Below are positions 1 to 64,000 of a stretch of DNA of 64,000 bases, piece by piece; position 1 is the first letter of the stretch, and every line of letters begins with the position of its first letter. The position numbers and the translations under genes were made by a program. Origin of the DNA: Malacoraja senta (Eukaryota); NCBI GenBank assembly GCA_038087875.1, contig JAXLNO010005863.1, positions 62,001-126,000 of the forward strand. The letters run 5' to 3'. The notes under the pieces are model-generated. The model was not told where the DNA came from. It saw only the letters and a list, made by a program, of their open reading frames with translations, and did no database searches.

Positions 1-941
1 CATGAAGTCGGACAATTATGAGTCAAAGTCTTTTTTAGGGCATGGCCAAGGCCGGCCCTCCTCCAAAATGCTCACCTGGTCTCCTCCAGGAGCTCTACCC
101 CCCAGAGCTCGGTGACGGAAATTCATTCTATGGAGCCGCCAGTTACCATGAAGGTAGGTGGATATGGTTTATTTTAGAACATAGGGTGTGCACCACTCAC
201 AAGTTAGGGAATTAGCTATTTTAAACATTTGGCATTAGAGAGATGCAGGAGTCACCAGTTCCTTTACGGTACAAGTACTAACCACCTAGAGTTAATGGGT
301 GCACGCTATAGGTTAAGACTAATTGCGTGAATATGCATCAACTGCATGTTCAACTTTAATTAACAACACCACAGCAGTGGCTTATAGTTAATTACATGGG
401 TGAATTAAGGCCATATGCTATGTTAATTGGCTACCTTATTTACACTGATGATTTGCAAGGAATATCTGAATGTCACCTGTCAGGTAGACTCAATATAATG
501 TTAGACACCGGGGTACGATAATTCAGTGATACATCAGAATGGATACAATAATATGGTTACCGGTATGGCACAAAGGATATCGACTCGTCTGTGTACAGAC
601 TAAGTGTCCAGTTACTAAGCATGTTGCACATATGCAAGGCCCAAAGACAGAGGCGGTGGAGGTACTCCCGCAACTCCGGGGAAGGATGTGCTTTTATACA
701 TTTCCCCCGTTCTGCCTTCATCAGTCAACGCTTGCTTATGGTCAGGCGAGACCTGCCTCAGGCTTCCTGGTAAACCCAGGCTGGCCGACACAGCCATGGT
801 TCTCTATTCGGGGTATGATCAGCCTTTTATGGCCGTCCCCAAGGCAGTATCTGCATTCCACCCTGTAACAGAGGGAGGGATAAAACATCCTCTCCATGAC
901 TAAATTAAATTATTGGTTCACAGAGTCTGAGAAGACCTTTC

Positions 942-1900
942 TTGGGGTTCGGATTGACTGAACGCACGGTGAATGTACTGACTGCAGCCTGGAGAGACAG
1001 TACGAAGAAACAATACGTTTCCCATATTAGGAAGTGGGAAGAGTACTGTTCGCTAGCCAATATATCATATGACTCAGCACACATAACCGATGTGTTAGAG
1101 TTTCTCTCCAAACAATTTTTTGAAAAGAATTTAAGTTATAGTGCTATTAACTGTGCCCGAAGTGCACTATCGGCGTATCTGGGGCCAAGATTGGGACAAC
1201 AACCTGTTGGGTCACACCCTCTAGTGTCCAGGTTCATGAAGGGCATCTTCAACACTAAACCTCCCAGGCCCAGATATACGGAAATATGGGATGTAGGTAC
1301 AGTATTAACTCTGCTCCGCCGGTGGGCGCTGGCAACATCCCTGTCCCTGGCCCAGCTCACATACAAAGTAGTGATGCTCATGGCGCTGGTGTAAGCGCAA
1401 CGGGCCCAGTCGTTACACAAGCTCTGACTGGACAGAATGATCTATCTGCCAATAGCATAACGTTCTACTTGTATGACCTAGTTAAGCAAAGCAGACCAGG
1501 TACATCCGGTCTCAAGCTGTGTTTTGCGGCTTACCCCTTGGACATCCAGCCATGTGTGGTAGCACACCGACAACTTCATATTAAGGTCACTAAAAGCCTC
1601 AGGGGCTCAGAACTAGCATTATTTGTTAGTTTTAAGAAACCTCATAATAAGGTTTCAGTTCAGACCATTTCCAGGTGGCTGAAACAGGTCCTGACATATG
1701 CAGGAGTTAATACTGATTATTTTAAATCTCACTCCACCAGGGCAGCATCAACGTCTGCAGCGAGGACAATGGACGTCCCGCTAGACCATATACTAGCAAC
1801 CGCAGGATGGTCAGGACAACGTACATTTCAGGCATTTTATAATAAACCTGTCACCAGACCAAGGGCTTTTGCCAACACCGTTTTAAGTTCTGTTACATAG
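942..1900 (+). pseudogene. DIRS tyrosine recombinase ORF, broken near 1394
   Basis: ORF 942-1394 (AWRDSTKKQY..HIRKWEEYC..INCARSALS..HPLVSRFMKGIFN..PPRPRY..WDV) and ORF 1286-1900 (FKSHSTRAASTSAA..ILATAGWS..TFQAFYNK) are the two halves of a phage-integrase-family YR. Confidence 0.9.
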
Positions 1901-2102
1901 TTTCCCTGGATGAGAGGATCTACTATTATTATGATTTGTCCATTAAAAACATCAGCATGTTTTCAAACATTTGTCATGTCTGAATGCACTTATCTCTCAT
2001 CCTTGGTCAACCTATACAGTTGTGTGGCTTGGACTTGTGTCCATGGCATGAAATCACAGAGCTTCGAAGTCTTCACGTAGTCACTCACGTGACTCCGAAG
2101 TG

Positions 2103-2403
2103 AAATAGTAAGATTAAACGAGAACTTACCAGTTTGAATTTTGATTATTTTATGAGGAGTTACGATGAGGGATTACGTGCCCTCCGCTCCCAATCCTCTC
2201 TCATAAAGGTCAGCTCGTAGTTCTAGTTTCTCGAACCTTACTATATTCAGTTCATCAACCGTTATCTGTGATTTCACACCGCTGCTTTGAAGATTGACGC
2301 GCATGAGGGCTGGCGGGTTCTTCACGTAATCCCTCATCGTAACCCCTCATAAAATAAAGATCAAACTTCAAACTGGTAGGTTCTCATTTAATCTTACTAT
2401 TTT
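2103..2403. repeat. Inverted repeat pair (DIRS ICR / right ITR)
   Basis: 2103-2179 (aaatagtaagattaaacgagaacttaccagtttga...gagggattacgtg) is the near-perfect reverse complement of 2323-2403. Confidence 0.85.
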
Positions 2404-2534
2404 TGTAGCCTGAAATTGGTGCATCACATTAATGAGAATTACCAGTAGATGCTGATTTATTTACATGTATATGCTAAATCCATTTCATTTATATACCTCT
2501 TTTAACCCCTTTCTAACTTTTTTTTCCTTGGCAG

Positions 2535-5500
2535 TGTCACACAACATACAGGCCGACCATTCTTACTGCTTGTGGACCAGATTCGTGAGAATGGACTTCA
2601 ATTCACACCAGATGTAAATCACAGAAGAGCTCTGAAGAATGAAATACAGCGTACTTTCCGCCTCAAGAAAAGGGTGCAACAGATGAAGAAATCAACGAAA
2701 AAGGGAACTACAGAAAGCAATGCAATTAGTGACTTGATCGGAGGAGAATTTTTACTAGAACCAGCAAAGTCTTTCTTTGCGTCACAATTACGGAATGCGT
2801 CAGGACGTAGAAGAGCAAGAGGAAGACGATGGAGTTATTCAGACAAGGTACTTGCCTTGTCCCTCTACCACCAGAGTCCCCGAGCAGATCAGTTGTGCCA
2901 GTGCATGTTCACACTTCCATCAATTTCATCCCTGCGTAGATGGTTGCGTGATGTCGAAGTAAGACTGGGATTTCCCCCTGAAACCTTGGAGCTTTTGAAG
3001 GACAGAGTAGCAGGCATGACAGAGAGGGATACATTCTGTATCGTCTCCTTTGATGAAATGAGTCTACGTGCAGGCCTCTCGTACAATATTACTGAAGATA
3101 CAGTTGAGGGTTTTGAGGACTTTGGATCGCTAGGGAAGACGTCACGGCCTGCCCACCATACTCTTGTTTTCATGGTTAGAGGCCTGTTTGGGAAATGGAA
3201 ACAGCCTGTAGGTTACTTTCTGTGGTAAGACTGCACAAGGGTGGACAAACTGCAAATATTACTCAATGAATGCTTACATAAGGTTAAGGCTATTGGACTA
3301 CAGCCTAAGGCCGTGGTTTGTGACCAAGGCCCAAGCAATGTTCGACTCTACAACAACCTGGGTGTGACAGAAAATCATCCTTTCTTCATCTACGGAGAAA
3401 CCAAGATCTTTTGCCTGCATGACCCGCCACACATGCTAAAACACGAGATCAAATTTGGAGAAGTATGTTTTTGAGGTCATTGGAGAGGATGGCAGAAAGA
3501 AACGTATCAAGTGGGCACATATTCACGCATTTTTTGAAATTGAATTACAGTTGCACATTAGAATAGTCCATAAACTGACCAGAGGCCACTTTGTTCTGAA
3601 CAGCTTCTCCAAAATGAGAGTCAACAAAGCAGCGCAGGTGCTCAGCCATTCGGTAGCATCAGGCGTGTAAACCTATTCATCTATTGGAAAGTTGCCTGGG
3701 GAGGGAGGCTGCTTATACTGCGGAGTTCATTGCAATGATAGACGGACGATTTGATGCATTTAACAGCAGGTGTCTCAAGGCCAAAACAATTATGAGGAGG
3801 CCCATGTCTGAAAACTCTGCGCATTGATCATTCTTTGAATCATGCTTGCCTGTACTGCAAAGATTCAATGTGCTGGGAGCAAACAATGTATTGTTTGTCA
3901 AAGGATGGTGGCTTGCAATTTCTTGTATTTCACAGCTGTGGCAGCACATAAAGGAAAAATACAGGCACTCATTTCATGCTCACATCCAGGCTTAATGAGG
4001 ATGTCGTTGAGAATTTATTCTCCACCATTCGGCGAAAGGGCAGATTCTGAGAAAACCCATCAGTGAAGGAGTTTCTCTGTGCTTTAGAATGGTCATGGTA
4101 GCTGAACTGATAAAGCCAGTTCTGAGTGGCTTTATCAATTCTGAGTGCAACCCGTTCACCTGACCATGCAAAATTTATCTTGACACTGCAAACACTGACA
4201 AAGGACAGAGTCAAGAAACCACCTCCATCTCTCTCCCATACCAATAGGGCACAACAGAACAATGTTGTTTGCAGCATTTCACTTGATCTCCCTGAAGACA
4301 ATACACTGGCTTACATCGCAGGTTACATCTCTCGTAGAATCCTCACCTCACATGAACTGACCTCAAAATGTCACACATGCAGAGAAGTTCTGCTACAACC
4401 TGATACCACCTTTGTTGATCCTGCCCTCATATTCATGCACCATAAGGCATATGACACATCGACATCTGACTTCAGCTCCCTGATGGTGCCTTCTGAATAC
4501 TTTCTCACGTTCTGTGGGGTGTGCGAGAAAGTGTTCTGCACAGAATTTGACAATGTTAACATGAGCAGGAACAACATTTCCCATCTAATAAATACAGCAA
4601 TACACAATACTCAGGAATACAAGGACATGAACTTGTACTGCCAGAGTCAAGGCACGAATTGTAGCAATCTTTGTAAGTGTTCACATACGTTATGGACTCA
4701 AATTTAAGAATAGAAACCTGCAGGACTTTTTTTTTTTTTAAACATTTTTAATTTTTATTTATTAGAAGTACATTACATTACAACCACATACATTAATACT
4801 CGTCATTTATATCTTCTTACAATTAATGTACTCCCTTTATTTATTTTTTTACACTAGAAAAGCAAAAGATTGAAAGAAAGAAGAAAGTGAAGGAAAAAGT
4901 GAAAGTGTAGAAAAGTGTAGAAAATGTAACAACAAAAAGGGACGAAGACCCTATAAGAGCGAAATTAAAAACAAAAGAAAAAGAGTTAAGAAATAGGCCC
5001 TAGGAAAAAAAAGAGAAAGAGAGAGAGGAAAAAAAAAAAAGAAAAACAATTTTTTTTTTGAGCATTACGTAAATAGGACATACCAACTCTTCAACTATCA
5101 TCCCCCCTTACCTGACCTCAATTTTTTATTTTTTTTAAAGTACTTTTGCACCCTATGTTTGTAATAATTCTATAAATGCAGACCACGTCAGGTGGAAGTG
5201 ATCTGGTTTACCTGCTAGGAGGAGTCTTATCTCTTCTAGGTGTAATGTTTCAAACATATTTGAAATCCACATATTTATAGTTGGTATTGGAGCCTTCTTC
5301 CAAAATTTTAGAATTAGCTTTTTTCCAGTTATTAACCCATAGTCCATTAATTTCTTTTGAAACACATTTAGTTCTGGATCATCTTCCGTTATTCCGAAGA
5401 TAATCCATTCTGCTTTGGGTATCAGTCTTGTTTTAAATAACTTTGTAAAGATTTCAAAAATTTCATTCCAAAATTTTTGAATTTTTGTACAGAAGACGAA

Positions 5501-7408
5501 TGAGTGCGCTATAGTAGCTTATTGGGATTGACATTTATCACAAATAGATGATACATTTGGGAAAATTTTATGAATTTTAGTTTTCGAATAATATAATCTA
5601 TGTAAAATTTTAAATTGTATTAAAGTGTGTCTTACATTAATCGAACATTTATGCACGTTTAATAAGTATTCATTCCAACTTTCCTTTGAAATTTTAATAG
5701 CTAACTCTTGTTCCCAGTCTCTTCTGATACCCTCCGTAGGTGGTATTTGTACATTTAAAATAATATTATACAAATATGATATTAAGTTTGCTGATTCCGC
5801 TTTTATCTGCATTGCCTCGTCCAATACATCTACTGGGTTATTATAATAATCTTTTGTATATTTTTTCAAATAGTCGCATATTTGAAAATATTTAAAATAT
5901 TGATTATTTCCGAGTTTATATTTTATTTGTAATTGTTGAAATGAAAGTAATTTTCCAGTTTCATACAAGTCACCAAGCGTTTTAATTCCTAGTCTATCCC
6001 ATTGTGTATAAGCTTTATCTATAATAGAAGGACTAAACGAAGGGTTATTGACTATAGGTAATAAAAGTGATAAATTTCTTAATTTTAAATTTTGTTTTAT
6101 TTGTTTCCAAATTCGGATTGTACTATGAATAATTGGGTTCTTATTATAATTTATGTTATTCAGTTTCATTGGAGAGAGGAGGATCGCTCCAATGTTTCTA
6201 GAGGAGCAATCCTCTTTCTCCATTACAATCCAGTCTACTTGCTGGGCGGAGTTATCCATCAGTTGAATCATGTTTTTAATATTTACTGACCAATAATAAT
6301 ACATAAAATTAGGTAGTGCTAAACCCCCCAATACTTTAGGTTTATTCAGATGAGTTTTTTGTATTCTATGTGATTTATAGTCCCATATAAAATTAGTGAT
6401 ATCTGAGTCGAGTTTTTTAAAAAACTTCTTAGGTAAGTATATAGGAATTGATTGAAATAGGTATAAAATTTGTGGTAAAAAGATCATTTTTATTGCATTT
6501 ATTCGGCCTATTAAAGACATCGGGAGCGTTTTCCAGAATTTAATTAGTGTATTTAATTTATTAAGTAGGGGGTCAAAATTTGCCCTGAACATACCTTGAT
6601 ATGATCTGGTAATTTCGATTCCCAAATATTTAAATTTTTCTGTAGCTATTTTAAAAGGGAATTTTAAAAGATGTGTTGAATCTTTCGGTTTTATTGACAT
6701 AATTTCACTTTTATTCCAATTTATTCTATATCCAGAAAAAGATCCAAAGTCTTCAATTAAATTTAATATATTTGGTATAGTGATTTGAGGTTTTGTAATA
6801 TACAGTAATATATCATCCGCGTATAAAGATATTTTATTATATGAGTCTTTAGTATTATATCCATGAATATCAGGGTGTATTCTAATTTTTTCTGCTAGCG
6901 GTTCAATAATGAGAGCAAACAGCTGTGGTGATAATGAGCATCCTTGTCTATTTCCCCTTGATAGTTGAAATTTCGAGGATAATATGTTATTAGTTAGTAT
7001 TCTAGCTGTAGGTTTGTTATATAGTAACTTAATCCATAAAATAAAATTCACTCCCAGTTGAAATTTTTGTAATACTTTGTCCATATAATTCCATTCTACT
7101 TGATCAAATGCTTTTTCAGCATCCAGCGAAATAATTGATAATTCTTGATCTTCAGATTTGTGTGAGTGCATTATGTTGAGTAGACATCTCATATTATTAG
7201 AAGAGTATCTCTTAGGGATAAACCCTGTCTGATCTGGGTTTATTAATTTACTAATGTATTTACTTAATCTTCTAGCTAATGTTTTCGCTAATATTTTTTG
7301 ATCTGTGTTTAACAATGCTATAGCTCTATATGAACCAGGTTCAGAAACCTGCAGGACTTGACCATTAAAAGGAAGTGTAGGAAAGTTCAAAAAGTAGCAC
7401 ATAAGTAA
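2535..7408 (+). pseudogene. P-element/THAP9-like DNA transposase, fragmented and split by an L1 insertion
   Basis: Acceptor ttttccttggcag at 2534. ORFs 2572-3228 (LYHQSPR..LPSISSLRRW..VSFDEMSLR..LVFMVRGLFGKWKQPVGY), 3241-3474 (VVCDQGPSN..HDPPHMLK), 3455-3670 (FSKMRVNKAAQVLSHSVA) and 4126-4707 (LAYIAGY). The C-terminus LKFKNRNLQDLTIKRKCRKVQKVAHK* rejoins across the L1 (stop 7406-7408). Confidence 0.85.
4729..7342 (-). mobile_element. 5'-truncated L1-clade LINE (RT plus C-terminal Cys/His motif) with poly(A) and 17-bp TSD
   Basis: RT motifs SLDAEKAFD, RQGCSLSP, LYADD, FKYLGI in ORF 5519-7693. One stop at 5519, then the frame continues to 5153. Poly(T) on + at ~4727-4739. TSD agaaacctgcaggactt at 4712-4728 and 7343-7359. 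Confidence 0.93.
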
Positions 7409-7724
7409 AGTACATGATGTTGTTGAATTATATATTGATGAAATACACTCATTTATGTACATAGTGTGAAATTGTGATTTGTTAACGGCACAAAACAATG
7501 CAAATGGCGATTTATTTATTATTGTATCTACGTTGGACATTTTGCCCTTTGGTGTAAGCAGGGGTGGGGCTATCATTGTGTTACATACGTTGAATTGTAC
7601 ATCACTTTCATTGGTTAGCTGATATGCTGAACACTGTAACCCTGTATATCTCGCGCACAGAATAATGTGAATTATGTAAATCTTACCATGCATGTCAGAA
7701 ATGAAATGTGTTAACCATGTTTTG

Positions 7725-8275
7725 GTCAGTTTTGGTCTCCAAATCTGAGGAAGGACATTATTGCCATAGAGGGAGTGCAGAGAAGGTTCACCAGAATGAT
7801 TCCTGGGATGTCAGGACTTTCATATGAAGAAAGACTGGATAGACTTGGTTTATACTCGCTAGAATTTAGGAGATTGAGAGGGGATCTTATAGAAACGTAC
7901 AAAATTCTTATGGGGTTGGACAGGCTAGATGCAGGAAGATTGTTCCCGATGTTGGGGAAGTCCAGGACAAGGGGTCACAGCTTAAGGATAAGGGGGAAAT
8001 CCTTTAAGACCGAGATGAGGAAAAACTTTTTCACACAGAGAGTGGTGAATCTCTGGAACTCTCTGCCACAGAGGGTAGTTGAGGCCAGTTCATTGGCAAT
8101 ATTTAAGAGGGAGTTAGATGTGGCCCTTGTGGCTAAAGGGATCAGGGGGTATGGAGAGAAGGCAGGTACGGGATACTGAGTTGGATGATCAGCCATGATC
8201 ATATTGAATGGCGGTGCAGGCTCGAAGGGCCGAATGGCCTACTCATGCACCTATTTTCTATGTATCTATGTATCT
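7725..8275 (+). mobile_element. CR1 LINE 3' fragment
   Basis: VQRRFTRMIPG..YEERL..LGLYSLE.RRLRGDLIE..FFTQRVVNLWNSLP, then the typical 3' UTR and a (tatctatg)n tail. Confidence 0.9.
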
Positions 8276-8849
8276 ATGTTAATGGATTTCTATTATAATT
8301 ATTTAAAATTGAGTGGGTTGGTGCAATATTGGGGTAATATACTGCTAATGTGTCGTTATCAGATATTCAGCTTTAAAAAGAGAAATAAATCACAGTAAAA
8401 GGGAAAAGATGCCTATGTTCCTTCCACAGCGTGTGGGGAGTCTGGCCCGGATCAGCACGGCTGGGACACCAGGGTGAAGTTACGGGGAGGTTTACAATGT
8501 GTTTTTAATTTAATGTTGTCTCTTATCTAGTCCGAAATAAAGTTTATGATTAAAATTAGAAATCTGGAGAAATATATATGTGTGTTATATGATTATATAC
8601 ATTTATATCACATTCATATATATGTGTGTGTATGTGTATCTAATCAGTTGTATGCTCGCTGAATAAAACCATCCTTAAGTTATACATCATTTGTAAATCT
8701 GGTTCAAAACAAATTATATTTTGTGAAAGACTTCATTCAGATAACCCCACCATAACAGACAGATCTCATTCCACTCTCTGGCTATTGGGAAGACCAAACC
8801 CATTTTATTGTTGAGAAACAACTCCATAGACACAAAAAACATGAAGGTG

Positions 8850-9352
8850 TAGCGGCACCTGCTGGCGTACGCAGAGATCGAACCCGGCGTTCGGAAGCCG
8901 CGGTCACGTGACTCGGGAGCGGCCGCTTGTTTTACGCGGTTTTCACTTGCACGCGTTAGTTCAGCGCTGACCGTTGCGGTCCGGATCCGCCCCCACTTCT
9001 ACTCCCAGAGCGGGGCCAAGAAAATTGAAGATAGACACAAAATGCTGGAGTAACTCAGCGGGACCGGCAGCAACTCTGGAGAGAAGCAATGGGTGATGTT
9101 TCGGGTCAAGACCCTTCTTTCAGAATGAACAAGAGTCTCGAACAGAAACGTCACGCATTGCTTCTCTCCAGAGATGCTGCCGGTCCAACTGACTTACTCC
9201 AGCTTTGTGTCCATCTTCAAATAACATCACGCGCTCCAGACGGCTGTACGTACGCATGTAATCGCGCACGACCTTCGCTCGACCGTCTCGGCTCAACGCG
9301 GCAACGAGGTCGCGTAATTTGCGTGCCAAGGACACGTAAGTGGGACAGGCCC
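8850..9352. mobile_element. CpG-rich MITE-like element of the gggcctgtcccac TIR family, containing a fold-back repeat
   Basis: Ends cgtaagtgggacaggccc followed by ttaa. The internal part is the reverse complement of ~22720-22860. Confidence 0.6.
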
Positions 9353-11761
9353 TTAAATCTAAACAGCCCTCAGTAAAGGCACCACACATAATCCTCATAA
9401 TCAACACTAAACACTGAAGGCAACCATTGATGGTGACATGAATCTTTGTTCACCAAAATCAAAGCATCATCAACTGTCACAAAACAAGATGGAGAAAAGC
9501 AAAAGATTGCAGTTGCTTCAAATCGTGCAAATACAAGCATTTGGAATATCCATTTCCTGACATGTAATTCACAACAGGCAATTGCCCAGGGCCCAGCACG
9601 TTCATCATTCATAGGGGCAGAATCAGGCCATTCGGCCCATCAAATACCACTCCGCCATTCAATAATGGCTGAACTACCTTTCTCCCAACCCATTCTCCCC
9701 TCTAGATAGAGTAACAGCATAGCAGTGAATAAAGGAACAGAAGGGAAAGGACACAATGTGTTGGAGAAACTCAGTCTGAACTGAAGAAGGATCCCAACCC
9801 AAAACAACACCTCATGTGCTCCAGAGATGCTGCCTGGCCTGCTGGTTTACTCCAGCACTTTGTCCCCTTTAGTGGATTAACCAGCATCTACAGTTTCTTG
9901 TTTCTACAAAGGAACAGAAACAATTGATTCATGGTCAACTATAAAAGTCAGAGAACAGCACAAATTCAACGTTTCCCAAAATGGGTGAACTACTTGAAGC
10001 CCTGTGTAGACAGAAAATCAACGGCTTGTTTCACACAAATACAGGGAACCACAGTCATGCCACTGAAAACAAGCAGTGTGGATAGTTATACTTCTTCAGA
10101 TAGATAAACTGTCAAGCACACCAGTGTTGCTTTCAGCAATCCAATCCTTGTGATGAGATTGTTTTCACTCTTTTCAAAGAATTCATTCAAAGAAGTCCTA
10201 CAGTTCCAGCTTACAGTTAAATACAAGCAAAACTTTGCAACAGAACACACCTGAACTGCACCAGACCACAGATTTCCCCCTCTTTTCATTTGATTAAATT
10301 TCAAAATTCCAATGAGCATCTTAAGAATTTTTAGACGCACATCTCTGCAAAAGCAAGAGTCATCTGTGAGCAACTTGTAAACTGAACATGAGCCATCCTG
10401 TTTTTCCTGTCTTTCCCCTCCATCAGCCAGCTGCTGTCTCGTGTTGAATCCACAAAGGCTTGATTCATCCTTATGATTACTCTTGTACTTTGCACCACCA
10501 CTTCCCGCCCATCGCCCCAACCCCCGGCCCAATGATACAGTCAGGGACTGGCAATGGCAGAATTCTGCCCACCCTCCAGAGCAAGTCATCCCACCCCACG
10601 GACTTCTTCCCAATACACACCAATAGCACAGTGCCCACCCTCCTGTCTCCGGTCCCAAAACATGCGGGCAAAGGTTTAGTTACCGGGGCAGAGCCCGATT
10701 GATAAAGCAATCACTCCCTAGGCCCAAGATAGACAAAAAAAGCTGGAGTAACTCAGCGGGTCAGACAACATCTCTGGAAACAGGATTGAGGTCGAGACCC
10801 TTCTTCAGATTGAGACAGCGGAAAGGGCTCCAATTTACAGTTAAATGCAAGCTAAACTTTGCATCATTACTACATCTCTAGTGGACACCGGATAAACCAC
10901 AGAAATTACCCCATTTCTTTACCCACTTTGATAACATTTCCAAATTCTAATCAGTACTGAAAAATGATTAGACGCGTGACTGAGTAGGCAAGAAGCATCT
11001 CAGAGCAACTTGTAAACTGAACACTGGCCATCCTGTTAAAAGATTATATTCACAAAACTTTCCTCACCTGGCCTTGTGATTCCCTTCCATCAGCCAGTTG
11101 CTGTCTTTCCGTCTCGGATGTAAACCTGGCTTGTGATGAATCCACAAAGACTGCCTTTATCAACACCTCTTCCACTTGCACCGCCCACCCCTCGCCCATC
11201 ACCCCAACTCCACCCACCCTCCAGAGCCAGTCTCCCACCCCACTGACGTCTTCCCAATACACAGCCGGCCCCTCGTCTCTGGTCCCAAAACATTTGAATA
11301 AGAATGTTGTTGGTCTCCAGATTGACAAAGCAATCACTAGGCCCATTCATGTCAACGAGTTAAATTGAACCGTGCCCAGCCGGAGTCCTACGTTAGTGGT
11401 GATGTTTACAGAATACAAACTGTGGTTCACCTGCAATTTACTTTCTCTTCAGATTTCCCGCCAACATTGTCCCTATAGGTGTGTGTCATTCACAGTGCCA
11501 GGAATTGTCATTTTGAATAATTTGCTGAAGATTTTTTAAATATTTTGTCAGACCTGGAATCGCAGTTGCATCTTTGGGTCCAAATCCTAGCGGCAACTCA
11601 TCTTTTCCTTTTAAAATGTACATTGTTGAAATTAATAATTACACCATTCACTCCACCACCCTCCCAACGCACACACAAACCAAATATTTAACACTAATTT
11701 GTATTGGTCATAGATAGTTGCCTGAATCTTTGTTCAGCAAAAATCTATCCATCATTAACTG

Positions 11762-12400
11762 CCAGTCTGAGCGGCGGACAGGTCTGTGAGTCAATAAGTG
11801 GCATTGAAACAAAGCCGAAGAGACAGACATCAGGCAGAGCCGTGGTTGTCGGGGACTCCATCGTGAGAGGTACAGACAGCGGTTTCTGCAGCAACAGGCG
11901 GGATTCAAAGATGGTGTGTTGCCTCCCTGTTGCCAGGATCCAGGACGTCACGGACCAATTACAGGGCATCCTCAAGGGTGAAGGTGAGCAGCCGGAAGTG
12001 GTCGTGCATGTCGGCACAAATGATGTCGGGAAGAAGAGGAAAGAGATTCTGCAGCGTGACTTTACAGAGCTCGGAAGAAGGCTGAAAAGCAGGACCTCCA
12101 GGGTGGTTATCTCCGGTTTGCTTCCAGTTCCTCGTGCTGGAGAGGGCAGGAACAGGGAGATAGGGGATCTGAATGTGTGGCTGAGGAGCTGGTGCAGGGG
12201 GCAGGGATTTGTATTCTTAGCCCATGGGATCTGTTTTGGGGTAAAGGTGAACTGTACAAAGGGACGGGTTACACCTTAACTGGCGGGGGACCAGCATTGT
12301 GGCAGGCAGGTTTGCAACTGCTACACGGGGGGTTTAAGGTAAATAGTGGGGGGGGGGACAAATTGGAAATACAAGGATGGAGTTAAAGGGAAAGAGAGTA
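11762..12400 (+). mobile_element. CR1 LINE ORF1 fragment (SGNH/GDSL esterase domain)
   Basis: AVVVGDSIVRG..MVCCLP.ARIQDV..VVVHVGTNDVG..VVISGLLPVPRA in ORF 11704-12279. Confidence 0.85.
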
Positions 12401-12429
12401 TAGGAAATGTTAAGAAAGACCCCAGAATT

Positions 12430-13300
12430 ATTATTATTATTAATATTTTTTTATTATTAATACTTTTGTTAGAAGCAATGTACAGTAGTATAAACCGTGT
12501 ATAATATAATACATTTCGTGTACAACTTCTTGTTTTTAATTTAATAATAGAGAAGTAACAGAAGCAAGAAAGAAAGGGAAAGAGAAAGTTAAGTAAAGTA
12601 GTGATATTGATAGTTCGTGAAAGAATAGAAAGAAAGAGCCCGTGAAGATATAAAGAGAAAAAAAAGAAAAAAAGGGGATATACCTGCTTCATATCTTTCC
12701 ACACCCCTCACCCAGTTCTGAAACAATTAATTTCCAGGGTTATGTTGCACCATACACTTGTAATGTTGATAAAAGGAGACCAAATCTTTAAGAATTGGTC
12801 TGATTTACCTGCTAGGACGAATCTCATATCTTCGAGATGTAACATTTCAGACATGCTTGAAATCCACATTTTAAGCGTTGAGGTGGGTGCATTTTTCCAG
12901 AATTTGAGTATAGGTTTTTTGCCATTATCTAGCCATAGTTTAGAAGACAGTTTTGGAACGAAGTCAGCTCAGAGCCGGCTTCCATTGTTCCAAAAATAAT
13001 CAATTCTGTGTTGGGGTACAATTGTATTTTAAATAATTTTGTGAAAATTTCAAACATTTATTTCCAAAATTTGTGGAGTTTTATGCATGGAAGTGTGCTA
13101 TAGTTGCATCTTGAGATAAGCATTTATCACAGATGGGAGAGACATTTGGAAACCTTTTATTCAGATTAGTTTTGAGTAATATAGTCTATGTAAAATTTTA
13201 AATTGAATTAAGGTATGTCTTACATTAATCGAACCTTTGTGTACGTATGACAAATATTTATCCCATCTGTCTTTCGAAATTGTTATAGATAGTTCTTGTT
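12430..13300 (-). mobile_element. L1-clade LINE 3' fragment
   Basis: Similar to the 3' end of 4729-7342 (ILHRLYYSKTNLNK.FPNVSPICDKC). T-rich tail on + near 12435-12460. Confidence 0.8.
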
Positions 13301-13704
13301 CCCACTCTCTTCTAATTGCATCTGACGATGGTATTTGTATATAAACACCAGAATTAATGGGACAGAAAGCTCACAAAGGGATAGGAGAGTATGGCCAAGT
13401 GAAATAGGGATCGATGTGAAAGATGAAAAGCATTCTGCCAACACACAGCTAAACCAAATATTTAACACTAATTTGTATTGGTCATTCATGGTGACCTGAC
13501 TCTTTGTTCAACAAATCTAACCATCATTAACTGATTACAGATCAAGTTGGAGGAAAGCAAAGAATTGCAGTCTGGCAAACCCGAGCTTTTGGAATGGCTT
13601 CTTACTGACAAGTGATTCATACTGTTGCTCCCAGGCAATTGCCCAATCCCCGGCCTCTGTCCTGCACCATCCCCCCAGCCACAGATGTTAATTTAGTTCA
13701 GTTT

Positions 13705-14790
13705 AGTCAAGTCAAGTCAAGTCAAGTCACATTTATTTATATCGCACATTTAAAAACAACTCTCGTTGGCCAAAGTGCTTTACATTGGTATAAGAATAGT
13801 ATAACAACAAACTACATACATATAGCCCTCGCTCAGAGGACGTCAAGAAAGGCTTGGGAGTACAGATGAGTTTTTAGTCTCGACTTAAAGGAGTCGATGG
13901 AGGGGGCAGTTCTGATGGGAAGAGGGATGCTGTTCCACAGTCTAGGAGTTGCAACCGCAAAGCGCGGTCGCCCCTGAGCTTATGCCTAGACCGCGGGATA
14001 TTCAGCAACCCTAAGTCGGCCGATCTGAGGGACGTGGAGGTGGTGTGGTGGGTAGCAGACTTTTATGTAGGTGGGGGCAAGCCCATTGAGGGCTTTGTAG
14101 ACATAAAGGAGGATCTTGAAATTTATTCGGAACCGCACAGGGAGCCAGTGGAGAGAGGCCAGGATCGGGGTGATGTGGTCCCTTTTTCAGGTGCCCGTCA
14201 GGAGTCTCGCTGCAGCGTTTTGAACCAGTTGCAGGCGGGACAGGGAAGATTGGCTGATGCCAGTGTAAAGGGAGTTGCAATAATCTAGGCGGGAGGAGAT
14301 AAATGTGTGGATGATCTTTTCGAGGTCATCAAACTGGAGGAATTGTTTTATTTTAGCTATCGTCCGAAGCTGAAAGAAGCTAGCTTTTACCACGGCATTG
14401 ATTTGTTTGTCAAATTTCAGTGCTGAGTCAAATATCACCCCAAGGTTTTTGACGTGAGGTTTGAGTAGTGGGGTAAGGCTTCCAAGGCTGCCTGCTATCA
14501 TTTTGATTGAGTCCGAGGGGCCGAGAAGGATGACCTCAGACTTACTCTTGTTTAGTTGGAGGAAGTTCTGGGCCATCCAACACTTTATATCCTCGAGGCA
14601 GTGGATAAGGTTAAGCAGATTTGATTGTTTTTTGGGCTTTAGGGGGAGATAGAGTTGTGTATGCTCTGCGTAGCAATGGGAGGAAATGCCGTGCCTTTCA
14701 ATGACTTGGCCTAAGGGGAGCATATCCAGGGAGAAGAGAATGGGGCCAAGGATGGAACCTTGTGGAACCCCACAGCGGAGACTAGCTGAG
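13705..14790 (-). mobile_element. L2-clade LINE 3' part (RT), decayed
   Basis: GVPQGSILGPILF..YAEHTQLY (degenerate YADD)..NFLQLNKSKSE..LGVIFDS..SRLDYCNSLY..LQLVQNAAARLLT. (gtcaa)n tail at ~13705-13728. Confidence 0.88.
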
Positions 14791-17132
14791 ACTAGATTAG
14801 AAATACAGCATGGAAACAAGCCCTTCAGCCCACCGAGTCCGTGCCGACCAGCGATCTCGCACACTAACACTATTCTACACACTAGGGACAATTTCCAATT
14901 TTACCAAAGCCAGTTAATCTACAAACTTGTGTAAGAATGAATTGCACATACTGGTTTAAACCGAAGATAGACATTAAAAGCTGGAGTAACTCAGCGGGAC
15001 AGGCAGCATCTCCGGAGAGAAGGAATGGATGACGTTTTGGGTTGAGACCCTTCTTCAGACTTGTACAAACTTGTACGTCTTTGCCGTGTGTGAGGAAACC
15101 GGCGCACGCAGAGAGAACCTACGCAGGTCATGGGGAGAACGCACAAACTCCGTATTCCGTAAGGACAGCACTCGTAGTCAGGATCAAACCCGGGTCTCTA
15201 GCGCTATGAGGCAGCAACTCTACCGCTGCACCACCTTCTATGTCTGTGTACACAAACAACATAAGGAGAAACAGCTCAGCTGGCAGAGGAACAGAGGCAA
15301 TTGTTTCCTGGTCAACTGTAAAAGTCAGAGAAATCACAAAATGAAAGGTTTAAAACATGAGTGAAGTGTGTGAGGCCCTGTGCAGACAGAAAGTCTACAG
15401 CTTGTATCTGACAAATGCATTCTAGAGTGTCACTCCCAGGGAAGCACAGCCACTGAACAATTGTAATCACACAAATAAATGTGTGAATGGGTGCACTCCA
15501 CCTTCAACTTCCAAAGCTGCTGAGCACATCATTGTTGATGTTAGCGTTTCTTGTGAGCAGAGTTTTTTTTCTCTCTTTTCAAACACTTTATTTTTGTCAA
15601 ACCTTTGAGTCTTAGACTTCCAGATTGCATCTAAATGCAAGCTAAACTTTGCATTTCTACATCTCTAGTGGCCACAGGAACTGCATCAGAACTGAATCTA
15701 TCCGTCTCCTTTACGTCGATTAGCTTTCCAAATTCCAATCAGCAACTGAAGAATTGATGCAGACATGTGACTCTCTCAGAATGCTGAAAAGGGCGAGAGG
15801 TTTCTCAGAGCAACTTGTAAACCTGTCTGAAGAAGGGTTTCGGCCCGAAACGTTACCTATTTCCTTCGCTCCATAGATGCTGCTGCACCCGCTGAGTTTC
15901 TCCAGCATTTTTGTGTACCTTTGTAAACCTGCCATCCTGTTTACCCTGTTAAAAGACAACTTTCAGCCCAAGGAATTTGTTGTGTAGGAAGAAACTGCAG
16001 ATGCTGGTTTAAACGGAAGATAGACAGAAAAAGCTGGAGCAACTCAGCGGGACACACAAATGTGAAGAAGGGTCTCGACCTAAAACGTCACCTATTCCTT
16101 TTCTCCAGAAATGCTGTCTGACCCGCTGAGTTACTCCAGCTTTTTCTATTTATTTCTAGGAATCAGCTCCCTGCTCTGTCACTGGATCTTTGACTTTCTG
16201 ACCCACAGACCACAAGCAGTGAGAATAGGTGAAACCTCCTCCATAATATTACTCAATACAACGATGCCAAGCAACGATGCGTTCTCAGTCCATTACTAAA
16301 CTCCCTATACACTCACGACTGTACGGCCAAATTCAACGCTAACTCCATCCACAAGTTTTGAGGTGACACCAATGTACTGGGCTGCACTAGACAATTGCCT
16401 AACCGCCAGTGACCTTGGTAGAAACAAAAAACTGCAGATGCTGGTTTATACCAAAGATAGACACAAAGTACTGGAGTAACTCACTGGGTCAGAATTATTG
16501 CAGGTGTGTGACTATGAGAAGGCAACAGGTGTCTCAGAGCAACCTGTAAACTGAACACTAGTCATCCTGTTAAGGCAACATTCACTAAACCTTGCTCACC
16601 TGGCCTTGCCTTTCTCCTCTGGCAGCCAGCTGCTGCCTCTGCTCCTCAGCCAGAAGGCTCATGATAAATCTACAAAGGATGCCTCTTGCACTTTCCACCA
16701 CCCACCCCCACCCACTGACTTTTCCCAATACACAGCCGACAGAGCAGTGGGCCTGCCCCGCATCTCTAATCCCAAAACAATGAGAAACATAGCAAATAGG
16801 TGCAGGAGTAGGCCATTCGGCCCTTCGAGCCGTTTAATATGGCTGCTCATCCAAAATCAGTACCCCGTCCCTGCTTTCTCTCCATATCCCTTGATTCCGT
16901 TGGCACTAAGAGCTTGGCCGTTAGCCGTAAGAATTGGGCAAGATTTTCTGTGGGACATGGTAGGATTGTTAAACTAATCATTTCCAAGCAAGGCTCATTC
17001 ATGAATGTATGAAATGTAATTTAATTTGTAAACAACACCACTAACCTTGGACTGTGGTGTAGTTTACAAATATATGATCATCTTGTTGACATGCGTTGAG
17101 TTTCTGATCAGATTGAGACTTTGGAGTCTCAT

Positions 17133-17459
17133 GGGCCTGTCCCACTTACGCAACTTTTTCGGTGACTTGCCGGCCCCCGTCATAGGTCGTTGCAGGTCAC
17201 AGAAAATGTTCAACGTTGAAAACCCAGCGGCGACTAGAACAAGGTACGACTCTTTGGGTAACTACTCACGACCATACAGGCTTCACCCCGCGACATGTCG
17301 CCTGTATGGTCGTGAGTAGTCTCCTCATTCGCCCAAAGAGTCGTCGCATCTTTCTGGACGCCACTGAATTTTCAACATATTGAAAATTTTCAGCGACCTG
17401 CAACGACCAATGACGGGTGCCGGCAGTCGTCGAAAAAGTCACGTAAGTGGGACAGGCCC
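17133..17459. mobile_element. Complete 327-bp MITE with 18-bp perfect TIRs (possibly PIF/Harbinger-like)
   Basis: gggcctgtcccacttacg at 17133 and cgtaagtgggacaggccc ending at 17459. Non-coding interior. Superfamily inferred from the GGGC end only. Confidence 0.8.
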
Positions 17460-18269
17460 ATCAGAAGATGGTCAGTACAATTTCCTAAAGACTTTTTCTT
17501 GAGCTATAATTGATTCTGAAAGCTCAGTTGAATTTTTGGGCCATATCCAAGTCACAGCTCATCCTTTCCCTTTAAAATATCAATTTCTGAAATGAATAAA
17601 AGCAAACTATTTGAGTCCACCACCACATCAACACACACAGAAACATAACATTCAACACTAATTTGTATCAACCATTGATGATGGCCTGACTCTGTTCACC
17701 AAAATCAAACCTGAATTAACTGATTACAAATCAAATAGTGGCAAAAGCAAACTGCAGCTTATGCCTATCCACATATTGCTGCTGATTTTGGCAGTAGTGT
17801 TGAGATAAGAAACAAACTGCAAAGGTCAAGGAGTCACTGAATCACTGCAATAGGCAACGTTGGATGGGTTGAGCTGGCCTTAATGTCAATCATTGTCATA
17901 TTGACAAGTTGGAAGATTAGAATTAGACCATTCGGCCCATCAAGTCCACTCCGCCATTCAATCATGGCTGATCTCTGCCTCCTAATCCCATTTTCCTATC
18001 TTCTCCCCATAACCCTCGACACCCGTTCTATTCAAGAATTTGTCTATCTCTGCCTTAAAAATATCCACTGACTTGGCCTCCACAGCCCTCTGTGGCAATG
18101 CGTTCCACAGATTAATTACCTCTGACTAAAGAAGTTCCTGCTCACCTCCTTTCTAAAAGAGCGCCCTTTAATTTTGAGGCAATGATGCCACAGCAAGCAT
18201 CCTCTCGTAGTTTCAGTTGATGGAATATGTACTGCAGAATGTTGTCAGATTAGCCAAACACTAGTGCTT

Positions 18270-18600
18270 GGTCTGCCAACATACTGGATCTTCCAGTTGC
18301 TCACCATTTTAACTGCCCTTCACATTCCCATCATAAGCTTTCTGTCCTCAGCCTCCTCCATTGCCAGAGTGAGGCAACACATAAACTGGAGAAGCAGCAT
18401 TTCATCCACATTGAACATTGAAATCACTAACTTCTCTTCTAGTTTTCTCCCTCCTCCCGATCACCATCAATCTGAAGAAAGGTCTTGACCCAAAATATCA
18501 CCTATCCATGTTCTCCAGAGATTCTGTCTGTCTGACCCATTGAGTTACTCCAGCACTTTGAGTCTTTTTTTGTAAACCAGCATCTGCAGTTGCTGGTATT
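18270..18600 (+). mobile_element. Penelope-like element 3' fragment (GIY-YIG end plus terminal repeat)
   Basis: VAHHFNCPSH..LLHCQSEATHKLEKQH, followed by ctgaagaaaggtcttgacccaaaa and the fold-back tail. Confidence 0.7.
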
Positions 18601-18926
18601 TCCTATACAAGCAGTTGGCTTAAAACTTTAAGAAATTGGCATCCATATAGAAGGTAGAAAGACAGGCAGCAGGACTTCCTGTTTAGAACATCTCAGTAAA
18701 CCTTACCCCAGCACAAGTGTTACAAAAAATTAGGCCCCAAAGTGGAACTGAGAGAGGAGGCAGATGCAAGTGGGAGACAGGGAGAGACGGTGAGAGGTGG
18801 GGGAAAGAGGTTTCAGTTGGACAAACAACCACTGGTAAAGCCATGGCTCGTTGCTTCTAGGAGAGTGGAGAAAATGTCCTCAATCGACAGACTGCAACTT
18901 CAGAAACCCCTCGTCTCGACCGCGCT

Positions 18927-19413
18927 GGAGATTTCCGCTGGTGCAAGGAACAAATGACCTAAAGTTTGCGTTGAGTGAACTGAGTGTTCTTACCGTCCTC
19001 GTCGTACACCGGCGTTTTGTGAGAGTGGTTGTACCCCGGGATCCAGGGATGGAGGAGTCAGCGGCCGACAGACAGGTGAGCGGGCCACGGTAGCTGGTGC
19101 CTCTCCCTCCTCTCACTCGCCGCTGGAAGAAGTGATACCTCTACACCCCGGGTCGAGAGCTGCCTCCTCCATCCCGCTGCTCAGCGGCAGCTGACTAGGA
19201 TCCCACAGCATCACCGATGCCTCACATCAGCTCCTGATCCCCCGCCTGTCTGTCTGTCTGTCCGGATAATGTGACCGACGTTGGTTGAGCTGAAGCTGGA
19301 ATCCAACCACTCTCACAAAACGCCGGTGTCCGGCGGCGAGAATGTTAACAACACAGTTCACTCAACGCAAACTTCAGGTCCTTTGTTCCTTAGTTGCGCC
19401 CGTGGAAATCCCC
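18927..19413. repeat. CpG-rich imperfect inverted repeat (arms ~105 bp plus a ~20-bp inner motif)
   Basis: 18927-19031 matches the reverse complement of 19303-19413. The motif gggatggaggag.cagc..cgac occurs at ~19046-19068 (+) and ~19148-19175 (-). Confidence 0.9.
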
Positions 19414-19589
19414 GCTCCCATCCATCCCAACCACGCACACACACACGTCTAATGTGTAGGAGGTGTGAAGGAGGCTCTTCTATCCACAGGTCCGCGGACG
19501 GGAGTGTCGGTCGGTCCAGGCCCGCAGGCAGTGCGGAGGGGAGACGCCGGTGGGGTTGAGCTGGAGTTGGTGCTTCTTATCCACTAACA

Positions 19590-20203
19590 AGAGGATTTCA
19601 GTATAGGAGTAAAGAGGCTCTTCTGCAGTTGTATAGGGCTCTGGTGAGACCACATCTGGAGTATTGTGTACAGTTTTGGTCCCCTAATTTGAGGAAGGAC
19701 ATCCTTGTGATTGAGGCAGTGCAGCGTAGCTTCACGAGATTGATCCCTGGGATGGCGGGACTGTCATATGAGGAAAGATTGAAAAGACTGGGCTTGTATT
19801 CATTGGAGTTTAGAAGGATGAGGGAGATCTTATAGAAACATATAAAATTATAAAAGGACTGGACAAGCTAGATGCAGGAAAAATGTTCCCAATGTTGGGC
19901 GAGTCCAGAACTAGGGGCCACAGTCTTAGAATAAAGGGGAGGTCATTTAAGACTGAGGTGAGAAAAAACTTTTCACCCAGAGTTGTGAGTTTATGGAATT
20001 CCCTGCCACAGAGGGCAGTGGAGGCCAAGTCAATGGATGGATTTAAGAGAGAGTTAGACAGAGCTCTAGGGGCTAGTGGAGTCACGGGATATGGGGAGAA
20101 GGCAGGCACGGGTTATTGATAGGGGACGATCAGCCATGATCACAATGAATGGCGGTGCTGGGTCAAAGGACCGAATGGCCTCCTCCTGCACCTATGTTTC
20201 TAT
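19590..20203 (+). mobile_element. CR1 LINE 3' fragment
   Basis: [47 protein letters not shown] plus 3' UTR. Confidence 0.9.
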
Positions 20204-20929
20204 GATGGGCCAGCGCCCCGCCGGGACAGGCAGAGTTGGAACCGGCACCAACCCCCCCGGCCGGGGCCGGTCCGGACGGGACACTCGGGAGGGGATGGAG
20301 ACTGGGACGGCCCAGCGGCGGCTGGATAGGGACAAGACGCAGGTCTGCATCCATCCAGTGGCACGGCCACCACCAGTGTTTAGCCCGAGCCACCTATGAC
20401 CTGTGCATTCAGTCGGAATACCGAACTGGCTTATTATAAATCGCTTTAGCGATAACATGTGACTCTACCTAGGCATGCTTATATTTAACATGTTTGCATG
20501 AATGGCCCTCAGACGCTTAGTCAATCTGTCCCAGTCGTCCACAATACCCTTGCTCATGTGTTTTGGGATTTGTAATGTGGGTCAGGCACTGTGCTGTTGG
20601 CTGTGTATTGGAAGGAAGTCTGTGGGGTGGGATAGTGTGCAGGCTTCTGCCATTGACAATGTCTGAATGTATCACTGGGCTGGGGGTTGGAGTTGTGGGT
20701 GAGACCCCTCTATCTCTGATGACCTTCCCTGCACCGACAGCCCTCCTTGCTCTCTGACGGCACACCTCGCACTCCTGAACCGGGACGATTCAGGCTCCTA
20801 TATCTTACTAGACTAAGTCCCAGTCACACGGGAGGGAGGCCTGGTTCCCCCAACGCAATATTCCACTACTCACCCATAGCCCCTAACTTCCCCTCATCCC
20901 CCAGCACTCCCTCACCCTCATAACGAGGG

Positions 20930-21390
20930 GAGGAGGGAAGTGGGGTGTGTGGCGGGGGAGGGGAGGTGTGTATGTGGGCGGGAGGAGTGTGGGAGGGGGG
21001 AGTGTGTGGGCAAGGGAGAGTGTTTGCACGGGGGACCGGTGTGTGGATAGGTGAGGGGATGGGTGAGGAGGGGATGGGTGGGGGGTTTGTGGGGGGAGCG
21101 GTGTGTGGATGGGAGGGTTTGTGGGGGAGGGGTGTGTGGGTGGGGATGTGGGGGGGGTTGTGTGGCGAGAGGGGTGTGTGGGTGGGAGGGGATGTGGGGG
21201 GAGAGGGGGTTTGTGGGGAGGGGGGTGTGTGGGTGGGAGGGGATGTGGGGGGAGGGGGTGTGTGGGTGGGAGGGGTTATGGGGGGGATTGTGCGGGGAGG
21301 GGGGGTGTGGGTGGGATGGGGGTTTGTGGGGAGGGGGGGTGTGGGTGGGAGGGGTTATGGGGGGTTGTGGGGTGTGTGGGCGGGGGGGAG
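20930..21390 (+). repeat. G-rich low-complexity repeat (gggggtgtgtgggtgggagg-like units)
   Basis: Visible dense GGG(G) runs with tgtg spacers. Confidence 0.9.
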
Positions 21391-21589
21391 GGGTAGAGAG
21401 CTCGGAGAAAATACAGGGGAAGAGCCATGGGGAAGAAGGGGGTATCACGGGAGCCAGCGAGGGGGACCAGAGGGGTAGTGGCTGGAATTGGCAGTGCTAT
21501 GGGGACTCACAGTGGTCGCTGGTCGTTCTCCTACGCTGGGATCAGTCTCCGCTTTCCATTTGGCGACATCTCTGACTCAACTCCATACA

Positions 21590-21965
21590 CCGCCTCCCCC
21601 ACACCCTCCTCCCCCACAACCCCAACCTCGCCCCTCCCCCCACAACCCCCTCCCCCACACACCCTCCTCCCTCACACTCTCCTCCCCCCACAACCCACCT
21701 CCACCACACAACCCCCCCTCCTCCCCCCCACAACCCAAACCCCGCCCCACCCCCCACAACCCCCCCTCCTCCACACCCTCCTTCCCCCACAACCCCAACC
21801 CCCCCTCCCCCCACAACCCCAACCCCGCCCCTCCCCCACAATCCCCCCTCCCCCCACACTCTCTTCCCCCACAACCCCAACCCCGCCCCTCCCCCCACAA
21901 CCCCCCTCCCCCCCCCACAACCCCAACCCCGCCCCTCCCCCCACAACCCCAACCCAACCTCGCCC
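21590..21965 (+). repeat. C-rich low-complexity repeat (cccccacaaccccaacc-like units)
   Basis: Visible tandem ccccacaacccc units. Confidence 0.9.
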
Positions 21966-22479
21966 CGGAGGCTCAGCGATAGAGTTGCTGCCTTAACACT
22001 CCGGGTTCCAGAGTTTGTACATTCTCCCCATGGGTTTTATAGACAATAGATAATAGACAATAGGTGCAGGAGTAGGCCATTCGGCCCTTCGAGCCAGCAC
22101 CGCCATTCAATGTGATCATGGCTGATCATTTTCTCCGAGATCTTCGGTTTCCTTCCACACCAAATACTGGTTTGTAGGTTAATTGTGTTGGTATAAATGT
22201 AATTTGTCCCTCATGTGGGTCTTGTGAGTGTGGAATTGTCTACCACAGAGGACGCTTCTCTGGAAACTTTCAAGAGAGAGCAAGATCGAGCTCTTGAAGA
22301 TAGCGGAGTCAGGGGATGTGGGGAGAAGGCAGGAGCATGGTACTCATTGTGGATGATCAGCCATGATCACATTGAATGGCGGTGCTGGCTTGAAGGGCTG
22401 AATGGCCTACTCCTGCACCTATTGTCTATTGATAGTGTTAGTGTGCGGGGATTCCTGGTCGCTGGTCGGTGCGGACCAA

Positions 22480-23116
22480 GGGCCTGTCCCACCTGGGCTG
22501 TCACTTACGCAACAGGCCGGTAGTGAAGGTCGCGCGATGGTCCCGTGAGAGTCGCGCGCGTCATCATGCGCCCGCACAGCCGTCTGGAGCACGTGACGTC
22601 ATTTGAAAATGGGCACAAAATGCAGGAGTAACTCAGCAGGACCGGCAGTATCTCTGGAGAGAAGGAATGGATGATATTTTGGGTCGAGACCCTTCTTCAG
22701 TCTGAAAGAAGGGTCTTGACCCGAAACGTCACCCATTCCTTCTCTCCAGAGATGCTGCCTGTCCCGCTGAGTTACTCCGGCATTTTATGTCTATCTTGGA
22801 TCGTCTTGGCCCCGATCTGGGAGTAGGAGTGGGGGCGGATCCGGATCCGCAACGGCTGTGAGCTGAGTTCGACGATCGTTTGCCTGCTTCAGCTGCTGTT
22901 GGAGGTGAGACGTTGCGTCGCGTCAGGGTCTTGGGCCTGTCCCACTTTGGCCGTCAGTTACGCGACAGGCTGTTGGCACGTGAAGATTTCGTGCAGGACA
23001 AAGTCCACATTCCTCCACACCATACCATGCGCCCGTCCCCGTGCTACCCACGTACTACCTACACGCTAGCAAGTCGCGTAAATGGCGCGCGAAAGACAGC
23101 CAAGTGGGACAGGCCC
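22480..23116. mobile_element. Composite MITE of the gggcctgtcccac TIR family, with an embedded fold-back repeat
   Basis: TIR starts at 22480 and again at 22933. Ends agtgggacaggccc at 23116, followed by ttaa. Confidence 0.65.
22611..22797. repeat. Palindromic fold-back repeat derived from a Penelope terminal repeat (representative of dozens of copies)
   Basis: cacaaaatgcaggagtaactcagc..gacccttcttcag|tctgaaagaagggtc..gctgagttactcc.gcatttt; the arms are reverse complements. Partial or whole copies near 9030, 9780, 10730, 14960, 15830, 16000, 30611, 31000, 32010, 43850, 47840, 48790, 49695, 53980-54510, 61790. Confidence 0.85.
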
Positions 23117-23389
23117 TTAAGGCCCTGTTTCAGCACTGCATCTTTAAGCTAAACTAAAACATGGGTGAAGTCAGCACCAAAACTCAGAATCATAGTTCAA
23201 ACACCAGTGAGTGAACTGTCAAATATTGGCACATGCCAGATTTTGGTTAACAGTAACTACATCGCAAAATATAGTTTGTAAAAGATAGATAAATATTTGA
23301 GGCAAAGGAAAATAAAAGCTTGCAGGAAAAGGCAAAGGTTATAGGATTGTTCCAGCAAAGAATCAATGATCCTTTATTCACTTCCATAC

Positions 23390-23482
23390 CTGCACCTCAA
23401 ACGTCTGGATTGAATCCCCTTCCTCGTTATACGTGTATGGTCCCAATAGGATCCCTTCGGCTTGATTTTTATCATCCAAGCC
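23390..23482 (-). pseudogene. SUN-domain exon: GLDDKNQAEGILLGPYTYNEEGDSIQTFEVQ
   Basis: cttgttcacag acceptor, CAG|gtatgg donor, 93 nt. Matches SUN1 GLENEYQEEGQLLGQFTYDQDGESLQMF. Confidence 0.92.
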
Positions 23483-24415
23483 CTGTGAACAAGTAGAAAT
23501 TAGCAACCTTTACACACAGAAAATTACTCTCCAGTCACCCCAACAATTCTACCAGCTGGTGAAAGCAGGACTTTCACCCTTGCCTGGAAGAAAGCTTCAA
23601 GATTCAAGATTCAAGAGAGTTTATTGTCATGTGTCCCTGATAGGACAATGAAATTCTTGCTTTGCTTCAGCACAACAGAACATAGTAGGCATTGACATAG
23701 TAGGCAAGACATTGGTTGAATATATAAAGTCATTTCATTTCAAACAGTCAATTGGAAAAATGTCATTGCCTCATTTAGCACATGAAGTGAATCTGTACAC
23801 AATCAAACAGAATGAAACGATGCGTAGCATCAACTCTCATCTGTGGTAGAATCAGTGTGTCCCACCACAGGTGTCTCATCAGGCACCTCTATACCTACAG
23901 AACTAGAGTGGAAGCAAGTCATCCTCAATCCTGAGAGAATACCAGTGAAGAATTGTTCACCCCCACTCAGGAAAGCACTTGGCATAAAAATTGTCCCTAG
24001 TATGTGTAGTGTTAACTTTAATCTCATCTATTGGTTGTAAAGTTGCTTCATCACTGTATGAAGCTTTTGTGGTTAGCAGTGTTGAGGATTGTGCAATAAA
24101 GTGACAAAACTCAGTGAAGACAGTGAAAACCCAGAATCACAGTTCAAACATCAGTATGAGCAACTTGTGTAGCATGGAAGATTGAAGATTATATTAGAGG
24201 GCCTTCTATTTGAGGGATTATTGTTCTGGACTGTGAAATGGAATTTACTCATTTTTAATAGAACTTGTTAATGTTATTGACGTGGATTGTGAGACCACTC
24301 GGGACCCTGAACATGGAATCCAATGTCCAAGAATGCCTTGCCATGTTCAGCAGCATGCTCCACACAAACACCATGGTTCCCAAACATTCACTCATATTCT
24401 ATACGTTTCACTCAC

Positions 24416-24583
24416 ATAAACAGATTAGTCTTGAGGGGCACTTCTAATTGATCCACTCGAAGAAATGGATCTTGGAATGTGCTCTAGGGTAAAGGCTGTA
24501 GGCCTGATCCGGACAGCAAGCTCGATGACAACAAAGCCTTGGGAGCCTTTAAATGGCCAACAGTTCTCAGGATAAACCTCCGG
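24416..24583 (-). pseudogene. SUN-domain exon with in-frame TAA: PEVYPENCWPFKGSQG..SAPQD*SVY
   Basis: ctctcttgcag acceptor, TAT|gtgagt donor, 168 nt. Stop at 24425-24427 replaces the conserved F of SAPKDF. Confidence 0.93.
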
Positions 24584-26657
24584 CTGCAAGAGAGAACAAG
24601 AACAAAACAATTAGGAAAGATTCTCAGTTTCATTTCGATATTCAGTGCGGAAACAGGAAATATTAACACTATCCTACCCACACTCGGGAAAATTTTTTTT
24701 TTACATTTACCAAGCCAATTAACCTACAAACCTGTACGTCTTTGGAGAGTGGGAGGAAACCGAAGATCTAGGAGAAAACCCACGCAGGTCACTGGGAGAA
24801 CGTACAAACTCCGTACAGACAGCACGCATAGTTGGGATCGAACCGGGGTGTCTGGCGCTGCAAGTGCTGTAAGGCAACAACTCTACCACTGTGCCGCCCA
24901 CAATTCTCTACCCACAATTATCCCCCTTCCTTTCAACAGAACACTGATTCTTCCTAAAGGGACAGCAAAGATTTGGATTTTTGGACACGATCCACCTGAT
25001 ATTTACAGAATAATGAAAGGCATAGAGTGGATGTGGAAAGGATGTTTCCACTGGTGGGAGAGTCTAGGACCAGAGGACATAGGCTCAGAATTAAAGGGTG
25101 CGCCTTTAGAAATAAGGTGAGGAGGAACTTCATTACCACAGAGGGCTGTGGAGGCCAAGTCAGTGGATATTTTTAAGGCAGAGATAGACCAATTCTTGAT
25201 TAGAACGGGTGTAAAGGGTTATTTTGGGAACAGGGATGGGTTGTTGGGGTGGGGTTTGCTATGGCAGGAATCTGCAGTCTCGACCCCTCAATGTTTTCTG
25301 CCAATTTACGTCAACCCTGCACAATGAGAAAACGCGCTACCATTTTCCAGCCGAGCCCATTTGCTGCTTTTGGTTCATGGTGTGACAATTATTAAGTTAA
25401 TGCAGAGAACAGGAGTTACTGAGACATTTTTAACACACTGTCCCCAACACAGGTACTCTCACACCATTTACAAAGTATCGGGTCAAGTACCTGAACCAGC
25501 AGGACCTCTGTCTCGGGCAGTGTGATCAAATGCAACCCAAAATATGCTTTCTCCGATCTCCTCTAAATCTTTCTTTGCTTTAAAACCTCAACCCTCTGGA
25601 CTTAGGCACCTCTGTAAGCTGCTGGCAAATGGGATTAGTTGTACGGGTACCTGATGGTTGACGTGGACATGTTGGGCACAAAAGGCCTGTTTCTGTGCTA
25701 TATGACTCCATGTGGATTTAACAAATCTGAACTCAATTGAAGATTTGACAAACACACTGGCAATCTACATCCAGGTGAGAGGAATGGGGAGCAGAAAGCG
25801 TCAGAGTTTGGTTAAAGCAGATGGAAGGAGCCACTTTTCCTTAAGGAAGGATATTTTTGCTATGGAGGGAACACATCAGAAGTGCAGCAGATTAACTGTA
25901 GGGATGGCAGGGCTGACGTATGAAGAGCAATCTGGTCAATATTCACTGGAGTTTGGAAGGAATGATCATTTTATAGAAACCTACAAAATGTAGAAGTTGT
26001 AACAGGACTGGAAAGATTCGAGGTAAGATGTTCCTGATGCTGGGGAGTTTCAGGACCAGGATCACAGTGCGAGGATAAGTTGAGGTCATGTAGAACTCAG
26101 AGGGGGAGAAATCTCTTCATCCAGAGTGGAGAACCAGAGGAATTATCTATCATGGAATGCAATTGAAATCATATCGTTGAATATACTCATGAGTTAAATA
26201 TTGTTCTTGTAGCTAGAGGGACCAAGAGGTAAGGGGAGAAAGGTATGGGGAGTCCCCCAACTGGGGACACAATTTGGATAATCAGCCATGATCACACTGA
26301 GGGGTTGAGTGGGCTTGAAGGGCCACATTGCTTACTCCTGTTCATAATTTCCATGTTTCTATTCCATATCCCACAACTGTGGTACTGAACAAGCACGCAT
26401 GGTGGGCCAGTGCATGATTTTTTGGACATATATATCAATACCTTGCATTCTTCTGACTGGGAAGAACTGTTATGCAGACAGATTATGTTTCACATAAACC
26501 TGGGGAAAGCAGAGGACACACACTAGTTGTGGTGCCCCCAACAGTAAATCTTGAAGTTGTGGACCTATAGCGTCCCTGTACCTTGCTGCCTCTAGGAGAA
26601 TATTCGAAGGTCACTGCTTTCAAGACAGAAGGGAGCAGCAGTACAAGGATTATATAC

Positions 26658-26770
26658 CTGAATGACAGCTGTGGGTGAGTGAGATTGGTACCACAGTGGA
26701 AAGCCAAACAGACTAAGTATAGTCTTGGTCTCTAACGTCTCTGTGCAGCGTGTGTGGATCACACTGCCAC
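26658..26770 (-). pseudogene. SUN-domain exon: GSVIHTRCTETLETKTILSLFGFPLWYQSHSPTAVIQ
   Basis: tttctcttgttag acceptor, CAG|gtatat donor, 113 nt. One residue shorter than human SUN1/2. Confidence 0.93.
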
Positions 26771-28204
26771 CTAACAAGAGAAAACAGAATCATTATCATA
26801 TCACTGAATGGACAAAGTTAATCATGAATCCTTCAAGAAATATGCAGGTTTGCAGGGAACTGCAAAACTCTGGCAGAGGGATTGGAAAGTTTTTGCTTGA
26901 GTGCTGACCACTAAGAAGAACTTTCCAATTTGTCCAACTGCAGAAATAATTTAATGTTACAATCACAATTGTTTAAGTAAACTTGAAAGCTAATTTTCAT
27001 ACAATGTCCAACAGGTTGGAGCACAGAATCCAGCTGAAACTTTCAATGCACAGCTGAATGGCGACCAGGTGGCAGTGGTTGGAAAAGTACCCTCCCAAAT
27101 CTCAACCATTTACTTGCTCTCATCATTTTTCCATTCAACACAACTATAATAAACAAGGAGCTGTTTTTGCAAAAATTAAGTACAATGAGAAAGATTTCTG
27201 TAACATAAAATGGGAGTAAAATTTCTACCAGCTGACCAAGATATAAAAATATTGTTATTTGTGGGCAGTTAGCTGGGAACATGTGCAACCAATGACTGCT
27301 GTCTGCATAGGTTCTTTTTCTCAATTATATAAAGCCATATAGCATTACATCTGACCTAGTTTAGAGACTAACCAGAAAGGACGATTTATCTTGTAGAACA
27401 TATAATTTTTAAATATTGTAGAACATATATTTACATCGCAGAAACAGGCCCTTTTGTCCCACTGTGTCCACACCAACCATGATGTCAGCCTAACTCATCC
27501 CATCTGACTGGACATGGTCTACATCCCTCTACTCCCTGTCTGTACATGTATCTGTCCAAATGCCTTTTAAAGATTACTATTGTATCTGCTTCCACCACCT
27601 CCCCTGACAACACACCTACAGCTGTGCAAGAAAAACTTGCCTCACACATCTCCTTTAAACATCCCCCCTCTCACCTTAACTCTATGCCCTCGCGTATTTG
27701 ACATTTCCACCCTGGGGAAAGACTGCCTACTCTATCTATATATCTCTCATAATTTTATATACTTCTATCAGGTCTCGTCTCAGCCTCTGACGTTCCAGCA
27801 AAAACATTCCGTTTGTCCAACCTCCCCTTATAGCTAATATTCTATTCTAGCATTCTGTCTAATCCAGGCAGCATCCTGGTCATTCTGCAGATGGCTGAAA
27901 CCTAAAGTAGATCTTCAGCTTTCTACACAATTCCAATTGTCCAATGTTAGCTTGAGAAGAACCAAGCTTCTATCCACATTTCAAACCATGAGCATGTCTT
28001 CTTTTCTTGCTCTTCTACAGGTGTTTAAGATTTCATTCGTCTGCCACTATATGCATCCTCACCGATCCAGCTGGTATCGACATTCATCTCAAATATCTCC
28101 TGGTCTCCAGTCTATCTATTTTGTTCTCACTTTCTCTGCAACGTAAACTTTGCTTCACGGAATAAAACTGGCCAACCAACAGAAGATGGGAGCAATTAAA
28201 TCAG

Positions 28205-28400
28205 GGCAGCACAGTGACGGATCGGTAGACCTCCTGCCCGACAGCACCAGAGACTTGGGTTTGATCCTGACTACGGGTGCTGTCTGTACGGAGTTTGTAC
28301 ATTCTCCCTGTGACCGCATGGGTTTTCTCCTGGTGCTCTGGTATCCTCCCACACTCCAGAGATGTACAGGTTTGTAGGTTAATTGTAAGTTGTAAAATTG
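28205..28400 (+). mobile_element. tRNA-derived SINE (HE1/V-SINE-like), representative copy
   Basis: gggcagcacagtg..cagcaccagagac..gggtttgatcctgactacgggtgctgtctgtacggagtttgtac..gtaggttaattg. Related copies near 14800-15235(-), 21970-22480(+), 24705-24900(-), 33745-33890(+), 34745-34865(+), 46095-46400(-). Confidence 0.8.
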
Positions 28401-29263
28401 GCCAGAGGGCAGAATAAGACCCATCTTTTCTTCATACGCATTAAATGACGGAGTTCCAGATTTGTAGATGATACTGTGAACTGGGGATATTCATGGAATT
28501 GGAGGCAAATACAGAATTGGGTTTGAACAGCTGTAATTCAAATGTGAAATATTTCATTTTGGGAGGAGGGATAAGGCAATGTAAACTAGAGGGCACAATT
28601 CTAAAAGGAGTGAAGAAACAACAGTGTCTCTGGAATGGGTGACGTTTCGGGTCGAGACCCTTCATCAGACCTTCACATCCTTCTTACACACGTGGGTGAT
28701 ATATGTGCCTAATTTACTGAAAGAAGGAAGTTTAGGATGTTGTTTAAAAACGCCTGTACTTTATAAATAACAGCTCAGGGTACAAGAACAAAGAAGTGAT
28801 GGGGAACTTTGTAAAACACAGGCTTGGCCACAGCTGGAGTAGTGCATCCAGTCCTGGCTGCCTGCCCTCAGAAAGGCATGAAGCTTCGGAGAGAGTGCAC
28901 AAGAGAGTAACCAATGTGTTTGCAGGGATGGTGGAGCAGTGGACAGAATGAAGATGGCCGATGGTGCCCCAGGACAAGGCCATCCCACCGATGGCTCGGC
29001 CTTTAAATGAGTTGTGGCTGGTGCAACATCAAACAGTTACAAGTTAAATTAACATTCAGCAGTGTGAACCTCAGCAGCTCTGGGGAAACCTGTACTGTCA
29101 ACATAGATCTGTACTTGCCTATTCAGGACATATTGCCCAGTGTGAAAGAGACCCCATTCCACAGGAGCAAGTCAAACATGACTAAAGTGCCAGCCCACAC
29201 AACACCCTTTCAGTCTGTTACATTCAGAGTTTTACTTGGCCCGGGCTTTTGTCTGATACTTAC

Positions 29264-29348
29264 CAGCAGATTCCAGTGCATAATTCACCAATCCAACCCT
29301 GTCAGTGCTGTACAGTTTCAGGGCTTGCTCCACAATGCTTTTCACTTC
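29264..29348 (-). pseudogene. SUN-like exon: EVKSIVEQALKLYSTDRVGLVNYALESA(G)
   Basis: ttctttggtag acceptor, gtaagt donor, 85 nt. Matches the SUN1/2 ALKLYSQDKTGMVDFALESG block. Confidence 0.92.
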
Positions 29349-30525
29349 CTACCAAAGAATAAAATAACAATAATCTGGGATAAGAAGGGGGTAGTAGAGT
29401 GTAATAGAGTGCAGAGCCCACACATATACAGAAACCAGACAGGCAATGCTCCCTTCAACAGTTCCCACAAAATGATCCATCTTATCCATTCCCATAATCT
29501 GGAATTAGCAAGGTGTAATAAAAGTGAGCGATGGAGAGCCCAAGTTTACTGCATAGAAGGCAGCAGGATTGTGTGATCAGGTCAATAATTATTACAGTAC
29601 ATTGACATGGATAGGACAGGTTTGGAGGGATCTGGGGCAAACGCAGGCAGGTGGGACTAGTGTAGCTGGGACATGTTGGCCGGTGTAGACTTAGGCAATG
29701 TTCCATTCAGTTTGACATTGCCTTACTACCTGTCCTTCACAGAAAGGTTCCTGAAGACAACTACCTGTGACCAGGTGATCAAGGTAGAACAAGCTACAGG
29801 CACTGTGGGAGAAGGACTCGATGGATCCCATCAGATGGCTCCCCAAGCAGACAGAGGAACTCGCCAACAGTAGTGTGAGGAGCCCTCCCAGTCAGACCCT
29901 GCCTGCTCTGTCAGAAAAGCACCCCACTGCACGCTGCCATTGAGATGGTTGTGGTGTGGACAACATTCACCTCCTTATGCACTGGGTGTTTGACAGGAAG
30001 GTCAGAAGAAGAATGCAAGGGCTCTTGTCATGGTTCATCCTGTGCAGTTGTGCATCAGTGATCTATGAGCTGTTCACAGGGACGCACAACAAGATAAATG
30101 TCAACTGCTGCTGGAAGATCATTATCTCAGCGGAAGACTCACTTTGGTCTGCCTAAACATTGATCTTCCTGCATAAGATGTAGGTAAATAAATTGCTGCC
30201 GACTGGCACATTCCAGGGTGTGAGAGTATGTGGTGTGAGGGACACACTGAAGCTCAGTGTAGTCACTGCAGAGGCTGTGGGGGAATGGCCTTGGTCTAAG
30301 GTCCGGCCACCACTAGACACTGAGGGGCTCTCAGACACTTCATGGGAGCACTGTTTAAGGATGTGGTGTTCATTGACACATTGCAAGTGAAAGTGCTGAA
30401 TTGATGGAACGTAGAGTAAGACATGCCACAATTTCATTAACTGTATATATTATGAATACATTACTTTTCTGAAATACAATAGTGTGTTCCAGAGTTAGAG
30501 CCACTGGCTGCTTGCATGCTTGTAC

Positions 30526-30820
30526 CTTAATAATCCCTGCTCTGACAGCTGCCGAGTGTGTCTCCATACCGAACTGTGGTGGGGAACAGAAAGATCTTGG
30601 AGAGCTTGTTGTGTAGGAAGGAAATGCAGATGCTGGTTTACGCTGAAGATAGACACAAAATGCTGGAGTTACTCAGCAGACCAGGCAGCATCTAATGCTC
30701 CAGAGATGCTGTCCATCCCGCTGAGTTACTCCAGCATTTTGTGTCTATCTTTAGAGAGCTTGTTCATGCGCCTTTGAAGATAGTGGGACAGGCATCTTGG
30801 AACTGTTAGCTCAGCTGTAC
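30526..30820 (-). pseudogene. SUN-like exon, disrupted (stop, frameshift, 143-bp repeat insertion)
   Basis: Acceptor gttacag|GTA. VQLS*QF then shifted PRCLSHYLQR resembles SUN2 VESQFPAWISQFL. Donor AAG|gtac. Insertion 30611-30753 is flanked by the TSD gagagcttgtt. Confidence 0.6.
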
Positions 30821-33295
30821 CTGTAACATTGTGTGGATTCTGGTTGCCTCCCTACAGGATTGATGGGAGTTCACTAGAGAGGCACAAGAAATGTTTACGA
30901 CCTTGGCAGGACTGCAGAAGAAAGGTTGCAAGGAGAGAGTCGCCAGGAACTGCAGCAGGTAGATTGTTTGAGTGGCTATAATATTATAGAAAAAAAGAAA
31001 AAATGCTGGAGTAACTCAGCGGGACAGGCAGCATCTCTGGAGAGAAAGAATGGATCATGTTTCGGATTGAGACCCTTTTTCAGACGTCTCGACCTGAAAT
31101 GTCATCCATCCCCCCCCCCCCCCCCCCCCCCCCCCAGAGATGCTGCCTGTCTCACTGATGTCTATCTGTGGTGTAAACCAGCATCTGCAGTTCCTTCCTA
31201 CACATAAGGCGATGATATTTTGACTGGTTCATTCAGAGTAAACAAGGTAACCATCTTTCCTACACAAAGTTGGAAATGTAATTCAATTAGCAAGTCAAGT
31301 CAAGTGAGTTTATTGTCATGTGTCCCTGGTAGGACAATGAAATTCTTGCTTTGCTTGAGCACAACAGAACATAGTAGGCATTTACTACAAGGCATTCTAT
31401 AAATATATACACAATGGTCAATATACTGATAAAGTGCAAATAACAGTATTGGCTAGTAAAGTTCAGTGTTATGTCCGAGCCAGGTTTAATAGCCTGATGG
31501 CTGTGGGGAAGTAGCACAAGGGTTTGATGCAATTAGTACAGTGGGCCAAGGGTTCACTGCCTGAATGGTTGTTGGAAGCAGAACTCACATTTACTGGGCA
31601 CCTGGACCAGCAGTAGAAGAGGCTGTGAGTGAGATTCACCTGGCCTCCCAGCACGTAAAACAGAAGGTGGGAACTATAGGTCAATTGACAGATACATGGA
31701 TAGGACAGGTTTGGAGGGATATGGACCAAACGCAGGCAGGTGGGACCAGTGTAGCTGGAACATGTTGGTGGGTTTGGGGGAGTTGGGCCGAAGGGTCTGT
31801 TTCCACACTGTATCACTCTATGATTCTAATTCATCCAGCACTCATAGTTCACAAGAGGAAATAACTAATCATTTGGTAAGCTGCATCTAATCAAACGTAG
31901 CCGACATGGTTTAATGAAAATCATGTGTGATAAAACTTGACAGGATGTGATAGGGAGTTGATAAGGGAAACCTGTAAATGTAGGAGGAAGGAACTGCAAA
32001 TGCTTGTTTAAACCAAAGATAGACACAATAAGCTGGAGTAACTTAGCGGCTCAGATAGCATCTCTGGAGAAAAGGACTTTTCTATTTGTTTTCTCCAGAG
32101 ATGCTGTCTGACCCGCTGAGTTACTCCAGCTTTTTGTGTCTATCTCCTGTAAATGTAATGTGTATTTAGATCTCCAAAAGGCATTTGCCACATATGAGGA
32201 CAAATGTGCTAACATGGACTGAAAGGTGGAAGTGATATAGAAAAACAAGTTAGAATAAATGCGTGAAAACTGCAGATGGAATAAATGTGAAAAACAAAAT
32301 GCTGGGAACACTCGGGTCAGGCTGCATCTGTAGCCAGAGAAACAGAATTCATGTTTCAAGTCAAAGACTTTTCGTCAGAACTGGGGAAGTGACAACAGAA
32401 ACTTGTAAAGCTGCACAGGTGGGTGGATGACTCTGATAGTGTCAAACCAGGTGACCATGGGGATAAGCTGCACACAAAGTTATCTGGTCAAGGAGTGAAT
32501 ATGAGCGGTTAGGTTCTATATAAGGAAAATAGACAAAGATCGTAGCAGTTGCAAAATGCAGAGCAAGAAGACATGTCTAGGAAGGAACGGCAGATGCTGT
32601 TTAAACCGAAGATAGACAACGGGACAGGCTGCATCTCTGGAGAGAAGGAATGGGTGACGTTTCTGGTGGAGACGCTTTTCAGACAAGACATGTCTGGCAG
32701 GTCAGCATGGACATGCCCTCCACTTTTGGATAGAGATTTTAAAAAACAAGCCAACTCAATTATCACAAATGGACAACTGATACTAACAGAGGAATCAAGT
32801 TACCCAAGATTATCAAATTCCGTTCAAGCCCAGAGGACTGCCAAGAGCACAAATGGAAGGTGAGATGCCATTCCTCAAGATTGCTTTGAGCCTCATTGCA
32901 ACAGTGCAGGAAGTCACAGACTGTTCATTCACTCCCACATCCAAGAGTCAGAATGAGATAACAGGAAGCTCAGGAGTGCCCCATGGATCCAACACAGGTG
33001 CTCCACAAAGTGGAAACCCAACGCCTGTTTGGTTTCTCCAATGTTGAGGACACCACGTCGTGAACACAGGGAAAGGAGCAGAGGGGGAAAAGGAGAGACA
33101 GTGAGAGAAAGGGAAGAACACAGTAGAGAGGGAGGGAGAGAGTGAGAGTTGGGTGTTAAAGAAGGGGAGGGAAGAGGGCAAGTTACTTTCCACACTTTCC
33201 TCTTCACCTCAATCTCTTTGATCATCTCCAAGGTAGACGAAGTGCTAAGTTTTGGCCTTTTGCAGTTAAATAAAAAACTATTTGGGAAAACTTAC

Positions 33296-33452
33296 ATCAG
33301 TCATACTTTTAATTCTGTTTTCCAAAGCTTGCATGCTGGAGTCCATGTCCTTCTGTGCTGCACGTGCAGCCTGCAGCTCCAGCCGTGTCTGGCTGAGCTG
33401 CTCCTCCAGCAGCACCAGTGCAGTCAGAAGCTGCTTCTGTTCATCTGTCAAC
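33296..33452 (-). pseudogene. SUN-like coiled-coil exon: LTDEQKQLLTALVLLEEQLSQTRLELQAARAAQKDMDSSMQALENRIKSMTD
   Basis: Acceptor attatag, donor gtaagt, 157 nt open, heptad-like composition. Confidence 0.8.
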
Positions 33453-34237
33453 CTATAATAATAATAATCAATATAATGTTATTAGCCAAGTATGCATACA
33501 TACAAAAACTTGCCTTGATGCTTTGGTTGCAAGGATAAAAACATGATATACAGTAGACAATTAAAAATAAAACATTATAATTTAAACATGTGGAAATAAA
33601 GTACCAGAGTAAAAAGAGGCTACAGATTTTTGGCTGTTGAGTAGAGCTACTGCTTGTGGAAAAATACTGTTTTTATGTCTGGCTGTGGCCCAGATCAAAT
33701 CTGTCCTATACAGGACAAAGCAAGTCATCAGGGTGCAGGAGCAGAGGCGGCACGGTGGTGCAGAGTAGAGCTACGGCCTTACAGCACCAGAGACCCGGGT
33801 TCAATCCTGACTACCGGTGTAAGGGTGATCGTTGGTCTGCACGGACTCGGTGGGCCGAAGGGCCTGTTTCCACGCTGTACCTCGAAACTAAAAAATGACG
33901 TTGACCTGTTTCACACAGCAACCGACGAAGCCCCCCTCCCCAGGTCTACTGCTACTCCACTCCTGTCTGGAAACACATAGCATCAGCATTATACTGCTCA
34001 CAGCTCAGCCACAGGCAAACCTGCTGCCGTGCCACACCCCAGGGGCATCTTGATGCATCTGCAGATACTGTGGCCGACAACATCAACACCAAAACATTTG
34101 TGGCGTGATGACACTGATATGACGCCGGCAGTCACCGAAAAAATTGCCAAGTGGGGCAGGCCGTTAAATGAGTTATTTATCTCTATCGTTGTGAGCAGTT
34201 GATTAAGTCTGGAAACTGCCGCGGCGCAGCTCTGCAC

Positions 34238-34281
34238 CTTTCCACAGCAGATTCCATTTCCTTCACCTTCTGCAACAACAT
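34238..34281 (-). pseudogene. SUN-like exon: MLLQKVKEMESAVE(R)
   Basis: Acceptor tttctattcctag, donor AG|gtgcag, 44 nt. Phase 2 matches the next exon. Confidence 0.6.
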
Positions 34282-34873
34282 CTAGGAATAGAAATTAAAA
34301 ACAAAGTTTATTTTCAAGTTTGGAGGCTTATTAATTCTACTCACAGCTACTTATTTCACAACATACACGTCAAATTTACAAATATGTAATGCAGGAAAGT
34401 CACTTTTCCATACTTCATATTTCCTTATGACATAGGCCATTTCAGCCCATCAAATCAATGCCAGCTCTCAGAGAATCCCAGTCCTTCACGAATTGTCCTT
34501 GAAACTAGTTCCTCACAAATTCCCATCAATTGCCCGCAGAATCCACCATTCAATTGAAAGCAAACTTCACTGAACTGTAGCAGCTTAACACCCAGAAGAT
34601 GTGAAATGCAGGGAATTCTCTGTCCAAGTGACTACGGAGTCCAGAATTGAGACCAGTTCAACACTGAGATGACTGGCCTTAATATTACGTAATTGAGAGT
34701 ATGGCCTTAAATGGTGCCGAGATAAATGGTCTGACTGAAAGGCAGAGCAGCTGAGGGCAGCATGGTGGAACCAGAGGCCCAGGTTCGATCCCACTACGGG
34801 TGCTATCTGTACGGAGTTTGTACATTCTCCCCGTGACCTGCGTGGACGTTCTCCAGGTGCTCCGGCTTTGGTA

Positions 34874-35248
34874 TGAAAACGCTAAAGCCGCCTTTGGTTT
34901 GAAAACGCTAATGTTGCCTTTGGTTTGAAAACGCTAAAGCCGCCTTTGGTTTGAAAACGCTAAAGCCGCCTTTGGTTTGAAAACGCTAAAGCCGCCTTTG
35001 GTTTGAAAACAGCTAAAGCTGCCTTTGGTTTGAAAACAGCTAAAGCTGTCTCGTTTGAAAACGCTAATGCTGCCTATGGTTTGAAAACGCTAAAGTTGCC
35101 TAAGGTTTTAAAACGCTATGTGGACAAAAGTGCTGGAGAAACTCAGCGGGTGTAGCAGCATCTATGGAGCGAAGGAAATGGGCAACGTTCCAAAACGCTA
35201 TCGTTGCCTAAGGTTTGAAAACGCTAAAGTTGCCTTTGGTTTCTATTA
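34874..35248 (+). repeat. 26-bp minisatellite (gaaaacgctaaagccgcctttggttt)n, resuming at ~36685-36753
   Basis: About 10 head-to-tail units without spacers. Three degenerate units reappear right of the L1 fragment. Confidence 0.9.
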
Positions 35249-36682
35249 CTGGGCGACTAATATCAAAAACGTAATCTACTGGATGGATGACACATGCCAA
35301 CAGGTAAACTGGTTAAAAATGGAGAGGGAAGATTGTTTGCCTTTTAATATAGCGCAATTCTTCTTTCTCCAACACATCTGAATAAATCAATGTATGAGCA
35401 AAATCCGATAATACACAGTACCCTACGCATTTGGAAACAGGTGAAATCAAACCTCAAACTGAGAAATTTCTCTCTCCTTTTACCAATCGCTAATAAACCC
35501 TCGTTTAAACCGTCTAATTTAGATAAGGCGTTTGCACAATGGAAAAACTCAGGAATTTAAACGGTGGGAGATCTTTACGAGAAGGGGATTTTCCTCTCGT
35601 TTCAAGAATTACAGGAGAAATATCACTTGAAAGCAAGTAATTCTTTCAGATATCTTCAAATCCGAGACTATGTGAAAACATATACACAAGACTGTCACTC
35701 TATGGGTCCAGATATACTAGATGACTGCATGAATAGACATGTTGATACAAGCAAGTTAATATCCTACATTTACAATACTCTTTTAACTGCATACATCCCA
35801 TCTTCTGAGAGGCATAGGCGAGCATGGGAATACAAATTGGGTTTATTAATTTCAAAAGATAGCTGGGAGGAAAGCCTTCTATACATACACTACTGCTCTC
35901 TCAATGTTCGGCACTCCCTGATACAATTTAAAATACTGCATAGACTCTACTATTCAAAGACCAAATTAAACAAGATCTTCCCAAATGTCTCTCCTATTTG
36001 TGATAAATGTCTCTTCCAAAAAGCGACTATAACCCATTCATTTTCCTCCTGTATAAAGTTACAAAACTTCTGGAGGGGAATATTTGATATCTTCTCCAAA
36101 ATACTTAACATTAAATTGGAACCAGATATAAAACGGATCACTTTAGGTATGTCAGATGCCTGCTCTAAATTAACGACATTCCAAAGACGTTTCCTCAACT
36201 ATGGCCTAATAACGGCGAAAAAATTAATACTCAAATTCTGGAAACAGATAACAGTCCCTACAGTGAAGATGTGGATTACTGATGAGTCCGATACACAACA
36301 TTTGGAAAATATTAGGTTTGTCTTGGCGGGAAAAGCAGATCAATTTCTTAAGACATGGTTCCCTTTTACTGAAATTCTGCAACAACAGAATGGTTAAACA
36401 CAAATTTAAACCCGATGCCAGGGATAGGTGAGGGGGGAAGGTATATTTCCTTTTTTTTTCTTATTTCTTTTCTTTCTCTTGCACTTCTTTGGTACCTTAG
36501 GGTCTATTTTCTAGCTTGTTCTTATTTTACTTCTCTTTTGTCATTCTTTTATTTTCTCTCTCTTTTTTTTCGATTTAGGTTCTAACGTTAAAAATGAAGC
36601 TGTACAATAATTGTATAAGTGTTATGTTGATTGCCTTATCCTTGTATAATCGCTTCTAATAAAAGAAATTCAAAAATAAATA
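35249..36682 (+). mobile_element. L1-clade LINE 3' fragment
   Basis: ORF 35564-36397 (HSLIQFKILHRLYYSKTKLNKIFPNVSPICDKC..HSFSSC..YGLITAKKLILKFWKQ), then 3' UTR and A-rich tail. Confidence 0.9.
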
Positions 36683-36754
36683 AACCCGCTAAAGCTGCCT
36701 TTGCTTTCAAACCGCTAAAGCTGCCTTTGGTTTCAAAATGCTAAAGCTGCCTTT

Positions 36755-37698
36755 AGACAATAGATAATAGACAAGAGACAATAGGTGCAGGAGTAGGCCA
36801 TTTGGCCCTTCGAGCCAGCACCGCCATTCAATGTGATCATGGCAGATCATCGCCAATCAGTACCCCGTTCCTGCCTTCTCCCCATATCCCTTGACTCCGC
36901 TATTTTAAGAGCCCTATTTAGTTCTCTCTTGAAAGCATCCAGAGAAACTGCCTCTACCGCCCTCTGAGGCAGAGAATTCCACAGGCTCACCACTCTCTGT
37001 GAGAAATAGTGTTTCCTCGTCTCCGTTCAAATGGCTAACTCCTTATTCTTAAACTGTGGCTTCTGGACTCCCCCCAACATCGGGAACATGTTTCCTGCCT
37101 CTAGCATGTCCAAGCCCTTAACAATGTTATATGTTACAATGAGATGCCCTCTCATCCTTCTAAACTCCAGAGTGTACAAGCCCAGCTGCTCCATTCTCTC
37201 AGCATATGACAGTTCCGCCATCCCGGGAATTAACCTTGTAAACCAACGCTGCACTCCCTCAATAGCAAGAATGTCCTTCCTCAAATTAGGGGACCAAAAC
37301 TGCACACAATACTCCAGGTGTGGTCTCACTAGGGCTCTGTACAACTGCAGAAGGACCTCTTTGCTCCTATATTCGATTCCTCTTGTTATAAAGGCCAACA
37401 TGCCATTCGCTTTCTTCACTGCCTGCTGTACCTGCATGCATACTTTCATAGACTGATGAACAAGGACCCCCAGATCTCGTTGTACTTCCTTTTCCCAACT
37501 TGACGCCATATAGATAGTAATCTGCTTTCCTGTTTTTGCTACCAAAGTGCATAACCTCACATTTATCCGCATTAAACTCCATCTGCCATGCATCTGCCCA
37601 CTCCTCCAACCTGTCCAAGTCACCCTGCATTCTCATAGCATCCTCCTCACAGTTCACACTGCCACCCATCTTTGTGTCATCTGCAAATTTGCTAATAT
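36755..37698 (-). mobile_element. CR1 LINE 3' part
   Basis: ORFs 37367-37792 and 37027-37623 ([34 protein letters not shown]). (tagacaa)n tail on +. Confidence 0.9.
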
Positions 37699-37699
37699 T

Positions 37700-40600
37700 A
37701 AAAACATAGAAACATAGAAAATAGGTACAGGAGGAGGCCATTCGGCCCTTTGAGCCAGCACCGCCATTCATTGTGGTCATGTCCCCTATCAATAACCCGT
37801 GCCTGCCTTCTCCCCATATCCCTTGACTCCACTAGCCCCTAGAGCTCTATCTAACTCTCTCTTAAATCCATCTAGTGACTTGGCCTCCACTGCCCTCTGT
37901 GGCAGGGAATTCCATAAATTCACAACTCTCTGGGTGAAAACTTTTTTCTCACCTCAGTCTTAAATGACCTCCCCTTTATTCTAAGACTGTGGCCCCTGTT
38001 TCTGGACTCGCCCAACATTGGGAATATTTTTCCTGCATCTTGCTTGTCCTGTCCTTTTATAATTTTATATGTTTCTATAAGATTCCCCCTCATCCTTCTA
38101 AACTCTAGTGAATACAAGCCTAGTCTTGTCAATCTTTCCTCATATGACAATCCCGCCATCCCAGGGATCAATCTCTTGATCCTACGCTGCACTGCCTCAA
38201 TCACAAGGATGTCCTTCCACAAATTAGGAGACCAAAACTGTACACAATACTCCAGATGTGGTCTCACCAGAGCCCTATACAACTGCAGAAGAACCTCTCT
38301 ACCCCTATACTGAAATCCTCTTGTTATGAAGGCCACCATTCCATTAGTTTTCTTCACTGCCTGCTGTACCTGTAAGCCAACTTTCAGTGACCGGTGTACA
38401 AGGACGCCCAGGTCTCGCTGCACCTCCCCCTTACCTAACCTAACCTAACCCCATTGAGATAATAATCTGCCCCCTTGTTTTTGCTGCCAAAGTGGATAAC
38501 CTCACATTTATATATATTATACTGCATCTGCCACGCATCTGCCCACTCACTCAACCTGTCCAGGTCAACCTGCAACCTCCTAACATCCTCTTCACAGTTC
38601 ACACTGCCACCCAGCTTTGTGTCATCTGCAAACTTGCTAGTGTTGCTCCTAATTCCCTCTTCCAAATCATTAATATATATGGTAAACAATTGCGGCCCCA
38701 ACACCGAGCCTTGCGGCCAGTGGCGGACTGGCCAGGGTGTCAGCTTGCCCGATGGCAAGTGGGCCCCCCCATATCAAATAAAAATGCAATGTAGAACCAA
38801 ACACAGATAACTGTTTTAGTAATGAAAAGGAATAAGATGTATCTGGCAGCTAGGATTACTCTGAAAGTTTAATTTTAAAAATATCCACGGTATCAACAGG
38901 GATGAACTACTTTTGAGCTAAAATTAGTCACAAAAATTAACATTCATTCAATCTCACAGGACTTATCTTATAATAATTAGTTACAATATTCTCAGATTTT
39001 ACCGCTCCAGTGTGATTTTTAATTCTTTGAAAAGGTTCTCCCAATACTTAAATGACACCAAATAATAATATACTCCAAAAAATTTTGGTTGGCAAGTGAG
39101 AAAATGTTGTATCAAAGATTTGTCCGTATTTTTGTCACACACACTTGAAAAGCCTCAGCCTGCCCCCCCCCCCCCCCCCCCCCCCCGCTCTTATTGAAGA
39201 GATTTTTAATTTTTTGAGTTTTTGTATATGTATAAAAGATCATTGTTGCATATAACATCTTGTTGCATCATTCACCAGGCGGCCAGACGTGGCGTGGCTC
39301 CTTTACCATTCTTTTTATATAGTTTTTCAAGTTTCGTGAAAAAAAATTATCGGTAAACAATATCCAAATTCAGCTACATGTGAGTTCAAATTTAGATATT
39401 AGAAAAACATAATTGTTACACCAGGGTAGGCTCCAGTTATCCATAGTAATTATCTGGTTATCAGTGACTGCATTGAAAATATTATATGAAAAGTTAATGA
39501 AGCCTGTTCTTCAGCATATGTGCTTAAACATAAGTTATTGTTAAAGCTATGTGAGAGGTATTATCAATACTCAGGATTTTTTCATATATATATTCTTGTG
39601 AATCATTGTTCTCAGTGATGAACATTAAGTATCGTAATAGTAATAGCCTTACAGATGAAACTAGTAGTGCTTGAATATCTCTCAAGGTTAACAAATATAA
39701 ACCGGATATAAAATATGAGTCATCAGCGATGCAGCAGCAGGTCTCATTGATGCTAAATGTATAAAATGTCCACAATTATTATTGGGTATGTGCTTAAAGG
39801 TATTATCTGTGAGCGACTACTTTCAGTTGTGCCAAGTAATGATGGTACAGGACAGGGACTTTTTGATCTATTGATTGAAACATTACAGCATCTTAAAATT
39901 GACCCCCAAAAATGTTTATCTGATAGCACAGATGGCACTGCAAGCTACCATGGCCAGTATAATGGTTTACAAGGTAAAATTGCTGATGTGGCTGATCAAC
40001 ATGTTCATATACAATACAATACAATACGGTTTTATTCGTCACATTGCACATAAAGTGCAAGTGAAATGGTGCAATGCCCATGTCTTGAATTTGGTGATAG
40101 CTGAAACAACAAAATGTTGTGAGCCTGCAGTTTCTTTTTTCAATTTGCTCCAGAATAGAGCAACTTTTGTGAAAGCATCATACAAGAGAATGGCCGTATG
40201 GATAGAAGTTGTTGGAAAACATCTAGGATAAGAAAAAATGAAACGATTAAAGCTAATTGGTGAGACCAGATGGTCAGGAAAATCCAATGCAGCAACAACT
40301 ATATTTGGAAGTTTTGATGATGCCGCTGCCAGTACTTTCGTAAATCTATTGACATGATTATCAATGATACAAGATTCAGAAAAGTTTGATGCAAAAACAA
40401 AACATGAAGCAAATGTTTTACTTCAAAGTCTTCTAAAGTTTGAAACCATATTGACAGCATTTATTTACTTGTATATATTTGAAACTACAACCCCATTATC
40501 AAGTTATCTACGGACAAGTGGTTTAGATGTGTTTACTGCATGGAGTTTGGTAGATTCAGCTACAACAAAGTTGAAGGAACAGACAAGAACATTTAATAAC

Positions 40601-42535
40601 GTTCACAGCAAGGCTTTGGAATTTGTAAAGAAATGTAATGACAGGATTTCACAGATGAATATGGATGAAAATCAAACATTGGAAATTATTGCGTTGGAAA
40701 CAGCATTGCCAGTTAAGAGGCAGAGGAAGAAGAAAAGAATGGCAGATGAGCTTATTGATGATGAAAGAAATTCCTCAGATTCTCTAGCTGATTTTTGAGT
40801 AAATGTGTTTAACCCAATAATGGATCGCATTGTCCAGTCACTAGAATCACGCTTTGTACAACACAAACAGTTGTATAAAGATGTGTCCTGCTTGGACCCA
40901 GCAAAGTTTAAAACTATTGCAGAGAAGGGCCTTGAAGATGAAGCATTGGAAGGCATTATTAAGCTGTTTCCACAAATCAGCAAAGATCAAGTAATATTGG
41001 AATTGTTTTCTTTTGCTTCAAACTTTGATGTATTAAAGTTGCTTAATGATGGTGAGAATATGGATTCCAGTTGCAACAATTGTAAAATGTGCAGCACTTG
41101 CCCATCGAGTGTACTAAACATTCTGGCATCCAACAGACTTCATGACTTGATAAAGGCATATGATAACCTTTATCAACTTTATAAAGTCATCTGCACACTA
41201 TCAGTTACTCAAGTCCAATGTGAGAGGACATTTTCAAAGCTAAAGATCATAAAGACAAGGTTAAGAAATTCGCTGTCTGAGGGGAATTTGGAATCATACA
41301 TGTTGCTAACCATTGAAAAGGAATTGTTAGATGAATTGGATGCAGAAGCAATTATTAGCAGATTCGCACAATCATCTAGCGAACACAAACGATTGCTCTT
41401 AATATAGTGGACTGCATGCAATGCTCTATTGTGCTTTTCAACTATCTGTTAATGTGTAAATTGTGCAGTAAATTATTTAAAAATATCAACCAATTATTTA
41501 AAATTTAAAAAAAATTAAATTATAACATTCTGTATTTACATTCGGTATCTACTGCCAGTAATATGTACAGTACATGTACACTGTAATTACTAAGAACCAT
41601 TTTTTTCACAAACATTTTAAATTGTACCCTTTTTTCCATATGTATTTTTTGAAAAATTTATTTATTCGTCGTCTCCTGGCCACCAATATTTTTAGACCCA
41701 GTCCGCCACTGCTTGCAGCACTCCACTCGCCACTTCCTGCCATTCTGAAAAGGACCCGTTCACTCCTACTCTTTGCTTCCGGTCTGCCAACCAATTTTCT
41801 ATCCATGTCAACACCTTACCCCCAATACCATGTGCTCTAATTTTAGTCACCAGTGTCCCGTGCGGGACCTTATCAAAGGCTTTCTGAAAGTCCAGGTACA
41901 CTACATCCACTGGCACCCCTTCATCCATTTTACTTGTCACATCCTCAAAAAATTCCAGAAGATTAGTCAAGCATGATTTCCCTTTCATAAATCCATGTTG
42001 ACGGACTAATCCTTTTACTGCTATCCAAATGCCCCATTATTACCTCTTTAATAATTGACTCCAGCATCTTTCCCACCACCGAAGTCAGGCTAACTGGTCT
42101 GTAATTCCCCGTTTTCTCTCTCGCTCCTTTCTTGAAAAGTGGGATAACATTAGCTATCCTCCAATCCACAGGAACTGATCCTGAATCTATTGAACATTGG
42201 AAAATGATCACCAATGCATCCACTATTTATAGAGCCACCCCCCTGAGGACCCTGGGATGCAGACCATCAGGTCCAGGGGATTTATGATCCTTCAGTCCCA
42301 TTAGCCTACCCAATACTATTTCTCGCCTAATGAAAATGTATTTCAGTTCCTCTACCCCCTTAGATCCTCTGTCCTCCAGTACACCTGGGAGATTGTTTGT
42401 GTCTTCCTTAGTGAAGACAGATCCGAAGTACCTATTCAACTCTTCTGCCATTTCCTTGTTGCCCATAATAATTTCACCCGTGTCTGCCTTCAAGGGACCC
42501 ACGTTTGACTTTGCTACCGTTTTTCCCTTAACATC
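37700..42535 (-). mobile_element. CR1 LINE RT, split by a hAT insertion (37700-38717 and 41712-42535)
   Basis: RT ORFs 42227-42502, 41963-42223, 41692-41988 (SCLTNLLEFFE..YLDFQKAFDKVPH), resuming at 38435-38758 (PQGSVLGPQLFTIYINDL..FADDTKL). Confidence 0.9.
38718..41711 (+). mobile_element. hAT DNA transposon (ZMYM1-like transposase, decayed) with 14-bp TIRs and 8-bp TSD
   Basis: TIRs cagtggcggactgg (38718) and ccagtccgccactg (41698-41711). TSD cttgcggc / cttgcagc. Transposase fragments 39757-41407 include WCNAHVLNLV, ETRWS and the dimerisation motif VTQVQCERTFSKLKIIKTRLRNSL. Confidence 0.93.
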
Positions 42536-44859
42536 TTTAAGCTTCTTTACTCAATACTCTGACTGATGAAGGACAAAGTGCCAAAATATTTTTTGACCAC
42601 CTGATATACCAGCGACTCAACCTTCAAGGAACCATGCAACCATCAGCCATTCCTCTGCCCACCTGGCTAATTGATCGAGATCCTGCTGCAATCTTTCACA
42701 ACCATCTTCACTATTTGCAAATCCACTCACTTCTGTATCATCAGCAAACTTGCTAATCTTGCCCTGTTCTGTGACGTTTCACAGTGCTGGAGTAACTCAG
42801 CGGGCCAGGCTGAGTACAGAAGTTGGGAGGTCATGTTGCAGTTGTAGAAGTAGTTGATGAGGCCGCATTCAGAGTATTGTATTCAGTTCTGGGCACCATG
42901 TAATAGGAAAGATGTCATCAAACTGGAAAGGGTACAGTGAAGATTTACGAGGATGTTGCCAGGCCTAGAGGGCCAGAGCTGTAGGGAGAGGTTGAGTAGG
43001 CTGTGACTCTATTTCATGGAGCACATGAGGATGAGGGATGATCTAATAGAGGTGTATAAAATCATGATTTGAATAGATATGGTTGAGTCTTTTGCACAGA
43101 GTAGGTGAATCGAGGAGCAGAGGACATAAGTTAAGGTGAAGGGGAAAAGATTTAATAGGAATCTGACAGGTATATTGTTCACACAAAGGGTGGTAGGTGT
43201 ATGGAACAAGCTGCCAGAGGAGGTAGTTGAGGCGGGGACTATCGCAACATTTAAGAAACACTTAGACAGGTACATGGATAGGACAGGTTCGGAGGGATAT
43301 GGATCAAATGTGGACAGGAGGGACTAGTGTAGATGGGACATGCTGGGCCGAAGGGCCTGTTTCCACACTGTATCTCTCTATGACTCTATCTATCTTTCCC
43401 TCTCAAACCCATTCTCCTGCCTTCTCCCCATTACCTCTGACACCTGTATCAATCAAGAATCTATCAATCTCCTGAAAAATGTCCATTGACTTGACCTCCA
43501 CAGTTGTCTGTGGCAATGAATTCCACAGTTCACCACCTTCTGACTTAAGAAATTCCTGCTCATCTCCTTCCTAAAGGAATGTATTTTAATTCTGAGGCTG
43601 TGGCCACTGGTCCTAGACTCTCCCACTAGTGGAAACATCCTCTCCACATCCACTCCATCCAGGTTTTTACCAGACTGGGACAGACGGCAACAGCTTCACA
43701 CCGTGTCCCAAAGCTTGTGTCCTGTCCTGCTTCACCCAGGCAGCAGATACATTATAGGAGAGGGCAAGCACCGTAACAAGTTAGTTCACGATGGTTTGGG
43801 TAACATTCAGGAATGTCTATGCATGTCACATCATGAATATAACTGAAGAAGGGTCTTGACCCGAAATATAATCTATACCGTTTCTCCAGAGATGCTGCCT
43901 GACTCACTGAGTTACTCCAGCACTTTGTCTATTTTCCCTTCACCCATCTGCCCAAGCCCACTCTCCCCTCTCCTTTCCTATGTTCCTTTCCACCCATAAA
44001 CCTCTCTCTGCCTTTACATTTCACTCCTCTGTCAAATCTGCTCTACTTATCTACATGCATTTTTCTTCTTAACTTTTTAGTCATAGAATGATGCAGTGTG
44101 GAAACAGGCCCTTCAGCCCAACTTGCCCACACCAACCAACATGTCCCATCTACACTAGTCCCACTCACATGCGTGTGGCCCATATCCATGTAAACCTGTC
44201 CTATCGATGTACGTGTCCAAATGTCTCTTAAACATTAGGATAGTCCCAGCCTTAACTACCTCCTCTGGCAGCTTGTTCCATACACCCACCACCCTTTGTG
44301 TGAAAAAGCTAACTCTCAGATTCCTGTTAATTTCTGAAATATTGGTCATGAATTTGATGCGAAAATGCTCCAAAATAAGGCTCAGAATGCATCAGAGAGC
44401 ATCTAAAACCCCTGAGCTTCCAGGGCCCTTAAGCGGGCCCTGGACCGCGGCATCGAGGGACTTCACGCTTCACGCTTGTGATGTGCACAGCGCGCACATT
44501 ATTTCACATTACAATCTTTTTGTGATCCTGTCATGCCACCCCCCTTTTTGAAAAGCTTCGTACGGGCCTGAGTTAGGAAGGCATGTTGGTGCTTTACAGG
44601 TCATCAGCCACTGTGTAGCACTGGGAGATGGTACTGGTGAGTACAGTTTAGTCCTGGCACAGCAGTGTGTACTGATAGGGACAGATCTATCACTGCATAA
44701 CAGAGAATGCTGGAGAAACTCAAGAGGTCAGGCAGCATCTGTGGAGTGAATGGACAGACAACATTTTTAGTTGGGACTATTCTTCACACGGATTGTAGTA
44801 TGGGGGGAGAAAGCTGGAAAAGAAAGCTGCCATCCAAAAAAGAAAACTTGAATAAGCCC

Positions 44860-45380
44860 TTGATATAAGCCTGGCCGATTGTTTCACTGAACACCTTCAC
44901 TCATTCCGCCTGGACCTACCTGATCTCCCGGTTCCCAAACACTTTACTTCCCCTTCCCATTCCCACACTGACCTTTCAGTCCTGGGCCTCCTCTTTTGTC
45001 AGAGTGAGGCCAAACGCAAATTAGAGGAACAGCATCTCATATTTCACTTGGGCAGATTACAACCAGTGGTATGAATATTGAGTTCTCTGACTTCGTAATC
45101 CCTGCATTCCCTCTCTCTCCATCCCTCCCCCACCTAAGTCGTACCAGCTTCAAAGTCCCTTCTCACCTAACAAACAGCTAACAATGGCCTGTTTTCTTTA
45201 TCATCATTACTTTTGTGCATATCTTTCATTGATTTGATCTATAGCTCTCTACATCACCGTCTATATCTCCCGTTTCCCTTTCCCCAGTCTGAAGAAGGGT
45301 CTCAACCCGAAATGTCACCTTTTCTCCAGAGATGCTATCTGACCCGGTGAGTTACTCCAGCTTTTTGTGTCTATCTTCAG
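44860..45380 (+). mobile_element. Penelope-like element 3' fragment
   Basis: LADCFTEHLHS..DLPVPKHF.SPSHSHTDLSVLGLL.CQSEAKRKLEEQHLIFHLG (GIY-YIG C-terminus), then UTR and ctgaagaagggtctcaacccgaaatgtc at 45289. Confidence 0.8.
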
Positions 45381-48300
45381 TGTAAGCTATAGCTTGCAAA
45401 AGGGTGGTTAATAAATATTATGTGAATGCTGCAGTGGGATTAAACAATGTCGACAATTGATGCGTAACTGACAGGAAGCAAAACTTTTTGTAAAATATCT
45501 CCTTTGTTCTGGAGGTGCATAACAATGTTGTCACTGCCCCTGTAGCATCTGGTGCCCTCTTGTGGTCAAAGTGACAGTAATCTGGAGGTTGCTGTCCACA
45601 GATATTTTATTACAAATTTGGAACAAACAAAACTGATGCTGGGTCTCATCCCGGAATGTCAATAATTTCCTCCCTCCCCACAGATGCTGCTCGACCGCTG
45701 AGTTCCCCTAGGCTCCAGCAGTTTGTTTGTTGCTCCACATTATGAGAGGCGTAGACAGTCAGAACCATTTCACCAGTTTGGAAATGCTCAACTTTAGAGG
45801 CCAGAGCTAGAAAGTGAAAGGGGGAAGGTTTAATGGAGAAGTAGAGGGCATGTTTCTTTATACAGTGGGCGGGCGGGGGGGGGGGGGGGGCTGGAACGCA
45901 CTGTATGGGTGGTGGTAGTGCAGATATGATAGTAGGATTTAAGAGACTTTCAGATAGGCACATGGAAGTGCGGGGAATAGAGGGATATGGGTCATGTACA
46001 GGCAGATAAGATCAGTTTAAGTAGGCATCATGTTGGCACAAACATTGTGGGCCAAAGGGCCATATTGTTCTATTCTAAATTTAATTTCATTTTGTTTAGT
46101 TTTAGAGATACAGCGCTGAAATAGTCCCTACTTCCTACTGAGTCCGCGCCGACCAGCGATCCCCATACACCAGCACCATCCGACACAGGTGAGACAATTT
46201 ACCATTGTTTTTACCGAAGGACAATAACTTACAAACCTGTATGTCTTTGGAGTGTGGGAGGAAATCAGAGCTCCCGGAGAAATCCCATGTGATCACGGGG
46301 AGAACATACAAACTCCTTACTGACAGCACCCGTTGTCAGGATCGAACCCGGGTCTCTGGCGCTGTAAGGCAGCAGCTCCACCTCTGCGCCATTGTGCCAC
46401 CCCTAAATATGTTCACTATTCTATTGCAGAATCTCCAATCTCTCCCTCAATGTCAGCAAAGTGAATTTGAAGGAGGTAGTTATCGACTGCTGGAAGGAAG
46501 ATGGTGTTCTAGCCATAAGCTTCTGGGATGCACCGCAGCGGCAGAAGCAAATTACCACGGATCGACCAGGCGGCCACCGAGAACAAAGATAGACTCGGCC
46601 GGTCGCCTGTAGCCATATGTGCCGGCAGGTTTGGTTCGCCGGTGTGAAGAGCAACCCGGTGGAAGCTGCTTAGCTTGGCCCCGAAACCCGGAGAGTCGTG
46701 GAGGAGGGAACCGCTGCCGCCGACGGACGCAAGGAGTGGGCCGCTAAGAGAGGGACTGAGGTATTACCTCCAGGATAGGGGTTGCCTCCCGGGACACAGA
46801 GCCAGTTGGGCGACGAGAGGGACGTCAGTTGGCGGGCCGAGCTGGTCGAGGGTGACGGAGGTGGCCCCCCTGGCAATGAGCTAACCTGGATCGGGGGTCT
46901 CCAGTAAATCCAACATACAGACCGGACATTGGACTTTTTCTTTTTCTTTTGTAAATACTGCCAAATTATGGCGACGGGAGCAAGAATTTCACTGTGCAGT
47001 GCACAAGTGACAATAAAGAATCATTGACACATTGAAGTCAGAATCAATAGTGTAGAAGTGCGAGTGCTGAAGTGGGAATGGTGAAGAACTTCAAATTCCT
47101 CGGCATGAACAACCTGTTGCATTTTAGTCACTGGGGCAGAACTTTGAAAATAATGAACGTTTAACAATCCATCTGCAGCACTGATTAGAAACATAGAAAG
47201 CAGGTGCAGGAGTAGGTCATTAGGCCCTTCAAGCCAGCACCGTCATTCAATATGATCATGGCTGTTCCTGCTTTCTCCCCATATCCCTTGATTCTGTAGC
47301 ACTAAGATCTAACTCTCCCTTGAATACATCCAGTGAATTGCCTCCACTGCCTTCTGTGGCAGAGAATTCCACAGATTCACAACTTTCTGGGAGAAAATGT
47401 TTTTCCTCATCTCAGTCCTAAATGGCCTACCCTTTATTCGTAAACTGTGACCCCTGGTTCTGGACTCCCCCAATATCGGGAAATTTTTTCCTGCATCTAA
47501 CTGTCCAATCCCTAAGGAATTTTATGTCCCTAAGGAATTAATAAGATCCCATGTCATCCTAAATTCCAATGAATATAAGCCCAGTCAGTCCATTCTTTCA
47601 TCACATGTTTGTCCTGCCATACCGGGACAATAAATATTTTACTTTTTTATGAACAATATCCTTGATTTTATTGCTTTAAAAAAAAAATTCTGTTCCAGTC
47701 CCACCACTAAGATTTTTGCTGTATAATTGTTTGGGTCCTTTCCGCCTTCAATCAATTGAAAGCCAGAGTGGTAAAGAAGCCACTATTCATAGCATTGAGT
47801 ATAAGAGTCAGGAAGTCATATGCTGCTTTATGGAACTTCAAAGATAGACACAAAATGCTGGAGTAACTCAGCGGGACAGGCAGCATCTCTGGATAAAAGG
47901 AATGGGTGACATTTCTGGTTGAGTCCCTTCAGGCTGAAGAGGAAAGGGAGACATGGAGATAAGGAAGTGTAAGGTATGAAAGAATGACATCAAAGGAGAT
48001 GTAGTTCAAGGAAAATGTAGAATAGATCATTGTTAGCTAGGAGAGGGTGTGAACGAAGCAGACAGATAATTTTTAATCAGGGGGGCAGTCAGACTGGTCG
48101 GAGAATAGAACTTCAGATAGGCGACTTTTAGAATATTATCGGCATTTCTAGTTGCCCCAATGCAGGATGAATTTGGAAGCATGGAATTAATGCAGAGGTG
48201 GTTTGCCAGAATGATGCACAGATTAGATATTAGCTAGAAGGAGAGGTTGGACAGACTTAGATTGTAATCGCTAGAATGCTGGAGGTTGATAAAAGTATAT

Positions 48301-49224
48301 AAAACTATGAGAGGCATAGATGGGATAGAGAGTCAGAAACTTTTCCACAGGGTGGAAAGTAATGGAGAGCATAGTTTTCAGGTGAGTGGGACATGGTGTA
48401 AAGGGCCATGTATTAATAGAAGGCTCAATGAGAGATTTCTGCACTGATGTTGAGACTGTGCTGCACGTTTACACCTAGACACAACTTTAAACTGAGCTCA
48501 TGTCTCTCCTCCCAGCTGAAAAAAAAGACGCATGGTATTACCTCAAATAAGGGCTGGGAAATTATTACACATGCATTGTCCAATTTTTATTACTTAAGCA
48601 ATAACAGTAAAGTGGACTAAAGACAGACACAAAAATGTTAGATGGAGCTCTAGGGGCTGGTGGAATCAAGGGATATGGGGAGAAGGCAGGCATTCATTGG
48701 GGACGATCAGCCATGATCACCATGAATGGCGGTGCTGGCTCCAAGGGCTGAATGGCCTCCTCCTGCACCTATTTTCTATGCTTCTAAAAAGATGGAGTAA
48801 CTCAGCAGGTCAGGCAGCACTTCTGGGAAAAAGGAAAAGGTGACGATTTGTGTCGAGACTCTTCCCGAAATGTCACCTACTCCTTTCCCCCAGAAATGCT
48901 GCCTGACCCGCTGAGTTACTCCAGCTTTTTGCATCTGCCTACAGTAAAACAAGCATCTGCAGTTCCTTCCTACACAGTAAAGTAGACTATCTGGTTTATC
49001 TAAAACTGCAGTTTGTGGAATTGACTGCATTCTGAATTGTAAAATAGTTATACTTTGAGAAACATCTATTCGGTTGTAAGATGCTATGTGAAATATGATT
49101 TTGTAATTGTTGTCCTTAAAACACCAATATAATCCCTACCATAAAACCTGATCCTTAAACTGTATTCACTGGTAATTAGTGACCAGAACAAGTGGTCTCA
49201 TTCCCATTGTTATCAGGTTTGTGT

Positions 49225-49341
49225 ACACATGGACCAATAATTAGCTTCACAGCAGAGTTCTGTTAAAAAAGTACAAGAGATTAAGTTACTGTTGCTGCAT
49301 TTACTCTCCTGGTTAAATAGTGCTGTGGGCGGCTGTTAAAC
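49225..49341 (+). promoter_or_regulatory. Putative proximal promoter of the MHC-I-like gene
   Basis: CCAAT at 49234-49238, A/T-rich ttaaaaaa near 49263, GC-box-like gtgggcggc near 49325. Motif-level evidence only. Confidence 0.3.
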
Positions 49342-49393
49342 ATGCTTCTTTTTACCTTACTCAACACTTACGGTGTGGCCACTGTCTCCTCTG
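49342..49393 (+). CDS. MHC-I-like leader exon: MLLFTLLNTYGVATVSS(D)
   Basis: aaacATG start, hydrophobic signal peptide, G|gtaagc phase-1 donor that joins alpha1 in frame. Confidence 0.75.
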
Positions 49394-52300
49394 GTAAGCA
49401 ATGCTCCTTCTACTTGTGAACTTTGAGGAAACAACAAAACTGATTCTATTTACTGTTGCACAGTCCCTGTGTTTGCCCTGGGTACATTGTCTTGGATGTA
49501 TTAATTGAATGATTGAATTGAATGTATTAATAATTTTGGGTAACGGTCATTCCTGAGTTGTAAAAGCACCTGTGGGAAGTTATATACACTATGGTTACCT
49601 TGGCAATCCAATGAACAGAGGAACTGAATACAGGTAAATAATGAACATAGAACATAGGACAATACAGCACAGGAGCAGTTCCTTCAGTCCTTCAGTCTGA
49701 AGAAGGGTCTCGACCTGAAACGTCACCCATTCCTTTTATCCAGAGATGCTGCCTGACCTGCTGAGTTACTCCAGCATTTTGTCTACCTTCGCCCACAATG
49801 TCTGTGCCGAACAAAATAAACTAATCTCCTCTACCTGTATGTGATCTGTATCCGGCCATTCCCTGCCTATCTATGTACCTATCTAAAAGCCTCTGAAATG
49901 TAACTGTTATATCTGCCACCACCATCACCACCACTGGCAGCGCAGTACAGGTGTCCACCACCCTCCACATAAAACAACTTGCTCCGCTCATCTCCTTTGA
50001 ACATTGCTTCTCCAACCTTAAAGTGATGTTCTCTGGTCTTCAACATTTCCACCCTGGGAAAAAGGTTCTGGCTGTCCACTCTGTCTGTGCCTCTCACCAT
50101 GTTATGCACTTTCATCAGGTCTCCCTTCAACCTCCAGTATACAAGAGAAAACAATCCATGTTTGTCCAATCTGTTCTTGCACTAATACCTCAGACAGAAT
50201 TCAGGTAAACCGGTGATGTGCACTTTCAATAAAGAAGTGACTTCTGCATTAGTAGGTGTTCCACCTCTCCAAGATTTCCTCAGCTGGTGTTAGACACCCA
50301 CATGATGGTAAAATTCAGCCTGCATCAAATGACAAATCAATGTTGTGTTAATGTTGTTGCCATCTTGTTGTTTGTTGCATGCTTCCTGTACTGCAGACCC
50401 TATCCATTACATCACCACCACTTCCATATAACCATATAATCATATAACCATTACAGCACGGAAACAGGCCATCTCGGCCCTTCAAGTCCGTGCCGAACAC
50501 TTTTTTTTTCCTTCCCCCTTCTTTCTTCTTACTTCCCCCTAGTCCCATCTACCTGCACCCAGACCATATCCTTCCATTCCTTTCCCGTCCATATACCCAT
50601 CCAATCTATTTTTAAAGGATAAAATCGAACCTGCCTCCACCACTTCCACTGGAAGCTCATTCCACACAGCTACCACTCTCTGAGTAAAGAAGTTCCCCCT
50701 AATGTTCCCCCTAAACTTCTGTCCCTTAATTCTCAAGTCATGTCCCCTTGTTTGAATCTTCCCTACTCTCAATGGGAAAAGCTTATCCACGTCAACTCTG
50801 TCTAACCCGCTCATAATTTTAAAGACCTCTATCAAGTCCCCTCTTAACCTTCTGCGCTCCAAAGAATAAAGCCCTAACTTGTTCAACCTTTCTCTGTAAC
50901 TTAGTTGCTGAAACCCAGGCAACATTCTAGTAAATCTCCTCTGTACTCTCTCTATTTTGTTGACATCCTTCCTATAATTAGGCGACCAAAATAGTACACC
51001 ATACTCCAGAATTGGCCTCACCAATGCCTTGTACAATTTTAACATTACATCCCAACTTCTATATTCAATGCTCTGATTTATAAAGGCCAGCACACCAAAA
51101 GCTTTCTTTACCACACTATCTACATGAGATTCCACCTTCAGGGAACTATGCACAGTTATTCCTAGATCCCTCTGTTCAACTGCATTCCTCAATTCGCTAC
51201 CATTTACCATGTACGTCCTATTTTGATTTGTCCTGCCGAGATGTAGCACCTCACATTTATCAGCATTAAACTCCATCTGCCATCTTTCAGCCCACTCTTC
51301 CAAATGGCCTAAATCTCTCTGTAGACTTTGAAAATCTACTTCATTATCCACAACACCACCTATCTTAGTATCATCTGCATACTTACTAATCCAATTTTCC
51401 ACACCATCATCCAGATCATTGATGTACATGACAAACAACAGTGGACCCAACACAGACCCCTGAGGCACCCCACTGGTCACCGGCCTCCAACCTGACAAAC
51501 AGCCATCCACCATTACTCTCTGGCATCTCCCATTCAGCCACTGTTGAATCCATCTTGCTACTCCACCATTAATACCGAACAATTGAATCTTCTTAACCAA
51601 CCTTCCATGAGGAACCTTGTCAAAGGCCTTACTGAAGTCCATATAGACAACATCCACTGCTTTACCCTCATCAATTTCGCTAGTAACCTCTTCGAAAAAT
51701 TCAAGAAGATTAGTCAAACATGACCTTCCAGGCACAAATCCATGTTGACTGTTCCTAATCAGACCCTGCTTATCCAGATGCTTATATATATTATCTCTAA
51801 GTATCCTTTCCATTAATTTGCCCACCACTGACGTCAAACTAACAGGTCTATAATTGCTTTGTTTACTCTCACAACCCTTTTTAAACAACGGAACAACATG
51901 CGCAGTACGCCAATCCTCCGGCACTATTCCTGTTTCTAATGACATTTGAAATATTTTTGTCATAGCCCCTGCTATTTCTACACTAACTTCCCTCACTGTC
52001 CTAGAAAATATCCTGTCAGGACCTGGAGACTTATCCATTTTCATATTTTTCAAAAGTGTCCGCACCTCCTCTTATTTGAATCTCATAGTTTCCATTGCTA
52101 CTCTGCTTGTTTCCCTTACCTCACATAATTCCATATCCTTCTCCTTGGTGAATACCGAAGAAAAAAAATTGTTCAATATCTCCCCCATCTCTTTTGGCTC
52201 TGCAGATAGCTGTCCACTCTGACTCTCTAATGGACCAATTTTATTCCTTGTTATCCTTTTTCTATTAATATAGCTGTAGAAACCCTTTGGATTTACTTTC

Positions 52301-55300
52301 ACCTTACTTGCAAAAGCAACCTCATATCTTCTTTTAGCTTTTCTAATTTATTTCTTAATATTCTTTTTACATTCTTTATACTCCTCAAGCACCTCATTTA
52401 CTCCATGCTGGCAATAATTATTGTAGATCTCTCTCTTTTTCCGAACCAAGTGTCCAATTTCCCTTGAAAACCATGGCTCTTTCCAATTTTTACTATTTCC
52501 TTTCAACCGAACAGGGACATAAAGATTCTGTACTCTTAAAATGTCACCTTTAAATGTCCTCCATTTCTCTACTACATCCTTCCCATAAAACAACATGTCC
52601 CAATTCACTCCTTTTAAATCCTTTCGCATCTCCTCAAAGTTAGACTTTCTCCAATCAAAAATTTTAACCCTAGGTCCAGTTCTGATCCTCTCCATAATTA
52701 TATTGAAACTAATGGTATTGTGATCACTGGACCCGAAGTGCTCCCCAACGCCCACCTCCGCCACCTGCCCTGTCTCATTTCCTAACAGGAGGTCCAGCAC
52801 TGCCCCTTCTTTAGTAGGTACCTCTATGTATTGCTGCAAAAAACTATCCTGCACACATTTTACAAATTCCAAACCATCCAGCCCTTTTACAGTATGTGTT
52901 TCCCAGTCTAAGTGTGGAAAATTGAAATCTCCCACAATCACTACCTTGTGCTTACTACTAATATCTGCTATCTCCTTACATATTTGCTCTTCCAATTCTT
53001 GCTCCCCATTAGGCAGTCTATAATACACCCCTATATGTGTTGCTACACCTTTCCCATTTCTCAGTTCCACCCAAATAGCCTCCCTAGACGAGCCCTCTAC
53101 TCTATCCTGCCAAAGCACTGCTGTAATATCTTCCTTGACAAGCAATGCAACACCCCCACCTCTTGACCCTCCAATTCTATCACACCAGAAGCAACGAAAT
53201 CCTGGAATATTTAGTTTCCAATCACAGCCCTCCTGCAACCATGTGTCACTGATCGCCACAACAACATACTTCCAGGTGTCAATCCAGGCTCTATCCACGA
53301 CTTCCCCAGAAGACGATAATGAGATTTAAGAAGCTTGAGGATAGGCACGTGGATATGTAGGGACTTGAGGGATATGAATCATGTACAAGCAGTTTAGTTT
53401 AACTTGACATCATGTTCGGCACAGACATTGTGGCTGAGCTCTAACCCATTACACCCTTAATGAACAAAAATATATCAATCTAAATCTGGAAATTTTCAAG
53501 TGGGCAACATATTCAACAGATTACAGAATCGAGAACCAGAAGACATAGGTTTAAATTGAGGGGGGGGGGGGAAGATTTAATGGGAATCTGATGAGCAATT
53601 TCTTCCCACACAATGCTTCCTTTCTAACTATTCTGACAATCGTGAAGGCTTGGAGATTACAAACCTACTCATCCTGAAAGTTTAATCCCATTGTTATCAG
53701 ATGAAAGTAAATATAAAATGGTGATTCCCCTGTTGAAATAATAACATATAAAACAAAAATCCTTGGTTGTGGAGTGTTTTGGGAAGTCACGTGGATTTTA
53801 TCATTACTGTATTCCACTAGCCTTCTTATGTTTCTCCTGGTAACACTGAAACAGACACTTCTAACTCTCCCTTTGGGGCCCCTTCTCACCTCACTTTGAC
53901 ACTGAACTTTGACACTGTCTGGTGTGCTGCATGGAAACTTTATCACAGAACAAATACTGCTTATTCATGTAGAAACAAGAAAATGCAGATGCTGGTTAAT
54001 ACACATAAAATGCTGGAGTAATTCAGCAGGTCAGGCAGTATGTCTGGAGAACATGGATAGGTGATGTTTCAGTTTAGACATCAGTTTAGATGTGTAAGAA
54101 GGAACTGCAGATGCTGATTTAAACCGAAGATAGACACAAAAAGCTGGAGTAACTCAGCGGGACATGCAGCATCTCTGGAGAGACGAAATGGGTGATGTTT
54201 CGCGTCTAGACCCTTCTTCAGACTGGTGATGCAGATGCTGGTTTACACCGAAGATAGACACAAAAAGCTGGAGTAAATCAGGAAGTCAGGCAGCATCGCT
54301 GGAGAAAAGGAATAGATGGCGTTTCAGGTCAAGGCACTTCTTCAGACAGAGTCGGGGGTATATCTTTTATTAATTTGTTCTATGTACCTTTTCATATCGC
54401 TTGGTTCCCTGTCTCCTGATTCTCAGTCTGAAGAAGGGTCTCGACCCGAAACGTCACCTTTTCCTTTTCTCCGGAGATGCTGCCTGACCCACTAAGTTAC
54501 TCCAGTATGTGTCGAGTTTCAGTTTAGACCCTGTTTATTATAGTCTGCTCCGACCCCACCCCCACCCCCCACCCCACCCAAGCCTTGATAGTCGGGACTC
54601 ATCAGTAAGGTCTTCTTTACACTTACTGTTACAGAATCCCAATGTCCTCATAAGTCAGAAGTGCCCCATTCCATGCAGAGATTTCCCACCAGATGGGCAT
54701 TTCAGGGTTGCAGCTCATAGAGATGGTGCCTATGAGGACCTGGACTCAATCCCGATCTCTACTACAACCTGTGTGGCACTTTTATTCTTTCCCTGAAACC
54801 ATGTGTGCTTCCTCTGGTTATTCCAGTTTCTCCCAATATTCCAAAGATGAGAGGCTGAGAGGTAAATTGGCCAGTGTGAATTGATCGTACATACTGTGAC
54901 CTCCATAATGTTTCGGACAAAGACCCATCATATATTTATTTGCCTCTGTACTCCATAATTTGAGATTTGTAATAGAAAAAAATCACATGTGGTTAAAGTG
55001 CACATTGTCAGATTAAAAAAAAGGCAATTTTTTAAACATTTTGGTTTCACCATGTAGAAATTACAGCAGTCAATTTACATAGTCACAAAATACATAGTCT
55101 GCCCCATTTTAGGGCACCATAATGTTTGGGACACAGCAATGTCATGTAAATGAAAGTAGCCATGTTTAGTATTTTGTTGCATATCCTATGCATGCAATGA
55201 CTGCTTGAAGTCTGTGATTCATGGACATCGCCAGTTGCTGGGTGACTTCTCTGGCGATGCTCTGCCAGGCCTGTATTGCAGCCTGTGCTTGTTTTGGGGG

Positions 55301-58300
55301 CTAGTCCCCATTCAGTTTTCTCTTTGGCATATCAAAGGCATGCTCAGTTGCGTTCAGATCGGGTGATTGTCTTGGCCACTCAAGAATTAACAATTTTTTA
55401 GCTTTGAAAAACTCCTTTGTTGCTTTAGGATCATTGTCTTGCTGTAGTATGAACCGCTGGGCAATGTGTTTTGAGGCCAATGTGTTTGAACTTGAGCATA
55501 TAGGATGTGTCTATACACTTCAGAATTCATTATGCTGCTACCATCAGTAGCTGAATGGTCAACAAAGCTAAGTTAGCCAGTACCTTCAGCAGCCATACAT
55601 GCCCAGCCCACAACACCCCCACCACCGTGTTTCACAGATGAGGTGGTATGCTTTGGATCTAGGGCAGTTCCTTCTCTCCTCCATACTTTGCTCTTGGCAT
55701 CACTCCGATATAAGTTAATCTTTGTATCATCTGTCCAGAAGACCTTTTTCCAGAACTGTGGTTGCTCTTTTAAGTACTTCTTGGCAAACTGTAACCCGGC
55801 CATCCTGTTTTTGCGGCTAAACAGTGGTTTGCATCTTGCAGTGCAGTCTCTGTATTTCTGTTCATGAAGTCTTCTGCGGACAGTGGTCATTGGCAAATCC
55901 ACACCTGACTCCTGATGAGTGTTTCTGACCTGTCAGTCCCTTTGCGATTAGTAAAGGATTGGGGTTTTGTCTTTATTATAGAGAGAAGTCTTCTGTCATC
56001 AGCTGTGGAGGTGTTCCTTGGCCAGCCAGTCCCTTTGCGATTAGTAAGCTCACAGTGCTCTCTTTCTTCTTAATGATGTTCCAAACAGTTTGATTTTGGT
56101 AAGCCTAAGGTTTGGCTGATGTCTCGAACAGTTTTATTCTTGTTTCTCAGTCTCATAATGGTCTCTTTTACTTTCATTGGCACAACTCTGGTCCTCCTGT
56201 TGATGAACAGCAATAAAAGTTTCCAAAGGTGATGGAAAGACTGGAGGAAAGACTAGATGCTGAGTTCTCTTATACCTGCATTAAGGAGGCATTTAAATAC
56301 CCCTGAGCAATTACATACATCTGCGAAGCCATGTCCCAAACATTATGGTGCCCTGAAATGGGGGGACTATGTATAAACACAGGTGTAATTTCTACATGGT
56401 GAAACCAAAATGGGCAAAAAATGAATACATAAGCTTAAAATGAGGGGGGAAAGATTTAATAAGAACCAGAGGCATAGCTTTGGTGGGAGTACTGAATGAA
56501 CTGCCGGAGAAGGGAGTTCAGGCAGGTACTATCGCAACATTTAAGAAACATTTAATCTGGTACATGGATAGATAGGTTTAGAAGGATATGGGCCTCCTCA
56601 GACAGCCGTGGAGCCCACGTCAATGGATATTTCTCAGGTGGATATTGACAGATTCTTGATCAGTATGGGTGTCAAGGGTTATGGGGCGAAAGCAGGGAAT
56701 GTGGTTGAGAGGGCGAGATAGAGCAGCCATGATTGAATTAGGCCATTCAGCCGTAGGCCCTGATTCCCTGCTGTATGACTCTTTGACTTTACCTCTCTAT
56801 GATTTTATAAAATCTCCTTGACGTTGTCCATTTTCTTAATATAATAAAATATTCTTTGAATTTTGGAATATTGTAACTAGTAGGCTGTATCGACATGATA
56901 GATAATAATAGATCTTTGAAGATGGGAAGCAATCCAATAGGATCATTCAATACCTCGACCACAATTGGTGGAATAGGTATCAGAGCCCATCTAGCCAACT
57001 CTTGTAGAAGGCTCAGTGGTGCAGCATTAGAGATGCTGCCTTATCGCCCTTACAGCACCAATGCCCAGGTTGGATCCTGACTACGGGTCCTGTCTGTATG
57101 GAGTTTGTACATTCTCCACCTGACCGGGTGGGTTTTTCCTGAGATCTTCAGATTCTTCCCACATTCCATGACGTACAGGTTTGTAGTTTAATTGGCTTGG
57201 TGTAGAATGTAAATTGTCCCTTGTGTGTGTAGGATAGTGTTAGCGTGTGGGGGTTGCTGGTCAGTGTGGACTCAGTGGCCCGAAGGGCCTGTTTCCATGC
57301 TGTATCTCTAAGCTAAAAACTAAACTAAAGGCTCCTGACACAAATTGTCACCTGATCATTGATGCTGCCTGCCCCACTGAGTTCATCCAGCACTTGCATC
57401 TGCAGGTCCTTGTGACTCCCTTATTCAAAGTTATTGTATTGTTATCAGTTTAATAACTCTTAGTTATTTTCAGTGAATGATACAATCATATTTATTATTG
57501 TTTATGCATTGCAGATTTACACCATCTTGCATCTTACTACCTGTTGAACCATGGATTGAGTGAGCTGCCTGAGTACAGTATGGTAGCAATGCTGGATGAC
57601 CTCCAGATAGCATATTTTGAAAGCACACTAGAGCTGGCTATTCCCAGACAGCGATGGATGGCCCAGTCTTTCCCACAGGATCAATGGGATTCAATGGCCA
57701 TCACAGTTGCAGGTTTTCATGGGATTGTCAGAGGAAATGCTGAGATAGTCTACCAACAGCAACATGGTATCTCGAGTAAGTGTCATGACCGGACCTGGGG
57801 TAGACACCCAGTGATGGAACAAATGGATTTTGTTTTAGTTTTGTTGCTGTCACATGATTCTCTGATACACTTTTTTTGCATGTTAGTCAATCACATCAAA
57901 GAAAACTATTCATAAATACAATCAAACCAAACTCGTACAATAGGTAGAGCAAAGAGTGCAGAATGTAGTTCTCAGCATTGTAAGGCACCAGTGCCAGAGA
58001 CAAAGTCCAGTGTCTACAATGGGGTTGAGGTGAACCCTAGCATAAGGGAGGACTGTTCATAAACCAGACAACATAGGGGAGGAAACAGTTACTGAGTCTG
58101 GTGGTGCACGCTTTAATGCTTACGTACCTTCTGCAGGAAGAAGAAGGAATGACCAGAGCGGGATGAATCTTTGATTATGTTGTCTGCTTTCCTGAACCAG
58201 TTGAAATACAGGTGGATTCACTGGTGGGGAATCATGTTTGTGTGATCGACTGTGCTACATCTCCACCTCCCTGCAATTTCCAGCGGTCTTGGGCAGAACT

Positions 58301-61300
58301 CTTTCCAAACTAAGTTGTGATACAACCTGTCAGTATGCTTTCTATGGCACATTTGTAGACATTTGTAAGAGTCATTGGAGATGCCGCATTTCCTTAGTCT
58401 CCTGAGGCAGTAGGGGAACCAGAAACTCTCAACCTTTTTCACTTCAGCACCATTGATGTAGCAATGTTACAAAATTTTGAGATTTTAAAAATAAAGTCTG
58501 CAATTTATCCCATCAGATAAAGCATAAAAAGAAGTTTAATTTGACACCTAATTCACTTTCATATCTTCAGTATTAAAGAAGTTATGGCCATCTTGTTCCC
58601 TATTGCTTTTCCATTGACTTAACACAAAAGCTGTGATCGAGGACAGTCAAAAGCCCATAACTTTCTTAAAAATTAAGATAACTGAAAGACATTTTCAGTT
58701 ATTATAGATTGAAGCATTCTGAAACAAATATGAAACAATCTTACTTAGAAGACATGAAAGTATGGATGACTTGAAATTAAAGCATATAATTAGTTAGTTA
58801 CCTAATTGTAGCTAATTACAAAATTCAATTACTAGATCTAAACATCTATCAATTTCTTAAGAATAGATTAACATTTTTAAATAGCCTAAGTGTCCAAATA
58901 ACATTCACACAATAATTCACAATATAACATAACTTTTAAATCTCATTTTCATGAATTTACAGGCCAAATGGAAGGAATTGAATGTTTAATACCTGTAAAT
59001 TAATGGGCATTTAATTCATTTTGCGAGTGAGGATTTCTGGAACGCGATCATTTGGAACGTTCATTTGCGGTGAATTTAACCCCGTATTGGCATGAAAAAT
59101 ACTGCCGTTAGTTCGGGGAATAAAATCACCGTGTCGCATGAAAAAATGTGAATTAAAGGCTTCTTAAGAAGCACTTTTATACATTTAAAGAAACCACTTT
59201 CGTTTACCTGTCCCGTGTGTGAAATCCGTCCCCGTTATCGGCGTTGACGCTTCAGGAGCTGCTTTTAAAATTACTCTAGCGCTGACATTGACGATTTAAT
59301 AAAAATAAAAAATTCACAAAACGCCGGTAGGAACGATTCATCAGCCAGCGCTTGTACTCCAACAAAATATTAACTAGGACAAGGAAGGAGAAACCCGCGT
59401 TTTAACCCCGCCCCCCCTTAAAGGCGCCAAAATCGCGCATACGGCCAGTGGCAGAATTACAGCGCGACTGAAGGTAGGTTTTGTAACATACCTAATTGAT
59501 GCTGTTTCAGACATTTACTCCATTACATTTTGATAGAGACACGGCCCATCGCCTATATTTAATGTGTCCTAACTGCTGAACACCCATTGATAACAGTTGG
59601 CTGGTGATAGTCTCTTTATGGGTTAAGCATTTGATATTTAACACCAGTAAAAAGTGGATGGATTGGATCATCTGTTTTATTGGGCTGGAATGAGGGAGAA
59701 ACCATTAGTTTATTTATAGCCTGATCACCTAGAGATGGGACCTTGATTTAAGCTGGTTGATGGTGACTATGATGTATTCCCTCAACAATAATATTCTGTT
59801 AATCCAGCATTCCCTCAATATTGGCAGCAATCCACAGAGAGTGTAGCAATCCCACACTGTGCAACAGCCTTGATGTACTACCCATCTGCATTGCCTTAAC
59901 CTTGAGACTGACCTGTTCACTGTATAACATTGCCCATCTGACAATGCACTCCTTCCTCTGTTCTTTATGTACGAAAGTGCAGAATCTGAGTTCTACCCTT
60001 CTGACACAGCAAAACTCCTTTAGTGTTACATCCACAACAGTAAAGCTTCCCCCCTCAACACTTGAGGTTAGTCCATGCCCTCAGTATATAGACCATGGGT
60101 CATTGAGTCACACATCATGGAAACCGGCCCTTCTGCTCACTGAATCCACACTGATCATCCATTGTGCTAAGATGGAGTCACAGCAAACTGCAGATGCTGC
60201 CAATCTGAATTAAAAACAAACAGGAGGAACTCAACGAGTCAGGCAGCATGCTGTGGACAAATGGACAGAAAACATATGAGACCAGGACCATTTAGAGTAA
60301 TGGAGTAGGGTGGAGAAAGCTGGAAAGAAAAGTAGTCTGTGTAGGATAGTGTTAATATGCGGGGACCACTGGTCAGTGCGGACTCGGTGGGCCGAAGGAC
60401 CTGTTTCGGCGCTGTATCTCTGAACTAAACCTGCTCCTGTGCTGTACAGCTCTATGTTGTGTTCTGTTATGCCTGTTTGTACCATGCTGAGAACTGATTT
60501 GTAAATTGCCTCTCCCTTCCATCCACTCACCCCAACCCAAATCCTCCACCCCTACCTCAGCCCAAGCTGTTTTCTTTGTGCAGGGTTTCTGCGGCTGTGA
60601 AGTGGACAGTGACAATTCCACTGATGGGTTTGTCAGACTGGGTTATGATGGGGAGGATGCCTGTGCTTTTGACAAGGACAGAATGTTCTGGATTGCACTA
60701 CGTCCAGATTTCCAGATGCTAGCAGATCGGTGGAATGTCAACACCTTCATGAACAAGTATTTTAAAGATCTCCTGGAGAAGGACTGTGTGAAGTGGCTGC
60801 GGATATATCTGGAGTGTGGACAAGAAGCACTACAGAGGAGAGGTACACGACGTAGGCACTCTGACTGATGGGCCAGAGGATATCCTCTGGATAGATCAGG
60901 TGGGAAATATCATGCACGTCAGGCTGTCACTTGAGTAATTATTTAGTTTAGTTTAGAGATACAGCTCGGAAGCCCACCGACACCGCACCGAGCAGCCATG
61001 CCCGCACACTAACACTATCCTACACACACTAGGGACAATTTGCATTTATACCAATCCAATTAACCTACAAATTTGTACGTCTTTCGAGCGTGAGGGGAAA
61101 CCGAAGATCTCGGATAAAACCCACGCAGGTCACAGGGAGAACGTACAAACTGTGTAAAAACAAGCACCCGTTAGTTAGTAACAAACCCAGGTCTCTGGCG
61201 CTGTAAGGCAGTAGCTCGATCGCTTCGCCACCCTGTTCTTGGGCGAGGGTATCAGTAAATTGTCTGGCAACATGCCTCTTAGATGGAGCCAGTGGGTAGG

Positions 61301-62324
61301 AAGTGCAAGTGAAAGATAAATATTGTACCAGTGTCCTTTATCCACAGTCATATAGATATTCAGGAAATGGAGGAATATGTATCTTGGTCTTATGTTTAGC
61401 ACCGACCTTGTGGCCTGAAGGGTCTGTTGCTGTGCTGATCAGAAACCCAATCAGATTCTCTATTTGCCTCTATTACTCCTTGGGATGGTGACATTCAATT
61501 TCCAACAGTTCTCTGGTTGAAGAACTTCTTCCTCCCATTCCCTCTTGGAATATTTAGTGTTATTATTCAGCTGAGATTCATGAACAAATAGAAGCAATCA
61601 TGTCTACAGTATCAATCCCAATGGTGAGTTATACTCCTCCATTGGGCCCTGCATTCCCCTTTCATCTGTGCTGTCAGTTCAAGTCTGGAGCTAAGATAAG
61701 GAGCATGTCAGTTGTATTAAAACTAAATGTTTTGTTGTTTTGTCAGAAATGCAAAATGAAAAGAGAAAAGGCTGTAAACCTTGTGCAAGATAGAACTGCA
61801 GATGCTGGTTTACACTGAAGATAGAAGATGTTGGCGTAACTCAGTGGGTCAGAAGCATCTCTGGGCATTCCTTCTCTCCAGAGATGCTGCCTGACCTGCT
61901 GAGTTATTCCAGCATTTTGGGTCTAGGCTGGAAACTTAGTTCAGCCAGAGAAAAAACTCTGATTGGGAAAGTGGTGAGTTGCAGTGATCTTACAATTGAA
62001 GGCTTTTGTTCATGTCTTCACTGATTCTGACGCTTCTTACACTTGCAGAAACCTCTGAGGTGTTTATTGGGATTAAAAGTGATGGGTCGCAATCACTGAG
62101 ACTCTCCTGCCTTGTCACAGGCTTCTAGCCACGGGCCATCGATGTAACGTGGCTGAGAGATGGTGAGGGGGTCCACAAGTCTGAATCCAGTGATGATCTG
62201 TTGCCCAATTGGGATGGGACTTACCAGCTGAAGAATACAATTCAACTGAGTAGAGAAGATGTGGCAAAATTCTCCTGTTACATCGAACATGCAACTCTGC
62301 TGCAGGGAGTCAATGTTCCACAGG
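49342..62324 (+). CDS. Nonclassical MHC class I-like heavy chain gene; premature stop in alpha3 (truncated product or recent pseudogene)
   Basis: Four phase-1 GT-AG exons of class-I-typical size (52, 261, 282, 276 nt) encoding leader, alpha1, alpha2 and an Ig C1 alpha3. Confidence 0.92.
50425..53296 (-). mobile_element. Young CR1 LINE, most of ORF2 (APE endonuclease plus RT), in MHC-like intron 1
   Basis: ORF 52348-53298 (ISDTWL..DRIGGSRGGGVALLV..GVYYRLP..IVGDFNFP..LDLLL..SSDH), 52072-52302, and an uninterrupted 508-aa RT ORF 50539-52065 (DFSKAFD, VPQGSVLGP, YADD). Confidence 0.95.
54892..56425 (-). mobile_element. Tc1-family DNA transposon (IR/DR-type ends), decayed; right TIR truncated
   Basis: ORF 55573-55902 (TVRRRLHE..RCKPL..FWKKVFWTDDTKINL..KHGGGGV). 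Direct repeats ccataatgttt.ggaca at ~54903 and ~55117. 56332-56412 is the reverse complement of ~55040-55133. Confidence 0.88.
57010..57329 (+). mobile_element. tRNA-derived SINE (HE1/V-SINE-like)
   Basis: A/B-box-like head, conserved core, gggccgaagggcctgtttcc..tgtatctctaa tail. Further copies near 60950-61230(-), 62430-62730(-), 62790-63070(-). Confidence 0.8.
57515..57775 (+). CDS. MHC-I-like alpha1 exon
   Basis: ttgcag acceptor, A|gtaagt donor. (D)LHHLASYYLLNHGLSELPEYSMVAMLDDLQIAYFESTLELAIPRQRWMAQSFPQDQWDSMAITVAGFHGIVRGNAEIVYQQQHGIS, fully open. Confidence 0.92.
58460..59493. mobile_element. Putative non-autonomous DNA transposon (~1 kb, AT-rich), possibly Kolobok-like
   Basis: Ends share atgttacaaaa / ttttgtaacat, and the right end reads ..gtaacatacctaa. 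No ORF. Confidence 0.4.
59780..60010 (-). mobile_element. Possible ancient Deu-domain SINE remnant
   Basis: Reverse strand gagtgcattgtcagatg..gccaatattgagggaatg loosely resembles the Deu/SacSINE core; recalled similarity only. Confidence 0.3.
60561..60842 (+). CDS. MHC-I-like alpha2 exon
   Basis: cctacctcag acceptor, G|gtacac donor. (T)QAVFFVQGFCGCEVDSDNSTDGFVRLGYDGEDACAFDKDRMFWIALRPDFQMLADRWNVNTFMNKYFKDLLEKDCVKWLRIYLECGQEALQRR; canonical C101 and C164 present. Confidence 0.93.
62049..62324 (+). CDS. MHC-I-like alpha3 (Ig C1) exon with in-frame TAG at 62126-62128
   Basis: cttgcag acceptor, G|gtaagt donor. (E)TSEVFIGIKSDGSQSLRLSCLVTGF*PRAIDVTWLRDGE..LLPNWDGTYQLKNTIQL..FSCYIEHATL. Not in the ORF track because of the stop. 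Confidence 0.92.
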
Positions 62325-63069
62325 GTAAGTGGCAAGTCAATGCGGCTGATCACTTGAGACAATAAACCTCCTGGACTGAGATAACAGCCTCAACTCACAC
62401 TCTTAACTAAGCTGTGCATTTAGACTTTAAACTTTAGAGATATGGTGCAGATACAGACCCCTCAGCTCACTGAGTCCTCGCTGAACAGTGATCATCCCGT
62501 ACATTTACACTAACCAACACACTGGGGACAAATTACAATTTTACCTAAGCCAAGTAACCTTCAAGCCCATATTTCTTTGGAGTGTGGGAGGGAACCGGAG
62601 CACCCGGAGAAAACCCACGCAGTCACAGGGAGAACATACAATGTCCTTGCAGACAGCACCTGTAGTCAGGATCGAACCCAGGTCTCTGGTGCAGTAAGGA
62701 AGCAGCTCTACTGCTACGCCACTGTGCCACCCATTATTAATTTGTGGTTATCTAATTGCCCAGAATTATTGATAGTCAATGGAATGTGGTTTTAGTTTAA
62801 GAGATACAGCCCAGAAACCAGCCCTTCAGCCCACCGAGTCTGCGTCAACCAGCGATCCCTGCACACTTACATTATCTTACTTATTAGGGGACAATTTACA
62901 ATTATACCAAGCCAATTAACCTACAAACCTGTCTGTCTTTGGACTGAGGGAGGAAACCGGAGATCCAGGCAAAACCCACGCAAGTCCCGGGGAGAAGGTA
63001 CAAAACTCTGTACAGACGGGACCCGTAGTCAGAATTGAACCGGGTCTCTGGCGCTGTAAGGCAGCAGTT

Positions 63070-63880
63070 CCACCGAGTGGGCAAAGCAGAGCCAAATGGA
63101 ATACAGTGTAGCAAGTGTCTGGTTTTACATTTTGGCAGTCGGAATAAAGACATAGACTATTTTCTAAATGGGGAGAGAATTCAGAAATCTGGGCTACAAA
63201 GTGGGAATACTAGTGCAGGATTCCCAAATAGTTCATTTGCAGATTGAGTCAGTGGTAAGTAAGGCAAATGCAATGCCAGCATTCATTTCGGGGGGACTAG
63301 AATATAAAAACAATGATATAATGCTGAGGATTTATCGGGCACTGGTGAAGACACATTTGGAATATTGTGAGCAGTTTTGGGCTCCATATTAGAAAGGATG
63401 TGCTGGCTTTGGAGAGGGTCCAGAGGAAGTATGTCCTGGGGATGATTGATTTAACGTATGAGGAATGTTTGAAGTCTCTGGGCTTCTACTCATGGGAATT
63501 TAGAAGGATGAGGGGGAAATCTCTGAAACCTACCAGTTAATGAAAGTCCCAGTTGGTGGATGTGGATAGGATGTTTTCAGTAATGGGAGAGTCTAGCACA
63601 GCCTCACAATAAAATACGTACTTTCAAAATGGAGATGAGGAGGAATTTCTTTAGTCACAGGGTGGTGAATCTGTGGAATTCATTGATACAGACAGCTGTG
63701 TGGGTCAAGTCATTGCATATTTTAAAGCAGAGAATGATAGGTTCTTGATTAGTATGAGTGCCAAAAGTTACAGGGAGAAGGCTGGAGAATGGGATTCAGA
63801 GGTAAAAATAGATCTGCCATGACTGAATGGTGGAGTAGACTCAATGGACTGAAAGGCCTACTTCTGCTCCAATGGTAAAA
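63070..63880 (+). mobile_element. Old CR1 LINE 3' fragment
   Basis: KCLVLHFGSRNK..KANAMPAFISGGLEYK..IYRALVKTHLEYCEQFWAPY. Other CR1 scraps near 25000-25220, 25780-26370, 42820-43650, 47180-47640, 49820-50170. Confidence 0.8.
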
Positions 63881-64000
63881 ATTATTCTTGTCACCCTTAA
63901 CTCACACATCCAAATGTAGGAAGCAAGATAGGCTGATCCTGGCCAAGGTCTCTTATCTTATTTCTTGGGCATCTAGCTAATTTTTTTGATAGTAGTTAGT

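What the first reader, a model, noticed from the sequence alone, without database searches (positions are those of the whole stretch)
57515..60842. Nonclassical MHC class I with a hydrophobic, lipid-type groove (CD1/EPCR-like candidate)
Manual alignment to HLA numbering shows most peptide-terminus anchors are lost: Y7>S, Y59>Q, Y84>Q, Y123>A, T143>L, Y159>L, K146>R. Only W147 and Y171 are kept, and the N86 glycan site is absent (a new NST sequon sits in alpha2). Groove-facing positions are mostly hydrophobic: M63, V67, F70, I73, V74, I80, V81, V95, V114, L116, M152, F156, L159. This pattern is known from lipid or small-molecule binders such as CD1 and EPCR. Both exons are fully open. Lipid presentation in this species is inference, and the gene may belong to an already named chondrichthyan nonclassical lineage.
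Basis: partly seen in the sequence, partly recalled or inferred. Interest (0 to 1): 0.78.

Follow-up and report, generated by a model that had tools for sequence, protein, structure and literature searches.

The report
Dead skate UGA-sister MHC-I copy
This is a real non-classical MHC class I gene of a skate with a greasy groove that lacks the peptide anchors, from an old shark-and-ray lineage sister to the lipid-binding-type "UGA" gene, but this copy carries a stop codon and looks like a decaying pseudogene.

Summary
The window has phase-1 class I exons for alpha1, alpha2 and alpha3. All 13 listed hydrophobic groove residues are there.

The gene is not classical, CD1, EPCR or MR1. It belongs to a well-supported, low-copy clade found in sharks and rays and named "MR1-like" in RefSeq. 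That clade is sister to UGA (PDB 9CH4) and distinct from UFA (8GM8). A 2025 review, citing a personal communication, says UGA and UFA bind lipids. The clade has the greasiest groove lining of the groups compared (66% hydrophobic, 7% charged), so a hydrophobic ligand is a fair inference for the lineage.

This copy looks dead. Alpha3 has an in-frame TAG at the invariant GFYP tyrosine. The window's branch carries 7 changes at sites at least 90% conserved in the lineage, against 0 on the little-skate branch. dN/dS against little skate is 0.77.

Earlier notes of this scan report the same lineage on at least five other pieces of this genome, some intact. I could not check those. I found no published name for the lineage.

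The parts
57515..57775 (+). Alpha1 exon (phase 1). The donor is tcga|gtaagt at 57775/57776. A weaker in-frame alternative donor lies at 57766/57767.
   Evidence: The ORF is open. The exon start is confirmed by a spliced RNA contig of a related skate (record 1). The donor is the one used in the little skate RefSeq model P0001. Best PDB match is UGA 9ch4, E 1.6e-21.
60561..60842 (+). Alpha2 exon (phase 1 in and out, 282 nt). It holds Cys101 and Cys164, the NST sequon and the lineage motif MNKYFK.LLEKDCVKWL.
   Evidence: (MHC_I 6e-15). The acceptor ctcag| gives an in-frame join and the FFVQ strand shared by all orthologues.
62049..62324 (+). Alpha3 (C1-set Ig) exon, phase 1, interrupted by a stop codon.
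   Evidence: C1-set 2e-8; best match UGA 9ch4. The exon end at 62324 is confirmed by a spliced RNA contig of a related skate that runs on for 38 nt into the next exon (record 6).
62126..62128 (+). In-frame TAG replacing the tyrosine of the invariant GFYP motif.
   Evidence: Sequence read and tblastn. Tyr is invariant in 16 orthologues and is TAC in little skate.
62192..62194 (+). Window-specific in-frame 3-nt insertion (an extra Asp, SSDDLL).
   Evidence: It is absent from all four sequencing runs laid on the window (table 4) and from both little skate copies.
50424..53294 (-). LINE insertion (endonuclease and reverse-transcriptase ORFs) 4.2 kb upstream of alpha1, absent at the orthologous little skate site.
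   Evidence: ORFs are listed. In one search the flanks 50001-50423 and 53295-54535 map to adjacent positions 737-1161 and 1153-2356 of L001.

Best explanation
The locus is a skate copy of a conserved, low-copy elasmobranch non-classical MHC class I (MHC-Ib) lineage. That lineage is the sister group of UGA and is called 'MHC class I-related (MR1)-like' by RefSeq.

In intact relatives the gene encodes a membrane-bound, presumably beta2-microglobulin-associated heavy chain. Its alpha1/alpha2 groove has lost the peptide-terminus anchors and is lined by invariant hydrophobic residues. From this I infer that it displays a conserved hydrophobic, lipid-like ligand rather than peptides.

The copy in this window is no longer functional. 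A TAG replaces the GFYP tyrosine early in alpha3. That would truncate the protein before the Ig domain, transmembrane region and tail, and would expose the mRNA to nonsense-mediated decay. The copy has also accumulated replacements at sites that are otherwise invariant in the lineage.

Shown: gene structure, lineage placement, groove composition, the stop codon and the skewed substitutions. Inferred: the lipid-type ligand of the lineage, the loss of expression or function of this copy, and beta2m pairing.
For: - Exons and domains.
- Ortholog: the nearest protein is little skate XP_055486430.1, 92% identical in alpha1. The locus is colinear with it, with 6.6-7.8% intron divergence.
- Lineage: orthologues in 12 or more shark and ray species are 54-72% identical, then identity drops sharply to 36% or less for single-gene models of other class I (three fused or short gene models fall between).
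- Tree: window + little skate 100/100, lineage clade 100/100, sister to UGA 95/84. Classical and multicopy shark clades are separate.
- Named relatives: 9CH4 is UGA and 8GM8 is UFA by their PDB titles.
- Synteny: the sawfish orthologue lies in the MHC-Ib cluster between B2M/BRD2 and COL11A2/RXRB.
- Anchors: S Q Q A L R W L Y in the window, F H Q A L R W L Y across the lineage.
- Groove, 49 positions: 66% hydrophobic, 7% charged, mean hydropathy (KD) +1.18, against classical 48%, 15%, +0.08. 26 of 49 positions are invariant.
- Conservation: ray-shark alpha1alpha2 identity is 74-77%, higher than alpha3.
- Transcription in a relative: spliced RNA contigs in a related skate.
- Decay: TAG at 62126-28. 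7 versus 0 changes at sites at least 90% conserved on the window versus little-skate branch. dN/dS 0.77 overall and 1.39 in alpha3. A window-specific 3-nt insertion.
Against: - The stop rests on one base of one assembly. I could not read it in reads of the same individual, because the rows that would show it were not printed.
- The total number of amino-acid changes on the two skate branches (about 14 versus 8) is not significantly different.
- Alpha1 and alpha2 are still fully open.
- The leader exon was not found, and the transmembrane exon lies beyond the window, so the rest of the gene could not be judged.
- No RNA data of this species were available.
- Lipid binding of the lineage is inferred from composition and from a sister lineage whose lipid binding I know only from a review that cites a personal communication.
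Confidence: 0.8

Rival explanations
1. The gene works in this species. The TAG is an assembly or base-calling error, or a rare null allele of the sequenced haplotype, and other haplotypes encode a full-length lipid-type presenting molecule.
For: Alpha1 and alpha2 are open and splice sites are intact. The orthologue is intact in little skate and spliced RNA exists in a related skate. Only one disabling lesion was seen.
Against: Seven replacements at lineage-invariant or near-invariant sites, including F7S, D35E and H59Q, sit on this branch, against none in little skate. dN/dS is about 0.8. There is an extra in-frame insertion. These do not depend on the single TAG base.
Confidence: 0.12
2. The stop is used: the gene makes a secreted alpha1-alpha2-only product, without the Ig domain or membrane anchor.
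For: The stop falls 25 codons into alpha3, leaving a complete alpha1/alpha2 platform. EPCR and some NKG2D ligands work without alpha3 (general knowledge).
Against: The stop lies upstream of at least one more exon junction (62324), so NMD is expected. It leaves a 25-residue Ig fragment that cannot fold. None of 16 orthologues has this form. Platform residues invariant in the lineage are changing as well.
Confidence: 0.03
3. It is a direct homologue (orthologue) of CD1, EPCR or MR1 kept in cartilaginous fish.
For: RefSeq names the orthologues MR1-like. MR1 gives the best PDB sequence matches to alpha2 alone and is among the best fold matches. Orthologues carry weak Pfam MHC_I_3 hits. The lineage shares 'DHW' (His at HLA-59 / MR1-58) with MR1.
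Against: Over alpha1alpha2 the order is UGA 143 bits, carp classical 110, MR1 97, shark UAA 94. The MR1 Schiff-base Lys43 position is Ala, by alignment to the K43A entry 4lcw. No CD1 is in the top 50 structural matches. Lemur CD1b-like sequences fall far away in the tree. An alpha3 domain is present, unlike EPCR. A profile search found no member outside sharks and rays.
Confidence: 0.03

Closest known systems
Shark non-classical MHC class I UGA (PDB 9CH4, released 2026-03-18)
   Same: Sister clade in the tree (95/84). It is the best sequence match for alpha1, alpha3 and alpha1alpha2 and the best structural match (Z 24.9, TM 0.88, rmsd 1.6). The two share A123, L159, D163 and the alpha2 motif MN.YFK.LLEKDCV. 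The genes lie next to each other in sawfish and little skate.
   Different: Only 37-39% identical in alpha1alpha2. UGA keeps Y7, Y59 and K146, where this lineage has F7, H59 and R146 (S7 and Q59 in the window). UGA has F99, this lineage an invariant Cys99. This lineage's groove is more hydrophobic (66% versus 50%). This copy is broken.
Shark non-classical MHC class I UFA (PDB 8GM8, released 2024-11-27)
   Same: An MHC-linked elasmobranch Ib lineage with lost anchors and a hydrophobic groove lining (59%). It groups with the UGA + this-lineage clade at 95/86, though long branches are involved.
   Different: Only about 26% identical and 68 bits. It has a different alpha2 architecture, and the gene models end in a short hydrophobic stretch without a cytoplasmic tail. 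It is a separate 100/100 clade.
[quoted passage not shown]
   Same: The same lineage, and for little skate the same locus. Identity is 92% in alpha1, the introns are colinear, and the exon borders are identical.
   Different: Those have Tyr in GFYP and F7, D35 and H59. The window has a stop, S7, E35 and Q59.
MR1 (mammals)
   Same: Similar overall alpha2 sequence and platform fold. His at the Y59 position. A monomorphic-type, highly conserved alpha1alpha2.
   Different: No Lys43 (Ala instead). Not closer than fish classical class I over alpha1alpha2. MR1 is absent from cartilaginous fish according to the review table in PMC12562908.
CD1 / EPCR
   Same: Loss of peptide anchors and a hydrophobic, low-charge groove lining.
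   Different: No sequence or structural preference for CD1. The modelled tails of the orthologues have no tyrosine sorting motif. EPCR lacks alpha3, which this gene has.

Membership tests
MHC class I heavy chain | An alpha1/alpha2 platform domain followed by a C1-set Ig domain, on separate phase-1 exons, with the Cys101-Cys164 and Ig cysteine pairs. | tested here: met
   Pfam MHC_I 6e-15 and C1-set 2e-8. Exon phases were read. The cysteines are present. The AF2 model of the orthologue platform has pLDDT 93.7.
Classical class I (UAA) | Eight or nine invariant residues that hold the peptide termini (Y7, Y59, R/Y84, Y/F123, T143, K146, W147, Y159, Y171). | tested here: not met
   Only W147 and Y171 are kept. 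The same columns show the full set in classical elasmobranch and teleost sequences. The gene falls outside the classical clade.
UGA lineage (9CH4) | Falls inside the clade that holds the crystallised UGA and its ray and shark orthologues. | tested here: not met
   It is the sister clade, not inside UGA. Each clade has 100/100 support, and identity between them is 37-39%.
UFA lineage (8GM8) | Falls inside the clade of UFA-type sequences. | tested here: not met
   UFA is a separate 100/100 clade at about 26% identity.
UGA-sister lineage (RefSeq 'MR1-like' of sharks and rays) | Clade membership plus the lineage-invariant motifs (NST in alpha2, Cys99-Gly-Cys101, MNKYFK.LLEKDCVKWL, L143/R146/L159). 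| tested here: met
   The clade has 100/100 support and the window pairs with little skate at 100/100. The motifs are present.
CD1 | CD1-type alpha1alpha2 domain (Pfam MHC_I_3), a deep two-pocket hydrophobic groove, and closest structural kinship to CD1. | tested here: not met
   MHC_I_3 scores 21 bits, below its cut-off of 35 and well under MHC_I at 56 bits. No CD1 is in the top 50 PDB matches. Lemur CD1b-like sequences are distant in the tree.
MR1 | Lys43, which forms a Schiff base with the ligand. | tested here: not met
   The aligned residue is Ala in the window and in the little skate orthologue, and A/T/I/C across the lineage (position fixed by the K43A entry 4lcw).
EPCR (PROCR) | Alpha1alpha2 platform directly followed by the membrane anchor, with no alpha3 domain. 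| tested here: not met
   An alpha3 exon is present at 62049-62324.
Functional (intact) gene | An uninterrupted reading frame through all the domains seen, with constraint at lineage-invariant sites. | tested here: not met
   TAG at 62126-28. 7 versus 0 changes at conserved sites, and dN/dS 0.77.
Lipid-presenting molecule (function) | Bound lipid shown by mass spectrometry or structure. | not testable with these tools
   I have only composition and kinship to UGA, for which lipid binding is reported second-hand (PMC12562908).

The most novel reading that the evidence does not exclude
The UGA-sister lineage to which this dead copy belongs may be a third, still unnamed, hydrophobic-ligand-presenting class I molecule of sharks and rays. 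It would be older than the shark-ray split and the most conserved of the three. Its groove is built around an invariant free Cys99 and His59. In skates it is turning over by birth and death: this window is dead, a second little skate copy is dead, and intact copies are reported elsewhere in this genome.
Probability: 0.45. Interest if true: 0.6.

Novelty: new member of a known kind. Interest (0 to 1): 0.35.

Why it matters
The copy in this window is an ordinary decaying gene. The lineage it belongs to matters for a live question: how old non-peptide (CD1-like or MR1-like) antigen presentation is.

Published text names UFA and UGA as CD1-like lipid binders of sharks and rays. This sister lineage has a still greasier and more conserved groove, lies beside UGA in the MHC-Ib cluster, and had no name in the papers I could read.

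A dead copy next to intact ones would also show that such conserved presenting genes duplicate and die in skates. That is worth knowing before picking a copy for expression, tetramers or knock-outs. The gene family itself is already annotated in RefSeq and flagged as MHC-Ib in a 2023 genome study, so this is a useful lead rather than a surprise.

Tried and rejected
1. Suspected frameshift at the alpha1/alpha2 join. The textbook-looking acceptor tgcag| at 60583 is out of frame with a phase-1 donor. I rejected this: that stretch is coding (FFVQ, shared by all orthologues), and the acceptor at 60560/60561 is in frame.

2. Reading the TAG in other individuals. laid four runs, but the table of differences prints only 40 of 394 rows, and not even all differences of one contig. 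Absence of a row at 62126-28 therefore proves nothing.

3. Leader exon. A scan for ATG + hydrophobic core + phase-1 donor in 53.3-57.5 kb, and in the little skate flank, gave no conserved candidate. RefSeq also calls the little skate model partial.

4. Lineage name. No source name other than automatic RefSeq/UniRef ones appeared in three cluster look-ups. The 2020 and 2021 J Immunol papers on UDA and UEA are not held. From my memory of the UDA abstract, UDA keeps eight of nine anchors, so UDA does not fit. The 30-sequence sharks-only multicopy clade fits UEA. Both statements are recollection, not tests.

5. Other class I exons in the window: none.

6. A relative outside sharks and rays: the profile search found none. 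That search finds candidates by shared words, so this is weak evidence of absence.

7. The Foldseek and VIA scores do not separate groove types, since every class I platform scores Z of about 24. They say nothing for or against lipid binding.
Full report
**What is there.** On the + strand the window holds three MHC class I exons with the usual phase-1 borders.
- Alpha1 runs 57515-57775, with a weaker in-frame alternative donor at 57766.
- Alpha2 runs 60561-60842.
- Alpha3 runs 62049-62324.

Pfam scores are MHC_I at 6e-15 on alpha2, MHC_I at 0.0016 on alpha1 (below the curated cut-off), and C1-set at 2e-8 on the post-stop part of alpha3. The rest of the window holds no other class I exon and is mostly transposon debris.

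An RNA contig from a related skate (about 92-94% identical) begins its match exactly at 57515 and carries 21 nt of an upstream exon. Another ends its match exactly at 62324 and continues 38 nt into a downstream exon (records 1 and 6). Those two exon borders are therefore real, and the orthologue appears to be transcribed and spliced in that relative (the run is labelled 'RNA?').

By colinearity with the little skate locus, the transmembrane and tail exon would lie about 0.9 kb past the window's end. I could not find the leader exon.

**A correction to the exon map.** At first sight the alpha2 acceptor is 'ttttctttgtgcag|' at 60583. With a phase-1 alpha1 donor that join is out of frame. In fact that stretch is coding. 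It encodes FFVQ, the first beta strand of alpha2, which every orthologue has. The acceptor ctcag| at 60560/60561 gives an in-frame join and is the one used in the little skate model. There is no frameshift.

I aligned the window protein (with X at the stop) with 75 class I sequences. As a ruler I used the classical sequences in that set (sawshark, stingray, electric ray, two teleosts). They show Y7 Y59 R84 F/Y123 T143 K146 W147 Y159 Y171 in the expected columns. Alpha1 has no N-glycan sequon, and alpha2 has one NST.

With that protein as query, one or a few such genes appear in each of 12 or more shark and ray genomes, at 54-72% identity. These include sawfish, manta, two stingrays, sawshark, sevengill, two catsharks, zebra, epaulette and bamboo sharks, smooth-hound, and basking and white sharks. 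After those, identity drops sharply to 36% or less for single-gene models of all other class I. Three fused or short gene models fall between.

A profile of the 16 orthologues found no member in chimaeras or bony vertebrates. That search depends on shared words, so the absence is weak evidence.

An IQ-TREE (LG+C20) tree of 76 sequences gives these results:
- window + little skate, 100/100
- the lineage as a clade, 100/100
- the lineage as sister to a second clade, 95/84
- classical sequences, a 30-member sharks-only multicopy clade and a chimaera clade all elsewhere

Foldseek on an AlphaFold model of the little skate platform (pLDDT 93.7) identified the second clade. Its solved member 9CH4 is titled 'shark nonclassical MHC class I, UGA', and it is also the top VIA-align match (Z 24.9).

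A model of a third clade (RefSeq 'CD1d-like') matched 8GM8, titled 'shark nonclassical MHC class I, UFA'. The window's lineage is therefore neither UGA nor UFA. It is UGA's sister.

In sawfish the orthologue (LOC127585976) lies in the MHC-Ib cluster between B2M/BRD2 and COL11A2/RXRB/HSD17B8. Three more Ib genes follow it there (supplement of PMC10751288). In little skate it shares a 127-kb contig with a UGA gene.

I found no published name for this lineage. From my memory of the UDA abstract, UDA keeps eight of nine anchors, so it does not fit. That is recollection, not a test.

**How the lineage probably works.** I compared 49 positions that line the groove in HLA.

| Group | Hydrophobic | Charged | Mean hydropathy |
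|---|---|---|---|
| This lineage | 66% | 7% | +1.18 |
| UGA | 50% | 11% | +0.49 |
| UFA | 59% | 7% | +1.09 |
| Classical | 48% | 15% | +0.08 |
| Shark multicopy clade | 52% | 16% | +0.19 |
| Lemur CD1b-like (alignment less sure) | 56% | 17% | +0.73 |

Of the 49 positions, 26 are invariant across the lineage. Ray-shark identity is 74-77% in alpha1alpha2 but only 53-67% in alpha3. The ligand platform is thus the best-kept part, as in monomorphic presenters of a fixed ligand.

The lineage-wide anchor set is F7, H59, Q84, A123, L143, R146, W147 (Leu in carpet sharks), L159, Y171. An unpaired Cys99 on the groove floor is invariant.

A 2023 paper calls UFA 'very similar to CD1' in its binding region (PMC10751288). 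A 2025 review says, as a personal communication, that crystal structures and mass spectrometry suggest UFA and UGA bind lipids like those of CD1d (PMC12562908). A hydrophobic, lipid-like ligand is therefore a reasonable inference for the sister lineage. It is not shown.

**It is not an MR1, CD1 or EPCR homologue in any testable sense.**
- Over alpha1alpha2 the PDB scores are UGA 143 bits, carp classical 110, MR1 97, shark UAA 94 and UFA 68.
- The MR1 Schiff-base Lys43 position is Ala (fixed by the K43A entry 4lcw named).
- No CD1 is among the top 50 structural matches.
- The gene has an alpha3 domain, which EPCR lacks.
- The modelled cytoplasmic tails of the orthologues carry no tyrosine sorting motif.

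**Why this copy is most likely dead.**
1. The alpha3 exon has TAG at 62126-62128 where all 16 orthologues have the Tyr of GFYP, and little skate has TAC. The stop is followed by at least one more exon junction, so nonsense-mediated decay is expected. Any protein made would lack the Ig domain, membrane anchor and tail.
2. I polarised the window versus little skate differences with 14 other orthologues. The window branch carries about 14 replacements, 7 of them at sites at least 90% conserved in the lineage: F1L, F6S (HLA 7), D35E, V42I, H56Q (HLA 59), P183S and Y207stop. The little skate branch carries about 8, none at such sites. A 7:0 split has a two-sided binomial p of about 0.016. The overall 14:8 split is not significant.
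3. Against little skate, dS is 0.061, matching intron divergence of 0.066-0.078. dN is 0.047, so the ratio is 0.77 overall and 1.39 in alpha3.
4. The window has a private in-frame 3-nt insertion in alpha3, absent from four sequencing runs and from both little skate copies.
5. A private 2.9-kb LINE insertion sits 4.2 kb upstream of alpha1.

**Limits.**
- The TAG rests on one assembly. The reads I laid came from relatives or near relatives, and the printed table was truncated, so I could not see that base in them.
- No RNA of this species was available.

**Copies elsewhere.**
- Little skate has a second copy on another contig that is itself dead. It has no alpha1 exon in the aligned stretch and a TGA at the Cys164 codon. 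The window is closer to the intact little skate locus (p 0.066-0.078) than to that copy (0.093-0.095).
- Earlier notes of this scan report the same 'UGA-sister' lineage on at least five other pieces of this same genome, three called intact and two broken. I reached the UGA-sister placement on my own before reading them. I could not inspect those pieces.
- If the notes are right, this window is one dead member of a small, turning-over skate gene family, or a dead haplotype. It would not mean the lineage is lost from the species.

**Verdict.** This is a non-classical class I gene whose lineage has a conserved, anchor-less, very hydrophobic groove and is sister to UGA. This copy is a pseudogene with about 0.8 confidence. 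It is not CD1 or EPCR kin, and lipid presentation remains an inference for the lineage. It is a new member of a known kind, and interest is modest.

Noticed in passing
window 50424-53294 (- strand): A LINE with long endonuclease (316 aa) and reverse-transcriptase (508 aa) ORFs is inserted here. It is absent at the orthologous little skate site, whose flanks are contiguous with about 8 bp of overlap, like a target-site duplication. It lies 4.2 kb upstream of the class I alpha1 exon and could have affected its promoter or leader.
   Followed up: partly
L002:11743-11994 and 13957-14217 (little skate contig JAMYXN010000412.1): Little skate has a second copy of the same lineage, modelled by RefSeq as XP protein P0110, that is itself broken. 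It has a TGA at the Cys164 codon, no alpha1 exon in the colinear stretch, and damaged alpha3 motifs. Skates therefore duplicate this gene and lose copies.
   Followed up: partly
alignment A1 / window 60590-60598: All 16 orthologues have an unpaired Cys at the groove-floor position (HLA 99), two residues before the disulfide Cys101, and an invariant His at HLA 59. UGA has Phe and Tyr at those positions. A free thiol in a presenting groove is unusual and might touch the ligand.
   Followed up: no
L001:12960-13040 versus window 60843-60868: The little skate RefSeq model reads 12 codons past the canonical alpha2 donor (G|GTACAC) and then joins at a non-GT site, so this looks like a model artefact. 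In the window the same read-through hits a TGA at 60866-60868.
   Followed up: partly
window 20950-21960: A GC-rich block (62% GC) consists of degenerate tandem repeats of period about 16-83. It is G-rich on the + strand up to about 21390 and C-rich from about 21590, so the two arrays face each other in opposite orientation. The long proline- and glycine-rich ORFs there are by-products of the repeat.
   Followed up: partly
window 5519-7693 (-), 35564-36397 (+), 37027-38423 (-), 39875-41407 (+): Further transposon remains are present: a 724-aa reverse-transcriptase ORF in an AT-rich stretch, several CR1/L2-type RT tails, and hAT-like transposase fragments. No host gene other than the class I gene was seen in the window.
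   Followed up: no
window 57300-63200, runs X8 and X9: Two runs of unknown library type from one organism cover introns and exons of this locus evenly, at word depths of about 150 and 1500-2400. That is far more than whole-genome data of that size would give. In 59743-60047 there are two variants at depths of about 133 and 40. This suggests enrichment or several collapsed copies of the locus.
   Followed up: no
proteins P0016, P0030, P0090 (UFA clade): UFA gene models of a shark and two stingrays end in a short hydrophobic stretch with no cytoplasmic tail.
   Followed up: no

Follow-up and report, generated by a model that had tools for sequence, protein, structure and literature searches.

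Class I-like proteins that dispense with the alpha3 domain are known. EPCR and the ULBP/RAET1 proteins consist of the alpha1-alpha2 platform alone, and their genes have no alpha3 exon, the membrane anchor being encoded after alpha2. Some isoforms of HLA-G also lack alpha3. Class I genes are likewise known to be silenced by a single nonsense change, as in HLA null alleles and class I pseudogenes, in which the heavy chain is no longer expressed and which belong to the birth-and-death evolution of the family. In elasmobranchs, UFA and UGA are CD1-like class Ib genes according to statements in reviews (PMC10751288, PMC12562908). We analysed a 64,000-nt stretch of skate DNA, called the window throughout, in which tblastn with the gene's own exons detected one class I gene. 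A first-pass annotation had reported that its alpha3 exon is intact except for one stop codon, and had considered a secreted alpha1-alpha2-only product, a null allele, a young pseudogene or a base error. Our analysis leads us to regard the gene, with a probability of about 0.8, as a pseudogene of the non-processed kind, derived from a non-classical MHC class I gene.

The gene lies on the forward strand and its parts are the following (a slash marks an exon border).

49151..49342, + strand: conserved promoter / 5'UTR block preceding the start codon, with a gaccaataa (CCAAT-like) motif
49343..49394, + strand: leader exon, intact; ATG, MLLFTLLNTYGVATVSS, 1 nt, donor G/gtaagc, phase 1
57515..57775, + strand: alpha1 exon, 261 nt, open reading frame, from ttgcag/ to A/gtaagt
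60564..60566, + strand: alpha2 splice acceptor, AAG in the window against CAG in little skate and sawfish
60567..60842, + strand: alpha2 exon, 276 nt, open reading frame, both platform cysteines, Pfam MHC_I match
62049..62324, + strand: alpha3 (Ig C1-set) exon, 276 nt, canonical splice sites, phase 1-1
62126..62128, + strand: premature stop TAG, in GGC TTC TAG CCA, at the Tyr position of GFYP
62187..62194, + strand: window-specific in-frame 3-nt insertion GAT (extra Asp), without counterpart in the relatives

The leader exon was detected by tblastn with shark leaders as queries, in the window as well as at the little-skate (L001) and sawfish (L003) loci. Over 304 nt, the block before it shows 80% identity with the sawfish orthologue; with little skate the identity is 92.6%. 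Introns of the window and of little skate cannot be aligned with those of sawfish, unlike this block, and the 80% identity of about 190 nt preceding the ATG indicates that promoter and 5'UTR have been retained. The gene encodes an alpha1-alpha2 platform domain with the disulphide cysteines of alpha2. Its alpha2 domain scores 60.4 bits on Pfam MHC_I (PF00129; cut-off 28.3), and 513 class I chains of the PDB were matched at E<=0.01. All exon junctions are in phase 1. Since all introns are kept, with splice sites at orthologous positions, a processed (retro-copied) pseudogene was ruled out. The single last exon of the little-skate orthologue, which encodes connecting peptide, transmembrane segment and tail, lies 2.67 kb 3' of alpha3; that of the window gene would fall past base 64000, outside the window.

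The splice sites around alpha2 show some peculiarities. The C>A change at position -3 of the acceptor likely weakens this site, judging from the base change. The canonical donor GAG/gtacac is weak in all three species compared. The NCBI model for little skate (L001:12983-13020) uses a donor 36 nt past the canonical one, which adds GTRPRHSDWWNG, and the zebra-shark model has a similar insertion at this junction. The counterpart of the 36-nt extension in the window (60843-60878) contains an in-frame TGA.

An exhaustive HMMER search with alpha2 as query returned a little-skate protein of 359 residues (XP_055486430, P0001; 95% identity), labelled 'MHC class I-related gene protein-like'. In Leucoraja erinacea it is encoded at locus L001. 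Collinearity between this locus and the window extends from the leader exon to a point 1.3 kb beyond alpha3, and nucleotide identity, counting introns, is 86-91%; the window thus comes from a skate, and L001 is the orthologue of its class I gene. The exons reach 92-96% nucleotide identity; their translations are 86-95% identical to the little-skate protein and align with 11 further orthologues. Both genes have the same exon phases and an identical leader peptide. They differ in that the little-skate gene carries TAC (Tyr) where the window carries TAG, stays open through its single transmembrane/cytoplasmic exon and has an alpha3 exon of 273 nt, whereas the window gene has the 3-nt insertion and more replacements at conserved residues.

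Searching with the little-skate protein, we found the lineage in 12 shark and ray species, with orthologues 56-72% identical to the query and next-best class I matches at 36% identity or less. Rays are represented by sawfish, manta and stingray with one gene per species, and sharks by sawshark, sevengill, catshark, houndshark, basking, zebra, epaulette and bamboo sharks, again with one gene each except for Pristiophorus, which has two. Collinearity and the gap in identity place the window gene in this one-per-species elasmobranch class Ib lineage. Judged by its sequences, the lineage is an old, conserved non-classical class I lineage that carries the NCBI label 'MR1-like'; we found no published name for it in the literature. 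In the Pristis pectinata locus, the intron that separates alpha3 from the last exon holds a second, degenerate alpha3-like fragment, TADDGAEFSRHIKHVCLLDGL (L003:20619-20752).

The solved structure nearest to the skate orthologue is PDB 9CH4 ('Ig-like domain-containing protein', 207 bits), which belongs to a sister lineage represented by P0026 (about 40-50% identity). 9CH4 has in common with the skate lineage the motifs YxxNHG..LPxYS and AGFHG..KG and the FKxLLExDC helix, and resembles it in its MHC linkage and in a single or low copy number among sharks and rays. However, 9CH4 represents the sister lineage and not that of the window gene, and the window copy is probably non-functional. A possible relation of the lineage to UFA/UGA is suggested by its similarity to 9CH4 and by statements made in reviews (PMC10751288, PMC12562908).

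We then read the alpha3 exon directly. It is bounded by the acceptor ...cacttgcag/AA at 62047-48 and the donor CAGG/gtaagt at 62325-26, and its translation from 62051 gives TSEVFIGIKSDGSQSLRLSCLVTGF, the stop, and then PRAIDVTWLRDGEGVHKSESSDDLLPNWDGTYQLKNTIQLSREDVAKFSCYIEHATLLQGVNVPQ. Both Ig cysteines (LSC and FSC) and the core Trp (VTW) are kept, no frameshift is present, and the TAG at 62126-62128 is the sole break of the frame, which therefore does not run uninterrupted through alpha3 to the anchor. The 65 residues that follow the stop still match Pfam C1-set (PF07654) with 34.7 bits (cut-off 21), as expected of a membrane-proximal Ig C1-set alpha3 on a phase-1 exon of 270-276 nt. These readings bear out what the first-pass annotation had said of the exon: its coordinates, its 276 nt, the splice sites, both Ig cysteines, the Trp and the single TAG. 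The product it had predicted (leader, alpha1, alpha2 and about 26 residues) also agrees with ours, a 222-residue precursor with a leader of 17 residues and 26 residues of alpha3. Its description of alpha3 as "otherwise intact" holds for the frame, the splice sites, the cysteines and the Trp, but not for the sequence as a whole, which has acquired the 3-nt GAT insertion and a Pro>Ser change at 62054, at the invariant Pro that opens alpha3 (TPEV start). The insertion (near 62189-62191; its exact place is ambiguous inside a GATGAT repeat) is missing from organism A, the nearest public genome, from both little-skate copies and from sawfish. Consequently, alpha3 measures 276 nt in the window against 273 nt in every relative.

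The position of the stop is otherwise conserved. Tyr occupies it in 12 of 12 orthologous proteins, and the comparison with other species that had been suggested for 62128 showed the codon to be TAC in both little-skate copies (L001 and the paralogue L002) and in sawfish L003, against TAG in the window. The stop thus arose by a C>G transversion (TAC>TAG) on the lineage of the window. We compared the alpha2 and alpha3 region with reads of organism A (runs X1 and X2, two samples). These share only about half of the 31-mers of the window, because the two genomes diverge by about 2.4%: over about 1,390 nt the X2 contigs show 34 mismatches, and in the intron the divergence is 3.3%. Contig 6 of X1 (61985-62175) has exactly three mismatches, at 62032, 62054 and 62078; all being accounted for at other sites, it matches the G at 62128. 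Contig 14 of X2 (61977-62360) has seven mismatches, six of which are listed, none of these six at 62128; the seventh most likely sits near 62291, where the X1 contig breaks. With this one mismatch unplaced, X2 probably carries G at 62128 as well. No TAC-bearing contig is listed for X1 at the stop site.

The stop, having G at 62128 in both copies, predates the split between the window and organism A. Other changes are shared too: Leu>Arg at 60801 (in KWLLIYL), Gln>Arg at 62133 and Glu>Gln at 62243 are derived states common to both. Organism A keeps the ancestral state at further sites where the window is derived: CG (Arg) at 60686-7, where the window has Phe through two base changes, C (Pro) at 62054, where it has Ser, G (Glu) at 62177, where it has Lys, and no GAT near 62191. 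The earlier proposal of a young pseudogene or null allele is supported as to loss of function, but its youth needs a qualification, the stop being older than the split from the nearest public genome. Both samples of organism A also contain minor variants, at 60763, 61482 and 61495 (about 7-20% of depth) and at 62361 and 62394 (about 20-30%), a pattern suggestive of several nearly identical locus copies rather than of simple heterozygosity.

To describe selection on the coding exons, pairwise omega was calculated by the method of Nei and Gojobori. Between the window and little skate, values were 0.58 for alpha1, 0.50 for alpha2, 1.39 for alpha3 and 0.77-0.78 overall. The baseline between skate and sawfish is 0.23 overall (alpha1 0.25, alpha2 0.10, alpha3 0.38). 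We also polarised the changes by parsimony with sawfish, L002 and organism A, over 622 replacement and 173 silent sites. The branch of the window gained 13-14 replacement and 3 silent changes, in addition to the nonsense change and the in-frame 3-nt insertion, while the little-skate branch gained 11 and 7. Small as these counts are, the 13-14:3 ratio rejects an omega of 0.25 (binomial p = 0.003; about 0.006 when one ambiguous site is removed) and is compatible with an omega of 1 (p = 0.48). Purifying selection on the coding exons is thus not detected in the window gene, on these small counts. After the split from organism A, alpha2 and alpha3 of both copies together changed by 7 replacements, 1 silent substitution and one indel.

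The same holds for the platform by itself. Its alpha1 and alpha2 exons show 9 replacement to 2 silent changes on the window branch, which rejects an omega of 0.25 (p = 0.029) and fits neutrality. Alpha1 carries six lineage-specific replacements (F1L, F6S, D35E, R40L, V42I and H56Q), and four of them (F6S, D35E, V42I and H56Q) fall on residues that are invariant or nearly so among the relatives. The comparison of alpha1-alpha2 with alpha3 that the first-pass annotation had called for thus finds the platform compatible with neutrality and the highest pairwise omega in alpha3. The alpha3 of the intact little-skate gene is also fast (7 replacement to 2 silent changes). A Fisher test between the window and little-skate branches is not significant (p = 0.16-0.26), so that the argument for relaxed constraint is carried by the comparison with the baseline omega of the lineage.

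Taken with the anatomy of the gene, these data point to the following course of events. The TAC>TAG change at the GFYP tyrosine of alpha3 closed the reading frame before the window copy parted from the closest relative with a public genome sequence, now diverged by about 2.4%. Afterwards the coding exons, including the alpha1-alpha2 platform, drifted at about the neutral rate. Nonsense-mediated decay usually follows a 50-55-nt rule for stops upstream of an exon junction. Here 196 nt separate the stop from the downstream junction, that with the last (transmembrane/cytoplasmic) exon, so that transcripts carrying it are expected to be cleared by this pathway. Any product that escaped would be the 222-residue precursor, unanchored, with a partial Ig domain in which one Ig cysteine is unpaired, and lacking a complete alpha3 for beta2-microglobulin. 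Function has thus probably been lost, and the stop may be fixed in the species. Against this reading stands the fact that the stop is the sole lesion that disables the frame, while splice sites, start codon and promoter block are intact; the loss is accordingly not extensive. Readthrough of the stop codon was considered and set aside, as nothing in the sequence favours it.

The stop could also be a null allele that segregates in the species, or mark one dead copy among several, with a working allele or paralogue elsewhere. We consider this unlikely, although duplication and decay do occur in the lineage: little skate has the intact L001 beside the decayed L002, and the minor variants of organism A, at 7-20% of depth in both of its samples, are what several copies would produce. 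The stop, however, is common to copies that have diverged by 2.4%, X1 lists no alternative TAC contig, and it is the window copy that aligns collinearly with the intact gene of little skate over the whole span between leader exon and alpha3, both included. Because this possibility departs from a pseudogene only in placing a function elsewhere, the window copy would be dead under both.

It is quite improbable that the gene makes a functional shortened product, either secreted (alpha1-alpha2 followed by 26 alpha3 residues) or anchored through skipping of alpha3. In favour of such a product, the leader, alpha1 and alpha2 exons are undamaged, as are every splice site and the promoter block, and since all junctions are in phase 1, skipping the 276-nt alpha3 exon would keep the frame. 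Precedents exist in EPCR, in ULBP/RAET1 and in the HLA-G isoforms without alpha3, and the truncated frame of the window would encode just such a platform. But the platform departs from normal constraint in its 9:2 ratio, residues invariant in the relatives have been replaced in it and the alpha2 acceptor is weakened, all of which argues against a selected alpha1-alpha2-only product. Moreover, the position of the stop predicts nonsense-mediated decay, and one Ig cysteine of the truncated chain would lack its partner. The new AG that the mutation introduces offers no way out either: as an acceptor it would yield only an out-of-frame exon, 80 nt being removed, and rescue by this cryptic site was therefore rejected. 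The secreted product proposed by the first-pass annotation is thus disfavoured by p = 0.03 on the 9:2 ratio, by the F6S, H56Q, D35E and V42I replacements and by the expected decay. The analogy it had drawn to EPCR and ULBP does not fit, as those genes have no alpha3 exon whereas the window has a canonical but broken one. Here the alpha3 exon is complete though interrupted, no anchor is translated and the platform is without detectable constraint; nor does the anchor directly follow alpha2, since in the orthologue the anchor exon comes after alpha3. We accordingly give little credence to the idea that the stop-bearing gene is still used, through exon skipping or escape from decay, to make a platform-only class I molecule, whether anchored or secreted. 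Were a platform-only skate molecule real, it would be a natural intermediate on the road to molecules of the EPCR/ULBP type.

An assembly or base-calling error concealing a true TAC or TAT, in favour of which speaks that the difference amounts to a single base, is very unlikely: at 62128, independent contigs from a genome diverged by about 2.4% carry G at the identical site, and the neighbouring lineage-specific changes and the excess of replacements fit a gene already dead.

The window gene is probably not the only casualty in this lineage. The little-skate paralogue L002 (XP_055486496, P0021; JAMYXN010000412.1, 11693-14243) has a TGT>TGA change at the conserved alpha2 cysteine, has lost the AG of the alpha2 acceptor, and a 5-bp deletion has taken out its alpha3 donor; no alpha1 match was found in it. 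Although L002 carries a protein annotation, its gene model reads through intron sequence and from its lesions it looks like a pseudogene. It resembles the window gene in being a decayed genomic copy of the shared lineage, but its lesions are other, independent ones and its GFYP codon is still TAC. Its state indicates that genes of this lineage do decay in skates. Contigs from organisms B and C (runs X3 and X4) are of the L002 type, with 41 mismatches in 61189-61749 exactly as in L002, and by this resemblance they probably have C at 62128, as L002 does. The 5-bp donor deletion at 62322 was seen in X4 alone. Small runs marked 'RNA?' from organism D contain only about 6% of the words of the window, probably repeats.

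Like the HLA null alleles and pseudogenes, the window gene is canonical for class I apart from one nonsense change; those cases concern mammalian classical or classical-derived loci, whereas the window gene belongs to a conserved non-classical elasmobranch lineage. Most likely, the locus is an ordinary pseudogene of a known gene family, as birth-and-death evolution predicts, and not a new secreted molecule. Its value for comparative immunology is modest: it belongs to a lineage that sharks and rays have retained, in most species as a single gene, beside the lipid-binding-type UFA/UGA. Should no copy in the skate clade turn out to be functional, these skates would amount to a natural knockout of the lineage. 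For annotation, the locus should read pseudogene rather than 'low-quality' or truncated protein.

The remainder of the window outside the class I gene is rich in transposons. Between positions 1 and 48000, the frames scanned belong to transposons only, and no other host gene was recognised among them. The elements identified by their coding sequence are these.

2572-3228: P-element/THAP-like transposase, upstream part of the window
5519-7693 and 14187-14891: reverse transcriptase open reading frames, upstream part of the window
40805-41407: hAT dimerisation domain, upstream part of the window
50539..53298, - strand: LINE fragment in intron 1, noncoding for the class I gene (Pfam RVT_1 5e-36, Exo_endo_phos 2e-13)

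The LINE of intron 1 retains long open reading frames, for a reverse transcriptase of 508 residues and an endonuclease of 316 residues, and looks like a fairly young insertion. Intron 2 contains about 1 kb of AT-rich sequence (GC 0.28; 58459-59494) that is not in the little-skate orthologue. Two SINE-like repeats in intron 3 (60924-61243 and 61756-61947) draw contigs with depths in the millions in each of the four skate runs, and thus belong to very high-copy families common to these species.
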